The notes beneath the pieces are model-generated. The model saw only the letters and a program-made list of their open reading frames with translations, was not told where the DNA came from and ran no database searches. The position numbers were made by a program, and so were the translations under genes. A stretch of DNA of 64,000 nucleotides from Vulcanimicrobiota bacterium (lineage in GTDB: Bacteria > Vulcanimicrobiota > Vulcanimicrobiia > Vulcanimicrobiales > Vulcanimicrobiaceae): positions 96,001 through 160,000 of the forward strand of contig CAWGBN010000009.1 of the NCBI GenBank assembly GCA_963820825.1. Direction: 5' to 3'. Shown one piece after another: positions 1-64,000 of the stretch. Every line of letters starts with the position of its first letter. Positions within the stretch are counted from its first letter, which is position 1.

Positions 1-1803
<1,803 letters not shown>

Positions 1804-1892
1804 GTTGCGGTTAGATTTCCTTATGCTACAAACCGCAACCTATAAGGAAGTCGTTGCGGGCTGCCGAGCGACCAGGCGCTTAATGTTCTTCG

Positions 1893-2780
1893 TCACTCCC
1901 TCGTGATACCCGTCACCAAGCCGCTTTCGATTCTCAGCGCGAGCCCAGGCTTCATATGAAAGGTCCCCGTTCGGCCGCCTTCGAGCGCCTTCACGACCTC
2001 CTCGACGTGGAGAAAGTCGACGTCGCTCAGTTCCCCCTCATCGGCGAGCCGAGAGCGCACCAAGAGCCGCAGCTCGGCTCGTCGCGAGGCATCCCGTTCG
2101 TCGGCGACGACCGCCGCGGCTCGGGCGACCGCCTCGTCCAGGCCGGGGAAGACCGGGCGCAGCGCCGTCAGGGCCTCCCGCACGGCATTGCGGCGAAGGG
2201 TCGTGTCGGCGTTGGACGGATCGACCGCGTACGGCAACGCTCGGGCGTGACAGTACGCGCGCAACGTCTCGGACGGAATTCCAAGGAAGGGCCGTGCGAG
2301 ATCGAGGCCCGGGGCGAGCCGGCGCCGGCCGCGCATCCCCCGCAGCCCGGCCGGTCCCGTCCCGCGCAGCAACGCGAGCAGTACCGACTCGGTCTGGTCC
2401 TCCGCGTGGTGCGCGGTTGCGACCGCTTGGCAGTCGGAGCGTTTGCCGGCGTCGATCAGCGCGTCGTAGCGCGCCGTCCGCAACCGCTGTTCGCTTCGCT
2501 GCCGGCCGCCGAGCGAGACGGTATCGATCGGCATGCCGAACTGCGCCGCGATCTGAAGCGCGACGCACTCGTCTTGCCACGTCGATTCGCGCGTTCCATG
2601 ATCGACGAAGGCCAAACGCAGCGTAAGCTCGAGACGTTTTGCCACCGCGTGAAGCGCCGCCGCGAGCGCGACCGAATCGGGACCGCCGCTGCAGGCAACC
2701 AACACGCGCTCGCCGCGGCGAATGACGCCGCTCTCTTCGACGGCGCGTTCGACGTCGCGCTCGGGATGCGCGCCTCTCAC
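1893..2780 (-). CDS. tilS: tRNA(Ile)-lysidine synthetase TilS (short form)
   Basis: PP-loop ACSGGPDS, RTARY, TAHHAEDQTES, DPSN...RNAVR; sits directly upstream of ftsH. Confidence 0.93.
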   Translation of the reverse strand: MRGAHPERDVERAVEESGVIRRGERVLVACSGGPDSVALAAALHAVAKRLELTLRLAFVDHGTRESTWQDECVALQIAAQFGMPIDTVSLGGRQRSEQRLRTARYDALIDAGKRSDCQAVATAHHAEDQTESVLLALLRGTGPAGLRGMRGRRRLAPGLDLARPFLGIPSETLRAYCHARALPYAVDPSNADTTLRRNAVREALTALRPVFPGLDEAVARAAAVVADERDASRRAELRLLVRSRLADEGELSDVDFLHVEEVVKALEGGRTGTFHMKPGLALRIESGLVTGITRE

Positions 2781-3238
2781 GAGCGGCGCACGTGCGCGGC
2801 AATTTCGCGCTCGACCTCGCGCTTCGCGGTGGCGGCGCGCTTATCCCAAAATTTCTTGCCGCGTACCAGACCGAGCTGAATCTTCGCCATCCCTCGGGTG
2901 AAATAGAGCCGCAGCGGCACGACCGTCAATCCCTTCTCGGCAACGCGGCTCTGCAGCCGCAGAATCTCTTCCTTATGCAGCAGCAGCTTACGCGGGCGCG
3001 TCGGCTCGGAGTTCGAGAAGCTTCCCTGGCGGTAGGGCGGAACGTGCATGCCGAGCAGCCACGCTTCGCCGTCGCGAAAGCGCGCGTACGCTTCCGTCAG
3101 GCTCGCGCCCCCGCCCCGAATCGCCTTGATCTCGGTGCCGCTGAGCACCAAACCGGCTTCGAGCGACTCGAGAACGTGATATTCATAGCGCGCGCGCCGA
3201 TTCTCGATCGACGGCGCGGTGTTCGCCGGCCTACTCAT
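2777..3238 (-). CDS. smpB: SsrA-binding protein SmpB
   Basis: NRRARYEY, EAGLVLSGTEIKAIR, RKLLLHK, GKKFWDKR. Confidence 0.97.
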   Translation of the reverse strand: MSRPANTAPSIENRRARYEYHVLESLEAGLVLSGTEIKAIRGGGASLTEAYARFRDGEAWLLGMHVPPYRQGSFSNSEPTRPRKLLLHKEEILRLQSRVAEKGLTVVPLRLYFTRGMAKIQLGLVRGKKFWDKRAATAKREVEREIAAHVRRS

Positions 3239-3684
3239 TGCGCAAAGAGCGGATTGCGGCGATCGTCGGCGGCATCGAGCGTGCCGCGCGAGACGAAACT
3301 CCCTTCCGCACGCGCGAGAACGTCGCCATCGGCATCGAGAACCGTACCTTCAACGCCGAGAACTCTTCGGCGTTGCCAGGTGACGCGCCCGCGCACGACG
3401 ATCGGCGCCTCGAGCGGCACCGGTTTTCGGAAGCGCACGCTTACGCTCGCGGTAACGCCGCGATGTCCGGCAAAGCCCGCCGCATGCGCCATCGCCTCGT
3501 CGAGGAGCGCCATCACGATGCCGCCGTGCGCGATGCCGCGCCAACCCTGATAGACGGGCGCCAGCCGGAGCCGCGCAACGACGCCTTCGGCATCGAGCGC
3601 GCGATCGAAGTGCAGGTGCATCCCAATCGGATTCGCCGGGCCGCACGCAAAACAGTTGCCGTCGTCGAAGGGTACGTCGCTCAT
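3235..3684 (-). CDS. PaaI-family hotdog thioesterase
   Basis: CFACG N-terminus and AHGGIVMALLDE motif; 4-bp overlaps with both neighbours. Confidence 0.88.
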   Translation of the reverse strand: MSDVPFDDGNCFACGPANPIGMHLHFDRALDAEGVVARLRLAPVYQGWRGIAHGGIVMALLDEAMAHAAGFAGHRGVTASVSVRFRKPVPLEAPIVVRGRVTWQRRRVLGVEGTVLDADGDVLARAEGSFVSRGTLDAADDRRNPLFAQ

Positions 3685-4406
3685 CGCCCGTGGCTCAAAC
3701 GGCTAACCAGGTGCGCCGGCAAACCGGCCTCTCGCATCTTTCGCTGCGTCTCTTCGATCGGATACGCGTAGCGAATCCACTCGACGCGCCGAGCCTCCGA
3801 ATCGTACCGTACGAAGCAGGGTTCCGGATTGAGATCGCGCGGCTGTCCGACGCTCCCGACGTCGATAATATAGCGTCGATCTTCCTCGAGATCGAGCGTA
3901 CCGCCCTTCTGCATGTGTTTGTGCGCGATATTCCCTTCGCCGTCGAGCGCCCAATACTCGGCGATGTGCGTGTGACCGACGAAGACGATCGGCGCGTCGG
4001 TCCGTTCGAAGGCGTGCGCCGCCGTGCCCTTGTCCAGGATGTATTCGAAGTACTCAACCGGCGCGCCGTGCACGAGCAGAAACTCCGGCAGGCGCAATTC
4101 GTAGGGAAGGGCGTTTAACCAGAGGCGGCTCGGCTCGTCGAGCACCCCTTGCGTCCAACCGATCGCCGCGCGCGCGGCTGCGTTGAAACTCTCGACGCCG
4201 AAGTTCTCGACCGCGGCGAGGTCGTGGTTCCCTAAGACGGCGTGCCGGCAGCGCTCGCGCAGCAGCGCGACGCAATCGTTGGGGTTCGGTCCGTAGCCGA
4301 CGACGTCACCGAGAGAGACCAGCGTCTCGTCTTCCGCGACGCTCGCCAACACGCACTGCAGCGACTCGAGGTTCGAATGAACGTCCGAGACGATCGCATA
4401 CTTCAT
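3681..4406 (-). CDS. Calcineurin-like metallophosphoesterase
   Basis: SDVHSN, GDVVGYG, GNHD, VHG, GHTH and GSVGQPRD motifs. Confidence 0.92.
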   Translation of the reverse strand: MKYAIVSDVHSNLESLQCVLASVAEDETLVSLGDVVGYGPNPNDCVALLRERCRHAVLGNHDLAAVENFGVESFNAAARAAIGWTQGVLDEPSRLWLNALPYELRLPEFLLVHGAPVEYFEYILDKGTAAHAFERTDAPIVFVGHTHIAEYWALDGEGNIAHKHMQKGGTLDLEEDRRYIIDVGSVGQPRDLNPEPCFVRYDSEARRVEWIRYAYPIEETQRKMREAGLPAHLVSRLSHGR

Positions 4407-4410
4407 CGTT

Positions 4411-5508
4411 TTAGGCGAAGACCTCGGCCAAGACGCCGCGCAAGGCTTGCGCGAAAGCGGTGCGCATCGGTTCGGTGCCGGCGCTCACGCGAACGTACGA
4501 ATCGAGCGGCGGCGCTCCCGGCTTACGGATCCAAACGCCGCGGGCGAGCAGCTCGTCCATAACGCGCCGCGCGCGCTGCGCAGTCTCCATCTCGATGCAG
4601 ACGAAGTTCGTCCGCGATTCGATGTAGCCGCGGCCGAGCTCGCGGGCGAGCCGGTAGTACGCCTCGCGCGCCTCCGCCGTCGCCGCGACGACGCGTCGCC
4701 GAAACTCGTCGTCGCCAAGCGATGCCAGCGCGCCGATCTGCGCGTTGCGGTTGATACCGTATTGGAGCCGAATCTTTTGGAAGGTGCGCACGTTGCGCTC
4801 GGTCGTTACCGCGTAACCGATGCGCGCGCCCGCCATGCCGTACGCCTTCGAAAAGGTGCGTAATCGGATTATCCGGTCCTCGAGCACTTGTGCGAGGAGT
4901 TCCTCCTCTTCGACGAAGTCCGCGTAGGCTTCGTCGAGCAGCAAGAGCGTGTCGGGCGGGAGCGATTCGAAGAAGCGCGCGATCTCCGATTTCAAGATGA
5001 AGCGCCCGCTCGGATTGTCGGGGTTCGCCAAGTAGAGGATCCGCGGCGCGTCTCGACGCGCGCCGGCGAGCAGCGACTCGCAATCCGGCGTACCGTCGCT
5101 GCGGTACTCGACCTCGACGAGCCGTCCGCCGTACCCGACGACGTGATAGGCGAAGGTCGGATAGGTTCCGCGGGTTGCGAACGCCGTATCGCCGGGCGCG
5201 AGAAAGGCGCGGACCGCCAACCCCATCAATTCGTCGATGCCCGAGCCGACGACGATCTCCGCGGGACGGCAACGATGCTTCGCTGCAAGCGCATCGCGCA
5301 GATCGAGCGATTCGGGATCTCCGTACCACGCGAGTCGTGGAAGCTCGCGCGCCATCGCCTCCACCGCCTTCGGCGATGGCCCGAAGGCGCTCTCGTTTGC
5401 ACCGAGACGAATGAGCTCGCGCTGACCCGTCTCGCGCATCAGTTGCTCGGGGCCGATGAACGGCGTCGTCTCCGGGATCGCCTCGACGGCGCGGGTGGGA
5501 CGAATCAC
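4411..5508 (-). CDS. Class I/II PLP aminotransferase, histidinol-phosphate aminotransferase-like
   Basis: LGANES, NPDNPSG, LDEAY and RTFSKAYGMAGARIGY. Start placed at GTG 5508, which overlaps the moeA stop. Confidence 0.88.
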   Translation of the reverse strand: MIRPTRAVEAIPETTPFIGPEQLMRETGQRELIRLGANESAFGPSPKAVEAMARELPRLAWYGDPESLDLRDALAAKHRCRPAEIVVGSGIDELMGLAVRAFLAPGDTAFATRGTYPTFAYHVVGYGGRLVEVEYRSDGTPDCESLLAGARRDAPRILYLANPDNPSGRFILKSEIARFFESLPPDTLLLLDEAYADFVEEEELLAQVLEDRIIRLRTFSKAYGMAGARIGYAVTTERNVRTFQKIRLQYGINRNAQIGALASLGDDEFRRRVVAATAEAREAYYRLARELGRGYIESRTNFVCIEMETAQRARRVMDELLARGVWIRKPGAPPLDSYVRVSAGTEPMRTAFAQALRGVLAEVFA

Positions 5509-6755
5509 GCAGCCCCTAAGAAACCGTAGACGCTCACCGGCGTATTCTCCGGCCATTCGTCGTCGCGTTCGGCCATCACGATATATCCGTCGGCACGCGC
5601 CGTGAGACTGACCGAGAACGAGCGCAGCGCCAGCGGATAGGCCGACGGTAGTCCACCGTCGGCCTCAATGCGAACCGGAACGTACCAGGTCCATCCGCTG
5701 CGGCTGCGCGCCGGCGCGGCGAGCCGGGCTCGGCGCTCCGGGACGACGATCGGCGCGCCGGTAAGCGCGCCGGCAATCGGTGCTGCAACCGCCTCGAGAA
5801 TCATCAGCGCCGAGGTTGGATTGCCGGGTAGGCCGATGATCGGCTTGGCGCCATGCGCGCCCAAGAGCGTCGGCTTCCCCGGTTTGACGCGCAGGCCGTG
5901 AACGACGATGCCGGGATCGGCGATTGCGGCGACGGCGCGTGGTAGACGATCGCGCGCGCCGACCGACGAGCCGCCGGTCACGACGACGCCGTCGCACTCT
6001 GCGAGTGCCGCGGCGATCGCCGATTCGAACTCCGGTGCCTCGTCGCGCAGCGTCGGATAGTGACGCGGCGTTACGCCCATCGCGCGCAGCGAGGCAGCGA
6101 CGACGTACCGGTTCGAATCCCGAATTTGGCCCGGCTCGGGGCGCTGCGCGGGATCGATCAGCTCGTCGCCGCTGGAGAAAACCGCCAAGACCGGACGCCG
6201 GTAGACCGCAACGCTCGTATGCCCCAGCGTTGCAAGCACCCCGATCTCCGGCGCGCGAATGCGACGGCCGGCGGCGAGAACGAGCTCTCCGCAACGCATG
6301 TCGGCCGCGCGATCGACGACGTTGTCGCCCGCGGCGACGGGTGCTTCGACGATTACCCGCCCGTCGACGACGCGCACGTCTTCGACCGGAACGACCGCGT
6401 CGGCTCCTTGCGGGAGCAGTCCGCCGGTCGGAATCCGGCTCGCGACACCAGCGCCGATCGGCTGCAGCGGGGCGCTTCCCATGCGCACCTCTTGCGCGAT
6501 CTCGTAGGTCCGGGGCGACGAGTCTGCGCGCAGCGCAAAGCCGTCCATGAGCGAGCGGGGCGCCGCCGGATAATCGGCGTCGGCGGCGATCGGCTCGGCG
6601 AGCACGCGTCCGAGCGCCTCGTCGAGCGAGACGCGCTCGGCGGCGGGCGGCGCAATCGCCACCCGGCTCAAAAATGCGACGATCGCCTGGCGGGGCGGCA
6701 GCAGCCGTTCTACCGCAAACCCCGTTTCCGGTAGGACTGGATTTACAGACCGCAT
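5505..6755 (-). CDS. moeA: Molybdopterin molybdotransferase MoeA
   Basis: MDGFAL, SSGDEL, IRDSN, TGGSSVG, VKPGKP, GLPGNP. The upstream part of the 1147-aa track ORF is the antisense shadow of serS; start placed at ATG 6755. Confidence 0.93.
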   Translation of the reverse strand: MRSVNPVLPETGFAVERLLPPRQAIVAFLSRVAIAPPAAERVSLDEALGRVLAEPIAADADYPAAPRSLMDGFALRADSSPRTYEIAQEVRMGSAPLQPIGAGVASRIPTGGLLPQGADAVVPVEDVRVVDGRVIVEAPVAAGDNVVDRAADMRCGELVLAAGRRIRAPEIGVLATLGHTSVAVYRRPVLAVFSSGDELIDPAQRPEPGQIRDSNRYVVAASLRAMGVTPRHYPTLRDEAPEFESAIAAALAECDGVVVTGGSSVGARDRLPRAVAAIADPGIVVHGLRVKPGKPTLLGAHGAKPIIGLPGNPTSALMILEAVAAPIAGALTGAPIVVPERRARLAAPARSRSGWTWYVPVRIEADGGLPSAYPLALRSFSVSLTARADGYIVMAERDDEWPENTPVSVYGFLGAA

Positions 6756-6770
6756 AAGGCGCGCTTCTCC

Positions 6771-8054
6771 ATGCTCGACATCGCTCTGATTCGGCGCGAT
6801 CCCGACCGCGTTCGAAAGGCTCTCCGTCGCCGCGGGCTCGATGACTCGCCGGTCGGCGAAGTTCTGCGCTACGACGAGGAGTACCGCTCCGCGCTTACGG
6901 CGGCCGAACAGGCGAAGGCCGAGAAGAACAGACTCTCGGCGGCAATCGGCGAGGCGGAAGACAAGGCAACCGCGGCGCGCGAGCTGCGCCCGAAGATCGC
7001 CGAACTGACCGCACGCATCGCCGACCTCGAAGGACGCGCTCGCGCGCTCTCGATTTCGAACGGCGAATCGCCGCTGCGCGCGCTGCTCGAGAGCATGCCG
7101 AACGTTCTCGACGATTCCGTTCCCGACGGAACCGACGAAACGGCAAACGTCGAGTTGCGCCGTTGGGGTGAACCCCCGCGCTTTGACTTCACGCCGCTGC
7201 CGCATTGGGAGCTCGGCGAGCGCCTCGGAATTCTGGATTTCGCTCGCGCCGCAAAGCTCTCGGGAAGCCGGTTCGCCGTGCTGCGCGGCGCCGGCGCGCG
7301 ACTCTCTCGCGCGCTCGCCGCATTTTTCCTCGCCCGGGCTGCGGAGCGCGGGTACGTCGAGATCGCGCCGCCGCTCCTCGTTTCGCGCGAAACGATGTGG
7401 TCGACGGGTCAGCTCAGCAAGTTTTCGGACGCAATGTTTGCCGACGCCGACGGCGAGCTCTTTATGATTCCAACCTCCGAGGTGCCGTTGACGGCGCTGC
7501 GCGGCCACGAAATCCTCGATGCCTCCGAGCTTCCGCTCCGGTACGTCGCGCAGACGCCGTGCTTTCGCAAAGAGGCCGGAGCGGCGGGAAAGGATACGCG
7601 CGGATTGATGCGGCTGCATCAATTCGATAAGGTCGAGCTCGTTTGGCTCACCGCGCCGGAAGCCTCGTTCGAAGCGCTCGAAACGCTGACGCATCACGCC
7701 GAGGAACTCTTGGCGGAGCTCGAGATACCCCATCGAGTCGTCTCTCTCTGCGCGGGCGATACCGGTTTCAATGCCGCCAAGACCTACGACTTGGAAGCCT
7801 GGATTCCGAGCGGAGGTTCCTATCGCGAGATCAGCTCGTGCTCGAACTGCACCGACTTTCAGGCGCGCCGCGCCGCAATTCGATTTCGCCGCGACCCGAG
7901 CGGCAAGCCGGAGCTCGTGCATACGCTCAACGGCTCGGGCCTCGCCATAGGACGAACGTTGATCGCGATCATGGAGAACCATCAGCGGCCGGACGGATCG
8001 GTCGCCGTACCCGCCGCGTTGCAGCCGTACGCCGGATTCGACGTTATCGGCTAA
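6771..8054 (+). CDS. serS: Serine--tRNA ligase
   Basis: MLDI N-terminal coiled coil, IPTSEVP, FRKEAG, HQFDKVEL, YREISSCSN, HTLNGSGLA. Confidence 0.98.
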   Translation: MLDIALIRRDPDRVRKALRRRGLDDSPVGEVLRYDEEYRSALTAAEQAKAEKNRLSAAIGEAEDKATAARELRPKIAELTARIADLEGRARALSISNGESPLRALLESMPNVLDDSVPDGTDETANVELRRWGEPPRFDFTPLPHWELGERLGILDFARAAKLSGSRFAVLRGAGARLSRALAAFFLARAAERGYVEIAPPLLVSRETMWSTGQLSKFSDAMFADADGELFMIPTSEVPLTALRGHEILDASELPLRYVAQTPCFRKEAGAAGKDTRGLMRLHQFDKVELVWLTAPEASFEALETLTHHAEELLAELEIPHRVVSLCAGDTGFNAAKTYDLEAWIPSGGSYREISSCSNCTDFQARRAAIRFRRDPSGKPELVHTLNGSGLAIGRTLIAIMENHQRPDGSVAVPAALQPYAGFDVIG

Positions 8055-8998
8055 GAGACGTCTTGAATCAGCTCGAGGAGCACTTCGCGGTCGAGGTAAC
8101 GGATGTGCCCGTGCTCGCGGCGCAGCGCCTTGCGCGACTCGAGCTCGGCGATCGCGCGCGCGGCGACTTCCTTCACCGTGCCGCCCGCCGCGGCGATCTG
8201 CGATTGTGTGATCGTCGATAACGAAGCGGACGCCGGTACCATGCCGCGTTCGGGCATCGCGTACGGTAAGAGCACGCGCGCGATGCGTCCGAGAATCGGC
8301 AACGATCCCTGAATCGCCAGCGCGTCGGCGAGAAGCCGGATGCGCTGCGCCATCACGATTCCAAGCGCGTTGGTCAACTGCGGATAGCGTTCGGCGACGC
8401 GCGCAACGACGTCCCACGGAATCTTGAGCACGTGCGCCGATTTGGAGAAGACGGCGATGCGCGCCATCTTGAATCCGCGGTCGAAGTATTCGGCGACGCC
8501 GAAGAGCTCGTACGGGAAAATCTCGTACAGAATTCGTTCGCGCTCGCGGCCGCCGCCGTTCGCGCGAGCAACGATTCCTTCGGTCACCACGCCGATGAAC
8601 GTCCAGTCGGCGTTCTCGGCAACGAGCGTCTGGCCGCGCCGCCCCGTCTGCCAAAGCGACGCGGCGGCGAGTTCCGCGCGCACGCCGGCATCGAGCGAGG
8701 CGAAGGCAGGGCAGCGGCTCAAATGCTGTGCGGCTGAGTTGCGGTCGTTTTGCTCCCCGGCGCGCGGCGTCAGCCGCAAGTGCCAGAGGCGGTTGGCAAC
8801 GCGGCGGGCCTCGACGATGAAGCGATCCGGCCGGTCCTGCGTGAGACGCGCGGAGAGCGCGCGCGGCTCGTTTTCTGTTATGAGAGTAAGCGTGGCGCCC
8901 GATGGAAGACGATCGAGGGCCTTGCGAACGAGCTCGGACCGTTCCCATGCCGGGACGGCTCGCAGGTCAATTTCGGCTGGTTGTACCACGCTCGTCAC
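8051..8998 (-). CDS. Crp/Fnr-family regulator with N-terminal DUF2249-like domain
   Basis: IDLRAVPAWER...LITENEPRAL N-domain, cNMP-binding-like core, C-terminal HTH ITQSQIAAAGGTVKEVAAR. Confidence 0.82.
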   Translation of the reverse strand: MTSVVQPAEIDLRAVPAWERSELVRKALDRLPSGATLTLITENEPRALSARLTQDRPDRFIVEARRVANRLWHLRLTPRAGEQNDRNSAAQHLSRCPAFASLDAGVRAELAAASLWQTGRRGQTLVAENADWTFIGVVTEGIVARANGGGRERERILYEIFPYELFGVAEYFDRGFKMARIAVFSKSAHVLKIPWDVVARVAERYPQLTNALGIVMAQRIRLLADALAIQGSLPILGRIARVLLPYAMPERGMVPASASLSTITQSQIAAAGGTVKEVAARAIAELESRKALRREHGHIRYLDREVLLELIQDVS

Positions 8999-9052
8999 GT
9001 TCTCGCCGGGCCGAGCGCTCTACTCCCAGAATGGCACGAGAGAGGAGCTAGC

Positions 9053-9571
9053 ATGGTAGGGTCGTTGGTAAAGCGGTTCGTCAGTTGCGTCGGCATCGTC
9101 TGGTTGGGAGTCATGGGGCTGCCTAGCCCCGCGTCGGCACAGTCCACGATGTCCTATTTCAACACGGCGATAACCGAGGTCTACGGATCGACATATCCGA
9201 TCACGGGCAAGCTCGATCTGGAGATCTTTCCCGACGGTCACCTGCGCGGTTATTATCACACGTCATTTTATAAGCTCTTCATCCCGGTCGCGGGCGGTCG
9301 AGACGGCAACTATATCTGGTTCGACATCGGGCCCTCGAGCGTCGATCTCGGGCTCGGCGCCGGACCGCAAGGCAAGCTGCACGTCGTCGCGACCATGAAC
9401 AACGACGGCTCGTTCCGCGGCCAGGTCTACCCGGAGACTGCGGCGGTGCTCTCGGGGCTCTCGATGCAGTACAACTTCGCGAACACCTCGCCGAGTTCGC
9501 AGAACTCCACCGACCAGTACCTCTTCGCGGGGACGCCGACGTCGGAAGTGGAATCGACGCCGGCGCCATAG
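9053..9571 (+). CDS. Secreted hypothetical protein
   Basis: GAGGAG RBS, ATG at 9053, signal peptide ending ASA-Q, high GC3. Confidence 0.75.
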   Translation: MVGSLVKRFVSCVGIVWLGVMGLPSPASAQSTMSYFNTAITEVYGSTYPITGKLDLEIFPDGHLRGYYHTSFYKLFIPVAGGRDGNYIWFDIGPSSVDLGLGAGPQGKLHVVATMNNDGSFRGQVYPETAAVLSGLSMQYNFANTSPSSQNSTDQYLFAGTPTSEVESTPAP

Positions 9572-9587
9572 CGAAACGAGTGAGGCC

Positions 9588-10268
9588 TTAGCCTCCGAGC
9601 GAGCGTTGGCCGACCACTCGGCCGACCGCCGGCATCGAATCGGCGCCGTTGCCCCAGATCCCGTTGAAGCTATTGTTGTCCCCGTTGAACCAGAACGAGA
9701 ACCATCCCGAACCGTTGGGACCCGTCCAGGTCGCGCGGACCTTATCCTTGGTGCGGAACTTGCCGTTGAGCGTGATCGGGCCGGTGTGGCAGACGACCGT
9801 CGGTCCCGACTCCGTGCACTTCATCGTGCCGACGAATGCGGTGGGACCGCCCGCGCCGACGACGTTCCAGGTACCCTTTGCCGTGATGGGCGAGGGCGGC
9901 AGAACCTTGTTACCGACGAACGAGCCGTTTGCCGCGCGCCCGTTGTAGCCCCAGGTTCCGTTGAAGCTGTGGCCGTTGGCGCTGACGTAGATCGTTAACC
10001 AGCCGGCGCCGCCCGGACCGTGCCACTTTCCGTTGATCTTGGAGTCGGTGACGAAGGTCCCCGTAAATCCGTTACCGTTGGCGGCATTATTGCCGACGAG
10101 CGAGTCGCCCGACTGCTTCAGCGTGACCGTCGCCGTCGAGGTGCCGTTCAGACCGGTCTGCTGGACGCTCCAGGTTCCGGTAATGTTCGGGGGGCTAGCG
10201 ACGACCGCGACCGTCGAGGTCGCGAGGAGCGCCAATCCGCAGCAGAGCGAAGTAACAAGACGTTTCAC
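9588..10268 (-). CDS. Secreted protein with two internal beta-rich repeats
   Basis: AAGGAG RBS, signal peptide, duplicated GTW...W.GP.G.GW...SFNG.WG unit. Confidence 0.8.
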   Translation of the reverse strand: MKRLVTSLCCGLALLATSTVAVVASPPNITGTWSVQQTGLNGTSTATVTLKQSGDSLVGNNAANGNGFTGTFVTDSKINGKWHGPGGAGWLTIYVSANGHSFNGTWGYNGRAANGSFVGNKVLPPSPITAKGTWNVVGAGGPTAFVGTMKCTESGPTVVCHTGPITLNGKFRTKDKVRATWTGPNGSGWFSFWFNGDNNSFNGIWGNGADSMPAVGRVVGQRSLGG

Positions 10269-10363
10269 TAATCTCTCTCCTTCAAGTAGGTTGACTTCTT
10301 GGCAGTTAGTCTACTCGCGGAAGCAAGGGAGTGCCACCCCTTACGTAGGGAGAATAGGGGCTC

Positions 10364-10813
10364 ATGAAGCGTTTTTTCGGGGTCGCGGTCGCCGCCGCGA
10401 TCGCCGCCTTCGGAGTATCGGTACGTCCCGCCGGCGCCAACGGCACGGTCGTGATCGCCTACACGGACGGCTCCTCGAAGCTCTATCACAACGTCCGGAT
10501 CATCATCTGGAACGAGAGCATGGCCATCACTTCCGCCGACGGGCAGGGGACCGTCGTGCTCGGCAAAGCTTCCTGTACGAAGGTCGGGGAGCTCCTTCGA
10601 TGCCTGACCTACGACGCGACGCTCTTCCAGAACGGCGACAGGCTCCATATTCCACTACGGTCCGGGACGGTTTGGCTCAATCCGACCCATGACTACCAGC
10701 CGATGAGCCATTCCTCGGCGGAGATCCCCCCTCGCGGCGTGCTCCTGGCCGTAAAGACGCGACGGGGAACCGAAGTGACCATGACCGGTACCGTCGATGA
10801 GGTGCGCCGATGA
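10364..10813 (+). CDS. Secreted hypothetical protein
   Basis: Signal peptide, two Cys, ATGA overlap with the next gene. Confidence 0.75.
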   Translation: MKRFFGVAVAAAIAAFGVSVRPAGANGTVVIAYTDGSSKLYHNVRIIIWNESMAITSADGQGTVVLGKASCTKVGELLRCLTYDATLFQNGDRLHIPLRSGTVWLNPTHDYQPMSHSSAEIPPRGVLLAVKTRRGTEVTMTGTVDEVRR

Positions 10814-11712
10814 AACGCAGAATTGTCGCAGCGGCCGCGCTTGCGCTCGCACTCGTTCCCGTCGCCGGCCTTGCCGGCCGCGGCGGTTTCGCGCGTCCGG
10901 CCGGCGGATTCGATTTTCACGGAGAGTCGGGCGCCTCGCATCCGCCTTCGGGCAGCCATTCGAGCACGGGCCCGTACGGCACGAGCCGCACGACGAACGT
11001 AACGAATACCGGCAACGGCTACAACCGGACGACGACTGCAACGAACGGACAGTATGACCGCACGAGCAGCGGCGGCGCTTCGAACAACGGCAACTACTAC
11101 CACAGCAGCAGCGGATCGAGTCCGTACGGCAGCCACAGCAGCAGCACCAACGGCAACTACAACACCGGTAACTACAGCCATAACGGAAGCGGCAACAATG
11201 CCTACGGCTCCTATAGCACGTCGGGAAGCGGGAACACCTACAACCATACCTACAGCGGATCGGGGACGGCGACGAACGCGTGGGGGCAGACGTACCATTC
11301 CAGCACCTACGCGAACAACGGATACGTCTATCACGGTGCCGTCGTAACGAATCCGGTCTATCACGGAGTCTGGGGATGGAACGGCGGTTACGCCTGGTAT
11401 CCAGCGCCGTATTACTATGGGGGCGGCTTCTGGGGCGCATTTGCTATCGGAGCGACCTCGGCGGCGGTCTGGGGTTCGATCGTCGCGGCGAACAATGTCA
11501 CCTACACCTCATACGAAGTGCAGCAGGAGAGCCCGGGCGCGAAGCTCCTTACCAGCTACCACTTGACGCAAACGCAGTGCGGACCGCCGAACCTCGTGGT
11601 GATCTACGGTCCGAACAATAGCGTGATCTGCGCCTATCCGAACAACGTCGTCTCCGCGGGAAACTATAGCGTCGATTCGCAGACGCTGACGATCGTATCG
11701 GAAAAACCGTAA
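10810..11712 (+). CDS. Secreted G/S/N/T/Y-rich low-complexity protein
   Basis: Signal peptide, repeats such as SSPYGSHSSST and NNAYGSYSTS, W/Y/G-rich segment, C-terminal two-Cys domain. Confidence 0.8.
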   Translation: MKRRIVAAAALALALVPVAGLAGRGGFARPAGGFDFHGESGASHPPSGSHSSTGPYGTSRTTNVTNTGNGYNRTTTATNGQYDRTSSGGASNNGNYYHSSSGSSPYGSHSSSTNGNYNTGNYSHNGSGNNAYGSYSTSGSGNTYNHTYSGSGTATNAWGQTYHSSTYANNGYVYHGAVVTNPVYHGVWGWNGGYAWYPAPYYYGGGFWGAFAIGATSAAVWGSIVAANNVTYTSYEVQQESPGAKLLTSYHLTQTQCGPPNLVVIYGPNNSVICAYPNNVVSAGNYSVDSQTLTIVSEKP

Positions 11713-11722
11713 TCGCGGCGCA

Positions 11723-12235
11723 CTAACGCACCGCCGTCCACGCCTTCTGCGCCGCCGGCGGCAGCTGGTCCATGTGCTTCAAAAAGAGCGCGAGTTGCCA
11801 GATCTGTTCGTCGGTCAGCGTCTTGCCGAACGCGGGCATCCCGGTGAGGCGAATGCCGTGAGCGACCTTCCAGTACGTCACGCCTTCGGGATCGTCTTCG
11901 ACGCCGTCCTTCGCTAACTGCGGCGGTCTCTGATAGAGGCCGCGCGCGATCCGCGAGGGCTCTCCATTGGCTGCGCCATGACAGACCGCACAGTTTGCCG
12001 CATAGACGCGAATGCCCGAGATGAGATTGGCATCGCCGAGCGCTATGGGGTTCGGCTGCGTCGGCGCCTCGCGCGCAAGCGTCGCGTGCAGCGACGTCGC
12101 GGCTGCCCAGCGTTCCAGCCGCGACGGCTTAGCGTCGGCGTTTGCCGGCATCGCGCCGGCCTTGATCCCGATATAGAGCACGAGGGCGGCGGCGACGAGC
12201 GTCGCGACGACTCCGAGGACGAATCCACGCATCAT
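11723..12235 (-). CDS. Membrane-anchored monoheme cytochrome c
   Basis: N-terminal TM, CAVCH heme motif, GIRLTGMPAF. Confidence 0.9.
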   Translation of the reverse strand: MMRGFVLGVVATLVAAALVLYIGIKAGAMPANADAKPSRLERWAAATSLHATLAREAPTQPNPIALGDANLISGIRVYAANCAVCHGAANGEPSRIARGLYQRPPQLAKDGVEDDPEGVTYWKVAHGIRLTGMPAFGKTLTDEQIWQLALFLKHMDQLPPAAQKAWTAVR

Positions 12236-12251
12236 GGCCGCACCGCTTCGA

Positions 12252-12270
12252 CGTTAACCGTCACTTAACC
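12252..12270. promoter_or_regulatory. Putative OmpR/PhoB-type tandem box TTAACC-N5-TTAACC
   Basis: Direct repeat with 11-bp period (12254, 12265) between the divergent cytochrome c gene and an exporter operon encoding an OmpR-family regulator. Confidence 0.55.
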
Positions 12271-12326
12271 GGCGAGGCCGCGACTCTCCACTGGTTGTCA
12301 GGCGCGGCGGCTATCCTGAGTGCGTC

Positions 12327-13841
12327 ATGTCAACGATCAGCATTCCCGCTTCGCGCGGACTCGGCGGCACCGCCGGAGCGATCTTCACCAAGCTTCCGCG
12401 CGGTCTCTGGATCGTCATCGCATTTTTGCTCGCGGGCGCCGTCTTAGCCTGGGTCTTGCTTCGCTCGCATGCGAGCGATGCGTCGATCACGGCTCCGGTT
12501 ACGCAGACCGATCTCGTCGCTTCCGTGACCGCTTCAGGAACGGTCAATCCGCAGAATCTCATCTCGGTCGGCACGCAAGCCTCGGGAACGATTGCTTCGA
12601 TCGACGTCGATTACAACAGCCGGGTGAAGCGCGGACAGGTCCTGGCGCGTCTCGATCCGAGCATGTTTCAGGCTCAGCTCGCGCAAGCCGAGGCGGCGCT
12701 CGCGCAGGCGCAGGCGCAAGTCTCGCAAGCAGCAGCCGGCGCAACCGGCGCGTCGTCCGGCGTCGACGTAGCCGGCGCGACGGCGGCAGCTGAGTTGGCC
12801 GCAATCGGCTCGGCGAAAGCCAACGTGTCCAAGACGCAAGCGGCGCTTGGGCTCGCGCAGAAGACCGCGTCGCGCGACGCCGCGCTGCTCGCGCAAGGAT
12901 ACGTCGCGCAGAGCACGGTCGACACCGATCGCGCCAACGTCGCGCAAGACGAGAGCGACGTCGCCTCAGCGCAGGCTGCCGTCGCGCAGGCGCAGGCGCA
13001 AGATATTGCCGGCAACGCCACGGTTAGTCAGAATGCATCGACCGCGCAGAGCCAGGCAGCCGCTACGCAAGCGGCGCAGGCCAACGTCGCCGCCGCGCAG
13101 GCCGTCGTGCGACAAGACGAGCTCAACCTGCAACATACCGTGATTACTTCGCCGGTCGACGGCACCGTCGTCGCGCGCGACGTTTCCGTCGGCCAAACCG
13201 TGGCGGCCTCGCTGCAGACGCCGACCCTCTTCTCGATCGCGCAGAACCTCGGCAAGATGGAAGTCGACATCAACGTCGGCGAGCCGGACATCGGTAACGT
13301 CAAGCCGGGCAACGGGGTCGCGTTCTCCGTACTCGCCTATCCCAACACGCTCTTCCACGGAACGGTCTCGCAGGTACGCATCAACCCGCAGACGCTCAAC
13401 AACGTCGTCACCTACGACGTGGTCGTCTACGCCGAGAACACCGGTGGAAGGCTCTTACCCGGTATGACCGCCAACGCGACGATCGACGTTGCCGCGGCGA
13501 AGAACGCGCTGACCGTACCGCTCGCCGCGCTGCACACCAAAACCGCCGCGACGACGCCGTGGGGCAGCGTGAGCGGATCGGCCGCAAGCGGTGCGATAGC
13601 GGCCGGATCGACGGCGCGGCTCGTCGTCGATCGCAATGGAAAGCCGGCTCCGATCGACGTCTACGTTCGACTCACCAACGGCACGCAGGCCGCGGTCGAA
13701 CCGGTTAACGGCGCCGCGCTCGCCGCCGGCGACCGCGTGGTGGTCGGCACCAATCAGACGCACCGCAACGGCGGCGCGCAAGGCGCGCGCTCGCCGATCG
13801 GCGGCAGCCCGATGGGCGCGATGCGAGGACTGCACTCATGA
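12327..13841 (+). CDS. Periplasmic adaptor (MacA/HlyD-like membrane fusion protein)
   Basis: TM anchor, VGTQASG, VKRGQVLA, long Ala/Gln hairpin, SPVDGTVV, LLPGMTA. Confidence 0.92.
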   Translation: MSTISIPASRGLGGTAGAIFTKLPRGLWIVIAFLLAGAVLAWVLLRSHASDASITAPVTQTDLVASVTASGTVNPQNLISVGTQASGTIASIDVDYNSRVKRGQVLARLDPSMFQAQLAQAEAALAQAQAQVSQAAAGATGASSGVDVAGATAAAELAAIGSAKANVSKTQAALGLAQKTASRDAALLAQGYVAQSTVDTDRANVAQDESDVASAQAAVAQAQAQDIAGNATVSQNASTAQSQAAATQAAQANVAAAQAVVRQDELNLQHTVITSPVDGTVVARDVSVGQTVAASLQTPTLFSIAQNLGKMEVDINVGEPDIGNVKPGNGVAFSVLAYPNTLFHGTVSQVRINPQTLNNVVTYDVVVYAENTGGRLLPGMTANATIDVAAAKNALTVPLAALHTKTAATTPWGSVSGSAASGAIAAGSTARLVVDRNGKPAPIDVYVRLTNGTQAAVEPVNGAALAAGDRVVVGTNQTHRNGGAQGARSPIGGSPMGAMRGLHS

Positions 13842-14539
13842 CGCCGGTCGTTGCGGTTACCGGCCTGCGCAAGGAGTACGCGATGGGCAACGACCACGTC
13901 TACGCCCTGCGCGGCGTCGACCTGACCGTCGAGCCGGGCGAGTTCGTCGCGGTAATGGGACCGTCGGGTTCGGGGAAATCAACCTTCATGCACGTGGTCG
14001 GACTTCTCGACGCGCCGTCGGAGGGAACGTACCGCTTCGAGGGCGCCGAGGTCTCGCATCTGAGCTCGGACGAGCGCGCGGAAATCCGCGGGCGGCGGCT
14101 GGGATTCGTCTTCCAGGCGTACAACCTGCTCGCGCGCACCAGCGCGCTGGAGAACGTCGAGCTGCCGATGGTCTACGCCGGCGTCCCTGAAGAAGAGCGC
14201 CGCCGCATCGCGCTGGCGAAGCTCGAGCTGGTCGGCATCGCGCAACTCGCGCAGCATCATCCCAATCAAATGTCGGGCGGTCAGCAGCAGCGCGTGGCGA
14301 TCGCCCGCTCGCTGGTCAACGACCCGGGGCTCATTCTCGCCGACGAGCCGACCGGTGCGCTCGATACCAAGAGCTCGGAAGATATCATGCGCCTCTTTAC
14401 GCGTTTGAACGAGGAGCAGGGAATCACGATCATGCTCGTCACCCACGAACCCGACGTCGCAGCCTATGCGCGGCGCGTCGTAACGTTTCGCGACGGGCTC
14501 ATCACCGGCGACGCGCGCAACGAACGGCGGGCCGCATGA
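13838..14539 (+). CDS. ABC transporter ATP-binding protein (MacB/LolD type)
   Basis: GPSGSGKST, MSGGQQQRV, LADEPTGALD, VTHE. Confidence 0.95.
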   Translation: MTPVVAVTGLRKEYAMGNDHVYALRGVDLTVEPGEFVAVMGPSGSGKSTFMHVVGLLDAPSEGTYRFEGAEVSHLSSDERAEIRGRRLGFVFQAYNLLARTSALENVELPMVYAGVPEEERRRIALAKLELVGIAQLAQHHPNQMSGGQQQRVAIARSLVNDPGLILADEPTGALDTKSSEDIMRLFTRLNEEQGITIMLVTHEPDVAAYARRVVTFRDGLITGDARNERRAA

Positions 14540-15753
14540 CCCTCAGAGCAACGCTTCTCCTCGCACTGGCCGCCCTGATCCGCAACAAAGCGCGCTCGCT
14601 GCTGACGATGCTCGGCATCGTGATCGGCGTCGCGGCGGTGATCGTTACGGTTGCGATCGGCATCGGCGCACGTACGTCGGTCGCGCAGAGCATCAACAGC
14701 CTGGGCTCCAACCTCATCGTCGTGCAGCCCGGGAGCGTGACGCAGACCGGCGCGCGCTCGGGCTTCGGCGGTGCCTCGACCCTCACGCCTGCCGATGGAT
14801 TAGCGATCGCCAAACTCCCCGGCGTCGCGGCGGTCTCACCGACGGTCTCGGTGCGCACGCAAGTCGTCGCCGGCGAGAACAACTGGCAGACGATCGTCAA
14901 CGGCGTCGCGCCGACCTATACGTTCATCCGCTCGTGGCCGATGGAGAGCGGACGCTTCTTCAACGAAAACGAGGTCGCGTCGGCAGCCAAGGTCGCCGTA
15001 CTCGGGCAGACCGTTGTCAGCGAGCTCTTTCCGAACGGCGACTCACCGGTCGGGCAGACGGTCATCATCAAAGGCGCGCCGTTTACCGTCGTTGGAACGC
15101 TCGCGGCGCTCGGTCAGAGCGGTCTCGGTCAGGACCAGGACGATACGGTGCTGATTCCCTATACTTCGGCCATGGAACGGCTCACCGGATTGACGACCGT
15201 GAACACGCTAATGATCTCGGCGGCAAACGCGGACGAGATCGATGCGGTGACCCAGAGCGCGACGGAGTTGCTCGAGCAGCGCCATCGGATCGTTCCGCCG
15301 CGGACCGACGACTTTCAAGTGCGAAACTTGCAGGCGATCGCGCAGACCGCTTCGCAGACCGGAACCGTCATGGAGCTGTTGCTCGCCGGCGTGGCGGCGG
15401 TCTCGCTGATCGTCGGCGGAATCGGAATCATGAATATCATGCTCGTCTCGGTCACCGAGCGCACGCGCGAAATCGGGCTGCGCATGTCGGTCGGGGCGCG
15501 AGCGGCCTCGATTCTGCGCCAGTTTCTCGCCGAATCGGTCGTACTCTCGACGATCGGCGGACTCATCGGCGTCGTTTGCGGCGGTATCGGAACGATCGCC
15601 GTCGCACTGCTGACGCACTGGCCGACCGCGATCCCGCCGCAATGGATCCTTGCCTCGGTCGCCTTCTCGGCGATGGTCGGGATCTTCTTCGGCTACTATC
15701 CCGCGCGTCAAGCCGCGCAGCTCAATCCGATCGAGGCGCTGCGGTTCGAGTGA
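14536..15753 (+). CDS. ABC transporter permease (MacB/FtsX type)
   Basis: RSLLTMLGIVIGV, GGIGIMNIMLVSVTERTREIG, NPIEALRFE. Confidence 0.95.
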   Translation: MTLRATLLLALAALIRNKARSLLTMLGIVIGVAAVIVTVAIGIGARTSVAQSINSLGSNLIVVQPGSVTQTGARSGFGGASTLTPADGLAIAKLPGVAAVSPTVSVRTQVVAGENNWQTIVNGVAPTYTFIRSWPMESGRFFNENEVASAAKVAVLGQTVVSELFPNGDSPVGQTVIIKGAPFTVVGTLAALGQSGLGQDQDDTVLIPYTSAMERLTGLTTVNTLMISAANADEIDAVTQSATELLEQRHRIVPPRTDDFQVRNLQAIAQTASQTGTVMELLLAGVAAVSLIVGGIGIMNIMLVSVTERTREIGLRMSVGARAASILRQFLAESVVLSTIGGLIGVVCGGIGTIAVALLTHWPTAIPPQWILASVAFSAMVGIFFGYYPARQAAQLNPIEALRFE

Positions 15754-16418
15754 ACGCTCGCATCGCCGTCATCGATGACGAACCGCACATTCGCGATCTG
15801 CTCTCGCTCGCGCTCGGACACGCCGGCTACGCGGTACGCGGCGCCGCCGACGGGAGCGCGGGATTGACGCTCGTGCGGGAATGGTCTCCCGATCTCATCG
15901 TTCTCGACGTGATGATGCCCCGGGTCAGCGGGATCGAGCTCTTGCCGGCGATCCGGCGGATCACCGATGCGCCGGTCGTGATGCTGAGCGCGCGCGGCGA
16001 AGTCGAGAGCAAGGTCGAGGGACTCGCGCACGGCGCCGACGATTACCTCAGCAAACCGTTCGAAATCGCCGAGCTGCTCGCCCGGATCGACGCCAAACTG
16101 CGCCGGCCGCACATCGAGGGGCGGTCGACGCTCGAGTACGAGGGCCTCACCATCGATCTCGACGAGCACGTGGTCGAACGCGACGGCCGGCGTCTCGATC
16201 TCTCGCCGCTCGAATACGACCTCCTCGTGACGCTCTTACGCCGCCCCCGCCGCGTCTTTACGCGCGAGGAGTTGCTCGACGAAGTCTGGGGCGACGCGGA
16301 CGTCGGTACCGGCGCCGTCGAGCGCTACGTCTCGTATCTGCGCGGAAAGGTGGACGAGGGTTTCGCGCGCCCGCTGATTCAAACGATTCGCGGCGCGGGA
16401 TATACGCTGCGTGCCTGA
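15750..16418 (+). CDS. OmpR/PhoB-family response regulator
   Basis: VIDDEP, LDVMMP, GADDYLSKPF, IQTIRGAGY; GTG start overlaps the permease stop. Confidence 0.95.
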   Translation: MNARIAVIDDEPHIRDLLSLALGHAGYAVRGAADGSAGLTLVREWSPDLIVLDVMMPRVSGIELLPAIRRITDAPVVMLSARGEVESKVEGLAHGADDYLSKPFEIAELLARIDAKLRRPHIEGRSTLEYEGLTIDLDEHVVERDGRRLDLSPLEYDLLVTLLRRPRRVFTREELLDEVWGDADVGTGAVERYVSYLRGKVDEGFARPLIQTIRGAGYTLRA

Positions 16419-17757
16419 AGCCTTCGCCCCGTTCGCGAGCCGGCTCACGCGCGGGTACGTGCTGCTCGCCGTCGCGCTCGTCGCACTCGTCGTCATCGCC
16501 ACGAGCGTCCTCGCCTTTCTGCTCTACGTCGGTACGCTTAACGATGCGGTGGCAAACGAAGCGCATCGCATCACCGAACGCGCGGCCGCATACCAAGCGC
16601 TTCATCAGCCGCTGAGCGAGTACGCTCCGGCGCTTGCCGGCGAAGCCGGCGGCGCGCGCGTCGGCGTCCGCATCTACGACGACGACCGCCGGCTGCTCGC
16701 GCAGAGCGGCAGCCAAAATAGCGGTGCCGCCCGATGGACGCGCGGCGCGGCGGCGATTCTCGGCCTTCGTCCCGCGCTCGTGCGCGTCGCCGGCGGTACG
16801 ATCGTCGTCGCCCCCGATCTCGCCGGTTTCGCGCGCTTGCTCGAGCGCTATCTGATCTTCGTGACGCCGATCGGCGTGCTCGCCGTCCTGGCGGCGTGGC
16901 TGGTCGGGCGTGCGGTGACGCGCCGCGCCATCGCGCCGCTGCAAGAGGTTACGTCGGCACTGCATCGCATCGCATCGGGCGATTTTACGCCGGCACCGTT
17001 GCCGCCGGGCGAGCGCAGTCTGCGCGAACTCACTGCTGCGTATAACGAAGTCGCGCGCCGGCTCACCGCGGTGACGCTCGAACGCGATCGCAACGAGCTG
17101 CAGATGCGCCAGTTCATCGCCGATGCGGGGCACGAGCTGCGAACGCCGCTGACCATCGTCATGGGCTATCTGGAGATCCTGCAGCAAGGCGTCGTCGGCG
17201 ACGCGGCCGGCGTCGGACACGTCTACGAAACCATGCTCACCGAGAGCCGGCGCATGCGCGCGGCGATCGAGAAGCTCATCCTGCTGGCGCGTCTCGAGCG
17301 TCCTGCGCCCTCGCGCACCGAGCGCTTCGACGCTGCAGCGCTGGTTATGCGGGCGGCCGACGCTCTGGTGCCGCTCGCCGGCGCGGGGCGAATAACCGTG
17401 ACCGCGAACGGCGCACCGTGCAGCATCGACGCCGACGAAGCCGAGCTCTTCGAAGCGGTCAAGAACGTGCTCGAAAATGCGGTGCGTTACGCTCCCGGCT
17501 CGCCGATCGTCGTCGACGTTTCGTGCGACGGCGAGCGCGCGACGATCGCGGTGAGCGATCGTGGCCCCGGAATGGAGGCGCAAGACGTCGAGCACGCCTT
17601 CGATCGCTTCTATCGCGGCGGCGCGCGCAGCGGTGAGGGTTCGGGGCTCGGTCTCGCGATCGCCAAACGTGCGGTCGAGCGCGCCGGCGGCGCGATCGCG
17701 CTCGAGAGCCGCCCGGAAGTCGGAACCTGGGTAACCATTACGCTCCCCCGCGGGTAG
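16411..17757 (+). CDS. HAMP-domain sensor histidine kinase
   Basis: Two TM segments, DAGHELRTPL H-box, ENAVRY, DRGPG, GSGLGLAI. Confidence 0.95.
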   Translation: MPEAFAPFASRLTRGYVLLAVALVALVVIATSVLAFLLYVGTLNDAVANEAHRITERAAAYQALHQPLSEYAPALAGEAGGARVGVRIYDDDRRLLAQSGSQNSGAARWTRGAAAILGLRPALVRVAGGTIVVAPDLAGFARLLERYLIFVTPIGVLAVLAAWLVGRAVTRRAIAPLQEVTSALHRIASGDFTPAPLPPGERSLRELTAAYNEVARRLTAVTLERDRNELQMRQFIADAGHELRTPLTIVMGYLEILQQGVVGDAAGVGHVYETMLTESRRMRAAIEKLILLARLERPAPSRTERFDAAALVMRAADALVPLAGAGRITVTANGAPCSIDADEAELFEAVKNVLENAVRYAPGSPIVVDVSCDGERATIAVSDRGPGMEAQDVEHAFDRFYRGGARSGEGSGLGLAIAKRAVERAGGAIALESRPEVGTWVTITLPRG

Positions 17758-17765
17758 AGCCGAGT

Positions 17766-18233
17766 ATGAGCGTCAAAGTCTATGGGATCAACCACATTGC
17801 GATCGACGTCGACGACGTCGCGAAAGCCGTCGCCTTCTATCAAGACGTCTTCAATTTGGAGAAGCTCGACGAGGGCGAGGGCGACGCGTTCTTCAGGGTC
17901 GGCGAGCATCAGTTTCTCGCGATGTTCGAATCGCCGCGCGGCCCGGCGAACCGCACGCGCCACTTCGGCCTGATCGTGCGCGACGACGCGCAGCTCGCCG
18001 AAGTTCGAGAGAAGCTCACCGGAAAGTACGGAATAAAGTTGATTCCGCCGTTTCGCTGCGACTTCATCGATCCGTTCGGAAATCGCGTGCAGGTGGTCGA
18101 CCTGCACGACGAATCGTTGGTCTGGCTACTCCCCTACCGAGAGGTTCAGGACGTGTTCGGGCCGGAAGCCAAGGCCGACCAGCCGTCCGGGAATGCGCGG
18201 GAGAAAGGGGAGCCAGCGCAGCAACGCCGGTAA
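17766..18233 (+). CDS. VOC (glyoxalase-like) family protein
   Basis: GINHIAIDV, HFGL, FIDPFGNRVQV. Confidence 0.85.
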   Translation: MSVKVYGINHIAIDVDDVAKAVAFYQDVFNLEKLDEGEGDAFFRVGEHQFLAMFESPRGPANRTRHFGLIVRDDAQLAEVREKLTGKYGIKLIPPFRCDFIDPFGNRVQVVDLHDESLVWLLPYREVQDVFGPEAKADQPSGNAREKGEPAQQRR

Positions 18234-19346
18234 GCGATGTAAGAGCGGCGCCCGTCCTGCTGTGAGTACGCGCCCGATGATTCGCCGCTGAATGAAGAGC
18301 TGCAGCCCTTGCGTTAGACGCGCCGCCGGCTCGCGCCGGCGCTGAACCGCGGCGAGGTCGCTCGCGGCGACGCCGCCGCGCAAGAGTTTCGGCGCGAGCA
18401 TATTTGCGCTCGCGACCGCATCCTGAATCGCGAGGTTGATGCCGACGCCGCCGATCGGTGACATGGCATGCGCCGCGTCGCCGATGCAGAGCAATCCCGA
18501 ACGATACCATTGCCGCAGACGATTCACGCGCACCGTCAACAGCTTGACGTCGTCCCAGCTTTGCAGCTCGCCGGCGCGATCGGCGAGAAACGGCACGATC
18601 GCCGCGACCTGCTCGCGAAAATCCGGCAATCCGCGCGCTTGAACCTCTGCGAAGGTGCCCTTGAGAATTACGTACGCGCACTGCCAGTAGAGACCGCGAT
18701 CGATCAGCGCCATAATGCGTCCGTCGCGAATGTATCCGAACGTTTCGTGCGGGTCGTCGGGGCGTTTCGTGATCCGAAGCCAGAGCACGTCCATAGGTGC
18801 ACCGAGCTCGATGACGTCGAGGCCGGCCCGCCGGCGCACAACCGACTCGCGCCCGTCGGCGGCGATCGTAAGATCGGCGCGAACGTCGAGCGGCCCCTGC
18901 GGCGTCTGCGCGCGAACGCCGGCGATACGCCCGTTCTCCCAGAGCAGATCTTCCGCGCGCGCCTGCATGCGAAGATCGAACGCCGGCGAGCGCTTCGCCT
19001 CCTCGGCCAAGAAGTTGAGGAAATCCCATTGCGGCATAAAAGCGACGAACTTGCAGCGGGTCGGCAGATGGGTAAAGTCGGCGACGGTGATCAGGGTATC
19101 GCCGAGGTTACCGGCAAGCGTCGTAACCTCTTGGTGCGGACGCTGAAGAAACGACTCGAGCACACCGAGCTCGTCCATGACGTCGAGCGTCGACGGATGG
19201 ATCGTATCGCCGCGAAAATCGCGTAAGAAGTCGGCGTGCTTTTCGAGGAGAACCGTCGCAACGCCGGCGCGCGCGAAGAGCAGCGCCGCCATCATTCCCG
19301 CCGGGCCGCCGCCGACGATGCAGCAACCCGCGCGTATCTCGCTCAT
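18126..19346 (-). CDS. FAD-dependent monooxygenase/oxidoreductase
   Basis: IVGGGPAG, DFLRDFRGDT, ADGRES, IGDAAHAMSPIGGVGINLAIQDA. Confidence 0.92.
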   Translation of the reverse strand: MSEIRAGCCIVGGGPAGMMAALLFARAGVATVLLEKHADFLRDFRGDTIHPSTLDVMDELGVLESFLQRPHQEVTTLAGNLGDTLITVADFTHLPTRCKFVAFMPQWDFLNFLAEEAKRSPAFDLRMQARAEDLLWENGRIAGVRAQTPQGPLDVRADLTIAADGRESVVRRRAGLDVIELGAPMDVLWLRITKRPDDPHETFGYIRDGRIMALIDRGLYWQCAYVILKGTFAEVQARGLPDFREQVAAIVPFLADRAGELQSWDDVKLLTVRVNRLRQWYRSGLLCIGDAAHAMSPIGGVGINLAIQDAVASANMLAPKLLRGGVAASDLAAVQRRREPAARLTQGLQLFIQRRIIGRVLTAGRAPLLHRLPALLRWLPFLPRIPGRLVGLGFRPEHVLNLSVGE

Positions 19347-19852
19347 CGGAGGCTGCGCGTGTAAAAGTGATAGCGCGCGAACTCGGCTTCGCGCTTATTG
19401 ACCAGCGCCTCGCATGCCGCGCCGATCTCGTCGAGGAAGTTTACGAGCGAGCGTTCCGCGATGCCGGGCGTGAACGTCGCACCGACGAGTTTGCCGAAGA
19501 GCTGCATCGGCAACTCGTACGTGCCTTCGAGATAGAGCTTCGACTCGCCGAGGGTGCCGGGATCGGCGACGCCGACGCGCCCTTTGAAGCCGGGGAAGGC
19601 AGCCGGCAAGTTCGTCGAGGTGAAGGCGATGTCAAAGAGCCGGGCGTCGTTGGGATCTCTTTCGGCGGTGAGACTGATCGGCACCGCAACGTAACCGACG
19701 TCGGGAAGATGCAGATCGCCGAAGCTCACGTGCAATGCGAAGCCGCTCCACGGTCCCTCCTGGGCCGCGATCGCTTTCAAGACGTCGCCGAGCGCCTGAG
19801 CCGCGGAATCGGCGGGGACACCCAACTTGCGCTCGAGCCGTATCTTCGGCAC
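19343..19852 (-). CDS. Hypothetical protein (possibly SRPBCC/START-like)
   Basis: High GC3 from GTG 19852 and 4-bp overlap with the downstream oxidoreductase; the fold is a guess. Confidence 0.65.
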   Translation of the reverse strand: MPKIRLERKLGVPADSAAQALGDVLKAIAAQEGPWSGFALHVSFGDLHLPDVGYVAVPISLTAERDPNDARLFDIAFTSTNLPAAFPGFKGRVGVADPGTLGESKLYLEGTYELPMQLFGKLVGATFTPGIAERSLVNFLDEIGAACEALVNKREAEFARYHFYTRSLR

Positions 19853-19925
19853 GTCAAACCTCCTGTACGCTTCATTTGGGGCCGGGAAGCCGGATGTCCC
19901 GCCGGAAACCACCGCCCATACGCAA

Positions 19926-22900
19926 ATGAAGAATCGGATGCAATGCGCCACAGCGCTCACGACGATCGCGGGGCTTTCTGCCGCGTTGGTTTGCACCTGG
20001 TCGTACGCACGGGCCGGCGACGAGCTCGGCGCCCTGCGCTATCGCTCGATCGGACCGGCGATCAGCGGCGGGCGCATCACCGCGGTCGCCGGCAGCGACC
20101 AGGACCCCTACTTGTACTACGCAGGCGCCGCGGATGGCGGGATCTTCAAGAGCGTCGACGGCGGCGTCTCATGGCAAGCCGTGTTCGATCGAGCTCCCGT
20201 TGCGGCGATCGGCGCGGTCGCAATCGATCCCGCAAACGCGCAAAACATTTGGGTTGGAACCGGCGAGTCGAATCCGCGGAACACCGTAGAAGGTGGCGAC
20301 GGCATCTGGCACTCCACCGACGGCGGGCGAACGTGGACGCATGCCGGGCTCGACGATACTTTTGCGATATCGAGCATCTCAATCGACCCGAGAAATTCAA
20401 ACGTGCTGCTCGCCGGCGCCCTCGGCACGCCGTTTGCGCCGTCGCCGGATCGCGGCATCTATCGAACCCGCGACGGCGGCAGGCATTGGCGCAAGACGCT
20501 CTATGTCGATGCGAGCGACGGCGTCTCGGATCTCGCGCGCGACCCGGCGAATCCCGCGCATCTGCTCGCCGGCGTCTGGGAGTTTCACCGAACGCCGTGG
20601 AGCGCATCGGCGGGCGGCACCCGCGGCGGAATCTTCGAATCGCGCGACGGCGGACTGACGTGGGAGCGATTGCAGGGTCGCGGATTGCCGTCGGGGCTCA
20701 CCGGACGCATCGGCCTGACCTTCTCCCAAACGAATCCCAAACGTATCTATGCCGCGATCCAATCGAGTGAGGCGGCGATTTGGCGATCCGACGACGGCGC
20801 AAAAACGTGGCACTCGATCGCGAAGAGCGAGTGGGTCGGCTATCGCGGCTACTACTTCAGCAAGATCTTCGTCGACCCGGCCGATCAGAATCGCCTGCTA
20901 AATCTCGAGACGCTCATGGCGCGCTCCGAGAACGGCGGACGCTCGTTCGAGCTCGTCGATCTCGATCAATACGATCAACACGCCCTCTGGTGGTCGCGCG
21001 ACGGCCGGCGCATCGTCGACGGCGCCGATACCGGCGTCGCGCTCTCGGTCAACGGGGGCAAGAGCTGGTTTACGCCGCGCAACTTGCCGGTGTCGCAGGT
21101 CTATCACATCGGCCTGAGTGCGCAGTTTCCGTACATCGTCTGCGTTGGGCTGCAGGACGTCAACTCGTGGTGCGGACCGGGCGTTGCCGCCAATGCGGTC
21201 GGCATCCTCAATCGCGATTGGACGCTCATCGCACCGGGTGACGGAAACTATTCGGTATTCGATCCCGTCGATCCGCAGTACGTTTGGTCGTCGGAGACGG
21301 AACGCTCGGCAGGGCAGATCTATCTGACGGATCTGCGCACGTATCAAAGCGTCGAAGTCTCCCCGTCGCAACGTTTCAGCGAGGGAATGGCCGCGGCCGA
21401 TCTTCCCTACCGCTTCGACTGGATGACGCCGATTGCGTTCACCTATACGAATCCAGTGCGAACGCTCGTCGGCGGCAACGCCGTCTTTGCGACAACGGAC
21501 CGTGGCCGAAGTTGGACGGTGACGAGCCCGGATCTGACGCGCAACGAGAAGTCTCACCAACTCCTATCCGGCGGTCCGATATCGCACGATAATACCGGCG
21601 CGGAATTTAGCGATGCCATCACCAGCATCGCCACTACACCGCTCGATCCTGCGCTGCTTTGGGTCGCCACCGACGATGGCTTGGTTCAAATCTCGCACGA
21701 CTTGGGCGGCCATTGGAGCAACGTCACCCCACGGGGTTTACCTCCCTGGGGACGGATCGACGTTTTGGAGGCCGGACACGCAACGGCGGGCACGGCGTAT
21801 ATCGCGGTCGACCGTCACATGAACGGCGACACCCAACCCTATCTTTTGAAGACGCTCGATTACGGCCGCGATTGGTCGTCGATCGCCGGCGATCTGCCAC
21901 GCAATCTTTACCTGCGTTGCGTTAGAGAGGATCCCACGACGCCGCTGCTCCTCTTTGCCTGCACGCAGCGCGGGGTCTGGGCGAGCTTCGACGGCGGTGC
22001 GCATTGGCGCTCGTTGCGCCTGAACATGCCGGCATCGGCGACCTACGACATCGCAATCTACGAGGGAACCCACGATTTGGTCGTTGGAACGCAAGGGCGC
22101 GGCATGTACGTTCTCGACGACATCAGCGCAATCGAACGCATGGCCGCATCACCGAACCGCGATCTTCAACTCTATCCCCCGCGCATTGCGTATCGCTATT
22201 TCTTGCCCTCGCCCTACACCACCACCGATGCCGGCGACTTCATCGGTCAGAACGCGCCGTACGGCGCGGTAATCAACGTCTATTCGCCGCGCGCGATGCG
22301 CGGCGCGACGCTCGAGATGTACGACTCAAACGAGAATCGGGTGCGCACGATGCACGTCGAGCATTGGAATTACGGCTTCAACCGCATCGTTTGGGATCTG
22401 CGTACGGACGGCCCGGTGCGATGGAAATACACCGCCGAGAACAATGCCGGGCCAACCGAAGGACCGCAAGTTGTTCCAGGCTCCTACACCGTCAAGCTCA
22501 CCGCAGACGGCGCGGTACGGCGGCAGCCGATCGTCATTCGCACCGTCTCCGGCGACGCCCAATCGCAGACGGAATACGAGGCGCGCTATCGTTTTCTGCA
22601 GGGATTATATGCCGATCTTTCGCTCGTAAACGAACGTCTCAACACAATCGACGCCTGCCTGCGTTCCAACTGCGCCGATCGGCAGCAGGAGAGCGCGCTG
22701 CGATCGACCTTAACCGCCGGTTATCGCAGCCAGCTCCAAATGGTGATGATGCAGCCGCGTCTGCGCGAGCGAATCCTCGCGCTCATCGAGCGGCTGGGCA
22801 CCTCCGAAGCCCCGCCGACGCAAGCACAGGTGGACGAAGCGGCCCTTTTGCATCAGTCGCTTCAACGCGCGCTGCCCGCCGCGGCACAGCTTCAGATCAT

Positions 22901-22955
22901 GCGAGCCGTCACGCTGGTCGAGCCCAGCAGCAGTGAGCCGAAAGCTGGCGAGTAG
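19926..22955 (+). CDS. Secreted VPS10/sortilin-like BNR-repeat beta-propeller protein
   Basis: RSIGPAISGGR, WVGTGE and many Asp-box SxDGGxTW repeats; start placed at ATG 19926. Confidence 0.9.
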   Translation: MKNRMQCATALTTIAGLSAALVCTWSYARAGDELGALRYRSIGPAISGGRITAVAGSDQDPYLYYAGAADGGIFKSVDGGVSWQAVFDRAPVAAIGAVAIDPANAQNIWVGTGESNPRNTVEGGDGIWHSTDGGRTWTHAGLDDTFAISSISIDPRNSNVLLAGALGTPFAPSPDRGIYRTRDGGRHWRKTLYVDASDGVSDLARDPANPAHLLAGVWEFHRTPWSASAGGTRGGIFESRDGGLTWERLQGRGLPSGLTGRIGLTFSQTNPKRIYAAIQSSEAAIWRSDDGAKTWHSIAKSEWVGYRGYYFSKIFVDPADQNRLLNLETLMARSENGGRSFELVDLDQYDQHALWWSRDGRRIVDGADTGVALSVNGGKSWFTPRNLPVSQVYHIGLSAQFPYIVCVGLQDVNSWCGPGVAANAVGILNRDWTLIAPGDGNYSVFDPVDPQYVWSSETERSAGQIYLTDLRTYQSVEVSPSQRFSEGMAAADLPYRFDWMTPIAFTYTNPVRTLVGGNAVFATTDRGRSWTVTSPDLTRNEKSHQLLSGGPISHDNTGAEFSDAITSIATTPLDPALLWVATDDGLVQISHDLGGHWSNVTPRGLPPWGRIDVLEAGHATAGTAYIAVDRHMNGDTQPYLLKTLDYGRDWSSIAGDLPRNLYLRCVREDPTTPLLLFACTQRGVWASFDGGAHWRSLRLNMPASATYDIAIYEGTHDLVVGTQGRGMYVLDDISAIERMAASPNRDLQLYPPRIAYRYFLPSPYTTTDAGDFIGQNAPYGAVINVYSPRAMRGATLEMYDSNENRVRTMHVEHWNYGFNRIVWDLRTDGPVRWKYTAENNAGPTEGPQVVPGSYTVKLTADGAVRRQPIVIRTVSGDAQSQTEYEARYRFLQGLYADLSLVNERLNTIDACLRSNCADRQQESALRSTLTAGYRSQLQMVMMQPRLRERILALIERLGTSEAPPTQAQVDEAALLHQSLQRALPAAAQLQIMRAVTLVEPSSSEPKAGE

Positions 22956-23015
22956 CACCTAGAGCTGCGGGTAAAGCTTAAGCCGGACCGAACCGTTTAC
23001 GATGTTCGGAAAGGG

Positions 23016-23924
23016 GTGACGGGGATGATTACTATGTGCCGCGCTTTTGGAGTCTGCGCGATTATTTCTATGCTTGCTGGATGCGCAGGGTCGCAGACGA
23101 GTGGAACGACAACGGGTGCCCTTCCGGCAACGGGTCTATCGCAACGCTCGATGACGCCAATGATACATCAGACGGTTTTTAGCTACACAGGTGGAGAGCA
23201 AACCTTCGAAGTCCCCTCTGGCGTAAAGTCTATCACCGTTGATGCTATAGGCGCTGCCGGAGCGGGTAACAGAAGGCTTGGTGCGCCGCCTGTGCGTGGC
23301 GGCCGTACCGAAGCCAAGGTACCCGTCACGCCTGGTGAGACGTTGTACGTTTTCGTCGGAGGCCGATGGTCCGCGGGTGGCTTCAACGGCGGTGGAAACG
23401 GCGGCTGCGGTGGATCCGGCGGTCGCTACGCGGGCGGTGGTGCGTCGGACGTGCGAGAGGGTGGCGATGGCCTGAGTAACCGCGTTGTCGTCGCTGGAGG
23501 TGCCGGTGGTGGCGGGGAGACCAAAGGGCACGGCGGTTTTGGCGGCGGCGAGGTCGGCGGATTGGGGCACGATGGCGGCAAGCGTCTCCTGCGCGGCGGC
23601 CAGGGCGGCGACGGGGGCACTCAAAGCCAGGGCGGAGCGAGCGGTGCTGGTGGTGCGCATTCTGGCAATCCCGGTAGCCCAGGAACACTAGGCGCGGGAG
23701 GTTCCGGAGGCCAGGGCGACAGCGACACCCATTGCGGTGGCGGTGGTGGCGGAGGCTACTACGGCGGCGGCGGCGGCGGAAGCGGATCGCGAGGCGGGGG
23801 CTCCGGTGGCGGTGGCGGCGGCGGGTCGTCATATGCCGAACCAAATGCCATTGGCCACGTGCAGATGTGGCAAGGTTGGCAAGATGCGACGAGCAACGGG
23901 GCGGTTACTCTCAGTTGGAAATAG
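23016..23924 (+). CDS. Glycine-rich lipoprotein (ALK/LTK-like Gly-rich domain)
   Basis: Lipobox LAGC, FSYTGGEQTFEVP, GETLYVFVGG, GGGASDVR, GGGGGYYGGG; codon usage is more AT-rich than the neighbours. Confidence 0.82.
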   Translation: MTGMITMCRAFGVCAIISMLAGCAGSQTSGTTTGALPATGLSQRSMTPMIHQTVFSYTGGEQTFEVPSGVKSITVDAIGAAGAGNRRLGAPPVRGGRTEAKVPVTPGETLYVFVGGRWSAGGFNGGGNGGCGGSGGRYAGGGASDVREGGDGLSNRVVVAGGAGGGGETKGHGGFGGGEVGGLGHDGGKRLLRGGQGGDGGTQSQGGASGAGGAHSGNPGSPGTLGAGGSGGQGDSDTHCGGGGGGGYYGGGGGGSGSRGGGSGGGGGGGSSYAEPNAIGHVQMWQGWQDATSNGAVTLSWK

Positions 23925-24052
23925 TCAGAGCACTGTAGCTATCCGGCGCTATTTTCGCTGTCTGCACGGAACAGAAGTTTAAAAGACAAAGCCGACCGGA
24001 CGACCGGAAAGCGGGAAAAGGTGAGCCTACCTACAATCTTAGGCACACCTAA

Positions 24053-25168
24053 ATGAAGCCATGGTTTCGATTCGCGTGCGCGCCGGCCTTCGGGGCGCTC
24101 GCGCTCGTCCTTCTTCTGCCGACGGTTGCTCTGGCGGACGCAGATGAGGTTGCCTCGCCGAACTCAACGACCCTCGGTCTGCAGCCGATCCGCGGGCCGA
24201 TTCCGCAAGCGACGGCCGCTCCAGGCGAGTCGAGCGTCTTCCGCCGAGCCGATGGAGCCTACCAAGCGATTCCCACCGTGCAAGGGCGGACGAAGACGTT
24301 CCACATCGTCGAGCGCGCCGCGCCGTGGACGCTCGCAGCCCGGGCTGACCGTGATGGCCAACACGTATAACGGCGTCGTTCCCGGTCCGGCGATGGTCGT
24401 GCAAGCAAGGCGACACCGTCGTCATCGACTACACGAACGACGACGCGACCCCCGACTCGATTCACCTGCACGGCGTTCACGACATCCCGGTCTCGATGGA
24501 CGGCGTCGGCGGCATCTCGCAGCGACTCGTTCCGACCGGCGGCACACTTCGTCTATCGTTTCATCGCCGACCAGCCCGGCACGTTTATCTATCACTCGCA
24601 CGACGACGAGGCGATGGTCGACTCCGGACTCTACGGCGCGATCATCGTCGAGCCGTCGCAATCCGCGGCCGGTCGAACGCGGCTTGGCGCACGACTTTCT
24701 CGAGATGATCTCGTCGTGGCAGATCCAGAGCGCGGCCGAGAACCACTTCACGCTCAACGGCAAGGAGTATCCGGCGACGCGCGCGCTCGACGTCCGCCGC
24801 GGCGAGCGCTTTCGCATTCGCTGGATCAACATCTCGGGCGAAGAGTTTCACACGATGCACACGCACGGGCACTATCAGCAGATCGTCGCCCGCGACGCCG
24901 CGCCGGTCGATTATCACGACGTCCAGGATACGGTGCTGGTCGCGCCGGGACAGCGCGTCGACGTCGTCGTCGACGCCAACGCGCAGCCCGGAACGTGGCT
25001 GATGCATTGCCACGTGCTCGATCACATCGAAGACGCACGCGGCATGCCCGAGCGGTCTCATCACCGCGATTCATTACGTCGGAACGCCGAATACCCTCAC
25101 CGTCGATGTATCGCGCGATGATGCCCGCCGCATCTCCGACCCGCGCGCGCGTTGAGCTTCTGGGCTGA
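24053..25168 (+). CDS. Two-domain multicopper oxidase (multiply frameshifted in this sequence)
   Basis: Reconstructed across frames: TYNGVVPGP, SIHLHG, DGVGGISQ, YHSH, HTMHTHGH, WLMHCHVLDH. Confidence 0.85.
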
Positions 25169-25940
25169 CGGTACTGCTCGGCGCGATCGCGGGCTTCACG
25201 ATCTTTCTCGGATTGCCGATCGCGCGCGCGCGGCGGCTCTCGCCGCAGACCGTCGCGCTGCTCAACGCGCTCGCAATCGGGATTCTTGCTCTATCTCGTC
25301 GTCGAGATCGCGCAGAACGCGATCCTCCCGATCTCGCAAGGGCGTCAACGCCTGGCACGCCGGTGCGGGCGGCGTTTCCCGATTGCGGAGGTGCTCGTTT
25401 TTGTCGCCGGTCTTGCTGATCGGCTTGGTCGGCCTCGGCAGCGCGGCGACCCATCTCACGCGCCGGGCCGCTTCGCACGCCGAGAATCCGATCGTGCTCG
25501 CGGCGATCATCGCGATTGGGATCGGCGCGCACAACTTCGGCGAGGGACTTGGCGATCGGCGCGTCGGCCGCCTCGGGCGCGACCGCCGTCGCGATCGCGC
25601 TGATCGTCGGCTTCGGCCTGCACAACGCCACCGAAGGCTTCGGCGTGGCTGCCCCGCTGGTCGGACGCGTCGTTCCGACGTGGGCGCAGATCGGTCTCGC
25701 CGGACTGATCGCCGGCGGGCCCGACCTTCATCGGAACGATCCTTGGCTACAGCTTCTACTCGCCGATGCTCTCGGTGCTTCTTCCTCGCGATCGCCGTCG
25801 GCGCGCTGGTTTTCGTGATCGGCGAGTTGTGGAGCGTGCTGCGCCGAACCGGCTTAACCGGATTCGTCACGGCAACGATGTGCCTCGGCTTTCTGATCGC
25901 GCTGGCAACGGAGCTTTTTCTCGATATCAACGGAGGATAA
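25152..25940 (+). CDS. ZIP (ZupT/GufA)-family metal transporter (frameshifted; possibly fused to the oxidase)
   Basis: LLGAIAGFTIFLGLP, IGIGAHNFGEGL and GFGLHNATEGFG TM4/TM5 motifs, read across frames. Confidence 0.85.
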   Translation: MSFWADGTARRDRGLHDLSRIADRARAAALAADRRAAQRARNRDSCSISSSRSRRTRSSRSRKGVNAWHAGAGGVSRLRRCSFLSPVLLIGLVGLGSAATHLTRRAASHAENPIVLAAIIAIGIGAHNFGEGLGDRRVGRLGRDRRRDRADRRLRPAQRHRRLRRGCPAGRTRRSDVGADRSRRTDRRRARPSSERSLATASTRRCSRCFFLAIAVGALVFVIGELWSVLRRTGLTGFVTATMCLGFLIALATELFLDINGG

Positions 25941-25944
25941 CGCT

Positions 25945-26245
25945 ATGACGTTCGAGGAGTTCTATCCCGAGTATCTCGCGGCGCATCGCGATCGCCGCAC
26001 CAAGATCGTCCACACCGCGGGCTTATCGAGCGGCTTGGCGGTCGGCGCTGCCGGGTTTGCGCTGCGCCGGCCGGCATTGGTAGCTCGGCGGTTTAGCTCT
26101 GGGCTACTTTCCGGCGTTCGTCTCGCATTGGGTCTTCGAGAAGAATCAACCGAAGACGCTCGAACACCCGGCGCTCTCGTTTTGCGGCGACTTCGTCATG
26201 GTCTATCAGTTCCTGACCGGGACGCTCCGCGAAGCGGAGGAGTAA
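25945..26245 (+). CDS. DUF962/Mpo1-like membrane protein (frameshifted)
   Basis: TFEEFYPEYLAAH, then in a shifted frame GYFPAFVSHWVFEKNQPKT...DFVM; stop at 26245; GGAGG RBS. Confidence 0.8.
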
Positions 26246-26248
26246 CAG

Positions 26249-27001
26249 TTGCTTCTCGCAGCGATTCTCGTTGCGCAAGCCGTCTCGCCGTCACCGGCCC
26301 CCTACGCGACGTGGAACGCGATCACGCTGGGCGCGCCGGCCTCGACGCTGCGGCCGGGCGTTGGCGATCCGTTGCGAATCACGCTCTTCGATAATGGCGC
26401 AAGCCGTTTCGCGCGCTATTGGCTTCCCGGTTCGGACTCGACCTACCTGATCGTGATCGAAGTGCGCGGTTATATCAAAGTGATCGACATCTTCACCGAC
26501 GCGGCGCCGACCGCCGTGTTCGAGAACGTGCCGCCCGATCAACTCGGCGTCCGCTTAGGAGATACGTTCGAAGCCGCACAGCAACAGGCGGCGCAGCTCC
26601 ACCGCGACACCGACGAAGGCGGCGCGCCGATTCTGATCGGGCGCCTGACGCCGGCTATCGGTGCGGCCTATTCGTTTCAGGGTAATCGCGTGCAGAGCAT
26701 CCATTGGACGACGGCTCTTCCGGCCGCTGCGCCCGATCTACCGCCGCTAACGCTGGCCGCCGGCGACGCGATCTCGTCGGCAATCTTCGTCGTGCAGAAG
26801 AACGAAATGGACGGCGTTGCCTGGGAGTACCGCTTCTTGTCGTTTCATCCGTGCGCCGACGGGGCGTTTTGGAAACTGAAATCGCAGTCGCTTCTGCATG
26901 ATGGGGGACGCGCATACGACCGACTTCACGTTTTTTGTCCGCCGACGAAAGCCGAGCGCGACTTCTACTTCGATATAACGAGCTACTTCGGGAAGCTCTA
27001 A
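26249..27001 (+). CDS. Secreted hypothetical protein
   Basis: Signal-like start, SPSPAP linker, C-terminal GVAWEY...YDRL...YFDITSYFGK domain. Confidence 0.72.
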   Translation: MLLAAILVAQAVSPSPAPYATWNAITLGAPASTLRPGVGDPLRITLFDNGASRFARYWLPGSDSTYLIVIEVRGYIKVIDIFTDAAPTAVFENVPPDQLGVRLGDTFEAAQQQAAQLHRDTDEGGAPILIGRLTPAIGAAYSFQGNRVQSIHWTTALPAAAPDLPPLTLAAGDAISSAIFVVQKNEMDGVAWEYRFLSFHPCADGAFWKLKSQSLLHDGGRAYDRLHVFCPPTKAERDFYFDITSYFGKL

Positions 27002-27002
27002 G

Positions 27003-27386
27003 CTACGACAGAATTACGAAGCGGCCGCCGTTGGTGAAGAGGATCACGAGCAACATCGAGGTCAGCGTGAGCTCGTAGTACCAGCCGAGTCCGTCGCTGC
27101 CCCAGAAGCCCGTTCTCCAGACGAAGATCTTCTTCTGCAGCGCTCCGAGCATGATCGCGATGAGTCCGATCGCTGCGAGCTGCTGCAGGATGCCGAGGAT
27201 GATGCCAGCGCCTCCCGCGACCTCGGCAACGGCCAGGAAGATCGTGAAGCTCTTGGGCATCCCGATGCTCTTGCTGCGCGCGTCGGGATTCTTCAAGTCG
27301 CTGTAGCCGCTGCCGATAAAGATCAGCCCGGCCATGATTCGCAGCAAGAGCAGGCTGTAATCCGTGAACGCCTCGAGATGAAACAC
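27003..27386 (-). CDS. DoxX-family membrane protein
   Basis: GGAGGAGG RBS before GTG 27386; LLLRIMAGLIF, AEVAGG, four hydrophobic segments. Confidence 0.85.
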   Translation of the reverse strand: MFHLEAFTDYSLLLLRIMAGLIFIGSGYSDLKNPDARSKSIGMPKSFTIFLAVAEVAGGAGIILGILQQLAAIGLIAIMLGALQKKIFVWRTGFWGSDGLGWYYELTLTSMLLVILFTNGGRFVILS

Positions 27387-27499
27387 CGCGTACCTCCTCC
27401 CGACTCGTGGTTTGCCTTGCGGGTTGAGCAGCCTTCTGACGCCGCGAGCACCTCGGCCGGAAAGGGAAGCCCGCCACGCCGCGCTTAACGTCGGGGACC

Positions 27500-27943
27500 A
27501 TGAGGACGCCCGGCGGCACAGCAGCCCTCGCATCGCTCCTACTCGGCTTCGTGCTTGTGTGCACAGCCTCGGCAGCGGCGCAGGAGATGTCGTCACTTTC
27601 CTACTTCATCGGAACGTGGAGCTGTCAACGCATTTTCCCAAGTACCGGAAAGACCATCGCATCGACGATCCGCTTCGGCGATGACGGCACATCCGTCATT
27701 ACGCACCACGACGACATCCCGCCGAACGCCTACCACGCGATCGAGCTATGGGGATATAGTGCGACCGATCGTCAATTCAACGCGGTGATTCAGGATAGTT
27801 TCGGTCGCATTCGAGATTTTAGCTCCCCGGGCTGGGCCGGTGACGCGCTCGCCTGGACGAGTGCGGCCCAGGTGAGCCCGCAGCTCAAGAACGGCGGCTA
27901 TGTTGTCGGAGATTCGCTGCCGAGCGTGCGCCCGCCGACGTGA
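27500..27943 (+). CDS. Secreted hypothetical protein (C-terminus may be truncated)
   Basis: Signal peptide, LSYFIGTWSC start; overlaps the next start by 4 bp. Confidence 0.6.
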   Translation: MRTPGGTAALASLLLGFVLVCTASAAAQEMSSLSYFIGTWSCQRIFPSTGKTIASTIRFGDDGTSVITHHDDIPPNAYHAIELWGYSATDRQFNAVIQDSFGRIRDFSSPGWAGDALAWTSAAQVSPQLKNGGYVVGDSLPSVRPPT

Positions 27944-29151
27944 ATCGTAGCCGGTATCTACTTTTCGGCGTTGCGCTGCTGGGCGCCGGCGCTGCCTCAA
28001 ACCAAACCGCAGCGCTCAAGCCGATCGATCAGGGTGCACTGCAAGCGATGGTTAGTGCGACGGCACGGGAACTCTTGATTCCCGGCGCCGTGGTGCTTCT
28101 GCGCACGCCCCAAGGCGAGTTCACGGCCGCCTACGGTACCACGCAAATCGGCACGACGAACCCGCCGACCGCCGGCACCTACTTCCGCATCGCTTCGAAC
28201 ACCAAGACGATGACGGCTGCAGCGATCGTCCAGCTAGCCCAGGAAGGACGGCTCACGTTCGACGACGCGGTTTCGAAGTATATCGCGGGCGTGCCCAACG
28301 GCGACAAAATCACGATCGCCGAACTGCTCGACATGCGCAGCGGTCTATACAACTACACCGATGCGCCGGAGTTCGCAGCCAGCATCGACCGCGGTATGAC
28401 CAAAATTTGGACTCCAGCGGAGTTGTTGGCCATGGCGTTTGCGCGACCACCAAACTTCGCACCCGGCACGAAGTACGAATACTGCAATACCAACTACGTA
28501 TTGCTCGGGCTCATCATTGAGAAAGTCGGCGGCAAGCCGTTGGCCGAGGCATTGCGGGACCGATTGTTCGAGCCGCTCGGTATGCAGCACACGGCATTGC
28601 CGCCAAGCAGCGTGAACGCAATGCCCGAACCATACTCCCACGGATACCTGTACGGCAGCTCTTCAGTCGCCCTGATGGGGACGCCGCCGTATTCGCCCAG
28701 CCTGCAGGCCGCGGCTCGCGCGGGCACCCTTCTGCCCAACGACTTCACTGCTCTGAACCATTCCTTCGCCGCTGCGGCCGGAGGCGTCGTCTCCAACGCC
28801 GACGATCTCGCAATCTGGATTCACGCCTTGGTCTCCGGCCGCGTGTTCGAGCCGGAGTATCAGCAGCGTTGGCTCGATAGCCTGCGACCCGTGGACCCGG
28901 CCAAACCGGAGGGCCAACAGTACGGGTACGGCATTAGCCAGATGCGCTGGGGAACCAACGCCATGTACTTTCACGGCGGCGAGACTCCGGGTTACAATTC
29001 TTTTATCGGCTACGATCCCACCAATAAGGTGACGTTAATCGTATGGACCAATTTGACCGTGTCGCTCGACGATCTCCCGACCGCCAACACCCTTATGTTG
29101 AAAGTGCTCGATCAAATCTACGTCGCGTCACCGCTAGCGCCTGGACCGTAA
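27940..29151 (+). CDS. Serine hydrolase, beta-lactamase/D-Ala-D-Ala carboxypeptidase family
   Basis: FRIASNTK (SxxK), YEYCNTNY (YxN), HGGETPGY. Confidence 0.92.
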   Translation: MNRSRYLLFGVALLGAGAASNQTAALKPIDQGALQAMVSATARELLIPGAVVLLRTPQGEFTAAYGTTQIGTTNPPTAGTYFRIASNTKTMTAAAIVQLAQEGRLTFDDAVSKYIAGVPNGDKITIAELLDMRSGLYNYTDAPEFAASIDRGMTKIWTPAELLAMAFARPPNFAPGTKYEYCNTNYVLLGLIIEKVGGKPLAEALRDRLFEPLGMQHTALPPSSVNAMPEPYSHGYLYGSSSVALMGTPPYSPSLQAAARAGTLLPNDFTALNHSFAAAAGGVVSNADDLAIWIHALVSGRVFEPEYQQRWLDSLRPVDPAKPEGQQYGYGISQMRWGTNAMYFHGGETPGYNSFIGYDPTNKVTLIVWTNLTVSLDDLPTANTLMLKVLDQIYVASPLAPGP

Positions 29152-29158
29152 AATAAAG

Positions 29159-30201
29159 ATGGGAGAGCTCATGCGGTCAGTGACTCGTCGACAAGCAATG
29201 CTCGCAATCTCCAGTGTAGCGGCGTCAAGCATGCTGCGTCCGATCGTTGGACGCGCCGAGACCGACCCTTTGCCCTCCTGGAGCCGTGGGCCGGCGAAAC
29301 AAGCCGTTCTCGATTTCGTGCGCGTCACTATTGATTCGTCAAGTTCAAAGTATGTCGCACCGAAAGAGCGTCTCGCAGCCTTCGATCAGGATGGAACGAC
29401 GTGGGTGGAGCATCCTTTCTACACGGAGCTGGTATTCGCATTGGACCGCGTCGTGGAGCTAGCCCCCCAGCACCCATCCTGGAATACGACGGAACCGTTT
29501 CAGTCCGTTCTCGCCGGCAACAAGGCGGCGATGGCAAGCTCCACGACGAAGGACCTCGAAGCCATCGTCGCCGTCACCCACTCGGGGATGCCCGTCGGCG
29601 CGTTCCAACAGCTGCCAGAACCTGGATCGCGAAGGCGAGGAACCGGCGCTGGAATCGGCCCTACACCGACTTGGTCTATCAACCGATGCTGGAAGTGATG
29701 CGCTACCTGCGCGCCAATGGATACCACACGTACATTGTAACCGGTGGTGGCCAAGACTTCGTGCGTGTATATTCCGAGCGAGTGTACGGCGTACCGCCCG
29801 AACAGGTCATCGGCTCCGCCGGGGATACTCGATTCGAGTACGGCGAAAGCGGCAAAGCGGCCCTGATTAAGGCGCCAAAGCTGTTGCTCAACAATAATAT
29901 GTCGGGTAAGCCGGAAGACATCTATCTGTTCACGGGCCTTCAGCCGCGGGCCGCATTCGGAAACAGCACCGGCGATCAGCAGATGCTCGAATACACGGGC
30001 CGTGGCGATGGGACGCGTTTGATGATGCTGGTGCTACACGACGATGCAGAACGCGAGAATGCATATGGACCGGCCGAGGGTCTGCCCAGCACGAAGGTAG
30101 GCACCTTTACTCAAGCGCTATACGACGAAGCAAAGGCCAAGGGCTGGTTCGTGATCAGTATGAAAAGGGACTGGAAACGTATCTTCGCTTTCGAGGCTTA
30201 A
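29159..30201 (+). CDS. Tat-exported HAD-family phosphatase (frameshift near 29615)
   Basis: TRRQAML Tat signal and FDQDGT in frame 1; VYQPMLE, IVTGGG, FGNSTGD and HDDAERE in frame 2. Confidence 0.88.
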
Positions 30202-30243
30202 CCACCACCAAACCCCCACTCTTAGAACGGACGGTGAAACGTC

Positions 30244-31675
30244 ATGCCCCTGCACCGGCGAGTGCTCCCGCGCGACTCCGATATAACCGACGTCTACGCG
30301 ACGCGGGCTATGGACGCGACGATCCCCAAACACCGCGTGCCTGCCGAAGGCTTGCGCCCGGACGTAGCGTTGCAGCTCGTCGTCGACGAGCTGATGCTCG
30401 ACGGTAATGCCCGGCAGAATCTCGCAACGTTCTGCCAGACGTGGTTCGACGACGGAATCCACAAGCTCATGGATCTCAGCCTCGACAAGAACATGATCGA
30501 CAAGGACGAGTATCCGGCAACGGCGGAGATCGAGAGCCGCTGCGTGCACTTGCTGGCGCATCTATGGAATTCGCCGGCAGCCGGAACGACGATCGGATGC
30601 TCGACGACCGGTTCGAGCGAAGCTGCGATGCTCGGCGGGCTCGCCCTCAAGTGGAAGTGGCGCGAACGTCGCGCGAAGGCCGGTAAGCCCAGCGACAAGC
30701 CGAACATCATTACCGGGCCGGTGCAAGTTTGTTGGCACAAGTTCGCACGCTACTTCGACGTCGAGCTTCGGGAGGTTCCACTGGAGCGCGACCGTCTGGT
30801 CATGACGCCGGAGGAAGTCCTCAAGCGCGTCGACGAGAACACGATCGGCGTCGTGCCGACGTTCGGCGTCACGTTCACGTGTCAATACGAGCCGGTCGCG
30901 CAAATCGCCGAAGCGCTCGACACGCTCCAACGCGATACCGGACTCGATATTCCGATCCACGTCGACGGCGCGTCCGGCGCATTCATCGCGCCGTTCGTCG
31001 AGCCCGAGATCCTGTGGGATTTTCGCTTGCCGCGCGTGCGATCGATCAACGCGTCCGGCCATAAATTTGGATTGGCGCCGCTGGGCGTCGGGTGGGTGAT
31101 TTGGCGCGAAGCGAGCGATCTGCCCGAAGGCCTCGATCTTCCACGTCAACTATCTCGGCGGCGACATGCCGACGTTCGCGCTCAACTTCTCTCGGCCCGG
31201 CGGACAGGTCATCTGCCAATACTATCTGATGCTGCGCCTGGGCATGGACGGCTACCGGCGCATCCACCAAGGCTGCTACGACGTCGCGCAACACGTCGCG
31301 CGCCGCATCGCCGCGCTCGGTCCGTTCGAAGTGCTCTTCGACGGCGACAGCCGCAATGGAATTCCGGCGGTATCGTGGACGATGCGCAATCCGGGTGCGG
31401 GATATTCGCTATTCGACCTCTCCGATCGATTGCGCGCGCGCGGCTGGCAGGTCGCCGCGTACACGATGGTCCCGAACATCACCGACATGGCCGTGATGCG
31501 CGTGCTGATCCGACACGGCTTTAGCCTGGATTCTGCCGACGCATTACTCGAAGATCATTCGCCGGTCTTTGGAATACTTCAAGACGCATCCGATTTCTAA
31601 ACCGATGACGGAGCGAGGAGGGCGCCTCGCACGATCACCATGCGCGCCCGCGCGCGGTCGGCGTCAGGCGCGAGA
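30244..31675 (+). CDS. gadB: Glutamate decarboxylase (frameshifts near 31135 and in the C-terminal tail; end approximate)
   Basis: [35 protein letters not shown] lysine in [10 protein letters not shown], then [20 protein letters not shown] and GWQVAAY in a shifted frame. Confidence 0.9.
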
Positions 31676-32776
31676 TCAGTGAGACGCAACGTGCAACTTG
31701 ATCCAGGCGGCCATGTATTCACGGTACCCGGGTAACACTCGCGGCCCGATTTGAATGTCATGATCCGCAGTTTCGAAGATATGAATCGTCACATCGGCGT
31801 TCGAGTTCGCGCGTAACGCTCGTTGAAAGACGGCGATAGATCGCTCAACTGGAACATTCTCGTCGTGCCCACCATAGATCAGAAGCAGCGGCGAGCTGAG
31901 AGATGTGTAGAGTTCGGTCGGCTCCGACCACGTACGCGGATCGCGATAGAACTCATACCTCGAAGGATCGGATCGATCGATCGCTGCGAGGCGGCCGGGA
32001 GGCGGCAGTTGGTTGGAGGCCGGGACGTCGTCGCGAAACTCAACCTTACGGAACTTCTTGAGCAGCCCGTTCGCTACAGCACGCGATACAAGAGCCTGCG
32101 CGCGTTCGTAACCGTGCCCGGTGCGATAATAGAATGCCAACGCATCGTGTAGTTCGATCGCGGCGAGGACTTCTGTGCCGCTCATTCCAACGGCGACAAA
32201 TTGTCCGGCGAGGTAGTAATCGTCGGACTGCGCGGGCGTTACTCCCGCGGGACTCACCAGGATCGTGAACGCCGAAGGGCAGGTCTTAACCGCGCGGGGG
32301 ACGATCCAGCCGGCCTGACTGATGCCGAAATACCCCAAGGTTCTTGCAGCTACGCCCGGCAGGTGAGAGGCGAAAGCGCATGCCGCCGCGACGTCGGCCG
32401 CCTGCACGTCGAAGTTGTCCGTCGCTTTGCCGCCGGAACCGGCAACGCCGCGCTTGTTGAAAGAGAACGACGCGATCCCCGCCTTGGCAAACGTGTGCGC
32501 GATTAGGCGCCAATACACCGACGCGTTGGCGTCATCATAATCGGAGCCTTGAACGAGCAATACCAATGGATAGCTCGTTTCGCCGCGCGGCACGAAGAGG
32601 CGGCCGACCAAGACAACGCTGCCGCTCTTGAACCGGTAATCTTGTGACTCGAACGCAGGCGTAGGCGCGGCAGACGGCGTGGGCGCTGGACTAGCCTGCG
32701 CGCGGGCCGCCGCCGGTGCCGCCGCGGCCCCTACCATCATAAGAAAAGCGCCTAAAATATTGCGAAGACGTAGCAT
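31676..32776 (-). CDS. Secreted alpha/beta hydrolase (S9/acyl-esterase-like)
   Basis: Signal peptide from ATG 32776, GISQAG nucleophile elbow, GGHDENVP, ADH. Confidence 0.85.
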   Translation of the reverse strand: MLRLRNILGAFLMMVGAAAAPAAARAQASPAPTPSAAPTPAFESQDYRFKSGSVVLVGRLFVPRGETSYPLVLLVQGSDYDDANASVYWRLIAHTFAKAGIASFSFNKRGVAGSGGKATDNFDVQAADVAAACAFASHLPGVAARTLGYFGISQAGWIVPRAVKTCPSAFTILVSPAGVTPAQSDDYYLAGQFVAVGMSGTEVLAAIELHDALAFYYRTGHGYERAQALVSRAVANGLLKKFRKVEFRDDVPASNQLPPPGRLAAIDRSDPSRYEFYRDPRTWSEPTELYTSLSSPLLLIYGGHDENVPVERSIAVFQRALRANSNADVTIHIFETADHDIQIGPRVLPGYREYMAAWIKLHVASH

Positions 32777-33001
32777 GGTTGATTCTCCTCGTCTCTTTCC
32801 CGCCTTACGGTATGCATGACCGATTGTTTCGCCCACGGGTCACGGCGAGGGACGCGCGCGATTCAGACATAGTCGTGGCGCCTCTGAGGATCCTCAGCGA
32901 GGAGTGCCCGCAAGGGTCGAGCAAATCGCATAGTTAAGGCAAGTGAAGGGCACCCCGATCGCCTTAAGGCGCACTCGATCACCATACATAAAGGATGGGC
33001 T

Positions 33002-33277
33002 ATGTTCATTTCGGTCATTCATAGGGTCAGCGATCCCGAAGCGTTTCGGACTACTGCGGAAAGCGCCGCGAACGACATCCCCGCCAACCTCAAGCTCCAT
33101 CAAACCGTGACGAGCAACGACCGCTCGACGGCGATCTGCTTATGGGAGGCCGCCTCGATCGAAAGCGTTAGGGACCTTCTCGAGCCGCTCTTGGGGCGGT
33201 TCTCCAAAAACGAATACATTCCGATCGACCCATCAAGGTCAATGGGACTACCGACGACTTCAAACGCGACTGTTTGA
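33002..33277 (+). CDS. Small hypothetical protein (dimeric alpha-beta barrel-like)
   Basis: AAGGA RBS; VIHRVSDPEAF and AICLWEAASIESVR. Confidence 0.72.
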   Translation: MFISVIHRVSDPEAFRTTAESAANDIPANLKLHQTVTSNDRSTAICLWEAASIESVRDLLEPLLGRFSKNEYIPIDPSRSMGLPTTSNATV

Positions 33278-33438
33278 GTCGATCCTACCGTCACGAAGGG
33301 ATCCGGCGTCGAAGCCGGGTCTCTTCAGCTCTTCCAACCTACATATTTTCTCACGAGCGTGCCGGCGCGCTCGACGATGTTGTACGAGGCATTTGCTCGG
33401 GGCGCCCGGACGTTTGCGTCGTCGCCTATAATACACTC

Positions 33439-33476
33439 TTGCCCACAATCGCAAAATAATTTAAGCTTAAATTATT
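33439..33476 (+). promoter_or_regulatory. Sigma70-type promoter TTGCCC-N17-TAAGCT overlapped by a perfect 22-bp palindrome
   Basis: -35 at 33439-44, -10 at 33462-67, palindrome AATAATTTAAGCTTAAATTATT at 33455-76. Confidence 0.7.
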
Positions 33477-33477
33477 G

Positions 33478-34143
33478 ATGAGTGAACTCACGCGGCACGC
33501 TTCCCCTGTGCAAGGCCCGCAAGGCCTCGCGTGGGATGGTGCGACGATGTGGTTGACGAGCGCCGCGAATGGCCGCTTGTATGCGATTGATCCGAAGACG
33601 TGGAGCATCCAACGCGAGTTCGTTCCGCCGTCCGAGTCATTGGGCATCACTTATACCGGTTCGGATTTTCGGCTGATCCTGGCGCCGGCGATCGACGAAA
33701 CGGATCTGGAGCGCGATCACCGCTACGTCTATACATTTTCGCCCGACGCGGGATTTGCGGAGTGTTTCGTATGTCCGAATAACTCCGGATCATTTCTAGC
33801 CTACGCAAACGGCACGCTGTATCTCTCACAAGCCTGGGATAAGAAAATCATCGAACTCGACAAACGCGGCGTCGCGGTACGCGAAGTGCAACTGGAGCGC
33901 CGGCCGGTGGGCATGACGATCGTCGATGGTGCGTTTTGCCTCGTGACCGTCGACGAAGAGTGGGGCGACGGACGCTTCGATCGTCTTGGCATCGACGATG
34001 ACACATCATCGATAAAAGCGCTTCGCTCGCTTCCATTCAAACCGCGCAGCGTTGCATTTGACGGCGAGCACTTCTGGACCGCCGATCGCAACAACCACGC
34101 GATCGTGTCGTTTCCGTTAGTAGACTTCGCGCCGAGGGCGTGA
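33478..34143 (+). CDS. Beta-propeller protein (Vgb/YncE/glutaminyl-cyclase-like repeats)
   Basis: PQGLAWDGATMW, PVGMTIVDG and PRSVAFDGEHFW blade repeats. Confidence 0.75.
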   Translation: MSELTRHASPVQGPQGLAWDGATMWLTSAANGRLYAIDPKTWSIQREFVPPSESLGITYTGSDFRLILAPAIDETDLERDHRYVYTFSPDAGFAECFVCPNNSGSFLAYANGTLYLSQAWDKKIIELDKRGVAVREVQLERRPVGMTIVDGAFCLVTVDEEWGDGRFDRLGIDDDTSSIKALRSLPFKPRSVAFDGEHFWTADRNNHAIVSFPLVDFAPRA

Positions 34144-34244
34144 AAAAAGACGTTAAGGCAAGGCTTCGCTTTCCACTCCCACGATCGGCAATCGGGCAGA
34201 GGGGGCAGAATAGCGCTCGATATCCCCTATCCCAGGCGAACAAA

Positions 34245-34331
34245 GGAGAGGGTGGGATTCGAACCCACGGAGCGCTCATCACGCTCAGCGGTTTTCAAGA
34301 CCGCCGCATTCAACCGCTCTGCCACCTCTCC
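34245..34331 (-). tRNA. tRNA-Ser(UGA)
   Basis: GGAGAGG/CCTCTCC acceptor stem, GCGGT-CTTGAAA-ACCGC anticodon arm, long variable arm, GTGGG-TTCGAAT-CCCAC T arm; no encoded CCA. Confidence 0.95.
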
Positions 34332-34574
34332 GCGACCCACCAAATGCCCTACTTACGGGTACTGCTGGCCGACGACCATGCTCACGGAGCGGCGGTCGCA
34401 CGCCATTTGCCTCACCATTTGCCTACGCGCTTTTAGTCCCTGTAGTTCGCGCCGTCAGATTATTATTAGCCGTATTTTTGACGGCTTAACGGGACGCTGG
34501 TATACGCGTCCCGCATTACCCGCCCTATCCCCGCTTCGAGGCTAAACCTCGCAGCAGCCTCGCAGTTTAGCGCG

Positions 34575-37364
34575 CTATTTCGATTCGTGTCGCTCGAGCG
34601 CGAGTGCTAGCGCACCCTCCGTTGCAAGCGCAGCACCCTCGGCAGTCAGTCGCGCGAGTTCGTCGGGCGCGAGCCCCTCTCGAAGGAGTGCGGTGAGGCG
34701 CTCATACGTCGTTATCTCGGTAAATTCACGCCTGAAGCCGAGTTGCCGGAACGCGGAAGCGGCGTAGCCCTCCAAGATTGAGGCTCGCGCGAGCTCGCCG
34801 CGCAACGCGTAGACCAGGGCGAGGTGCTCCACAACTTGCGCGACCTTCGCATCATCCGGTTCGCGTCTGGCATGCGGTCCTATTACTTCGTAGGCAGCTT
34901 CGATAACGCCAGGAAAATCATCCGCTGCGACGAGATAACCCGCGAGATTAACAAGCGCAGAGCGGACCAGCGCCGTCTCTCGACCCCGCCGAGCTTGAGG
35001 TAGGATTTCGCGGACAAGCGCAATCGCTTGCTCTGTCTGCCCTTTCTCGTGTTCGATCTCAGCAAGGTTCAGAACCGCGACGACTTCGTTGTGCGTATTT
35101 CCGAGCGAGCGGTGACGCTGTCGTAGCTGCTCCCAGATGCGCACGGCCGTATCGGTGTCGCCGTTCGCATCGCACAACTGGGCTTTCGTAAAAAAGAATA
35201 GAAGGCGGAGATACGCGGAGGCGTTCGGGATTGATTCAGCCTCAACAAGCGCTTTTTCAGCATCGCCCCGCGTACCAAAGGCTAAACTGATAAAAGCATA
35301 CTTTTGGAGCGCGTCTGCGAGTGTCGGTCCGTCACCGCTGGCCCGCGCGTATGCAACCGCCCGCGTTGCAAGCTCTAGCGCCCGCTCCGAGCGATTCGCA
35401 TGTGCGAGCATGTCGGCCAGCGGAGTCGAGAGCCGAGCGAGAAGAAGCGATTCACGCGTCGGAAGAGCCGCTATGAACGTCTCATCTCGCGTTATGCCCT
35501 CGTTGCGGAGTCCAAGCGGTTCCCAAGCCATCCCGATTTCTGCAAGAAGCCAGCCGCCTGCGGGGACGTCGGGTTTCGTCAGCGCCCAATCGAGCGCCCC
35601 TCGAACGTTATCCAACTCGGTTGCCAAAGCCTCGTTAAACTCGGTCCTTCGAGCGGTCCGTTCCCATTGAACCCGCAGTTCTGCGAAGCGGACCCGCTGA
35701 TAGTACAGGTGGCGGTCGGCGAGTAGCTCGCGTTCACCCGCGTCCGTGAGTTTCTCCGAAGCGTAAATGCGAGTTGACTCAAGAAACCGATAACGTACCG
35801 AGTCGACTGCTGGTTCGGCAAGAACGAGCGACTTATCAACGAGCGACGAGAGCACGTCGAACACGTCGATTTCATCTAAGCCTTCGCTGCTGCCGACCGC
35901 AACGGCTCCCTCCAGCGTGAATCCGTTTACGAAGGTTCCCAACCGCCGGAACAAGACGCGCTCGCGTTCGTCGAGCAAATCGTGACTCCAATCGATCAGC
36001 GCACGCAGCGTCTGTTGGCGCGGAAGGACGTCGCGACTGCCGCCGGTAAGCACACGGAAACGCTCATCGAGACGTTCCCGGAGTTGGCGCGGGCTGAGAA
36101 TCCTAACACGCGATGCTGCGAGTTCAATCGCAAGCGGGATGCCGTCAAGCCGCCGGCAGATGTCCGCCACGACCGGTGCGTTTTCGTCAACCAACGTAAA
36201 TCGCTTGTCGACGGCCGCTGCACGATCGACGAAAAGTGCGATCGCCGCGGACCGAGTCGCATCCGCTGCCAAAAGATGACCTGCTATATCCTCGGGCGGG
36301 AATTCAAGGGACGGCATGCGGTACGTCTCCTCACCATCAATCCCAAGTCCTTGACGACTCGATGCCAGGACCTTGACATTCGGACAACCATGTAGGATAG
36401 CCGAGATCGCTCGCGAGGCAGGTTCGATCAGATGCTCGCAGTTGTCGAACACGAGCAGCGCACGCTTCCCCTTGAGCGCGCGAACTAGGTTCTCCACCGG
36501 ATCGCCGTCGGGCGCGAGCGTGAGTCCGAGCGCCTGCGCGACGGTAGATGGGACGTAGTCGCCGCTGGCGAGCGGCGCGAGTTCGATCAGCCAGACACCG
36601 TCAGCGGAACCGTCGAGCAAATTCGCCGCGACTTGCAGCGCTGTGCGCGTCTTGCCGACACCTGCCGACCCTACCAGTGTGACGAGTCGATGCTGCTCGA
36701 TGAGTGCCATAATTTCGGCGATCTCCGCGTCGCGCCCAACAAATGACTTCAACTGCAGCGGCAAGTTGTTCGGGAATAGGTCCACCGAACGCAGCGGCGG
36801 GAAGTCTGCCGCGAGATCGGGCGAGACTAACTGGTAGACTTGTTCGGGGCGAGCTAGATCGCGCAGCCGATGTTCACCCAGATCGCGCAAGCTTGCCCGA
36901 GGTGGGAGTGCGCCTTGCACCAGATCGGTCGTGACACCCGACACGAGCACCTGACCGCCATGCCCGATCGTCAGCAGCCGCGCGGTGCGGTTGAGCGCAG
37001 GTCCGAAGTAGTCGCCCTCGCGCTCGTCGGCCGTGCCGGTATGAACGGCCGCACGCACGCGCAATCCATCGATCCCCGAGAAATCCTCTGCATCAAGAGC
37101 GCGGTGCGCGTCGAGTATCGCCACTACGGCGTCTTGCGGGCGCGCGAACGCAGTGCAGAATGCATCGCCGATGGTCTTAAAAACGTAGCCATCGTGCTGG
37201 GCGATCGCCTTTTTCATCAGCGCGTCGTGTCGACGAACGGCGTCTTGCATCGCTTCGCGGTCGCGGTCCCAGCGTTGCGTGCTGCCTTCGATATCGGAAA
37301 ACAGAAACGTGACCGTGCCGGTAGGCCGGGGGGCCCACGGCCCGGATTCCACCTGCGTTGCCAT
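34575..37364 (-). CDS. Class III adenylate cyclase fused to STAND (NB-ARC-like) ATPase and TPR-like region
   Basis: FLFSDIEGST, KTIGDAF, DYFGPALNRTAR; GSAGVGKT, LLVFDNCEH, ICRRLDGIPLAIELAA; start placed at ATG 37364. Confidence 0.92.
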   Translation of the reverse strand: MATQVESGPWAPRPTGTVTFLFSDIEGSTQRWDRDREAMQDAVRRHDALMKKAIAQHDGYVFKTIGDAFCTAFARPQDAVVAILDAHRALDAEDFSGIDGLRVRAAVHTGTADEREGDYFGPALNRTARLLTIGHGGQVLVSGVTTDLVQGALPPRASLRDLGEHRLRDLARPEQVYQLVSPDLAADFPPLRSVDLFPNNLPLQLKSFVGRDAEIAEIMALIEQHRLVTLVGSAGVGKTRTALQVAANLLDGSADGVWLIELAPLASGDYVPSTVAQALGLTLAPDGDPVENLVRALKGKRALLVFDNCEHLIEPASRAISAILHGCPNVKVLASSRQGLGIDGEETYRMPSLEFPPEDIAGHLLAADATRSAAIALFVDRAAAVDKRFTLVDENAPVVADICRRLDGIPLAIELAASRVRILSPRQLRERLDERFRVLTGGSRDVLPRQQTLRALIDWSHDLLDERERVLFRRLGTFVNGFTLEGAVAVGSSEGLDEIDVFDVLSSLVDKSLVLAEPAVDSVRYRFLESTRIYASEKLTDAGERELLADRHLYYQRVRFAELRVQWERTARRTEFNEALATELDNVRGALDWALTKPDVPAGGWLLAEIGMAWEPLGLRNEGITRDETFIAALPTRESLLLARLSTPLADMLAHANRSERALELATRAVAYARASGDGPTLADALQKYAFISLAFGTRGDAEKALVEAESIPNASAYLRLLFFFTKAQLCDANGDTDTAVRIWEQLRQRHRSLGNTHNEVVAVLNLAEIEHEKGQTEQAIALVREILPQARRGRETALVRSALVNLAGYLVAADDFPGVIEAAYEVIGPHARREPDDAKVAQVVEHLALVYALRGELARASILEGYAASAFRQLGFRREFTEITTYERLTALLREGLAPDELARLTAEGAALATEGALALALERHESK

Positions 37365-37878
37365 GGGCCGACGTTTCGTGCTAGGGGTGTTCGCCTCCGC
37401 CGAGCGCCCTTTACACCGGCCGGACGGTTCCAAAACCTTGCTGTTCGCTAAGATGTCGTACCGACGTTCGTCGTGCGCCGTATCCGACCAATCCATCAAG
37501 CCGCGGCAGCTCCCGTTACGGAAGCAATCCATCGTGGAAGCCTCGGCGAGCAGAGTCGGCAACGTAGCAAAATGGGTGGCCCGGAAAGTGAGCACGCTTC
37601 ATCAGATTGTCGAAGTTGGACCCGATAGCGAAGCGAAAGCGTCCCTAACCGAGCCGCCGTTGCGAGACGACAGAGCCCTTGAATAAGACTAGCCCTGGCC
37701 ATGCGGATTTTTTACTCTTAAGCAACATCTGCAGAGTCGTAAGAAGCGTGTGAGAAGGCCGTCCATCTCACTGATTTTCTCACCGATTAGGACACGATAA
37801 GGCTGGATTAGCTCGGATAAGCCTGCTAGTCGTGCTCAAATGGAACTTGCGAAGACTTATTGAGGTTAGCTGTAAGCA

Positions 37879-37917
37879 TTTCAAGACCGCCGCATTCAAC
37901 CGCTCTGCCACCTCTCC
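37879..37917 (-). repeat. tRNA-Ser 5'-half copy 1 (att-like), 39/39 identical
   Basis: tttcaagaccgccgcattcaaccgctctgccacctctcc matches 34293-34331. Confidence 0.95.
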
Positions 37918-37935
37918 ACGTCTCCGCTAGCGCTT

Positions 37936-37941
37936 ATTCTA
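37936..37941 (-). promoter_or_regulatory. -10 element TAGAAT upstream of tRNA-half copy 1
   Basis: attcta on the plus strand, 18 nt upstream of the G1-equivalent base; no clear -35. Confidence 0.5.
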
Positions 37942-37977
37942 TAAGGATTTTGCGCGACAGCGAGCCACCCTTCGGAC

Positions 37978-38175
37978 ATGCCAATCTGCTTGTGGTTGCA
38001 GTGTGATTGCAGTTGGTCGGCGCCACACCTGGCGAACGGGTCATTTCTCAGCAACAGCCCGGGGTGCCTGGGCCCCCCGCAGCGCATCGGTAGCCGCCGC
38101 GACGGCTCTCTCACGACCGCCCTCGACGGCGTGGAGCCCTGCCACGGCAGCCGAGCGCGCACGAAAAACTGCTAG
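37978..38175 (+). CDS. Possible small Cys-rich protein (65 aa)
   Basis: Six Cys and strongly G/C-ending codons; fills an otherwise empty gap; no RBS. Confidence 0.4.
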   Translation: MPICLWLQCDCSWSAPHLANGSFLSNSPGCLGPPQRIGSRRDGSLTTALDGVEPCHGSRARTKNC

Positions 38176-38210
38176 AGCACGCGCTCCGTCGCTTGTAACA
38201 AGCGCGTGCG

Positions 38211-38687
38211 TTACTTCATGTTGTGCGCAAGGTTCGCGCGCAAACTCCCACCGACGCCACCGATGAAGTCGTCGATCAACCAGCCTTGCGCCGTCTTTGT
38301 GACGACCACGGTCACGCGACCGCTCCCCGTCGTTCTCGCGTAGTGGATCGTTACAGGAACCTTCGCGCGGTTGCCGCTGATGCCGGCGGCACCGACGTTC
38401 ACCGACGACGCTGGAATCTGCGCGTCCTCGAACGGCTGGGCGTCGAGCACTTCGGCCTTGTTTTTCTGCTCGAAGGGACCGATCTGGCTCACTAAGCTGT
38501 AGAGCGACGACGTGAGGTACGGCTTCGCCCCGCTGAGATGGTCCAGCCAGCTCTGCGGATACTTTACCGACAAATCCCAGTTGTAGAAGGCGCGAACGAC
38601 CGCTTCAGGAGTGGTCGCCGCGGCCACGGGTGACGCGCAGGGCACGAGAAATGCAAGACCCGCGAGAAGCACAATACGGCGTAGCAT
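38211..38687 (-). CDS. Secreted DUF3828/YbjP-like protein
   Basis: Signal peptide from ATG 38687, TPEAVVRAFY, LDAQPF, GWLIDD. Confidence 0.75.
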   Translation of the reverse strand: MLRRIVLLAGLAFLVPCASPVAAATTPEAVVRAFYNWDLSVKYPQSWLDHLSGAKPYLTSSLYSLVSQIGPFEQKNKAEVLDAQPFEDAQIPASSVNVGAAGISGNRAKVPVTIHYARTTGSGRVTVVVTKTAQGWLIDDFIGGVGGSLRANLAHNMK

Positions 38688-38775
38688 ACGCTGAACGCTT
38701 CGACGCGGGCACTCGCTCGACCCGCGTGCGAATTGCGCCGCATGGAGCGACGCGCCGCGCGTCGTAAAGGCGGCG

Positions 38776-41700
38776 GTGCGCTTTTCGCTCGACATCGCGC
38801 GTGCTTCCTTCGATTCGACGACGTTCTCGCGCGGAATGGACTACGCGCGCAGCGGTCGAGTCGTGCGGCTCGACGTTGCCGCCGGAGACGATTGCATCGC
38901 GGCGTCAGTGCGCGGAACGTCGGCGATTCCCTACGAAGTTGCGATCGATTGGCGCGAGGGCGAGCGCCGACTACGCAGCGTCTGCGATTGCCCCATCGGG
39001 CGCAACTGCAAGCATGGCGCCGCGGCCGCAATCCTCGCCGCCGAAGGCGGCATGCGCGACGCCGCCGACGGGGCCGTCGATAGCTGGCTGCAAGCGATCA
39101 CGACGCGGCGCTTCGAAGGTACCGTGCCGCGTCGCGAGCACGTGCTCTACGTGCTCGACGTTCGCGAATCGTACTACGTTCCACGCGTCGCCGTGACTGC
39201 GCGTATCGTAACGCTGCTAAAACACGGCGAACGCTCGATGGGCCGCGCGATTGATTTATCCAACCTCGCGCAGGGCGCTGGACGTTATGCGACCCCGATC
39301 GATCGCACCATCGGAAGGCTCGCGAGCGTGTGCGTGTCAACCGGCCTCGGCACGCTCAACCCGAAATTGTTTGCGACGCTGCTCGATTTGCTGCTCGCAA
39401 CCGGCCGCGTGCACTGGCACTCGACGAAGCATCCGCCGCTGCGGCGCGCAGACGTGAGCGAAGCTAAGTTCATTTGGCACCTCGATCCGGCCGACGGACG
39501 GCAACGGCCGGGAATCGAAGGCCGCAAGGAGGCGCGCTTGCTGCCGAGCGATCCGCTCTGGTATGCAGATCCGGAGGATAACACCGCCGGAACCATCGAT
39601 CTGGGCATCGCCGGAGAGATGGCGAGCGCGCTCGCGCTCGCACCTTCACTCAACGCAGCGCAAGCGCGGCGCGCGCATACGATGTGGCATCGCATTCCGA
39701 TCGCCCATGGCATTCCGCCGCCCAAGTCGGACACGCGGCTACGCGTCGTCGAACGCGATCCCGTCGTGCGCTTGGTGCTGCGCGGTTTTTCAGCAACTGC
39801 GGAGCTCACGTTCGCGTACGGAGATACGATCGTGTACCCCGACGACGTTACGTTCGAGTTTCAGGAGACGAGCGAACAAGGGGTCGCGATTGCGTGGCCG
39901 CGGCGGTTCGCGTTCGAAGCGGTCGCGAGAGCGACCTTGGCCGAGTACAGTTTGCAACCAGTCGCGTGGCCGCGCGGTCAGTTCTCAGCTACGGAACGAT
40001 CGTGGGTACGATTTCTCGACACCGCCGTTCCTGTTTTGCGCGATCGCGGCTGGCAGATCGAAATCGATTCGACGTTTCCGTACGAAGTCGTGCACATCGA
40101 CGACGCGGCGTGGGACGCGGAGATCGTCGAGAGTGCGAACCGCTGGTTCGAGCTCGACATCGGCATCGATCTCGGCGAGCAGCGCATCTCGCTCTTACCG
40201 GTCGTCGTCGATGCGCTGCAAACGCTCGGCGTGCACTCGGCCGAAGAACTCGCGGCCGAGCTGAGCGGGGAGCGCGCGCGCACGCTCTACGGGCGATTAC
40301 CCAACGGCGCGTTCGCTGCGCTACCACCCGAGCGTATCGAGCGGATCGTTTCGACCTTGGTCGAGCTATTCGACACGCCCTTGACAAAGGAAGGCCGGCT
40401 CGAACTGACGCCGGCGCACGTCGGATCGATCGACGGGCTCGCGGCGGCAGTGCAGCTGCAATGGTCGCCGGCGACGCGACTGTTGCGCGCCGCATTAAAC
40501 GAACTGGTCAGCGCGGAGAACGAGCCGATTGTCCTGCCGAGCACGTTTAAGGGTGAGCTGCGAGCGTATCAAGCTCGCGGCGTGGCGTGGCTGCAACTGC
40601 TGCGGCGCAGCGGCTTCGGCGGCGTGCTCGCCGACGACATGGGTCTCGGCAAAACGGTACAGTTTCTGGCCCATCTGGCGATCGAAAAGGCGCACGGGCG
40701 CTTGTGCGCACCGGTGCTGATCGTCGCGCCGACCAGCGTGCTGCCGAACTGGCGCGCCGAGATCGCGCGTTTTGTGCCGCACTTGCGCGTCGTCTCGCTC
40801 TCCGGGAATGACCGTGCCGAGCGTTTCGACCGCATCGAAGACAACGACGTTGCCTTGACGAGCTATGCGCTGCTCCACCGCGATGCCGATCGGCTGACCG
40901 AGCGTGAGTGGCAGATGGTCGTGCTCGACGAGACGCAGTTCGTGAAGAATCCGCGGTCGAAGGGAGCGCAGGCCGCGGCGCACTTACGCGCGGCTCAACG
41001 CCTCGCGCTCACCGGCACGCCGATCGAGAACCATCTCGACGAGCTGTGGTCGATCTTCTCATTCGCGGTACCCGGTTTGCTGGGCGACCGAACGCAGTTT
41101 GCGCGGCTCTTTCGCACGCCGATCGAAAAACGCGGCGATACGCAGCGCCGCGCGCTCTTGGCGGCGCGACTGCGACCGTTCTTAATGCGGCGCACCAAGG
41201 AAGACGTCGCGCTCGACCTGCCCGAGAAGACCGAAATCGTCACGCGGGTCGAGCTTGACGGGGCGCAGCGCGATCTCTACGAAACGATTCGCCTCGCGAT
41301 GCACGAGCGCGTGCGCGCGGAGATGCAACGCCGTGGCCTGGCACGCAGCCGGATCGTCGTGCTCGACGCACTACTCAAGCTGCGGCAAGTCTGCTGCGAC
41401 CCGCGGCTCGTCAAGCTTCCGGCCGCGCGCAACGTTTTCGACTCGAGCAAGCTCGAGACGCTCCTCGAGATGCTGCCCGAGCTGATCGACGAAGGCCGGC
41501 GCGTGTTGCTGTTCTCGCAGTTCACGTCGATGCTGGATCTGATAAAACCGGAGCTCGCCGCGCGCGCCATCGACTACGTGGAAATTCGCGGCGAAACGAA
41601 GAATCGCGAAACGCCGGTGCGACGCTTTCAAAGCCGCGAGGTGCCGCTCTTCTTGATCAGCCTCAAAGCGGGCGGCACCGGATTGAACCTAACCGCCGCC

Positions 41701-41955
41701 GACACGGTCATCCATTACGATCCGTGGTGGAATCCGGCCGTCGAGCGTCAGGCAACCGATCGCGCCCATCGGATCGGCCAGCAGTGCCCGGTCTTCGTAT
41801 ATAAGCTCATCACCATCGGCACCGTCGAAGAACGAATTCTGGAGTTGCAGCAGCGTAAAGGCGCGCTCGCCGCGGGCATCTTCGACGATGCCGCCGCGAC
41901 TTCGCAGATGTTAGACGAGACGGAGATCGAGCGCCTATTGGCGCCGTCCCTCTAA
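38776..41955 (+). CDS. SWIM zinc-finger SNF2-family helicase/ATPase
   Basis: CDCPIGRNCKH, LADDMGLGKT, LDETQ, LTGTPIEN, LKAGGTGLNL, DPWWNP, QATDRAHRIGQ. Confidence 0.95.
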   Translation: MRFSLDIARASFDSTTFSRGMDYARSGRVVRLDVAAGDDCIAASVRGTSAIPYEVAIDWREGERRLRSVCDCPIGRNCKHGAAAAILAAEGGMRDAADGAVDSWLQAITTRRFEGTVPRREHVLYVLDVRESYYVPRVAVTARIVTLLKHGERSMGRAIDLSNLAQGAGRYATPIDRTIGRLASVCVSTGLGTLNPKLFATLLDLLLATGRVHWHSTKHPPLRRADVSEAKFIWHLDPADGRQRPGIEGRKEARLLPSDPLWYADPEDNTAGTIDLGIAGEMASALALAPSLNAAQARRAHTMWHRIPIAHGIPPPKSDTRLRVVERDPVVRLVLRGFSATAELTFAYGDTIVYPDDVTFEFQETSEQGVAIAWPRRFAFEAVARATLAEYSLQPVAWPRGQFSATERSWVRFLDTAVPVLRDRGWQIEIDSTFPYEVVHIDDAAWDAEIVESANRWFELDIGIDLGEQRISLLPVVVDALQTLGVHSAEELAAELSGERARTLYGRLPNGAFAALPPERIERIVSTLVELFDTPLTKEGRLELTPAHVGSIDGLAAAVQLQWSPATRLLRAALNELVSAENEPIVLPSTFKGELRAYQARGVAWLQLLRRSGFGGVLADDMGLGKTVQFLAHLAIEKAHGRLCAPVLIVAPTSVLPNWRAEIARFVPHLRVVSLSGNDRAERFDRIEDNDVALTSYALLHRDADRLTEREWQMVVLDETQFVKNPRSKGAQAAAHLRAAQRLALTGTPIENHLDELWSIFSFAVPGLLGDRTQFARLFRTPIEKRGDTQRRALLAARLRPFLMRRTKEDVALDLPEKTEIVTRVELDGAQRDLYETIRLAMHERVRAEMQRRGLARSRIVVLDALLKLRQVCCDPRLVKLPAARNVFDSSKLETLLEMLPELIDEGRRVLLFSQFTSMLDLIKPELAARAIDYVEIRGETKNRETPVRRFQSREVPLFLISLKAGGTGLNLTAADTVIHYDPWWNPAVERQATDRAHRIGQQCPVFVYKLITIGTVEERILELQQRKGALAAGIFDDAAATSQMLDETEIERLLAPSL

Positions 41956-42078
41956 TCGTTCGCCGTCAGGCCTTACATACGGACTTCGATTCCCACCTTC
42001 GCAAGGCGACAGGGCGGCGATCCGAGTTTCGTGCGTAAATCGCATTAGCGGAGATGTATCGGTATGGCATTAGTGAAT

Positions 42079-42117
42079 TTTTAAGACCGACGCATTCAAC
42101 CGCTCTGCCACCTCTCC
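42079..42117 (-). repeat. tRNA-Ser 5'-half copy 2 (att-like), 37/39 identical
   Basis: ttttaagaccgacgcattcaaccgctctgccacctctcc; mismatches at 42082 and 42090. Confidence 0.92.
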
Positions 42118-42127
42118 ACGTATTTGG

Positions 42128-42610
42128 TCACGAGCTCCAGGCCGACGCCACGCCCGTGAAGACCCAACTGCTCTGCGTTTTCTCCAGCGTAACCGTCATG
42201 CTACCTTTGTAGGCAACCTTCTTGCCGTTCGGGGCGTCGGTGAACGTGACCGGATAGATTAAATATGCGTAGTTTCCCTGCACTAACGTAAAGAGGGGTC
42301 TCCCGACCGAAAGAGTCCCCAGGGTTGCGTGAATAGCCTCGTTATTCGACTGATACCCTTTCATCCAGTCGGCGCACGTTTGCCACGCATAGGGCGGGAA
42401 ACCATCGACGATGGACGCGCGCGGCGCACACGCAGCAGCAACCGCCTTAAAGTCGCCCTTGTTGATGTCGGTAACCAACTTTTTGACAATGGAAGTCAAG
42501 TCCGACGTCCCAGACGCCAACACAGGGCTGGCCGACAGGATGGCGACTCCACAACTGGCGGCAATAATTAGGTCGCGAATACGTTTTGCTACGCAGTTCA
42601 TGGCTTTCAT
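42128..42610 (-). CDS. Secreted NTF2/SnoaL-like protein
   Basis: GGAG RBS, signal peptide, SIVDGFPPYAW, W..TGVASAW; lower GC. Confidence 0.75.
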   Translation of the reverse strand: MKAMNCVAKRIRDLIIAASCGVAILSASPVLASGTSDLTSIVKKLVTDINKGDFKAVAAACAPRASIVDGFPPYAWQTCADWMKGYQSNNEAIHATLGTLSVGRPLFTLVQGNYAYLIYPVTFTDAPNGKKVAYKGSMTVTLEKTQSSWVFTGVASAWSS

Positions 42611-42662
42611 CTCTCCACACTAGTGCGGTTTTTCGGGCCATAGACCCTTTCGACGACGGCCT

Positions 42663-44633
42663 TCACTGAGCGAGTACGTCGCCAACGGCGCGATAGGCCT
42701 GATCGATTGCTTGGTCAGTGTACGCTGCCGCGGCCGCGTCGGAGTTTGCAATGGCGATGCGGCCAAACCGCCGGCGCGCGGTCTCGCACGGTGTAACCCC
42801 GCCGTTGAAGAACGAGTCGGGGTCCCAGAGCGGATTATATTCGTAGGCGTATCCGTGCGCCCATCGGTTGACCGTTATCGCGGCGATGTCGCGGTCGCTG
42901 CGGAATCCTCCGGCACCGAGTACGCGCTGGAGCTGGTCGCGAATGCTGCGCTCGAACGTTTCGAACGACTCGGTCAGGAGCTCCGCACGACCGGCCCGGT
43001 GCTGATCGCGTTCCGATAGTCCCGGATAGCATGGCGTGCGCTCGAGACGCAGCAGAATCGGTTCGTCGGGCGAGTTGGGCGACCGGTACGATCCGATCTC
43101 TACCGGATTGTCGAGACGGATCGAGTTGTGGAACATCGCGGGCGTTGAAACCGCCGAAACGCCTAGCTCCTTGAAGACGCGCCAGTTGCGAACCGCAACC
43201 ACGGTGTACATCAGCGGAACCTTCGCGCCGTAACGCAGTGCCGTCTTCTGCTCGTCCGGTAGCTCCGGGACGATGTAGGGGATCATCATGTTCCACGACG
43301 CCATTACGACGTGTCTCGAGGTGATCGTATACACCTTACCTGCCCTCGCATACCAGGTCTGCACGCGAGCTGCGGTCTCGAGATCGCCCACATGCCGCAC
43401 GCGCACGACCGTGCTGCTCAGGCGAATGCGCACGACAGATCCTGGATCGTCGAGCCGCCGGTAATCGGCGCGCGCGGTCACGATATCCTGAGGCGTCGAG
43501 CCGGAAAGCACGCCGGGAATCATTCTGCGAACGAGCATCCGCGCGATCGATGCATTGCCGTCGGGAAAGTGAAAGTCGTAGGGCGGCTGATTGGGAATTG
43601 CACTGCCTTTTGCGGTAAAGCCCATGCGCGGATAGGCTCCCGGAGAGAGATGCATTCCCGCAAATCCGGGAAAGCCGAGTCCCCAGCAATCGAGCGCGCT
43701 CACCGCGTCGATGCCGGTTCCGAACAAGCCCCACGTTCGCGTCTTATAAAAAGGAACGAGTTCGGGCGTCACCGCGATGACGTCGCGCAAGAACGTTTCG
43801 TAGCTCATCCGCGACAGCCGATCTTTCTTGGCATCGTCGGTGAGGCCGGGCATGTAGTCAACGGCGGCAGTTTCGACGCGAACGAGATCCTTCTGCGCGG
43901 TCGGCGACAGCGGCGTCCGGACAGCAAAGGTTTCCCAAGACTTGCCGTTGGGCGACTCATCGCCGTAGCGTCCGGGATATCCCGTAACGAGCGCATCGGT
44001 TCCAAACGTTTCCCGATCGAAGAACACCGCCTCGCCCAGTCCCTTATAGTATTGCCACCGGTCGTAGTTTTCGGCGAAAGCCGGCGGATCGATGCCGAGC
44101 TCGTCGAGGAGACCGCGCGCGACCCTGCTGTACGGAAACGGCGATTCGATCGCGTACGTGCCGCCGTTGGCGAGCAACGTGCGACCGTCGACGTGGAACT
44201 CATTGCGTTTTGCGTGTCCGCCGAAGTCGTCGTGGTTGTCGAGAATTAAGATTCGAGCCGACGGCTCGTGCTGCAGGTAGAAGTGCGCCGCTGCAAGACC
44301 GCTCAATCCGGCTCCGACGATCACGAGATCGTACGTTTCGCCGGTCTCGTGCGCCGGCGCCGAATGATTCCAGAAGTCTCCGTCGCGAAGCTCGTGCGCG
44401 GTTGCAAACGATCCCGGATAATCGCCGCGCATTCCGGCCAGCTCGGGCGGATAGTAACCGGGGGCATTCTGTGCCTCGGATGCGGCGGCGCTCGCCGGAC
44501 ATCCAAAGAGGCTTCCCGTAACGACCGCACCGATACCAATGGCGATACCGTCGAGAAAATCCCGCCGCGGTATGTCGGCGAACATGCCGAGTTCGGCGTC
44601 CCGCCGCCGGCCGGCAGGATTTGGATCGGACAT
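42663..44633 (-). CDS. Tat-exported FAD oxidoreductase, spermidine-dehydrogenase-like
   Basis: PRRDFLDG, YYPPELAGMRG, VGAGLSG, DNHDDFGGHAKRNEF, HFPDGNASIAR, NRWAHGYAY. Confidence 0.85.
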   Translation of the reverse strand: MSDPNPAGRRRDAELGMFADIPRRDFLDGIAIGIGAVVTGSLFGCPASAAASEAQNAPGYYPPELAGMRGDYPGSFATAHELRDGDFWNHSAPAHETGETYDLVIVGAGLSGLAAAHFYLQHEPSARILILDNHDDFGGHAKRNEFHVDGRTLLANGGTYAIESPFPYSRVARGLLDELGIDPPAFAENYDRWQYYKGLGEAVFFDRETFGTDALVTGYPGRYGDESPNGKSWETFAVRTPLSPTAQKDLVRVETAAVDYMPGLTDDAKKDRLSRMSYETFLRDVIAVTPELVPFYKTRTWGLFGTGIDAVSALDCWGLGFPGFAGMHLSPGAYPRMGFTAKGSAIPNQPPYDFHFPDGNASIARMLVRRMIPGVLSGSTPQDIVTARADYRRLDDPGSVVRIRLSSTVVRVRHVGDLETAARVQTWYARAGKVYTITSRHVVMASWNMMIPYIVPELPDEQKTALRYGAKVPLMYTVVAVRNWRVFKELGVSAVSTPAMFHNSIRLDNPVEIGSYRSPNSPDEPILLRLERTPCYPGLSERDQHRAGRAELLTESFETFERSIRDQLQRVLGAGGFRSDRDIAAITVNRWAHGYAYEYNPLWDPDSFFNGGVTPCETARRRFGRIAIANSDAAAAAYTDQAIDQAYRAVGDVLAQ

Positions 44634-47600
44634 CAGATTTTGAACTGGGCGGTAACGAAGACGTTCGTCGGTACTTTCGTCCCGGTAAAACCGTTGACCA
44701 ACGGATTGTACTGATAGTTATACGGATAGCGGAGTTGCACCGGTGCCGACACTAGCGCAGCGAAGTTCCCGACCGGCGCGATCGAATAGGCGAGCGTATC
44801 GAAGATGCACACATTCGAATCGTCCCACGGGTAGCCGTGCTGGAAGCACCGATCGACCAATCCCGTCGCAGTAACGGAGACCGTTACCGCCGGCGAAATG
44901 TCGTAGCCGGCCGAAAGATTGACGGTCAGGCGCCCCGGCTCTCTGAAACTCGTGACCGAATCGAAGGCGCCGGTGTACAGGTCGGGGGTGAACAGATAGG
45001 CGACGGTGTTCGGCGGCGGCGTACAGGCCTGCGGATTGACCGGGCCGCGGGTCCCGCTCCCGTGAACCGGCAGGCAGTCTTGCGGAACGTATCCGGGCCA
45101 GCTCAGTGGCGACCCGTACGTCTTCCCGTAGCCGTACGCGACCGTCGGCGTAACGTGAAGTCTGTCGTGTTTGTAGCCAAGGACCAGATTGAACACATTC
45201 GGGGTCACCTGACCGGTCGCGCCGGTAAATGGGGCGGCGAGCTCCGCGTACGTCGGATACCACGCATTCGCGTCGAGCAGGGGCTGCGCGCTCGCCGAAT
45301 AGTACGGATTGAGGACCCTCGTCTTTGGCGCCTCATTGCTGGGAAGCGTGGGATGCGCATTGGCCGATCCGTACGCGCCGCAAAGCGCACGATTTCCCGC
45401 AATGCAGCTGTGTGTATACGAGTTATACTGCTGGATGAAGGAGTTGAGCGTGTCGATAAAGTTGACGCCGGGCGTGATGTCGTCGTACCGGCTCCGGCTG
45501 TTCGTGTAGGTGTACGAAAGTTCGAACGAGAGGCCGTTGTTGGAGAAATCTCCTTTGCTAAGCGCGAGTTCGACACCGTACGCCTTGATCAATCCTCCGT
45601 TGACGCCGGTCGTGTCGCCGTTGTAGCCGATCGGTACGAACTCGATCTCGTCGAAATCTTCCCGATAGAAGGGCGTGATACGGAACGCAACGTCGGTGCC
45701 GTGTACGTGCTTCTCCAACGACAGGTCGTAGCTGTTCGCGACTTGGGGACTTACCGCGTGGTACGGTGTATTGAAACCGAAGGGCAAGAACTGCGAGAGA
45801 AAGTCGGGGAGATCTTCCTGTCGCGCGTAGACCTCCAAGTTGGTCCCGGGACTGCTGGCGTATCGGCCGTAGGAGAGTCGCATCACCGTGTCCGGATTGA
45901 ACGTGTACGTCAGCCCGAGGCGCGGTTCGAGTTCGCTGTAGCTGACGTATCCGGGCACGACGTTCTGCAGGTTCGGCGACGAAAACCCGGTCGGGCAGGC
46001 CGGCCAGGCTCCCGTCACCGGGTTTATCTGCGAAGGGTTCTTGTATGTGAAGGCGCCTCCGGGAGCCGTGCAATACTCGCGGTTAAATGCCGCAAACCAG
46101 AAGTTGCGCGCCGCCGTCGTCGTCGTCGAGGGCAGTGAAAAGTCGAACTGGTCCAAGCGCAGTCCGATATTTGCGACCAAACGATCGTTGGGGCGATATT
46201 GATCGGCGATCGAGTAGCCGTAGTCCGTTTCGGTGACGTTGTTGGTGTTGCCGGTGAGTCCGGTCTCGGTCATCGCCCAGTGCGCGCCGTGGAGGGCCGC
46301 AGGGCTCCTCGGCGGCAACGGCACGTTCGAGCACCGACCCGAAGCGTTGAGCGTACAGCCCGCAGGCCCCAGCTGCGGCCTGCTGCCGAATTGCGTCACG
46401 ACGTTGTACGAGCATCCAAGGTTGCTGGAGAAAGCGGAGCCGTAGTAACCAGAGTTGCACGGGGAGCCGGAATCGTAGCAGCTATCGTATGCGCCCGTAA
46501 CGTAATTATAGCAGTTCCCTCTCGCGTCGATAAAATTGTCGGAGATGAAGCCCGCCATGGCCTCGTTGTCGAGCAAGCTATTCTCCGTGCGCGACACGCT
46601 CGCCGTCGCCGTCACCAGATGTTGGGACGAGAGCTGATCCTCGTAGCGTCCGGTAAGGCCGTACGTGTGCGTGAAGGTGATGTACTCGGCGGGAGTCGGC
46701 CCGTACGGGAGATTTCCGCTATCGGCGCCGGTGTAACCGAGATACGAGTAGTTGGCATATCCGTAGATCCGAACGAACGACCGGTCGTCGATGGTGTGCT
46801 GATACTGCACCTTGTCGAGTGATACTTCGTTGTCGCTATTGTCGCGATAGGCTGGTGGCAGCGGTGCTTGCCAGGCGCGATTGGTCGGCGTATTGGGCAT
46901 GAAGTACTTCGAGAGGAGGGTGGACGGCGTGGCCGGCGCCATCAACGGCTGGTTATAGACGTAATCGTCGGGAAAGACCGGATAGTAGCCGAGCTCTTTC
47001 GTCAAGAGCGCCGCGCCCCCAAGATCGTTGACCGAAGTCGGATTGTATGCCGGCAGATACCCCGACATCGCGAGTAACTGGACGTCGTCTCGATACGGGC
47101 CGTTGCGGTGTGGAATTGCAAAGTGAAGATTCACGATGCCTTCGCGATCGAAGACCGTCACTTGCTGGGGCGTGATACCGCTGGTGAAATATGCCTTTCC
47201 GCTCCCGTCGAAGACCGTTTCGTTGTTTCCGGTGGGCAGTACGATCGGCGTCCAGAAACGCGCGACATCCGAAGCGCCGTCGTATTGATCGACGAAGCGG
47301 TTGTCTTGGCCGAAGCCCATGACGCCCAGGTAATAGGAGAAGGTTCGATCGGGCGTCGCGCCGCCCGCTTCGAACGCAGCCTTGTGATAAAACGCCGGTG
47401 CGCCCACGCTGAACTCAGCCGTCGCGTACCCCGGAATCGTTCCGGTCTTGATCACTTGATTGATGTATCCCGACGTGCCGGCTGCGTCGGCCGAGGCCGG
47501 CGACCCGCCGGCATAGAGTTGTAATTGCCGTTGACCCAGCACCGAGAAGAACGACCCGGTGATCGGGACACCATCCATCTCTTCGGAAACGTCGCCGGAG

Positions 47601-48175
47601 CCGCGCACCAGGTACATTTGGGCCCACCCCTGTTGACCTTGCTGATAGTCGACGCCCGGTAGCGCGGCGAGCGCGCCGTACGCCTGATTCAACGACGATG
47701 CGCCGCCGATCGTCGATGCCGCCGCGCTCTGAGCCGCATTAACGGAATAGACGTCTTGCGTGTCACCCGGGCGGACGAGGCTTCCTGCACTTCGGCTCAG
47801 GGTGCGAACGATCGTCTTGAGCGTTGCGTTCATTTCGACGTTTACGACGGCCACGTTGTCGGCCGAGACGATCACGCCGTTAACCGACGCAGGATCGTAG
47901 CCGCTGCGCTTCGCCGTCAGGACGTACGTGTCCGGACTCAGCGAAATAAAGAGGAAGTCGCCGCGCACGTCGGTTGTTGCCGTCGCCGCTCCCGACGGCG
48001 CCGTAACGCTGACCGTAACGCCGGAAAGCGGCGCTTTTGTCGCGCGGTCGTCCACGTGGCCGCGAATGGTCCCGGTCGTGCCCGCCGTGGCGGAAGAAAA
48101 GGAGGCGGTCCAAAAGAGAACGAGGACGAGTATGCCGGGGATAATCCGCTGCTCATAACGCCCGTGCACGCGCAC
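44633..48175 (-). CDS. TonB-dependent receptor-like outer membrane protein with N-terminal carboxypeptidase-regulatory-like domain
   Basis: AGTTGTIRG, LSPDTYVLTA N-domain, plug ending GYINQVIKTG, GLRLD, EPRLGLTY, terminal beta strand VTAQFKI. Confidence 0.85.
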   Translation of the reverse strand: MRVHGRYEQRIIPGILVLVLFWTASFSSATAGTTGTIRGHVDDRATKAPLSGVTVSVTAPSGAATATTDVRGDFLFISLSPDTYVLTAKRSGYDPASVNGVIVSADNVAVVNVEMNATLKTIVRTLSRSAGSLVRPGDTQDVYSVNAAQSAAASTIGGASSLNQAYGALAALPGVDYQQGQQGWAQMYLVRGSGDVSEEMDGVPITGSFFSVLGQRQLQLYAGGSPASADAAGTSGYINQVIKTGTIPGYATAEFSVGAPAFYHKAAFEAGGATPDRTFSYYLGVMGFGQDNRFVDQYDGASDVARFWTPIVLPTGNNETVFDGSGKAYFTSGITPQQVTVFDREGIVNLHFAIPHRNGPYRDDVQLLAMSGYLPAYNPTSVNDLGGAALLTKELGYYPVFPDDYVYNQPLMAPATPSTLLSKYFMPNTPTNRAWQAPLPPAYRDNSDNEVSLDKVQYQHTIDDRSFVRIYGYANYSYLGYTGADSGNLPYGPTPAEYITFTHTYGLTGRYEDQLSSQHLVTATASVSRTENSLLDNEAMAGFISDNFIDARGNCYNYVTGAYDSCYDSGSPCNSGYYGSAFSSNLGCSYNVVTQFGSRPQLGPAGCTLNASGRCSNVPLPPRSPAALHGAHWAMTETGLTGNTNNVTETDYGYSIADQYRPNDRLVANIGLRLDQFDFSLPSTTTTAARNFWFAAFNREYCTAPGGAFTYKNPSQINPVTGAWPACPTGFSSPNLQNVVPGYVSYSELEPRLGLTYTFNPDTVMRLSYGRYASSPGTNLEVYARQEDLPDFLSQFLPFGFNTPYHAVSPQVANSYDLSLEKHVHGTDVAFRITPFYREDFDEIEFVPIGYNGDTTGVNGGLIKAYGVELALSKGDFSNNGLSFELSYTYTNSRSRYDDITPGVNFIDTLNSFIQQYNSYTHSCIAGNRALCGAYGSANAHPTLPSNEAPKTRVLNPYYSASAQPLLDANAWYPTYAELAAPFTGATGQVTPNVFNLVLGYKHDRLHVTPTVAYGYGKTYGSPLSWPGYVPQDCLPVHGSGTRGPVNPQACTPPPNTVAYLFTPDLYTGAFDSVTSFREPGRLTVNLSAGYDISPAVTVSVTATGLVDRCFQHGYPWDDSNVCIFDTLAYSIAPVGNFAALVSAPVQLRYPYNYQYNPLVNGFTGTKVPTNVFVTAQFKI

Positions 48176-48309
48176 CCTACCTTCGCAGTTACTCGTGGGT
48201 TAGCCGGGTAATACTTGCGGCTTGCTTGGCGTTCCTCGCCACCATGATCGCGACAAAGCATGGCGAAGGGGGGCGCGGCGCTCGGCGGTCCGCGCCGCCA
48301 GACGGCAGT

Positions 48310-48338
48310 TTGACCAACGCGCAGAAATCCGCTAGACT
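48310..48338 (+). promoter_or_regulatory. Sigma70 promoter TTGACC-N17-TAGACT
   Basis: Near-consensus hexamers with 17-bp spacer, followed by TAATTAATTA, AGAGAGG RBS and GTG 48372. Confidence 0.75.
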
Positions 48339-48371
48339 CTCAACAACTAATTAATTAAGAGAGGGTCGGTT

Positions 48372-49994
48372 GTGGTGGCTGCCCGGGTCGTTGCACTGCT
48401 CGCCGTTATCGCGCTGCTCCCAGGGGCGGCCCCACCGCCCCGAGACCGATTGAACAACGGCATTTGGGCCGGGTTTCTGCACCTTGGCGGCTCGGCGACT
48501 TACGTCACGGTCGCGTTTCCCGATGCGGCCGCCGCCGACGACCCACAAGGCGACCTCTACTTTCCGAAGCGATCCGAGGTCGGCTCGCCCCTCTCGGCGG
48601 TTTCCCGCAAGGGTCGTACCATCGCATTTCAAGCTCGGTACGGCGCCCTGACCTACCGCTTCGCGGGTGCGATCGAGGGGGATGCGATCCGCGGTTCGCT
48701 TCGCGCAGAACCACACGCAGTGGGAACTTTCGACCTTCATCATTTGATCCGGCTCGATGCATCGCTGTTGGAGCCGTTCGTCGGCACCTATCGCGCGCCG
48801 GATCGCGATGTAATGGTGGCGCGCCCGTACACGTATGACATGTTCCTCGATACGAAGACTGGGCGAATGGGATTCCTCTGGCCGTCGGGTCCCGACACGT
48901 TCGTAACCGGTCCCTCCAAAGGAATCCACTTCCCGTTCGTTGCGACATTCCGGTTCACGCGCAACGCCAGTGGCGCAGTCCGCGCCGTCGACGTGGCGTT
49001 TGCAAGGGGTGCCGCCATCCACGCTACCCGCGTACCGTCGTTTCGGTCGCGTCCGCTCGATTTCGCAAACGGGGCAGCGACTCTGCGCGGCACGCTTTTC
49101 GTGCCCGATGCCAACCCGCCGTTTCCGGCCGTAATGCTGTTGGCCGGATCCAACTATCAAACGCGCTCCGGACAGAATGCTTTTCTCTCCTGGGTGGGCG
49201 ACGTGTTCTTGAAGCACGGCTTTGCCGTGTACGCCTACGATAAGCGCGGTGCAGATTTTTCGACCGGCGAGCGCAGCGACGGCTTCGTCGTCACCGACGC
49301 GGTGAAAGGGTTCGAAGCGATGGCACGACAGCCGGAAGTGCGCGCGTCGTGCATGGGCATCTGGGGCATTAGCCAGGGCGGTATGGCGGCGCCTCAAGTC
49401 GCGGCAACGACGCCGGATGTCGCATTTATCGCCAATACGTCGGGTGCGATCGTCAACGGCAACCTGCAAGAAATTCAGCGAACGGCATTGGAGATGCGCG
49501 CCGACGGCTTCTCCGAAAGCGAAATTGCCGACGCCGTGCGCCTGCAAACCCTCAAGTTCGACTACGCGATGACCGGCAAAGGTTGGGATGCGTACATCGC
49601 AGCCTACCACGCCTACGAGCATCGCGCATGGTTCCCCGATCCCTATGTCGGGCCGCCGAGCGACCCCAAGAGTCCCGCCTTCGCCTTCTGGGCTCAGGAA
49701 GGCGATAAGTCTCCGGCCGACTACTGGAGAGAGTTTCGCGGTCAGGCGCTCTACGTCGACGGCGAGTTCGAAACGAACGAAGATCGAGCGGCGAACTTCG
49801 AGGCATTCGTGGACGCGATGAAAACTGCTGGAAACACGACCTACGAAACCGACGTCGTGCCGGGCGCGGATCACAGCATGCTGGTCGATCCGCGCGGCGG
49901 CAACGCCATCGACCGCCTCCTCACGAGTTTCGCGATGGGTTATTTCTCAACGCTTGGACGCTGGATCGACACGATTGCGTGCGCCCGGCGCTAG
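48372..49994 (+). CDS. Secreted alpha/beta hydrolase with N-terminal beta domains
   Basis: YDKRG, WGISQGG, PGADH. Confidence 0.85.
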   Translation: MVAARVVALLAVIALLPGAAPPPRDRLNNGIWAGFLHLGGSATYVTVAFPDAAAADDPQGDLYFPKRSEVGSPLSAVSRKGRTIAFQARYGALTYRFAGAIEGDAIRGSLRAEPHAVGTFDLHHLIRLDASLLEPFVGTYRAPDRDVMVARPYTYDMFLDTKTGRMGFLWPSGPDTFVTGPSKGIHFPFVATFRFTRNASGAVRAVDVAFARGAAIHATRVPSFRSRPLDFANGAATLRGTLFVPDANPPFPAVMLLAGSNYQTRSGQNAFLSWVGDVFLKHGFAVYAYDKRGADFSTGERSDGFVVTDAVKGFEAMARQPEVRASCMGIWGISQGGMAAPQVAATTPDVAFIANTSGAIVNGNLQEIQRTALEMRADGFSESEIADAVRLQTLKFDYAMTGKGWDAYIAAYHAYEHRAWFPDPYVGPPSDPKSPAFAFWAQEGDKSPADYWREFRGQALYVDGEFETNEDRAANFEAFVDAMKTAGNTTYETDVVPGADHSMLVDPRGGNAIDRLLTSFAMGYFSTLGRWIDTIACARR

Positions 49995-50086
49995 TCGACG
50001 AGGTTATCGTTGCAGTCTCGATCGCGACCGAGCGAGCAGACCCTCCGCAGTTGACCCTGTCCGGCTAGCGGCAATACGGCAAGCGA

Positions 50087-50440
50087 TCACTTTCCGAAGA
50101 ATCCGGCGCGGATGGCGGCGGGGAGCGCCACCACGAGGCCGGCCGCCATCAGCAGCCAGAATGCAGCGACGATCCAATTGGAATAATTCATCGCAGCTTT
50201 GATCGGTCCGATGCCGCCGTTGCCGAGCGCGACCTGCACGCCCAGCACCACTCTCACCATCAGTGGAATCACCGAGAAGCCGAAGAGCACGAAGAGCGTA
50301 AAGAATACGATCTTTACCGGCGTCTCGAGCGCGGCCGGGTTCTTCACGACGTTGGCCGACTGCAGAGCGTTGCCGACGAAGGCCAACAAGAAAATGATCG
50401 CCAGGAGGCTACCGGATACGATCGCCGGTACGCGCAGCCC
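50087..50440 (-). CDS. Small membrane protein (start uncertain)
   Basis: Three hydrophobic segments; the coding-like frame extends upstream of the track start at 50389. Confidence 0.65.
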   Translation of the reverse strand, partial: GLRVPAIVSGSLLAIIFLLAFVGNALQSANVVKNPAALETPVKIVFFTLFVLFGFSVIPLMVRVVLGVQVALGNGGIGPIKAAMNYSNWIVAAFWLLMAAGLVVALPAAIRAGFFGK

Positions 50441-50478
50441 ACTCGTAGTAGCAACTCCTTTCGCCGTTGGTGTGACGG

Positions 50479-50811
50479 CTAGGCGACTACCCTTGTCTCC
50501 GCGACGACTTCAAGAGGAATTACGGAGACCTGACCCGCCGAAACCTGACTCGTACGACCGGTATAGTACTCGAAGTATGCCCGCTCGGCAAGCAGATCCG
50601 CGGCATCCTGATCGACCGCCGTCGCCATGTGATAGTAGTCGTTATCGGGCGTCCTCATCGCTCGATAGGTGATCTTCTCTCGCAGCTCGGGGTCGCTTTC
50701 GAGGCACGCAATAAACATCTCGATGTCGCGATGCCAATCGGCCATGGAGCCTTGGTCGAGGTGATACCGAATTAGGACGTGTTTCACGTGCAAATCCTCA
50801 AGCAAGTACAT
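50479..50811 (-). CDS. Hypothetical protein (ABM-like fold possible)
   Basis: HVLIRY...YYHMA...YFEYY pattern; fills the gap. Confidence 0.6.
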   Translation of the reverse strand: MYLLEDLHVKHVLIRYHLDQGSMADWHRDIEMFIACLESDPELREKITYRAMRTPDNDYYHMATAVDQDAADLLAERAYFEYYTGRTSQVSAGQVSVIPLEVVAETRVVA

Positions 50812-50881
50812 TACGACGTAGCATGAGCCAGCGTATGCAACTACGTCAACCTGCGGGTCACCCCATCTTTGTCACTGCCTG

Positions 50882-50900
50882 CGTTAACCGCTGCTTAAGA
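50882..50900. promoter_or_regulatory. Second TTAACC-N5-TTAAGA tandem box
   Basis: cgttaaccgctgcttaa matches 14/17 positions of the box at 12252. Confidence 0.45.
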
Positions 50901-51031
50901 CGAGACCGCTAATCGTGGATCGCGCACGGCTTTCCCAGGCCGCCGTAGGAGGCAAACGCGGCAAGAAGCGAGGTCTCGCTGGGCAGGCAGCGAACGCTGC
51001 TGCACTCGACTGCCCACTGAAAGGACATCCC

Positions 51032-51289
51032 ATGCGCAGACCGACGATCACGCACGTGGCAGCAGCGATCGCATTCGCTGCAGTTGCTTGCGCCACCGTA
51101 ACGCTCGCTACGGCGCAACCGGTGACCGTGGCACAGACGATGCCGCCGACTCCGCCGAGCCCCGAGGCGCCTACCGCGATGCCGAGCGCGCCGAGCGCAC
51201 CCGCGATGCCTGCTATGCCGACCGCTCCTGCGATGCCGGGCGCGCCGGCCGCCTCGCCGATGCCTTCCATGTCATCCGCTCCGATGTAG
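51032..51289 (+). CDS. Small secreted Pro/Ala/Met-rich protein
   Basis: AAGGA RBS, signal peptide, AMP/APS repeats. Confidence 0.72.
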   Translation: MRRPTITHVAAAIAFAAVACATVTLATAQPVTVAQTMPPTPPSPEAPTAMPSAPSAPAMPAMPTAPAMPGAPAASPMPSMSSAPM

Positions 51290-51388
51290 CGGCAAGCCAA
51301 GCGGCAGGCCGGGCTGCGTCCCGCCGACGAACTCGGGCATGGGTCCCCTTAACCATCTCGCCACTACTATCAAAAAGTAAGGAGGAAC

Positions 51389-53837
51389 ATGCGAAGATCA
51401 ACACGCGTGATGGCGTCAACGCTCGGACTGACGCTAACGCTCACCGCATGCGGAGGACAGAGTACTTCGATCCCTTGGGCCGGCACGAATAGTAACGGCC
51501 CAACCACCGAGTCGGCGGCCCGCACGGCAAAACCAGACCGGCCTCTCATCTCGGTTCCACAACTCACCGGTGACCTCGCCTATACCGACGCCGGCCGCCG
51601 CGGTAACAACGCGCCGGTTCGCGTCCAGCTGGTGCTGCGATACCGCGATCAGGCGGAACTCGATCACCTGGTTGCAAGCATTAGCGACCCGCGCTCCGGC
51701 GTAACGCGCCGCGCGCTTACACCGAAGCAGTTCAAGGAACGTTATGCGCCGACGGCGCTGCAAGAGGAACGCGTGGTGCGTGCCCTCGAGCGAGCCGGCT
51801 TCAGAATCGTCAAACGCTTTCCGAATCGCACGATCGTCGACGCGATTGCGCGTACCTCGGTCGTCGAGCGTTTTTTTTCGACGGAGATTCACACCGTACG
51901 TCAAGGTAAGTACGGCGAACGCTACACGAACGTCAAGCCGGCAACGGTCCCGCACGAAATCGCCGCGCTCGTTCGCGACGTTTCGCTCGACAACGTCGTC
52001 GTCGTCCGAACCGTCGCCGAGCAAGACGGCGTCGAGAGTCAGCGAACCGCGCCGCAGTTTCCGGTAGACGGCATGGGCCGGCCTCGCATTCCCCTCGCAC
52101 CGAGTGGAATCCGACCCGGCGATTCCAACGGCAACTTAGTCAACGGTACCTTTGAGAGCGGCTCGTTGACCCCGGGTTGGATCAACGAGAGCACGCGCAG
52201 CAGCTACGCGCAAGTTACCACGAGACAAGCCCATTCGGGCAGCTATTCGGCCTTCACGGGCTCGCTGCAGCCGCCGGAGATCAACGGCTGGGGCGCGATT
52301 GCACAGCTGGTAAAAGTGCCGGCAAACGGCGTGCTCTCGTTCTGGGTCTATCAGGGCTCCAACGAATCCCAGAAAGGCTACGGCACGAAATACGCGTGGC
52401 AGGCCGGTTACCTGCTCAACCAAAGCGGAACGATTCTCACGACGTTCTTTAAGACCGTCAATACCACCAACGGTTGGGTGAACTATCAGGTAAACCTCAG
52501 CGCGTACGCCGGTCAGACCGACTACATCTATTTCGGCTGTTACGGCGACGGCTATAGCCAAACGTACGTCTATCAATACGTCGACGACGTCGCTTGGGCT
52601 GGGGCGACACCCTCTCCATCGCCGACGCCGACGGCTACTCCCACGCCGCGGCCGACGCCGACGCCAACACCGACGCCGACGGCAAGCCCAACGCCGACGC
52701 CGCATCCTACTCCGACTCCGACGGCGACGCCGACCGCAACGCCGACGGCAAGCCCGACACCGACGGCAAGTCCGACGTCGACGCCGAGCAGCGGCTGCAA
52801 CGGTGCGGCTCCGGATAACGGACCGCTAACCAACTCCTCGGGAACGCTGGCAACCGGTGTGGCCAAGCCATTTGACTTCCCCGTTCAGCACGGATGCAAC
52901 GGAGCCGGTTACACCGCCGCGATCGCCATCGACGATCCGGTCAACAAGAGCTACCTCACCACGTATCTCTCGGCAGCCGGCGTAACCCAAACCGGTACCG
53001 TAACGAACGAAACCGTCGACGGCGGGGGAAGCGGTGACGAACCCGAGACCGACCTCGACGTGCAGACCATCGCCGGATTGGCACCGGGAGCGAATATCAT
53101 CGTCTACGACATGGGCTCGCTCACCGACCAAGCCATCGAGGACACCTATAACCAGGCGCTCAGCGACGCCAAGGCGACTGCGGTGAACTCATCGTTCGGC
53201 GGTTGTGAATCGAGCGACGTCTCCTTCGCCGATGCGACGAACTCCATCGCGCAACAGGGCGCCGCGGAGGGCGTTGAGTTCTCGGCTTCGAGCGGCGACT
53301 CGGGCAGCAACGAGTGCGGCGGAAAAGGAGTCCAGTGCACCCGCGGGCGGTCCGTACTTCTCGTCGATCGGCGGCATCGACTTCACCGACAACAGCAACG
53401 GTCAGCTCCTGACGGTTACCATGGGCAACGTCAGCGGCGACTCGGGCGGCGGCGGCGTCTCGACCGTCTTCGCCCTGCCTAGTTACCAGAGCGGGATCAC
53501 CGGAATGATTACGACGGGTCGCAATCAACCCGACTTCTCGCTGCCGTTCTATCCGGTCGCCGTCTACACGGGCGGCAGCTGGGGTGAATACTTGGGAACT
53601 TCTTGGTCGTCGCCCGCTTCGGTGGCGCTGATCCTGGAAGCCAACGAACTCCACTCCACCAAGCTGGGATGGATCGACCCAACGATCTACAGCCTATTTG
53701 CCTCTACCGGATACAGCACGTACTACACGCCCTGTACTTCCGGCAACAACGGAGCGTACTCGTGTAACGCTTCGCAATATAATCAGGCTGCAGGAATCGG
53801 AGCTCCGAAGGGCTGGGCACTCGCCAACGCTCTCTGA
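51389..53837 (+). CDS. S53 (sedolisin/kumamolisin) peptidase lipoprotein (frameshift near 53334)
   Basis: Lipobox LTAC, activation prodomain, ETDLDVQ, SSGDSG, GRNQPD, GTSWSSP, YNQAAGIGAP. Confidence 0.9.
52608..52790 (+). repeat. Pro/Thr linker-coding repeat
   Basis: acgccg-type tandem units encoding (PT)n. Confidence 0.85.
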
Positions 53838-53845
53838 GCTTAACG

Positions 53846-53873
53846 GCGGGGATGCGCTACGGCGCATCCCCGC
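53846..53873. terminator. Hairpin between convergent genes (probable terminator)
   Basis: 12-bp perfect stem GCGGGGATGCGC-TACG-GCGCATCCCCGC; no clear U-tract. Confidence 0.65.
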
Positions 53874-54416
53874 TCAATGGCTGCGGTCGCCCGTGACCTC
53901 CACCCACTGCGGCTGCGAAATTCCGTAAACGTAGATCGGCTTCCCGAGGCGATTGGTATCGAGGCGTTTGAGCCGCGTCATTCCGTTTCGCTGCGCGACG
54001 GCAATTGAAGGCACGTTGTTGACGTCGATGAACGAGACGACGCGATCGGGTTCGAGATTGGCGAAGGCCCAATCGCGACACGCCCGCGCGGCCTCGGTCG
54101 CATACCCCATCTTCCAGAATTCCGGCAACAGCATGTACGCGACCTCCACGTCCTCTCGTGCGTCGACGTCGTCCCAATGCAGCAGGCCGATCTGGCCGGC
54201 ATACGCGCCGTCCTCTCTTCGTTCGACTGCGAACAACGAGTACCCGTGTCTGGCATACGAGGCGAGAATCGAATCGAGCACCTTTTGACAGCGCTCCACG
54301 TCGTAAGTTTCGGGATAGTAGCGCATGACGAGCGGATCGCTCATGACGCGGTGAACGAGATCGACTTCGCCCTCACGATAACGCCGCAGCCGTAGGCGCG
54401 GCGTCTCAATCAGCAC
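53874..54416 (-). CDS. GNAT (RimJ/RimL-like) acetyltransferase
   Basis: IETPRLRLR, EVAY, FWKMGYATEAA, NVPSIAVAQRNG. Confidence 0.9.
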   Translation of the reverse strand: MLIETPRLRLRRYREGEVDLVHRVMSDPLVMRYYPETYDVERCQKVLDSILASYARHGYSLFAVERREDGAYAGQIGLLHWDDVDAREDVEVAYMLLPEFWKMGYATEAARACRDWAFANLEPDRVVSFIDVNNVPSIAVAQRNGMTRLKRLDTNRLGKPIYVYGISQPQWVEVTGDRSH

Positions 54417-55078
54417 TTCCGGGTGAGGCTGTAGCCGCCGCCGGTCAGATGTTTACCGTCGGCCGAAAGCGTCAGCGTGTGATTGCCGTAGTAGGTCAGC
54501 GTTACCGTGTTGCCCTTGATGCCCCAGTTGCCCGAGACGCCGTCGCTATCGGTGAGGTCGCCGTTGAGCTCCATCGTAAACGTCTTTTTCGAATCGCTAT
54601 CCGAGACCCAGGTGCCGACGAGATTCGTCGTCGCGCAGCCGGTCGGCACCGGCGTCGGCGTCGGCATCGCCGCGAGTTCCTTGATCGCGCCGCCGTAGAA
54701 CTTGTGCGCGACGTTCAAGCACAGATCGGTCGCTCCATACGGATTATCCGGCAGCTGCACCGCGCAGGTGAAGGTCACGACGTAGCCTTTCGGAAGCGCG
54801 TAGCAGCGCACCACGGCCGTTGCCGTCGGCGCTCCGGCAAGACCGACGGCCGAATGCGCGATCCAATCGCCGCTTCCGGGATTCGACTCGGCTGCATCTT
54901 GCAAGAAGGCGTCGAGCGACGACTTCGCCTTGGCGCCGCAATCGGTGAGCGAACCATCGGGGCTCACGTGCCGGATTCCCACCGAGAGGTCGACCGAGGC
55001 CGGTGCGCTCGAGCCGCACCAAATCGTCGCGACCGTCAGCCCGGCGAGCGCGAGTGCGGCTCGTCGAAGCGACTCCAT
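54410..55078 (-). CDS. Secreted four-Cys-domain protein with C-terminal extra domain
   Basis: Signal peptide, C..KA...CY.L..GY.VTFTCA.Q.P...C domain, PTPTP linker. Confidence 0.75.
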   Translation of the reverse strand: MESLRRAALALAGLTVATIWCGSSAPASVDLSVGIRHVSPDGSLTDCGAKAKSSLDAFLQDAAESNPGSGDWIAHSAVGLAGAPTATAVVRCYALPKGYVVTFTCAVQLPDNPYGATDLCLNVAHKFYGGAIKELAAMPTPTPVPTGCATTNLVGTWVSDSDSKKTFTMELNGDLTDSDGVSGNWGIKGNTVTLTYYGNHTLTLSADGKHLTGGGYSLTRKC

Positions 55079-55482
55079 TACGGTTGACCTCCAAACGCCG
55101 CCGAGAGCTTAGAGCAGATCACGCTCGCCGCCTCGGTCGCGGGCGGCGTCTGCGACGCGCAGGTAAACGTGACGAGATAGCCGTTGACGTCGTCGAGCGG
55201 ATAGCAGTGAATCGCAGCGGCCGCAAACGAGTTACCCGATGCGTCGGTGGCGCCGTAGCCTTCCCACTCCCCGGTATCGCCGATTTCGGCGACCTTTCCA
55301 AGCACCGAACCTAGCGCGGCACTCGCTTTGGAGTTGCAGTTGCTCAGCGGCTGATTTTTCACGACGTTGCGATCGCCAACGACCACGTCGAGTGAGGCCG
55401 GTGCGTTCGCTCGTGCGGCACCGAATGCCAGCGCCAGGCCGAGTGCAGATGCGATGATGCGAAAGCGTGACGGTTTAGTCAA
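55078..55482 (-). CDS. Secreted four-Cys protein, paralog of the downstream gene
   Basis: GAGGAGG RBS before TTG 55482; same Cys pattern. Confidence 0.75.
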   Translation of the reverse strand: MTKPSRFRIIASALGLALAFGAARANAPASLDVVVGDRNVVKNQPLSNCNSKASAALGSVLGKVAEIGDTGEWEGYGATDASGNSFAAAAIHCYPLDDVNGYLVTFTCASQTPPATEAASVICSKLSAAFGGQP

Positions 55483-55572
55483 GGGCGCCCTCCTCAAGAG
55501 CGGAATGCGTTAGACGACAGCGCAGTCCTCCCCTATGGGAGGCCTGGCGCTTTCCTACCGGAAGCTTAGCGC

Positions 55573-57660
55573 ATGAAACGTGCCGTAGCCTCCGTTGCAT
55601 GCATCGCGTTCCTCGCCGTCACAGCCCCGCCGAGCGATCCGTTCTTGTGGCTGGAAAACGTACACGGCACCCGCGCGATGGCCTGGGTGCAAGCCCAGAA
55701 TGCCCGAACGCTCGGCGTGCTCAAGAGCGATCCGAACTTCGCGGGTCTCTATGCCGACGCGCTCAAGATCGTGGAGGCAAAGGATCGGATTCCCACGCCG
55801 GAGTTCGTCGCGCGCGACGTCTACAATTTCTGGCAAGACGCGGCGCACGTGCGCGGCATCTGGCGGCGCACCACGCCCGCCGATTTCGCCGCCGCCGAGC
55901 CAAACTGGACGACGGTCCTCGACCTAGACGCGCTTTCGGCGAGCGAACACGCCAACTGGGTCTGGAAGGGCGCCGATTGCGCGTGGCCGAGCGAGTCCCG
56001 CTGTCTGCTCTATCTCTCCGACGGCGGCGAAGACGCGATCGCCGCGCGCGAGTACGACGTGAACGCCAAGCAGTTCGTCGCCGATGGATTCAGCCTGCCG
56101 CGAGCCAAGCAGCGAACGGCCTGGGAGAGCCCGGACTCGCTCTTGGTCTCGCGCGATTGGTCGCCCGGCGAGTTGACGACGTCGGGCTACCCGTACGTCG
56201 TCAAACGCCTGCACCGCGGCCAAACCCTCGCCGACGCCGTCGAAGTCTTCCGCGGAGCGAAATCGGACGGCGGCTACGGCGTTACCCCGGCCGTCTTTCA
56301 CGACGGTGCGGGGAATGCGGCAACGATGATCGAGCGGCCGCTCTCGACCTTCAAGTCGGAGTACTATCTCGTAACGTCGAGCGGCCCGCAGAAGCTCGCC
56401 GTGCCGCTCCAATCGCAGCCGATGGCACTCGTCGCCGGGCGGCTGCTCTTCACCCTGCAAGAGAATTGGAGCGTGAACGGCTCGAGCTTCCCGCAAGGAT
56501 CGCTCGTCGCGCTCGACCTCGCCGCGGCGAGCGCCGATCCGGCAAATCTCAAACCGACGCTCGTCTATGCGCCCGGACCGCGTGAAATGCTCGACACGGT
56601 CGCGCAGACGAGCTCGCAACTGGTCGTCACGACGTACGAAAACGTGCGCGGCCGAGGATGGATCTATACGCCGGCCGCCGGCGGCTGGTCGAAGACGCGT
56701 CTCGACCTTCCCGACAACTCGACGGTTGCCGTCAACGATGCCGATCAGCAGGGCGAGACCGCCTACATCACCGCGACGAGTTTCCTGACGCCTCCCTCGC
56801 TCTGGCAGCTCGATACGGCGACCGGCGCGCTGCGCGTCGTGAAGACCTCACCGGCGCGATTCGACGCCTCGAACGACGCCGTCGAGCAGCGCGAGGCGAC
56901 CTCGAAGGACGGAACGCAGATTCCGTACTTCATCGTCCATCCCAAGAACATGCAGCTCAACGGAGAGAATCCGACGCTGCTCTACGCCTACGGAGGCTTT
57001 AAGGTTTCGGAGACGCCGAACTACAGCGGGATTCTCGGCAAGCTGTGGCTCGAGCGCGGCGGCGTCTACGTGCTCGCGAACATTCGCGGCGGCGGCGAGT
57101 TCGGCCCCGCGTGGCACGAAGCCGGTCTCACCACGCATCGTCAGCGCATCTACGACGACTTTGCCGCGGTCGCCGAAGACCTCATCGCGACCAGAGTGAC
57201 CAACCCGGGCCGGCTCGGCATCGAGGGCGGATCGAACGGCGGACTCTTGATGGGAGTTGAGTTTACGCAACACCCCGAACTCTGGCGCGCCGTGGACATT
57301 CAAGTCCCGCTCCTCGACATGCTGCGCTACGAACAGATCGAGGCGGGCGAATCGTGGACCGGCGAGTACGGCAGCGTCTCGAATCCGGAGCAGCGCGCCT
57401 TTCTGGCGAAGATCTCGCCGTATAACAATCTCCAGGCCGGCGTCCACTATCCCGAGCCGCTCATTTGGACGACGACGAAGGACGATCGCGTCGGCCCGCA
57501 GCACGCGCGCAAGTTCGCCGCAAAGCTGGCATCGCTGCACGATCCGTATCTCTTCTATGAGGTTATCGAGGGCGGGCACGCCTCCGGTGCCAACCTGCGC
57601 GAACGCGCCTTTACGAGCGCCCTCGAGATGACCTACTTCATCCGAAAGCTGATGAACTAG
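55573..57660 (+). CDS. Prolyl oligopeptidase (S9A)
   Basis: DPFLWLE, YAYGGF, NIRGGGEFG, GGSNGG, DDRV, GGH. Confidence 0.95.
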   Translation: MKRAVASVACIAFLAVTAPPSDPFLWLENVHGTRAMAWVQAQNARTLGVLKSDPNFAGLYADALKIVEAKDRIPTPEFVARDVYNFWQDAAHVRGIWRRTTPADFAAAEPNWTTVLDLDALSASEHANWVWKGADCAWPSESRCLLYLSDGGEDAIAAREYDVNAKQFVADGFSLPRAKQRTAWESPDSLLVSRDWSPGELTTSGYPYVVKRLHRGQTLADAVEVFRGAKSDGGYGVTPAVFHDGAGNAATMIERPLSTFKSEYYLVTSSGPQKLAVPLQSQPMALVAGRLLFTLQENWSVNGSSFPQGSLVALDLAAASADPANLKPTLVYAPGPREMLDTVAQTSSQLVVTTYENVRGRGWIYTPAAGGWSKTRLDLPDNSTVAVNDADQQGETAYITATSFLTPPSLWQLDTATGALRVVKTSPARFDASNDAVEQREATSKDGTQIPYFIVHPKNMQLNGENPTLLYAYGGFKVSETPNYSGILGKLWLERGGVYVLANIRGGGEFGPAWHEAGLTTHRQRIYDDFAAVAEDLIATRVTNPGRLGIEGGSNGGLLMGVEFTQHPELWRAVDIQVPLLDMLRYEQIEAGESWTGEYGSVSNPEQRAFLAKISPYNNLQAGVHYPEPLIWTTTKDDRVGPQHARKFAAKLASLHDPYLFYEVIEGGHASGANLRERAFTSALEMTYFIRKLMN

Positions 57661-57672
57661 GGGAGGAAGCCT

Positions 57673-58459
57673 CTAAAGGCGCAGCGCGCGTTCGGCGTTG
57701 CGGTGGCAGATCTTCTCGCGCTGCTCCTCGGTAATCGGCGCGCGGTCGATCCAGTCGGCGGCCTCCTTCGTCTCCTCGTACGGATAGTCGACCGAGAAGA
57801 GGACGCGGTCTTCGCCCATCTCGGCGATTGCGCATAACAGCGCGGAGTCCTGACAGGCGCCGGTGGTGGTGATCAGGAGGTTGGAGTGAAAGTACTCCGA
57901 GGGCTTCTTCTTGATTTTATTTGCGCTCGCGGTATCGTGAAGACGCTTGTCGATACGCCATGCAAAATACGGTAAGGTCTCGCCCATGTGTCCGAGGATG
58001 AACGTCAGCGCGGGATAGCGATCGAAGAGTCCGCGCTGAGGATCAGGCGCAGAAAGTGCGTCGAGTTGTCGAGGCTCCAGCCCCAGACCGCGCCCTGCAA
58101 ATCCGGATATCCCTCGATGACGTACGGCTGCACGTACGGATCGGCGGGATGGATGTAGACGGGCACGTCGAGCTCGAGCACCATCTCCCAAAACGGATAG
58201 TATCGCGGATCGTCCAGATAGACCCCGTTGGTGTTGCCGTTGATGAGCGCGCCGACGAAACCGAGCTCGTTCACGCAGCGCTGGAGCTCTTTGGAGGCCT
58301 CGGAGACGTCTTGCAGCGCGAGATGCGCGAAGGCGCGATACCGATCGGGATGGTGAGCGCGGCCCTCTTCTCGGCGTCCGGGACGAGCGCGAGCGTTTTT
58401 TCGAGATACTTCTCTAGACCGGGAGCGGTGAGCGCCTCTTCGAGCGCGATCTTCTTCAC
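57673..58459 (-). pseudogene. Amidohydrolase_2 (dihydroxybenzoate-decarboxylase-like), internally deleted and frameshifted
   Basis: KKIALEE, HPDRYRAFAHL, YIHP, GHMGETLP and FSVDYPYE split over three frames; the usual region between the N-terminus and HPDR appears missing. Confidence 0.72.
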
Positions 58460-58491
58460 GTTTGCTCTGCCTTTCTCGGTTGCGGCGTTCG

Positions 58492-59820
58492 CTAGTCGTT
58501 GTCGGGAGGAACGAAGGACGGCCGCTCCCTGGCGAAGGTCGATTCGGGATAGCGTGCTCGAATAGGAGAGAACGCGCGCGGGCCTTTCGTAAAATCGAAC
58601 GCGTCGAACATGCCGTTCGCACGGGTGTCGGTGAATCCGCTCGACGGCGGACCGACGGGCGGCAGACCGAAGAGCGCTTCAACGGTCTTCAGAATGCTGC
58701 CGTACTCGTATTGCGTATGCGCGACGTACCCGCGCTTTGCATACGGCGAGATGACGATGCAGGGAACGCGGATGCCCAGACCACGGAAGTCGAGCTGCGG
58801 CGGAGGGGCATCGTCGTACCAGCCGCCCCAGTCGTCCCAAAGCACGAAGATTGCCGTCGAGTCCCAATTCGGGCTCTCGCCGATCGCGTTGACGATCGAG
58901 GCCACCCACGACGGGCCGCGATCGGAGCCGCTGCCGGTGTGGTCGGAGTCGACCCAGTCCGGCGTCACCCACGAGACACCGGCGAGCTCTCCGCTTCGCG
59001 CATCGGCGAGAATCTTCGTCTGCGGGGAGATGACGTTCTTCCAATCGGGACCGTAGCGCACCGCACGTACCGCTGAGAACTCCGACCAAACCTTGCCGCC
59101 GATGTGACTGAGCGGAGAGGCGTAGTACTTCCAGGAGACTCCGGCGGCATCGAGCCGATCGGCGAGCGTGGGGAAGTGGTCGAAACACGGAAACGGCCCG
59201 TTGAATCGTTCGATGCGATGCGCGTTGAGCGTGAAGCTGCGCGCTCCCGGCGGGGCTTCGCATCCCCATTTAATCGTATCGGGTGCGTCTACTTCGGCGA
59301 TCGGCCCGCGTTCGATCGTCGTATTTCCCGCGATCAGGCTCAAGTGGGCGGTGAAGCTCGGGCCGAACTCGGTGGGAAACATGCGATCGGCGAGCACGTA
59401 CTGCTTGGCCATCGCCCAATACGGCGCCGATTCGTCGCGCGGCACGTAGGCGTACGCGAAGTCGAGCGGACCGCCGTAAAAGTGCTCGTGCTCGAAGCCG
59501 TTCATCTTGCCGCCGTTCCAGCCGCTGATCGAATCGCGCCAGTTGTTTTCGATATTGCCGGGATTCTCGAGTGCGGTCGGATGCAAAGCGATGCGCTTCT
59601 TACCGGCAAAGCCGAAGCGCGGAGCGTCGGCGCCGGGAAAGCCGCTGAAGAGATTGTCGAAGCTGCGGTTCTCCTGGATGACGATGACGACGTGTTTGAT
59701 GTAGCGGCTCGGCGGCGCGGCGCCCGGCGTCACGGAAGGCGCGGTGCTGCCGCCGCAGCCGGCGCCCCACGCAGCCAATAGTAAGAGTGAGACTCGCGGG
59801 ACGAGCCGGCACGCTAGCAC
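58492..59820 (-). CDS. Phospholipase C/phosphoesterase-family lipoprotein
   Basis: GAGC lipobox, IKHVVIVIQENRSFDN, SDH, WDDWGGWYD, RVP. Confidence 0.92.
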   Translation of the reverse strand: MLACRLVPRVSLLLLAAWGAGCGGSTAPSVTPGAAPPSRYIKHVVIVIQENRSFDNLFSGFPGADAPRFGFAGKKRIALHPTALENPGNIENNWRDSISGWNGGKMNGFEHEHFYGGPLDFAYAYVPRDESAPYWAMAKQYVLADRMFPTEFGPSFTAHLSLIAGNTTIERGPIAEVDAPDTIKWGCEAPPGARSFTLNAHRIERFNGPFPCFDHFPTLADRLDAAGVSWKYYASPLSHIGGKVWSEFSAVRAVRYGPDWKNVISPQTKILADARSGELAGVSWVTPDWVDSDHTGSGSDRGPSWVASIVNAIGESPNWDSTAIFVLWDDWGGWYDDAPPPQLDFRGLGIRVPCIVISPYAKRGYVAHTQYEYGSILKTVEALFGLPPVGPPSSGFTDTRANGMFDAFDFTKGPRAFSPIRARYPESTFARERPSFVPPDND

Positions 59821-59881
59821 GTCAACGGTCTTCCGCGAGCGTCAGAGGCCGCCCTTGCACGGCGCTTGCTTGAGTGAGATA

Positions 59882-61258
59882 ATGCGCGAAACCGTGGGCA
59901 ACACAGCAACCGCAACACTGGCAAGTCTCTTTTGCCTAGCCGCCTGCACGCCCGCGGCGTTCGCCCCCGGCGCTCGCGCATCGTACGACTGGAGCACGAC
60001 CGCGAGAGCCGCCGCAGAGGGCAAGCACGTCGATCACATCGTCGTCGTCATCCAAGAGAATCGAAGTTTCGATAACTTCTTTGCGACCTTCCCGGGAGCC
60101 GACGGCGCGACCGAGGGCGTCATGAAGACGCCCAGCGGCCAGGAGGTCGTCCAACTGCAAGAGAGCCGGCTGGAGATGGATAGTCTCGGACACGAGCATT
60201 ACTCGTTCGTGCTCGAGTACGATCACGGAAAGATGGACGGGTTTAACCTCGTCAAACGCGCGTTGCCCCACGGCGTCAAAGTGAAGTCGGGGACGTACGC
60301 CTACCGTTACGTCAATCCGAACGACATCGTGCCGTACTGGACGATGGCCGAGCAGTACGTGCTCGCCGACCACATGTTCTCGACGCAGAGCAGCAGCAGC
60401 TTCACCGCCCATCAGGACTTGATCGCCGGCGGCACGCCGGTCGGCGACGGCAACAACGTGATCGACTTTCCGTCGCCCTCGAGTTGGGGATGCAACGCGC
60501 CTCCGGGAACCGTCACCTCGCTGATCACGTCGAGCGGCCGGTATCTGCGCGACAAGGGCCCGTACCCGTGCTTCACCTACCCCACGCTGCGCGATCTGCT
60601 CGACGCGAAGAAGCTCTCCTGGCTCTACTTCACCAACACCTCGAAATCGTACGTCTGGAACGCCTTCGATGCAATCTCGGCGGTGCGCAACGGACCCGAG
60701 TGGGAGACGAATATCGTCATCCCGCAGACGAGGATCTACCAGACGATCGAAGCCGCCCAGCTTCCCGCCGTTTCGTGGGTGCTGCCCGACTCGCTCGATT
60801 CCGATCACCCCGGGCTCCACTCCGACACCGGGCCATCCTGGGTCGCAAGCGTGGTCAACGCGATCGGCGAGAGCGCCTACTGGTCGAGCACGGCGATCGT
60901 CGTCGTGTGGGACGATTGGGGCGGATACTACGACAACGTTGCGCCGCCGCAGGTCGACGGACAGGGCTACGGCTTTCGCGTTCCGATGCTGGTCATATCG
61001 CCCTACGCGCGCGAGAGCACGCCGAACGTCCCCGGCTACATCTCGCACACGCAGTATAACTTCGGAAGCATCGTCAGATTCATCGAAGATAACTTCCGGC
61101 TCGGACGTCTCGGCACGTCCGACGTCGATTCGAAGAGCATCGTCGACTGCTTCGATTTCAATCGGCCGCCGCGCGCGTTCATCCCAATTGCCGAAAAATA
61201 TTCGAAGAAATACTTCGAACGCCGGCCACCGTCTGGTCTTCCGCTCGACGACGAATAG
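59882..61258 (+). CDS. Phospholipase C/phosphoesterase-family lipoprotein
   Basis: LAAC lipobox, HIVVVIQENRSFDN, SDHP, WDDWGGYYD, GFRVP; start placed at ATG 59882. Confidence 0.92.
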   Translation: MRETVGNTATATLASLFCLAACTPAAFAPGARASYDWSTTARAAAEGKHVDHIVVVIQENRSFDNFFATFPGADGATEGVMKTPSGQEVVQLQESRLEMDSLGHEHYSFVLEYDHGKMDGFNLVKRALPHGVKVKSGTYAYRYVNPNDIVPYWTMAEQYVLADHMFSTQSSSSFTAHQDLIAGGTPVGDGNNVIDFPSPSSWGCNAPPGTVTSLITSSGRYLRDKGPYPCFTYPTLRDLLDAKKLSWLYFTNTSKSYVWNAFDAISAVRNGPEWETNIVIPQTRIYQTIEAAQLPAVSWVLPDSLDSDHPGLHSDTGPSWVASVVNAIGESAYWSSTAIVVVWDDWGGYYDNVAPPQVDGQGYGFRVPMLVISPYARESTPNVPGYISHTQYNFGSIVRFIEDNFRLGRLGTSDVDSKSIVDCFDFNRPPRAFIPIAEKYSKKYFERRPPSGLPLDDE

Positions 61259-61314
61259 GTAGCGAGCGCCTCCCCTGAAGCGTGGGAACGCTTCGCTGTG
61301 GGAAAAGTAGGCCA

Positions 61315-64000
61315 ATGACGCGGACGCGACGGCGCCGGATTTGGAGCGCTGCGGCAATTGCTCTGCTCTGCATCGTTGCGGCCGGCTGGTGGCAGCGCCA
61401 GGCGCTGGCGCGACTCGGCGTCATTGCCGCCGTTGAAGGCTTTTTCCACGTGCGCCTCTCGTTCGATCGTTCGAGGTTCGCGTTGAATCACGCCGTCATC
61501 GACGGCATTGCCGTGACTTCGTTTCGCGGCGAACCGATCGCCGAGATTTCACGCCTCGAGCTCGCCTACGATCTGCGCGATTTGCTCCCCGGCGCAAAGC
61601 GCCGTTTCGGATTGGAGAGCATCGCCGTTTATGCGCCCGCGCTTACGGTGATCCGGCGCGCCGACGGCAGCTACAACCTCCCGCTGCCGAACCTCTCGCA
61701 GCCGACCCCAAGCGGCGGAGCTCCGCTGAACGTTCGCGCGCGCGTCCGCAACGGATCGATCGAGATCGTCGACGAGAGTCCGGCGGCGCTTGCGAATCGC
61801 CGGCATCTCTACGTGCGCGATCTCAACGTCGACGCCACCCTAGCGACCGCCGCACGCTCGAGCTACGTCGCCGCCCTGCGCTACGGCGAACGCGCCGATC
61901 GCCTCTATCCGGTGCGCGGAACGGGCACGATCGATTCCGCGAGGGGATACGTAGAGCAGCACTGGAGCGCGCCCGAACTGCCGATCGCCGCAGCGGTCAA
62001 CTTCCTCGCCGGCTCCTCCGCGATGCGGCTGCAAGACGGGATGCTCGAGAACGTCGACGCGCGCAGCTTTGGGCTCCGTGGTCCTGCCGGTTCGCTGCAG
62101 ACGCATCTCGGCGCTACGGCGTGGCTCGCCGATGGACGCATAGCGATCGCCGGTCTGGCAAAACCGATCGAGAACATGCAGGGGCGAATCGACGCGTACG
62201 ACGACGGGCTGCTGACGAGCGGGCTGACGGCACGCCTTGCGGCGATCCCGCTGCAGATTTCGGGCGGCCTCTACGGACTGCGCGCGCCTCGGCTGCGCGT
62301 GGCGGTACGCGGAAGGGGCAGCCTCACGCAACTGCGCACGGCCCTCGCCCAGGCGCAGCGTCTACCGATTCGCGGATCGCTCGATTTTTCGATGCTCGTT
62401 GCGGGAGCTGCGCCCAATCCGGTTACGTGGATCGCGCTGCGCTCGCCCAAGACCGAGTATGCCGCTACGACGTTGGAGGATCTGCACGGCGTCGTTGCGC
62501 TGACCGGCCACGAAGCCGACGTCGTCGGCGTCAACGCGGCGTACGGCCGGGTGAGACTCGGCGCGCGCGGGCGCATCGCGTTCGACAAGGAGCGCAACGC
62601 GGTGGAGCTGCTCGCCGGCGCGAGCGCGCCGTCCGGCGGAACCCCGTACGTGAGCCGAATCCTGCCCGATCTGCCGCTGCGCGCGGACGTTCTCGCGACC
62701 GCCGACGACCCGAAAGCGATCGCGATGCGCGGTCTGCTTTCGGGGCGCAGCGCGTCGCGGCGCCTCGAGGCGCTCTTCGACGTCGACAGCCGCGGCGTCG
62801 GAACGGTCGGACCGCTCGAGATCGACGGGAAGTCCGGGTCGCTCTACGCGCGGGTCGCGCTCGACCACCCGCACGGCAGCGCGTTCGGAATTGTCGAAAC
62901 GCGCAACTTTGCCTTCGAACCGCTGCGCGCGCGGCTCGACGCGACGATCTTCGGCGACGAGACGAATAACGCAATCGAGACGATCGCCGACGCGAAGCTG
63001 CGCACGCTGTGGGGCAGCGGCAGCCTCCGCGGCAACCTCGCATTCGCGCACGGAGCTTTGAAGGGCGCGTTCTTTGGCAACGCCGCGAATGCCGCGAGCT
63101 ACGGCGCGACGGTCGGCGGTTCGCCGAACGCGCCGCGAATCGCCGGAACGATCGTCGTCGCCGGGGGGCGTTTTCGGAACTTCAACGTCAACGGGAGTGC
63201 CGGACTCCTCTTCGATCGCAACGCGCTCGACATTCAAAACGCCGAGGTCGCGCTCGGTCCGCTCTTTCTCGGCGTTACCGGCGGAATCGACGGCATCGTC
63301 GCCAATCGCGCGCTCGCGCCCCGATACGATCTCGCCGCGCAAGTGCACTCGTCGGACGTAAGCGCGCTCGTCGCAACCGTACGGCCGCACGCGGCGCAGT
63401 TGGTTCAAGGAAGCGTCGATGCCGCGGTTCATCTCGGCGGATCGGGTGCGGGGCCCGTCGTGAGCGGAACGTTCGACGCTCCCGAGGGTTCGATCAACGG
63501 CTTGAGCTTCCGCGATTTTCGCTCCGCCGTAGACGGCGATGTGACGGCGCTCGCGGTACGCGGCGGCCGCGTGGTTGTCGGCGGGTCGGCAATCGCATTG
63601 AACGCCACCGCGACGCGGGCGGGCGATGCGTCGTTCTCCGTGAGCGCGCCGCATCTCGATCTCGCCGATCTCAACGACTTCTTCGATCGAGGCGACATGC
63701 TCGGCGGGACGGGATCGCTCGCGCTGCGGGCGGATGTCTCCGGCCGGCAGATCGCCGCAACGGCAGGCAGCGCGCACTTTACCGGCGCGCGCGTGCGCCG
63801 CATCGAGCTCGGAAGCGTCTCGGCGCATTGGAGCAGCGCCGGTCAGACGATCTCGAGCGCGCTGCAGATCGGCGGTCCCTCCGGCGAACTCGCGTTGACC
63901 GGAAGCGTTACGCCCAATGCCAAGCGCGTCGACCTTCATGCCGGCGTGCGCGCACTCGATCTCGCAACGTGGCTGCCGATGCTCGGGCTGCGCGTTCCGG
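61315..64000 (+). CDS. TamB/AsmA-like large periplasmic protein (runs off the window)
   Basis: Read manually from ATG 61315: MTRTRRRRIW, TM anchor, then amphipathic beta-rich sequence (LTVIRRADGSYNLP). The diagnostic C-terminus is not visible. Confidence 0.75.
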   Translation, partial: MTRTRRRRIWSAAAIALLCIVAAGWWQRQALARLGVIAAVEGFFHVRLSFDRSRFALNHAVIDGIAVTSFRGEPIAEISRLELAYDLRDLLPGAKRRFGLESIAVYAPALTVIRRADGSYNLPLPNLSQPTPSGGAPLNVRARVRNGSIEIVDESPAALANRRHLYVRDLNVDATLATAARSSYVAALRYGERADRLYPVRGTGTIDSARGYVEQHWSAPELPIAAAVNFLAGSSAMRLQDGMLENVDARSFGLRGPAGSLQTHLGATAWLADGRIAIAGLAKPIENMQGRIDAYDDGLLTSGLTARLAAIPLQISGGLYGLRAPRLRVAVRGRGSLTQLRTALAQAQRLPIRGSLDFSMLVAGAAPNPVTWIALRSPKTEYAATTLEDLHGVVALTGHEADVVGVNAAYGRVRLGARGRIAFDKERNAVELLAGASAPSGGTPYVSRILPDLPLRADVLATADDPKAIAMRGLLSGRSASRRLEALFDVDSRGVGTVGPLEIDGKSGSLYARVALDHPHGSAFGIVETRNFAFEPLRARLDATIFGDETNNAIETIADAKLRTLWGSGSLRGNLAFAHGALKGAFFGNAANAASYGATVGGSPNAPRIAGTIVVAGGRFRNFNVNGSAGLLFDRNALDIQNAEVALGPLFLGVTGGIDGIVANRALAPRYDLAAQVHSSDVSALVATVRPHAAQLVQGSVDAAVHLGGSGAGPVVSGTFDAPEGSINGLSFRDFRSAVDGDVTALAVRGGRVVVGGSAIALNATATRAGDASFSVSAPHLDLADLNDFFDRGDMLGGTGSLALRADVSGRQIAATAGSAHFTGARVRRIELGSVSAHWSSAGQTISSALQIGGPSGELALTGSVTPNAKRVDLHAGVRALDLATWLPMLGLRVP

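Follow-up and report, generated by a model that had tools for sequence, protein, structure and literature searches.

The tRNA-Ser(UGA) gene and its upstream 5' halves

The 64-kb window (the whole stretch of DNA analyzed here) contained a single tRNA gene, which was identified by ARAGORN as Ser(TGA) and was present in one copy in the 2.98-Mb assembly. A sequence-only reading of this window had reported two upstream copies of the 5' half of the gene, matching at 39/39 and 37/39 positions and ending at the anticodon loop, and both copies were confirmed. The features of the locus were as follows:

34244..34331, minus strand (G1 at 34331): tRNA-Ser(UGA), anticodon TGA, the target site (ARAGORN)
34332..34464, minus strand: near (tRNA-proximal) att arm of unit 1, GTGAGCAAA family
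34575..37595, minus strand: cargo of unit 1, 1006-aa ORF for an adenylate/guanylate cyclase-STAND AAA-TPR protein
37747..37878, minus strand: far (P'-type) att arm of unit 1, GTGAGAAA family
37879..37917, minus strand: 5' half copy 1, tRNA positions 1 to 39 (39/39), core of a chimeric internal att site
37918..38012, minus strand: tRNA-facing arm of unit 2
38211..38795, minus strand: cargo of unit 2, 194-aa ORF
38776..41955, plus strand: cargo of unit 2, SNF2-family helicase, 1059 aa
42019..42077, minus strand: truncated far arm of unit 2 (first 58 bp kept, arm-type sites gone)
42078..42117, minus strand: 5' half copy 2, 37/39 (38/40 with position 40)
42122..42131, minus strand: arm-type motif GTGACCAAAT, 14 bp ahead of the far half

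Half copy 1 was identical to tRNA positions 1 to 39, diverged from position 40 and ended at the last base of the anticodon loop, CTTGAAA. Copy 2 (42079 to 42117) had changes at tRNA positions 28 and 36, the latter falling within the anticodon loop, the presumed 7-bp overlap, and matched at position 40 as well. Both halves were located upstream of the tRNA gene and on its strand. A BLAST search of the whole assembly detected only these two Ser(UGA) halves, with E values of 1e-13 and 2e-11 that exclude chance, and a reversed control pattern had 0 matches in 91 genomes. Each half formed the center of an attachment site that extends well beyond it, with an arm of ~130 bp after it and an arm of up to ~90 to 130 bp before it.

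The near arm of unit 1 was 80% identical across 133 bp to an arm of genome G002 located just after an intact integrase, and this match to the end of an integrative mobilizable element (IME) takes in the last integrase codons. All three arm-type sites in the window's copy (34418 to 34426, 34406 to 34415, and 34377 to 34385) were mutated. The far arm of this unit had two direct sites (37775 to 37783 and 37763 to 37771) and one inverted site (37750 to 37757) and was non-cognate with the near arm. The cyclase-STAND-TPR protein belongs to a large paralogous family. Its homologues could be aligned only up to ~37405, and hence the true start of the ORF probably lies further inside than annotated. In unit 2, the last 27 bp of the tRNA-facing arm were shared with the arm before the tRNA of G027, TAGAAT was present 24 bp ahead of the half, and two TGCAAC-like repeats were present at 37991 to 38012. 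The 194-aa ORF had no Pfam family and only a weak NCBIfam lipoprotein match, far under the cut-off; a 74% homologue adjoins the SNF2 gene in G004. Copies of the SNF2 helicase with 89 to 93% identity and different flanks were detected in 11 further genomes of the genus, with homology ending at the gene edges, indicating that this cargo travels without arms.

The absence of an intact integrase from the window, noted from the sequence, was upheld and extended to integrase remnants. The assembly (85% complete) had no relaxase match and no integrase cognate to the window units, with a best match of 36% identity. The suggested cassette-like array loaded in trans remains a hypothesis at this locus, where the arms are non-cognate or truncated. 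As in CIMEs, the two units had no integrase or transfer genes, and the near arm of unit 1 points to an origin by deletion from an IME or ICE. The cores of attL and attR were kept, with mutated and non-cognate arms in unit 1 and a truncated far arm and a loop mutation in unit 2. Because the arms were mismatched or truncated and there was no cognate integrase in the assembly, the two units look like decayed remains of IMEs. The far half is unlikely to be the original chromosomal end, because an arm-type motif precedes it by 14 bp; this motif is probably what is left of the right end, now collapsed, of an older third element. The array would stem from a minimum of three insertions, and probably from four, and its units would be stranded unless a new IME arrived and excised the composite (cis-mobilization).

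Distribution of the arrays in Ca. Cybelea

A search of relatives, as the sequence-only reading had advised, detected at least two copies in 48/91 genomes of Ca. Cybelea (Vulcanimicrobiota). The maximum was nine halves on a single contig (G002), followed by a G015 contig with the gene and as many as 7 halves. Across 42 regions of 36 genomes, which were picked for holding several matches and which include related, nonindependent genomes, 119/120 tRNA matches were co-oriented, with the halves upstream of the gene. The layout recurred on Mb-sized contigs and on independent metagenome contigs with a single break point and adjoining integrases. The mean number of mismatches per half was 0.31 at rank 1 and ~2.2 further outward, as predicted if older copies are more decayed.

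Gene content varied at the half boundaries, which was also as anticipated. Two G015 contigs had a common unit at 98.3% identity and separated at tRNA position 39, and one of them had six integrase-less units beyond it. One remnant unit, at 84% identity, adjoined the tRNA in G019 and was farthest out in G094, with different neighbors. These two pairs were the only recurrences of whole units in a set of 77 complete and some additional units. Units had a median size of 4.4 kb, with some of 65 to 85 kb, and 14/49 were single-gene units, most being multigene. Cargo genes were in the sense (n = 103) or antisense (n = 85) orientation and encoded repeat-rich secreted proteins, signaling, metabolism, and defense functions. 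An empty site was not found in the relatives: G022, G018, and G085 had a single copy, but their upstream DNA was element type or element-like; G087 and G063, in which no arm motif was visible, are uncertain cases. The junction motif had 0 matches in viral contigs and was present at 21 loci in metagenome contigs, some of them duplicates, with no unit common to different organisms.

The element that builds the arrays

A tyrosine recombinase beside the same 5' half, which the sequence-only reading had proposed to look for, was located directly upstream of Ser(UGA) in 5/5 genomes queried. The integrase gene ended 95 to 140 bp before G1, and attP contained the 5' half. The integrase had domains PF00589 and PF14659 and kept the catalytic residues R-K-H-R-H-Y in 8/8 cases. 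It was accompanied by an HTH_17 excisionase and a MOBP-type relaxase (PF03432, with NF041893 near the cut-off), the latter matched in 14/16 units with a full integrase. The conserved stretch before the relaxase was matched in none of the integrase-less units. No type IV secretion system was detected among the scanned proteins, a set made up of family representatives and some of the singletons, with partial coverage of the 65- to 85-kb units. The autonomous builder, with its own integrase at one end and a relaxase, appears to be an IME with family-specific arm-type sites.

A full integrase was present in 16/29 tRNA-adjacent units versus 3/90 internal units (16/29, 2/26, and 0/23 by rank outward). 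Broken or remnant integrases were found at 14/90 internal ends, and 73/90 had no integrase trace. In an integrase tree, motif families tracked integrase subclades; the row labeled L092 P1 in this tree is the other integrase of that locus, and the P1 lineage is absent. Sister integrases target Ser(GCU), Arg(CCU), Thr, Lys, and Sec, and on the tree the orientation flipped between 3' and 5' at least twice. An NrS-1-type polymerase domain was confined to the separate G071 lineage, and serine recombinase PF07508 was not detected in G000. Among the matches listed, integrases from phage records had ≤33% identity.

A variant D-arm was carried by one element family and was found in the intact tRNAs of G077, G103, and G035, indicating that mobile elements swap the D-arm of a single-copy tRNA. 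In the window, tRNA positions 1 to 39 would likewise derive from the last incoming element. The link of this variant to one family and the integrases directly upstream in relatives lend weight to the proposal of successive anticodon-loop insertions, each with a new 5' half. One copy of the variant-D-arm element in G035 has the common allele, which runs counter to this scheme.

Arm sites, accretion, and alternative origins

At least six arm-site types were present at the one target. The arm-type motifs of the two ends of a unit agreed in 35/51 cases (shuffled mean, 13.2; 0/5,000 shuffles as high), with motifs derived from the same data on which they were scored, and agreement across junctions was 11/44. 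A flanking inverted repeat matched in 27/77 cases within units versus 12/75 across junctions (random pairs, 16%).

We consider, with a probability of roughly 0.7, that IMEs and CIME-like decayed derivatives have accreted in tandem at the locus in the 5'-replacing orientation. An autonomous element has the order far arm, cargo, MOBP relaxase, excisionase, tyrosine integrase, near arm, and tRNA positions 1 to 39, the integrase and attP being placed as in the relatives. By analogy with lambda-type recombination, and in view of the 39/40 break, strand exchange would occur in the anticodon loop and rebuild the tRNA with the 5' half and upstream DNA of the element, pushing the earlier half and element outward. 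In the pattern observed, an intact integrase marks the newest position, and older positions have a broken integrase, a remnant, or none. Deletions would strip the integrase, excisionase, and relaxase and in some cases reach across a junction, so that cargo ends up between the arms of two elements; the two units of the window would be such remains. Decay of self-integrating elements is also what the integrase remnants of relatives suggest. Excision, transfer, and promoter supply by the elements are predicted steps.

In the strongest rival explanation, which we regard as rather unlikely, the same integrases build the array and decay accounts for only part of it, many integrase-less units being nonautonomous cassettes. 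Their minimal att arms would be under selection and moved in trans by the integrase of a visiting IME, with new cargo taken up. Cognate ends were present in 17/29 integrase-less units (shuffled mean, 13.1; P = 0.044), but 12/29 were non-cognate, as is unit 1 of the window. Shared ends stopped at arm sites (far arm, ~130 bp; near arm, 85 to 120 bp), with 19/33 ends that had a match stopping between -18 and +13 bp from the outermost site and 46/89 ends having no match. Of the integrase-less GTGAGAAA-type right ends, 13/20 by eye count started at the common arm site with unrelated DNA beyond. Together with the 73/90 internal ends lacking any integrase trace, this is a cleaner pattern than random deletion predicts. 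The arm sites of integrase-less units had changed by 2% versus 26% for the spacer, a degree of conservation that also runs counter to decay, as does the inverted far-arm family, which was found in 14/49 integrase-less units and 0/28 units with an integrase and has no autonomous member. Decay of the half and of the arm sites was not correlated in 26 units. The six integrase-less units on one G015 contig and the G019/G094 unit with its differing neighbors and positions would also fit cassettes, but no other whole unit recurs, the SNF2 cargo moves without arms, and blocks of several units could come in together. Furthermore, without the pre-relaxase stretch, cell-to-cell transfer of integrase-less units would need cis-mobilization. 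A broader form of this idea is possible but doubtful: the soil Vulcanimicrobiota array would be a gene collector in which integrase-less cassettes, some with quasi-symmetric inverted-arm ends, are moved in trans by competing IME integrases of differing arm specificity, each arrival rewriting the tRNA D-arm and the upstream control region. If true, the array would amount to a counterpart of integrons that uses double-strand lambda-type sites and is missed by integrase-requiring catalogues.

A true integron-like platform, with a fixed integrase by the tRNA, promoterless cassettes, folded single-stranded sites, and expression from one end, is very improbable. An intact integrase almost always occupies one end of the array, but it rides a bounded unit with a relaxase and excisionase, varies among genomes, and scored 43 bits on the TIGR02249 integron integrase model, for which the cut-off is 265. 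The inverted repeat around each half allows junctions to be drawn as hairpins, but folding was unexceptional (window z, -1.3; mean z for 87 junctions, -0.7 as RNA and -0.06 as DNA); nor was the cargo co-oriented or mostly single gene. An assembly artifact, or tRNA duplication and decay without mobile elements, is hardly tenable: the binned genome comprises 9 contigs, bins of some relatives mix strains (G015 has two Ser(UGA) arrays), and the same strain was in none of the sequencing runs, but the flanks differ among the three copies, those of each copy match arm families found in other genomes, and the layout recurs as described above.

Comparison with known systems

The accretion array resembles the IMEs and CIMEs of streptococci, for which the order CIME-IME-target is described (PMC7563491, PMC5704250), in its tyrosine integrase and relaxase (with no secretion system among the proteins scanned here), its decayed elements with att sites kept, its chimeric internal att sites, the most decayed elements being farthest from the target, and element size (1.2 to 13 kb in streptococci). 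In contrast, the tRNA targets listed for streptococci are 3' ends, composites of S. salivarius comprise two (33 cases) or three (4 cases) elements rather than the 7 halves plus gene or nine halves found here, and the Ca. Cybelea target has at least six arm-site types. The array would be a mirror-image (5'-side), unusually long form of known IME/CIME accretion. The general mechanism being already known, the surprise is limited, but the analysis reveals which element builds 5'-side tRNA arrays in a soil genus without cultured members. It also provides a test set, in which several integrase subclades that differ in arm-type motif share one tRNA half as their target and sister integrases use other tRNAs, and opens to direct test whether CIME-like units are only fossils or are movable in trans and how integrases flip between the 3' and 5' orientations.

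Replacement of the 5' end of the target by the element, with proposed promoter supply, is found in SXT/R391 at prfC, which differs in its protein-coding target and integrase family. Islands associated with dusA integrases likewise replace the 5' end of the target, with promoter supply proposed (PMC4482086), but have a protein-coding target and other integrase families. The rarity of 5' duplication, asserted from the sequence, agrees with the Islander figure of 159/3919 islands (PMC4383910). Those islands have a 5' fragment upstream in the same orientation, centered on the anticodon, and a tyrosine integrase; the window has such fragments, whereas neither of its units has the integrase found in each island and in the autonomous relatives. 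Only 4 Islander tandems of three or more are given, each member being required to have its own integrase (PMC4383910), and PMC6563490 and PMC1635311 cite Zhao and Williams 2002 on 5'-fragment islands. Because Islander and TIGER demand an integrase and ≥2 kb (PMC12424338), most array units would escape these catalogues, leaving the variable region largely invisible to integrase-dependent island finders. Prochlorococcus tycheposons show tRNA-proximal newcomers pushing older elements outward, scattered partial tRNAs and integrase fragments, and Ser(TGA) among the targets (bioRxiv 10.1101/2020.12.28.424599), but are marked by replication genes (primase and helicase with the integrase), whereas the core here is relaxase-excisionase-integrase. 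Integrons differ in their fixed IntI-type integrase, attC-like folded sites, and co-oriented, mostly single-gene cassettes. A literature search, in a collection with few subscription papers, found nothing on such arrays in Vulcanimicrobiota.

Folding, sequencing run, and promoter analyses

An attC-like or RNA hairpin at the junction was rejected, as folding was not above background, and Rfam had no match at the junctions. An excess of G-T over A-C (51:19) was discarded as a hairpin signal, being also present in random pairings. The flanking inverted repeat, a half match to the IHF consensus, may contain an IHF site. The listed runs comprised 24 DNA runs with shares of 0.07 to 0.10 and no RNA runs. 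Contigs of 4 runs that covered 32500 to 43500 stemmed from relatives, and joints linking two halves were absent from the 15 listed of 29 joints. A consensus promoter scan detected 0 sites in 33900 to 42700, and the near arm of the window had no -10-like hexamer. Promoter supply by the near arm is conjectural. The best -10-like hexamer was 23 to 25 bp before G1 in 18/29 tRNA-adjacent arms, but the mean score with an E. coli matrix was only in slight excess (5.2 versus 4.4 shuffled), and native tRNA upstream regions did not outscore shuffles.

Arrays of 5′ halves at tRNA-Ser(UGA)

In this genome (G000), tRNA-Ser(UGA) is preceded by two halves, i.e., copies of its first ~39 bases ending at the anticodon loop, and each stretch between two halves, or between a half and the tRNA, forms a unit.

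Features of the tRNA-Ser(UGA) locus
34244-34331, minus strand: tRNA-Ser(UGA), the sole tRNA in the window
34332-37878: unit 1, with a cyclase-STAND-TPR protein gene
37879-37917: half copy 1, direct, upstream of the tRNA; 39/39 match, divergence from position 40
37918-42077: unit 2, with an SNF2 helicase gene and a 194-aa ORF
42079-42117: half copy 2, direct, upstream of the tRNA; differs at positions 28 and 36

The two direct copies claimed by the sequence-only reading are real, their match and changes were reproduced, and the G000 assembly contained no further Ser(UGA) halves. The tRNA gene (34244) had no encoded CCA, and the base 3′ of the acceptor stem was T, C or G across relatives. The variable region around the tRNA spanned about 27.6-51 kb of the window. 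Outside both units, a pyridoxal decarboxylase gene (30244-31524) and FAD oxidoreductase and TonB receptor genes (42663-48175) exhibited 88-95% identity to copies that also lie close to this tRNA in other species, but at differing positions.

A search of the genus with the 39-mer at ≤3 mismatches detected matches in 83 of 91 genomes (backwards control, 0/91) and at least two in 48/91, by our own count from the match table, in which other Ser genes or a second strain may account for a few matches. Matches occurred in 20/32 genomes of another family of the class (two copies in one), with a pattern biased to Ca. Cybelea and with unpublished genomes G048, G059 and G124 included. In 42 regions from 36 genomes, mostly picked for several matches, 119 of 120 tRNA matches were co-oriented (29 full genes and 90 halves), and nearly all halves ended at position 39 or 40. 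The longest arrays had nine halves (G002:C4), seven plus the gene (G015:C1) and five plus the gene (G094, contig ends joined and circularity assumed). At one locus (L237, G030), tRNA-Ser(UGA) also had a 3′ fragment (36-87) at a distance of 1.2 kb downstream, so that this genome uses both sides of the gene. Partial halves starting at positions 6-17 preceded the far arm at L058/L057, L075, L251, L252, L261 and L264 and are possibly secondary sites or deletions.

Attachment arms and the unit of movement

Each half was followed by a conserved ~130-bp arm and preceded by an arm of 85-120 bp. Far (distal, P′-type) arms carried two direct repeats and one inverted repeat of 8-9 bp and near (tRNA-proximal) arms three direct repeats, which, by analogy with lambda-type integrases, we take to be arm-type integrase sites. 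Versions differed by family (GTGAGCAAA, GTTAGCAAA, GTGAGAAA, GTTACCAA, GTGACCAA and TGCAAC-like). Of 51 typed units, 35 had a motif common to both ends (mean after shuffling, 13.2; 26 of 77 units were not typable at both ends), and ends across a junction had one in common in 11/44. What moves is therefore the half-to-half stretch, and the junctions between stretches are chimeric. Each half is part of the element upstream of it, because a variant D-arm accompanied one element family; besides the intact tRNAs of G077, G103 and G035, three further copies had this variant, with one exception in G035. Two G015 contigs had one unit in common at 98.3% and diverged at position 39. The near arm is predicted to supply the promoter of the tRNA, as this geometry would require unless transcription reads through.

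An integrase-bearing element as the probable builder of the arrays

Directly upstream of the tRNA in relatives, a tyrosine integrase with its catalytic residues kept was found on the tRNA strand, ending 95-140 bp before G1, the first tRNA base, with an HTH_17 excisionase and a MOBP relaxase of 810 aa ahead of it. Such a set of integrase, excisionase and relaxase is that of an integrative mobilizable element (IME) in the available parts of PMC5704250 and PMC7563491. Named records with this integrase were labelled Ca. Cybelea or Vulcanimicrobiota; in two other families, 0/20 Ser(UGA) loci had an integrase within the fetched stretch. A full integrase was present in 16/29 tRNA-adjacent units versus 3/90 internal ones (16/29, 2/26 and 0/23 at ranks 1, 2 and 3, counted from the tRNA); 73 of the 90 internal ends had none, 10 a remnant and 4 a broken copy. 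Halves carried 0.31 mismatches at rank 1, rising to about 2.2 further out (n = 49, rho 0.39; kin are non-independent), in agreement with the proposal that farther copies are more decayed. In L069 (G035:C13), a group II intron reverse transcriptase and an IS110 element lay within the unit upstream of the integrase.

These results indicated that the Ser(UGA) feature is real and works like accretion of IMEs and CIMEs, decayed derivatives that keep their att sites. In the available parts of the sources, 5′-fragment islands are known but rare, as had been supposed (159/3919, with four tandems of three or more [PMC4383910]; also PMC6563490), and S. salivarius has been described as having CIME-IME-target polarity at 3′ ends, with up to three elements (PMC7563491). 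What sets the Ser(UGA) arrays apart from known IME/CIME accretion is their orientation, their length and how many arm types compete. They share outward pushing with Prochlorococcus islands (bioRxiv 2020.12.28.424599) and 5′-end replacement with dusA (PMC4482086), as far as the available parts of these sources describe.

State of the window units

Unit 1 combined a GTGAGAAA-type far arm with a GTGAGCAAA-type near arm, all three sites of which (3/3) were mutated and which had 80% identity to an IME end across 133 bp. The simplest history is a deletion that spanned a lost junction and also took the newer element's mobility genes. The far arm of unit 2 was cut to 58 bp, and its half carried a loop change; lying 14 bp ahead of the far half, a GTGACCAAAT motif suggests a still older element. 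No intact integrase had been noticed in the window, and not even a remnant was found. None of the five PF00589 genes of the G000 assembly was near the locus, no PF07508 match was obtained in G000, and neither a relaxase nor a cognate integrase was found in this 85%-complete assembly.

Decay or movement in trans

An integron reading of the array was rejected, as integron features fail. The suggestion of an array loaded in trans, in which the same integrases move many integrase-less units as non-autonomous cassettes, is less likely than decay. In its favor, IME similarity in GTGAGAAA-type integrase-less near arms started at the site located 86 bp upstream of G1 in 13/20 cases (by eye, 7 genomes), with unrelated DNA beyond; in 24 of 26 GTGAGAAA-type integrase-less far arms, sites differed at 2% of positions versus 26% for the spacer, although such selection may be a legacy of the autonomous stage; and 14/49 integrase-less units, versus 0/28 integrase-bearing ones, ended in a far arm that was inverted and had diverged (about 71-76%). 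Decay does not explain these three features well. However, whole units almost never recurred, no integrase-less unit matched the stretch before the relaxase, and cognate ends in integrase-less units (17/29) were weakly above chance (p = 0.044).

Cargo exchange and sister systems

The SNF2 gene had 89-93% identity in 11 other genomes, and one marker protein had 79-83% in four relatives (two within those 11). As SNF2 was more similar than the marker and its homology between genomes ended at gene edges, cargo has been exchanged between species without fixed ends. Six of the 11 SNF2 copies had a Ser(UGA) half or gene at a distance of ≤8 kb. With 63 proteins, the commonest cargo family included GloVer-repeat (TIGR03803) proteins of 300-460 aa (L052, L047, L077, L078 and others).

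A tree was built from 40 integrases, in which the 5′ enzymes that target Ser (22) formed one branch (100/100); its subclades tracked arm motifs, and one group among them was of the Ser(GCU) type. Apart from this branch, a Ser(UGA) lineage grouped with the tRNA-Arg(CCU) integrase of G000 (97/95), and the 5′/3′ label required at least two changes. The 5′ geometry is common in the lineage of related integrases, since those of another family of the class also lay ahead of Sec, Lys(CUU) and Thr genes (L131, L132, L133, L135, L143, L146, L147). Sister integrases (53-59% identity) were located upstream of tRNA-Ser(GCU), with 5′ halves (L163, L164, L165/L166, L167, L168); an extended -10-like box preceding the displaced half of L164 is possibly a stranded host promoter.

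A second 5′-type system of G000 (L032, C5:230474-231785) had TGCAAC arm repeats and an integrase ending about 170 bp before tRNA-Arg(CCU); another contig bore a 5′ half (1-40; C2:349872-349911). Repeats at 37991-38012 of the window resembled those of L032, whose integrase is a weak candidate for acting there in trans. G000 also contained ordinary 3′-fragment arrays at tRNA-Asn(GUU) (four fragments, C2:329578-340432) Ala(CGC) (two, C6:691205-697816), Val(GAC) (C5:169238) and Sec (C6:480480).
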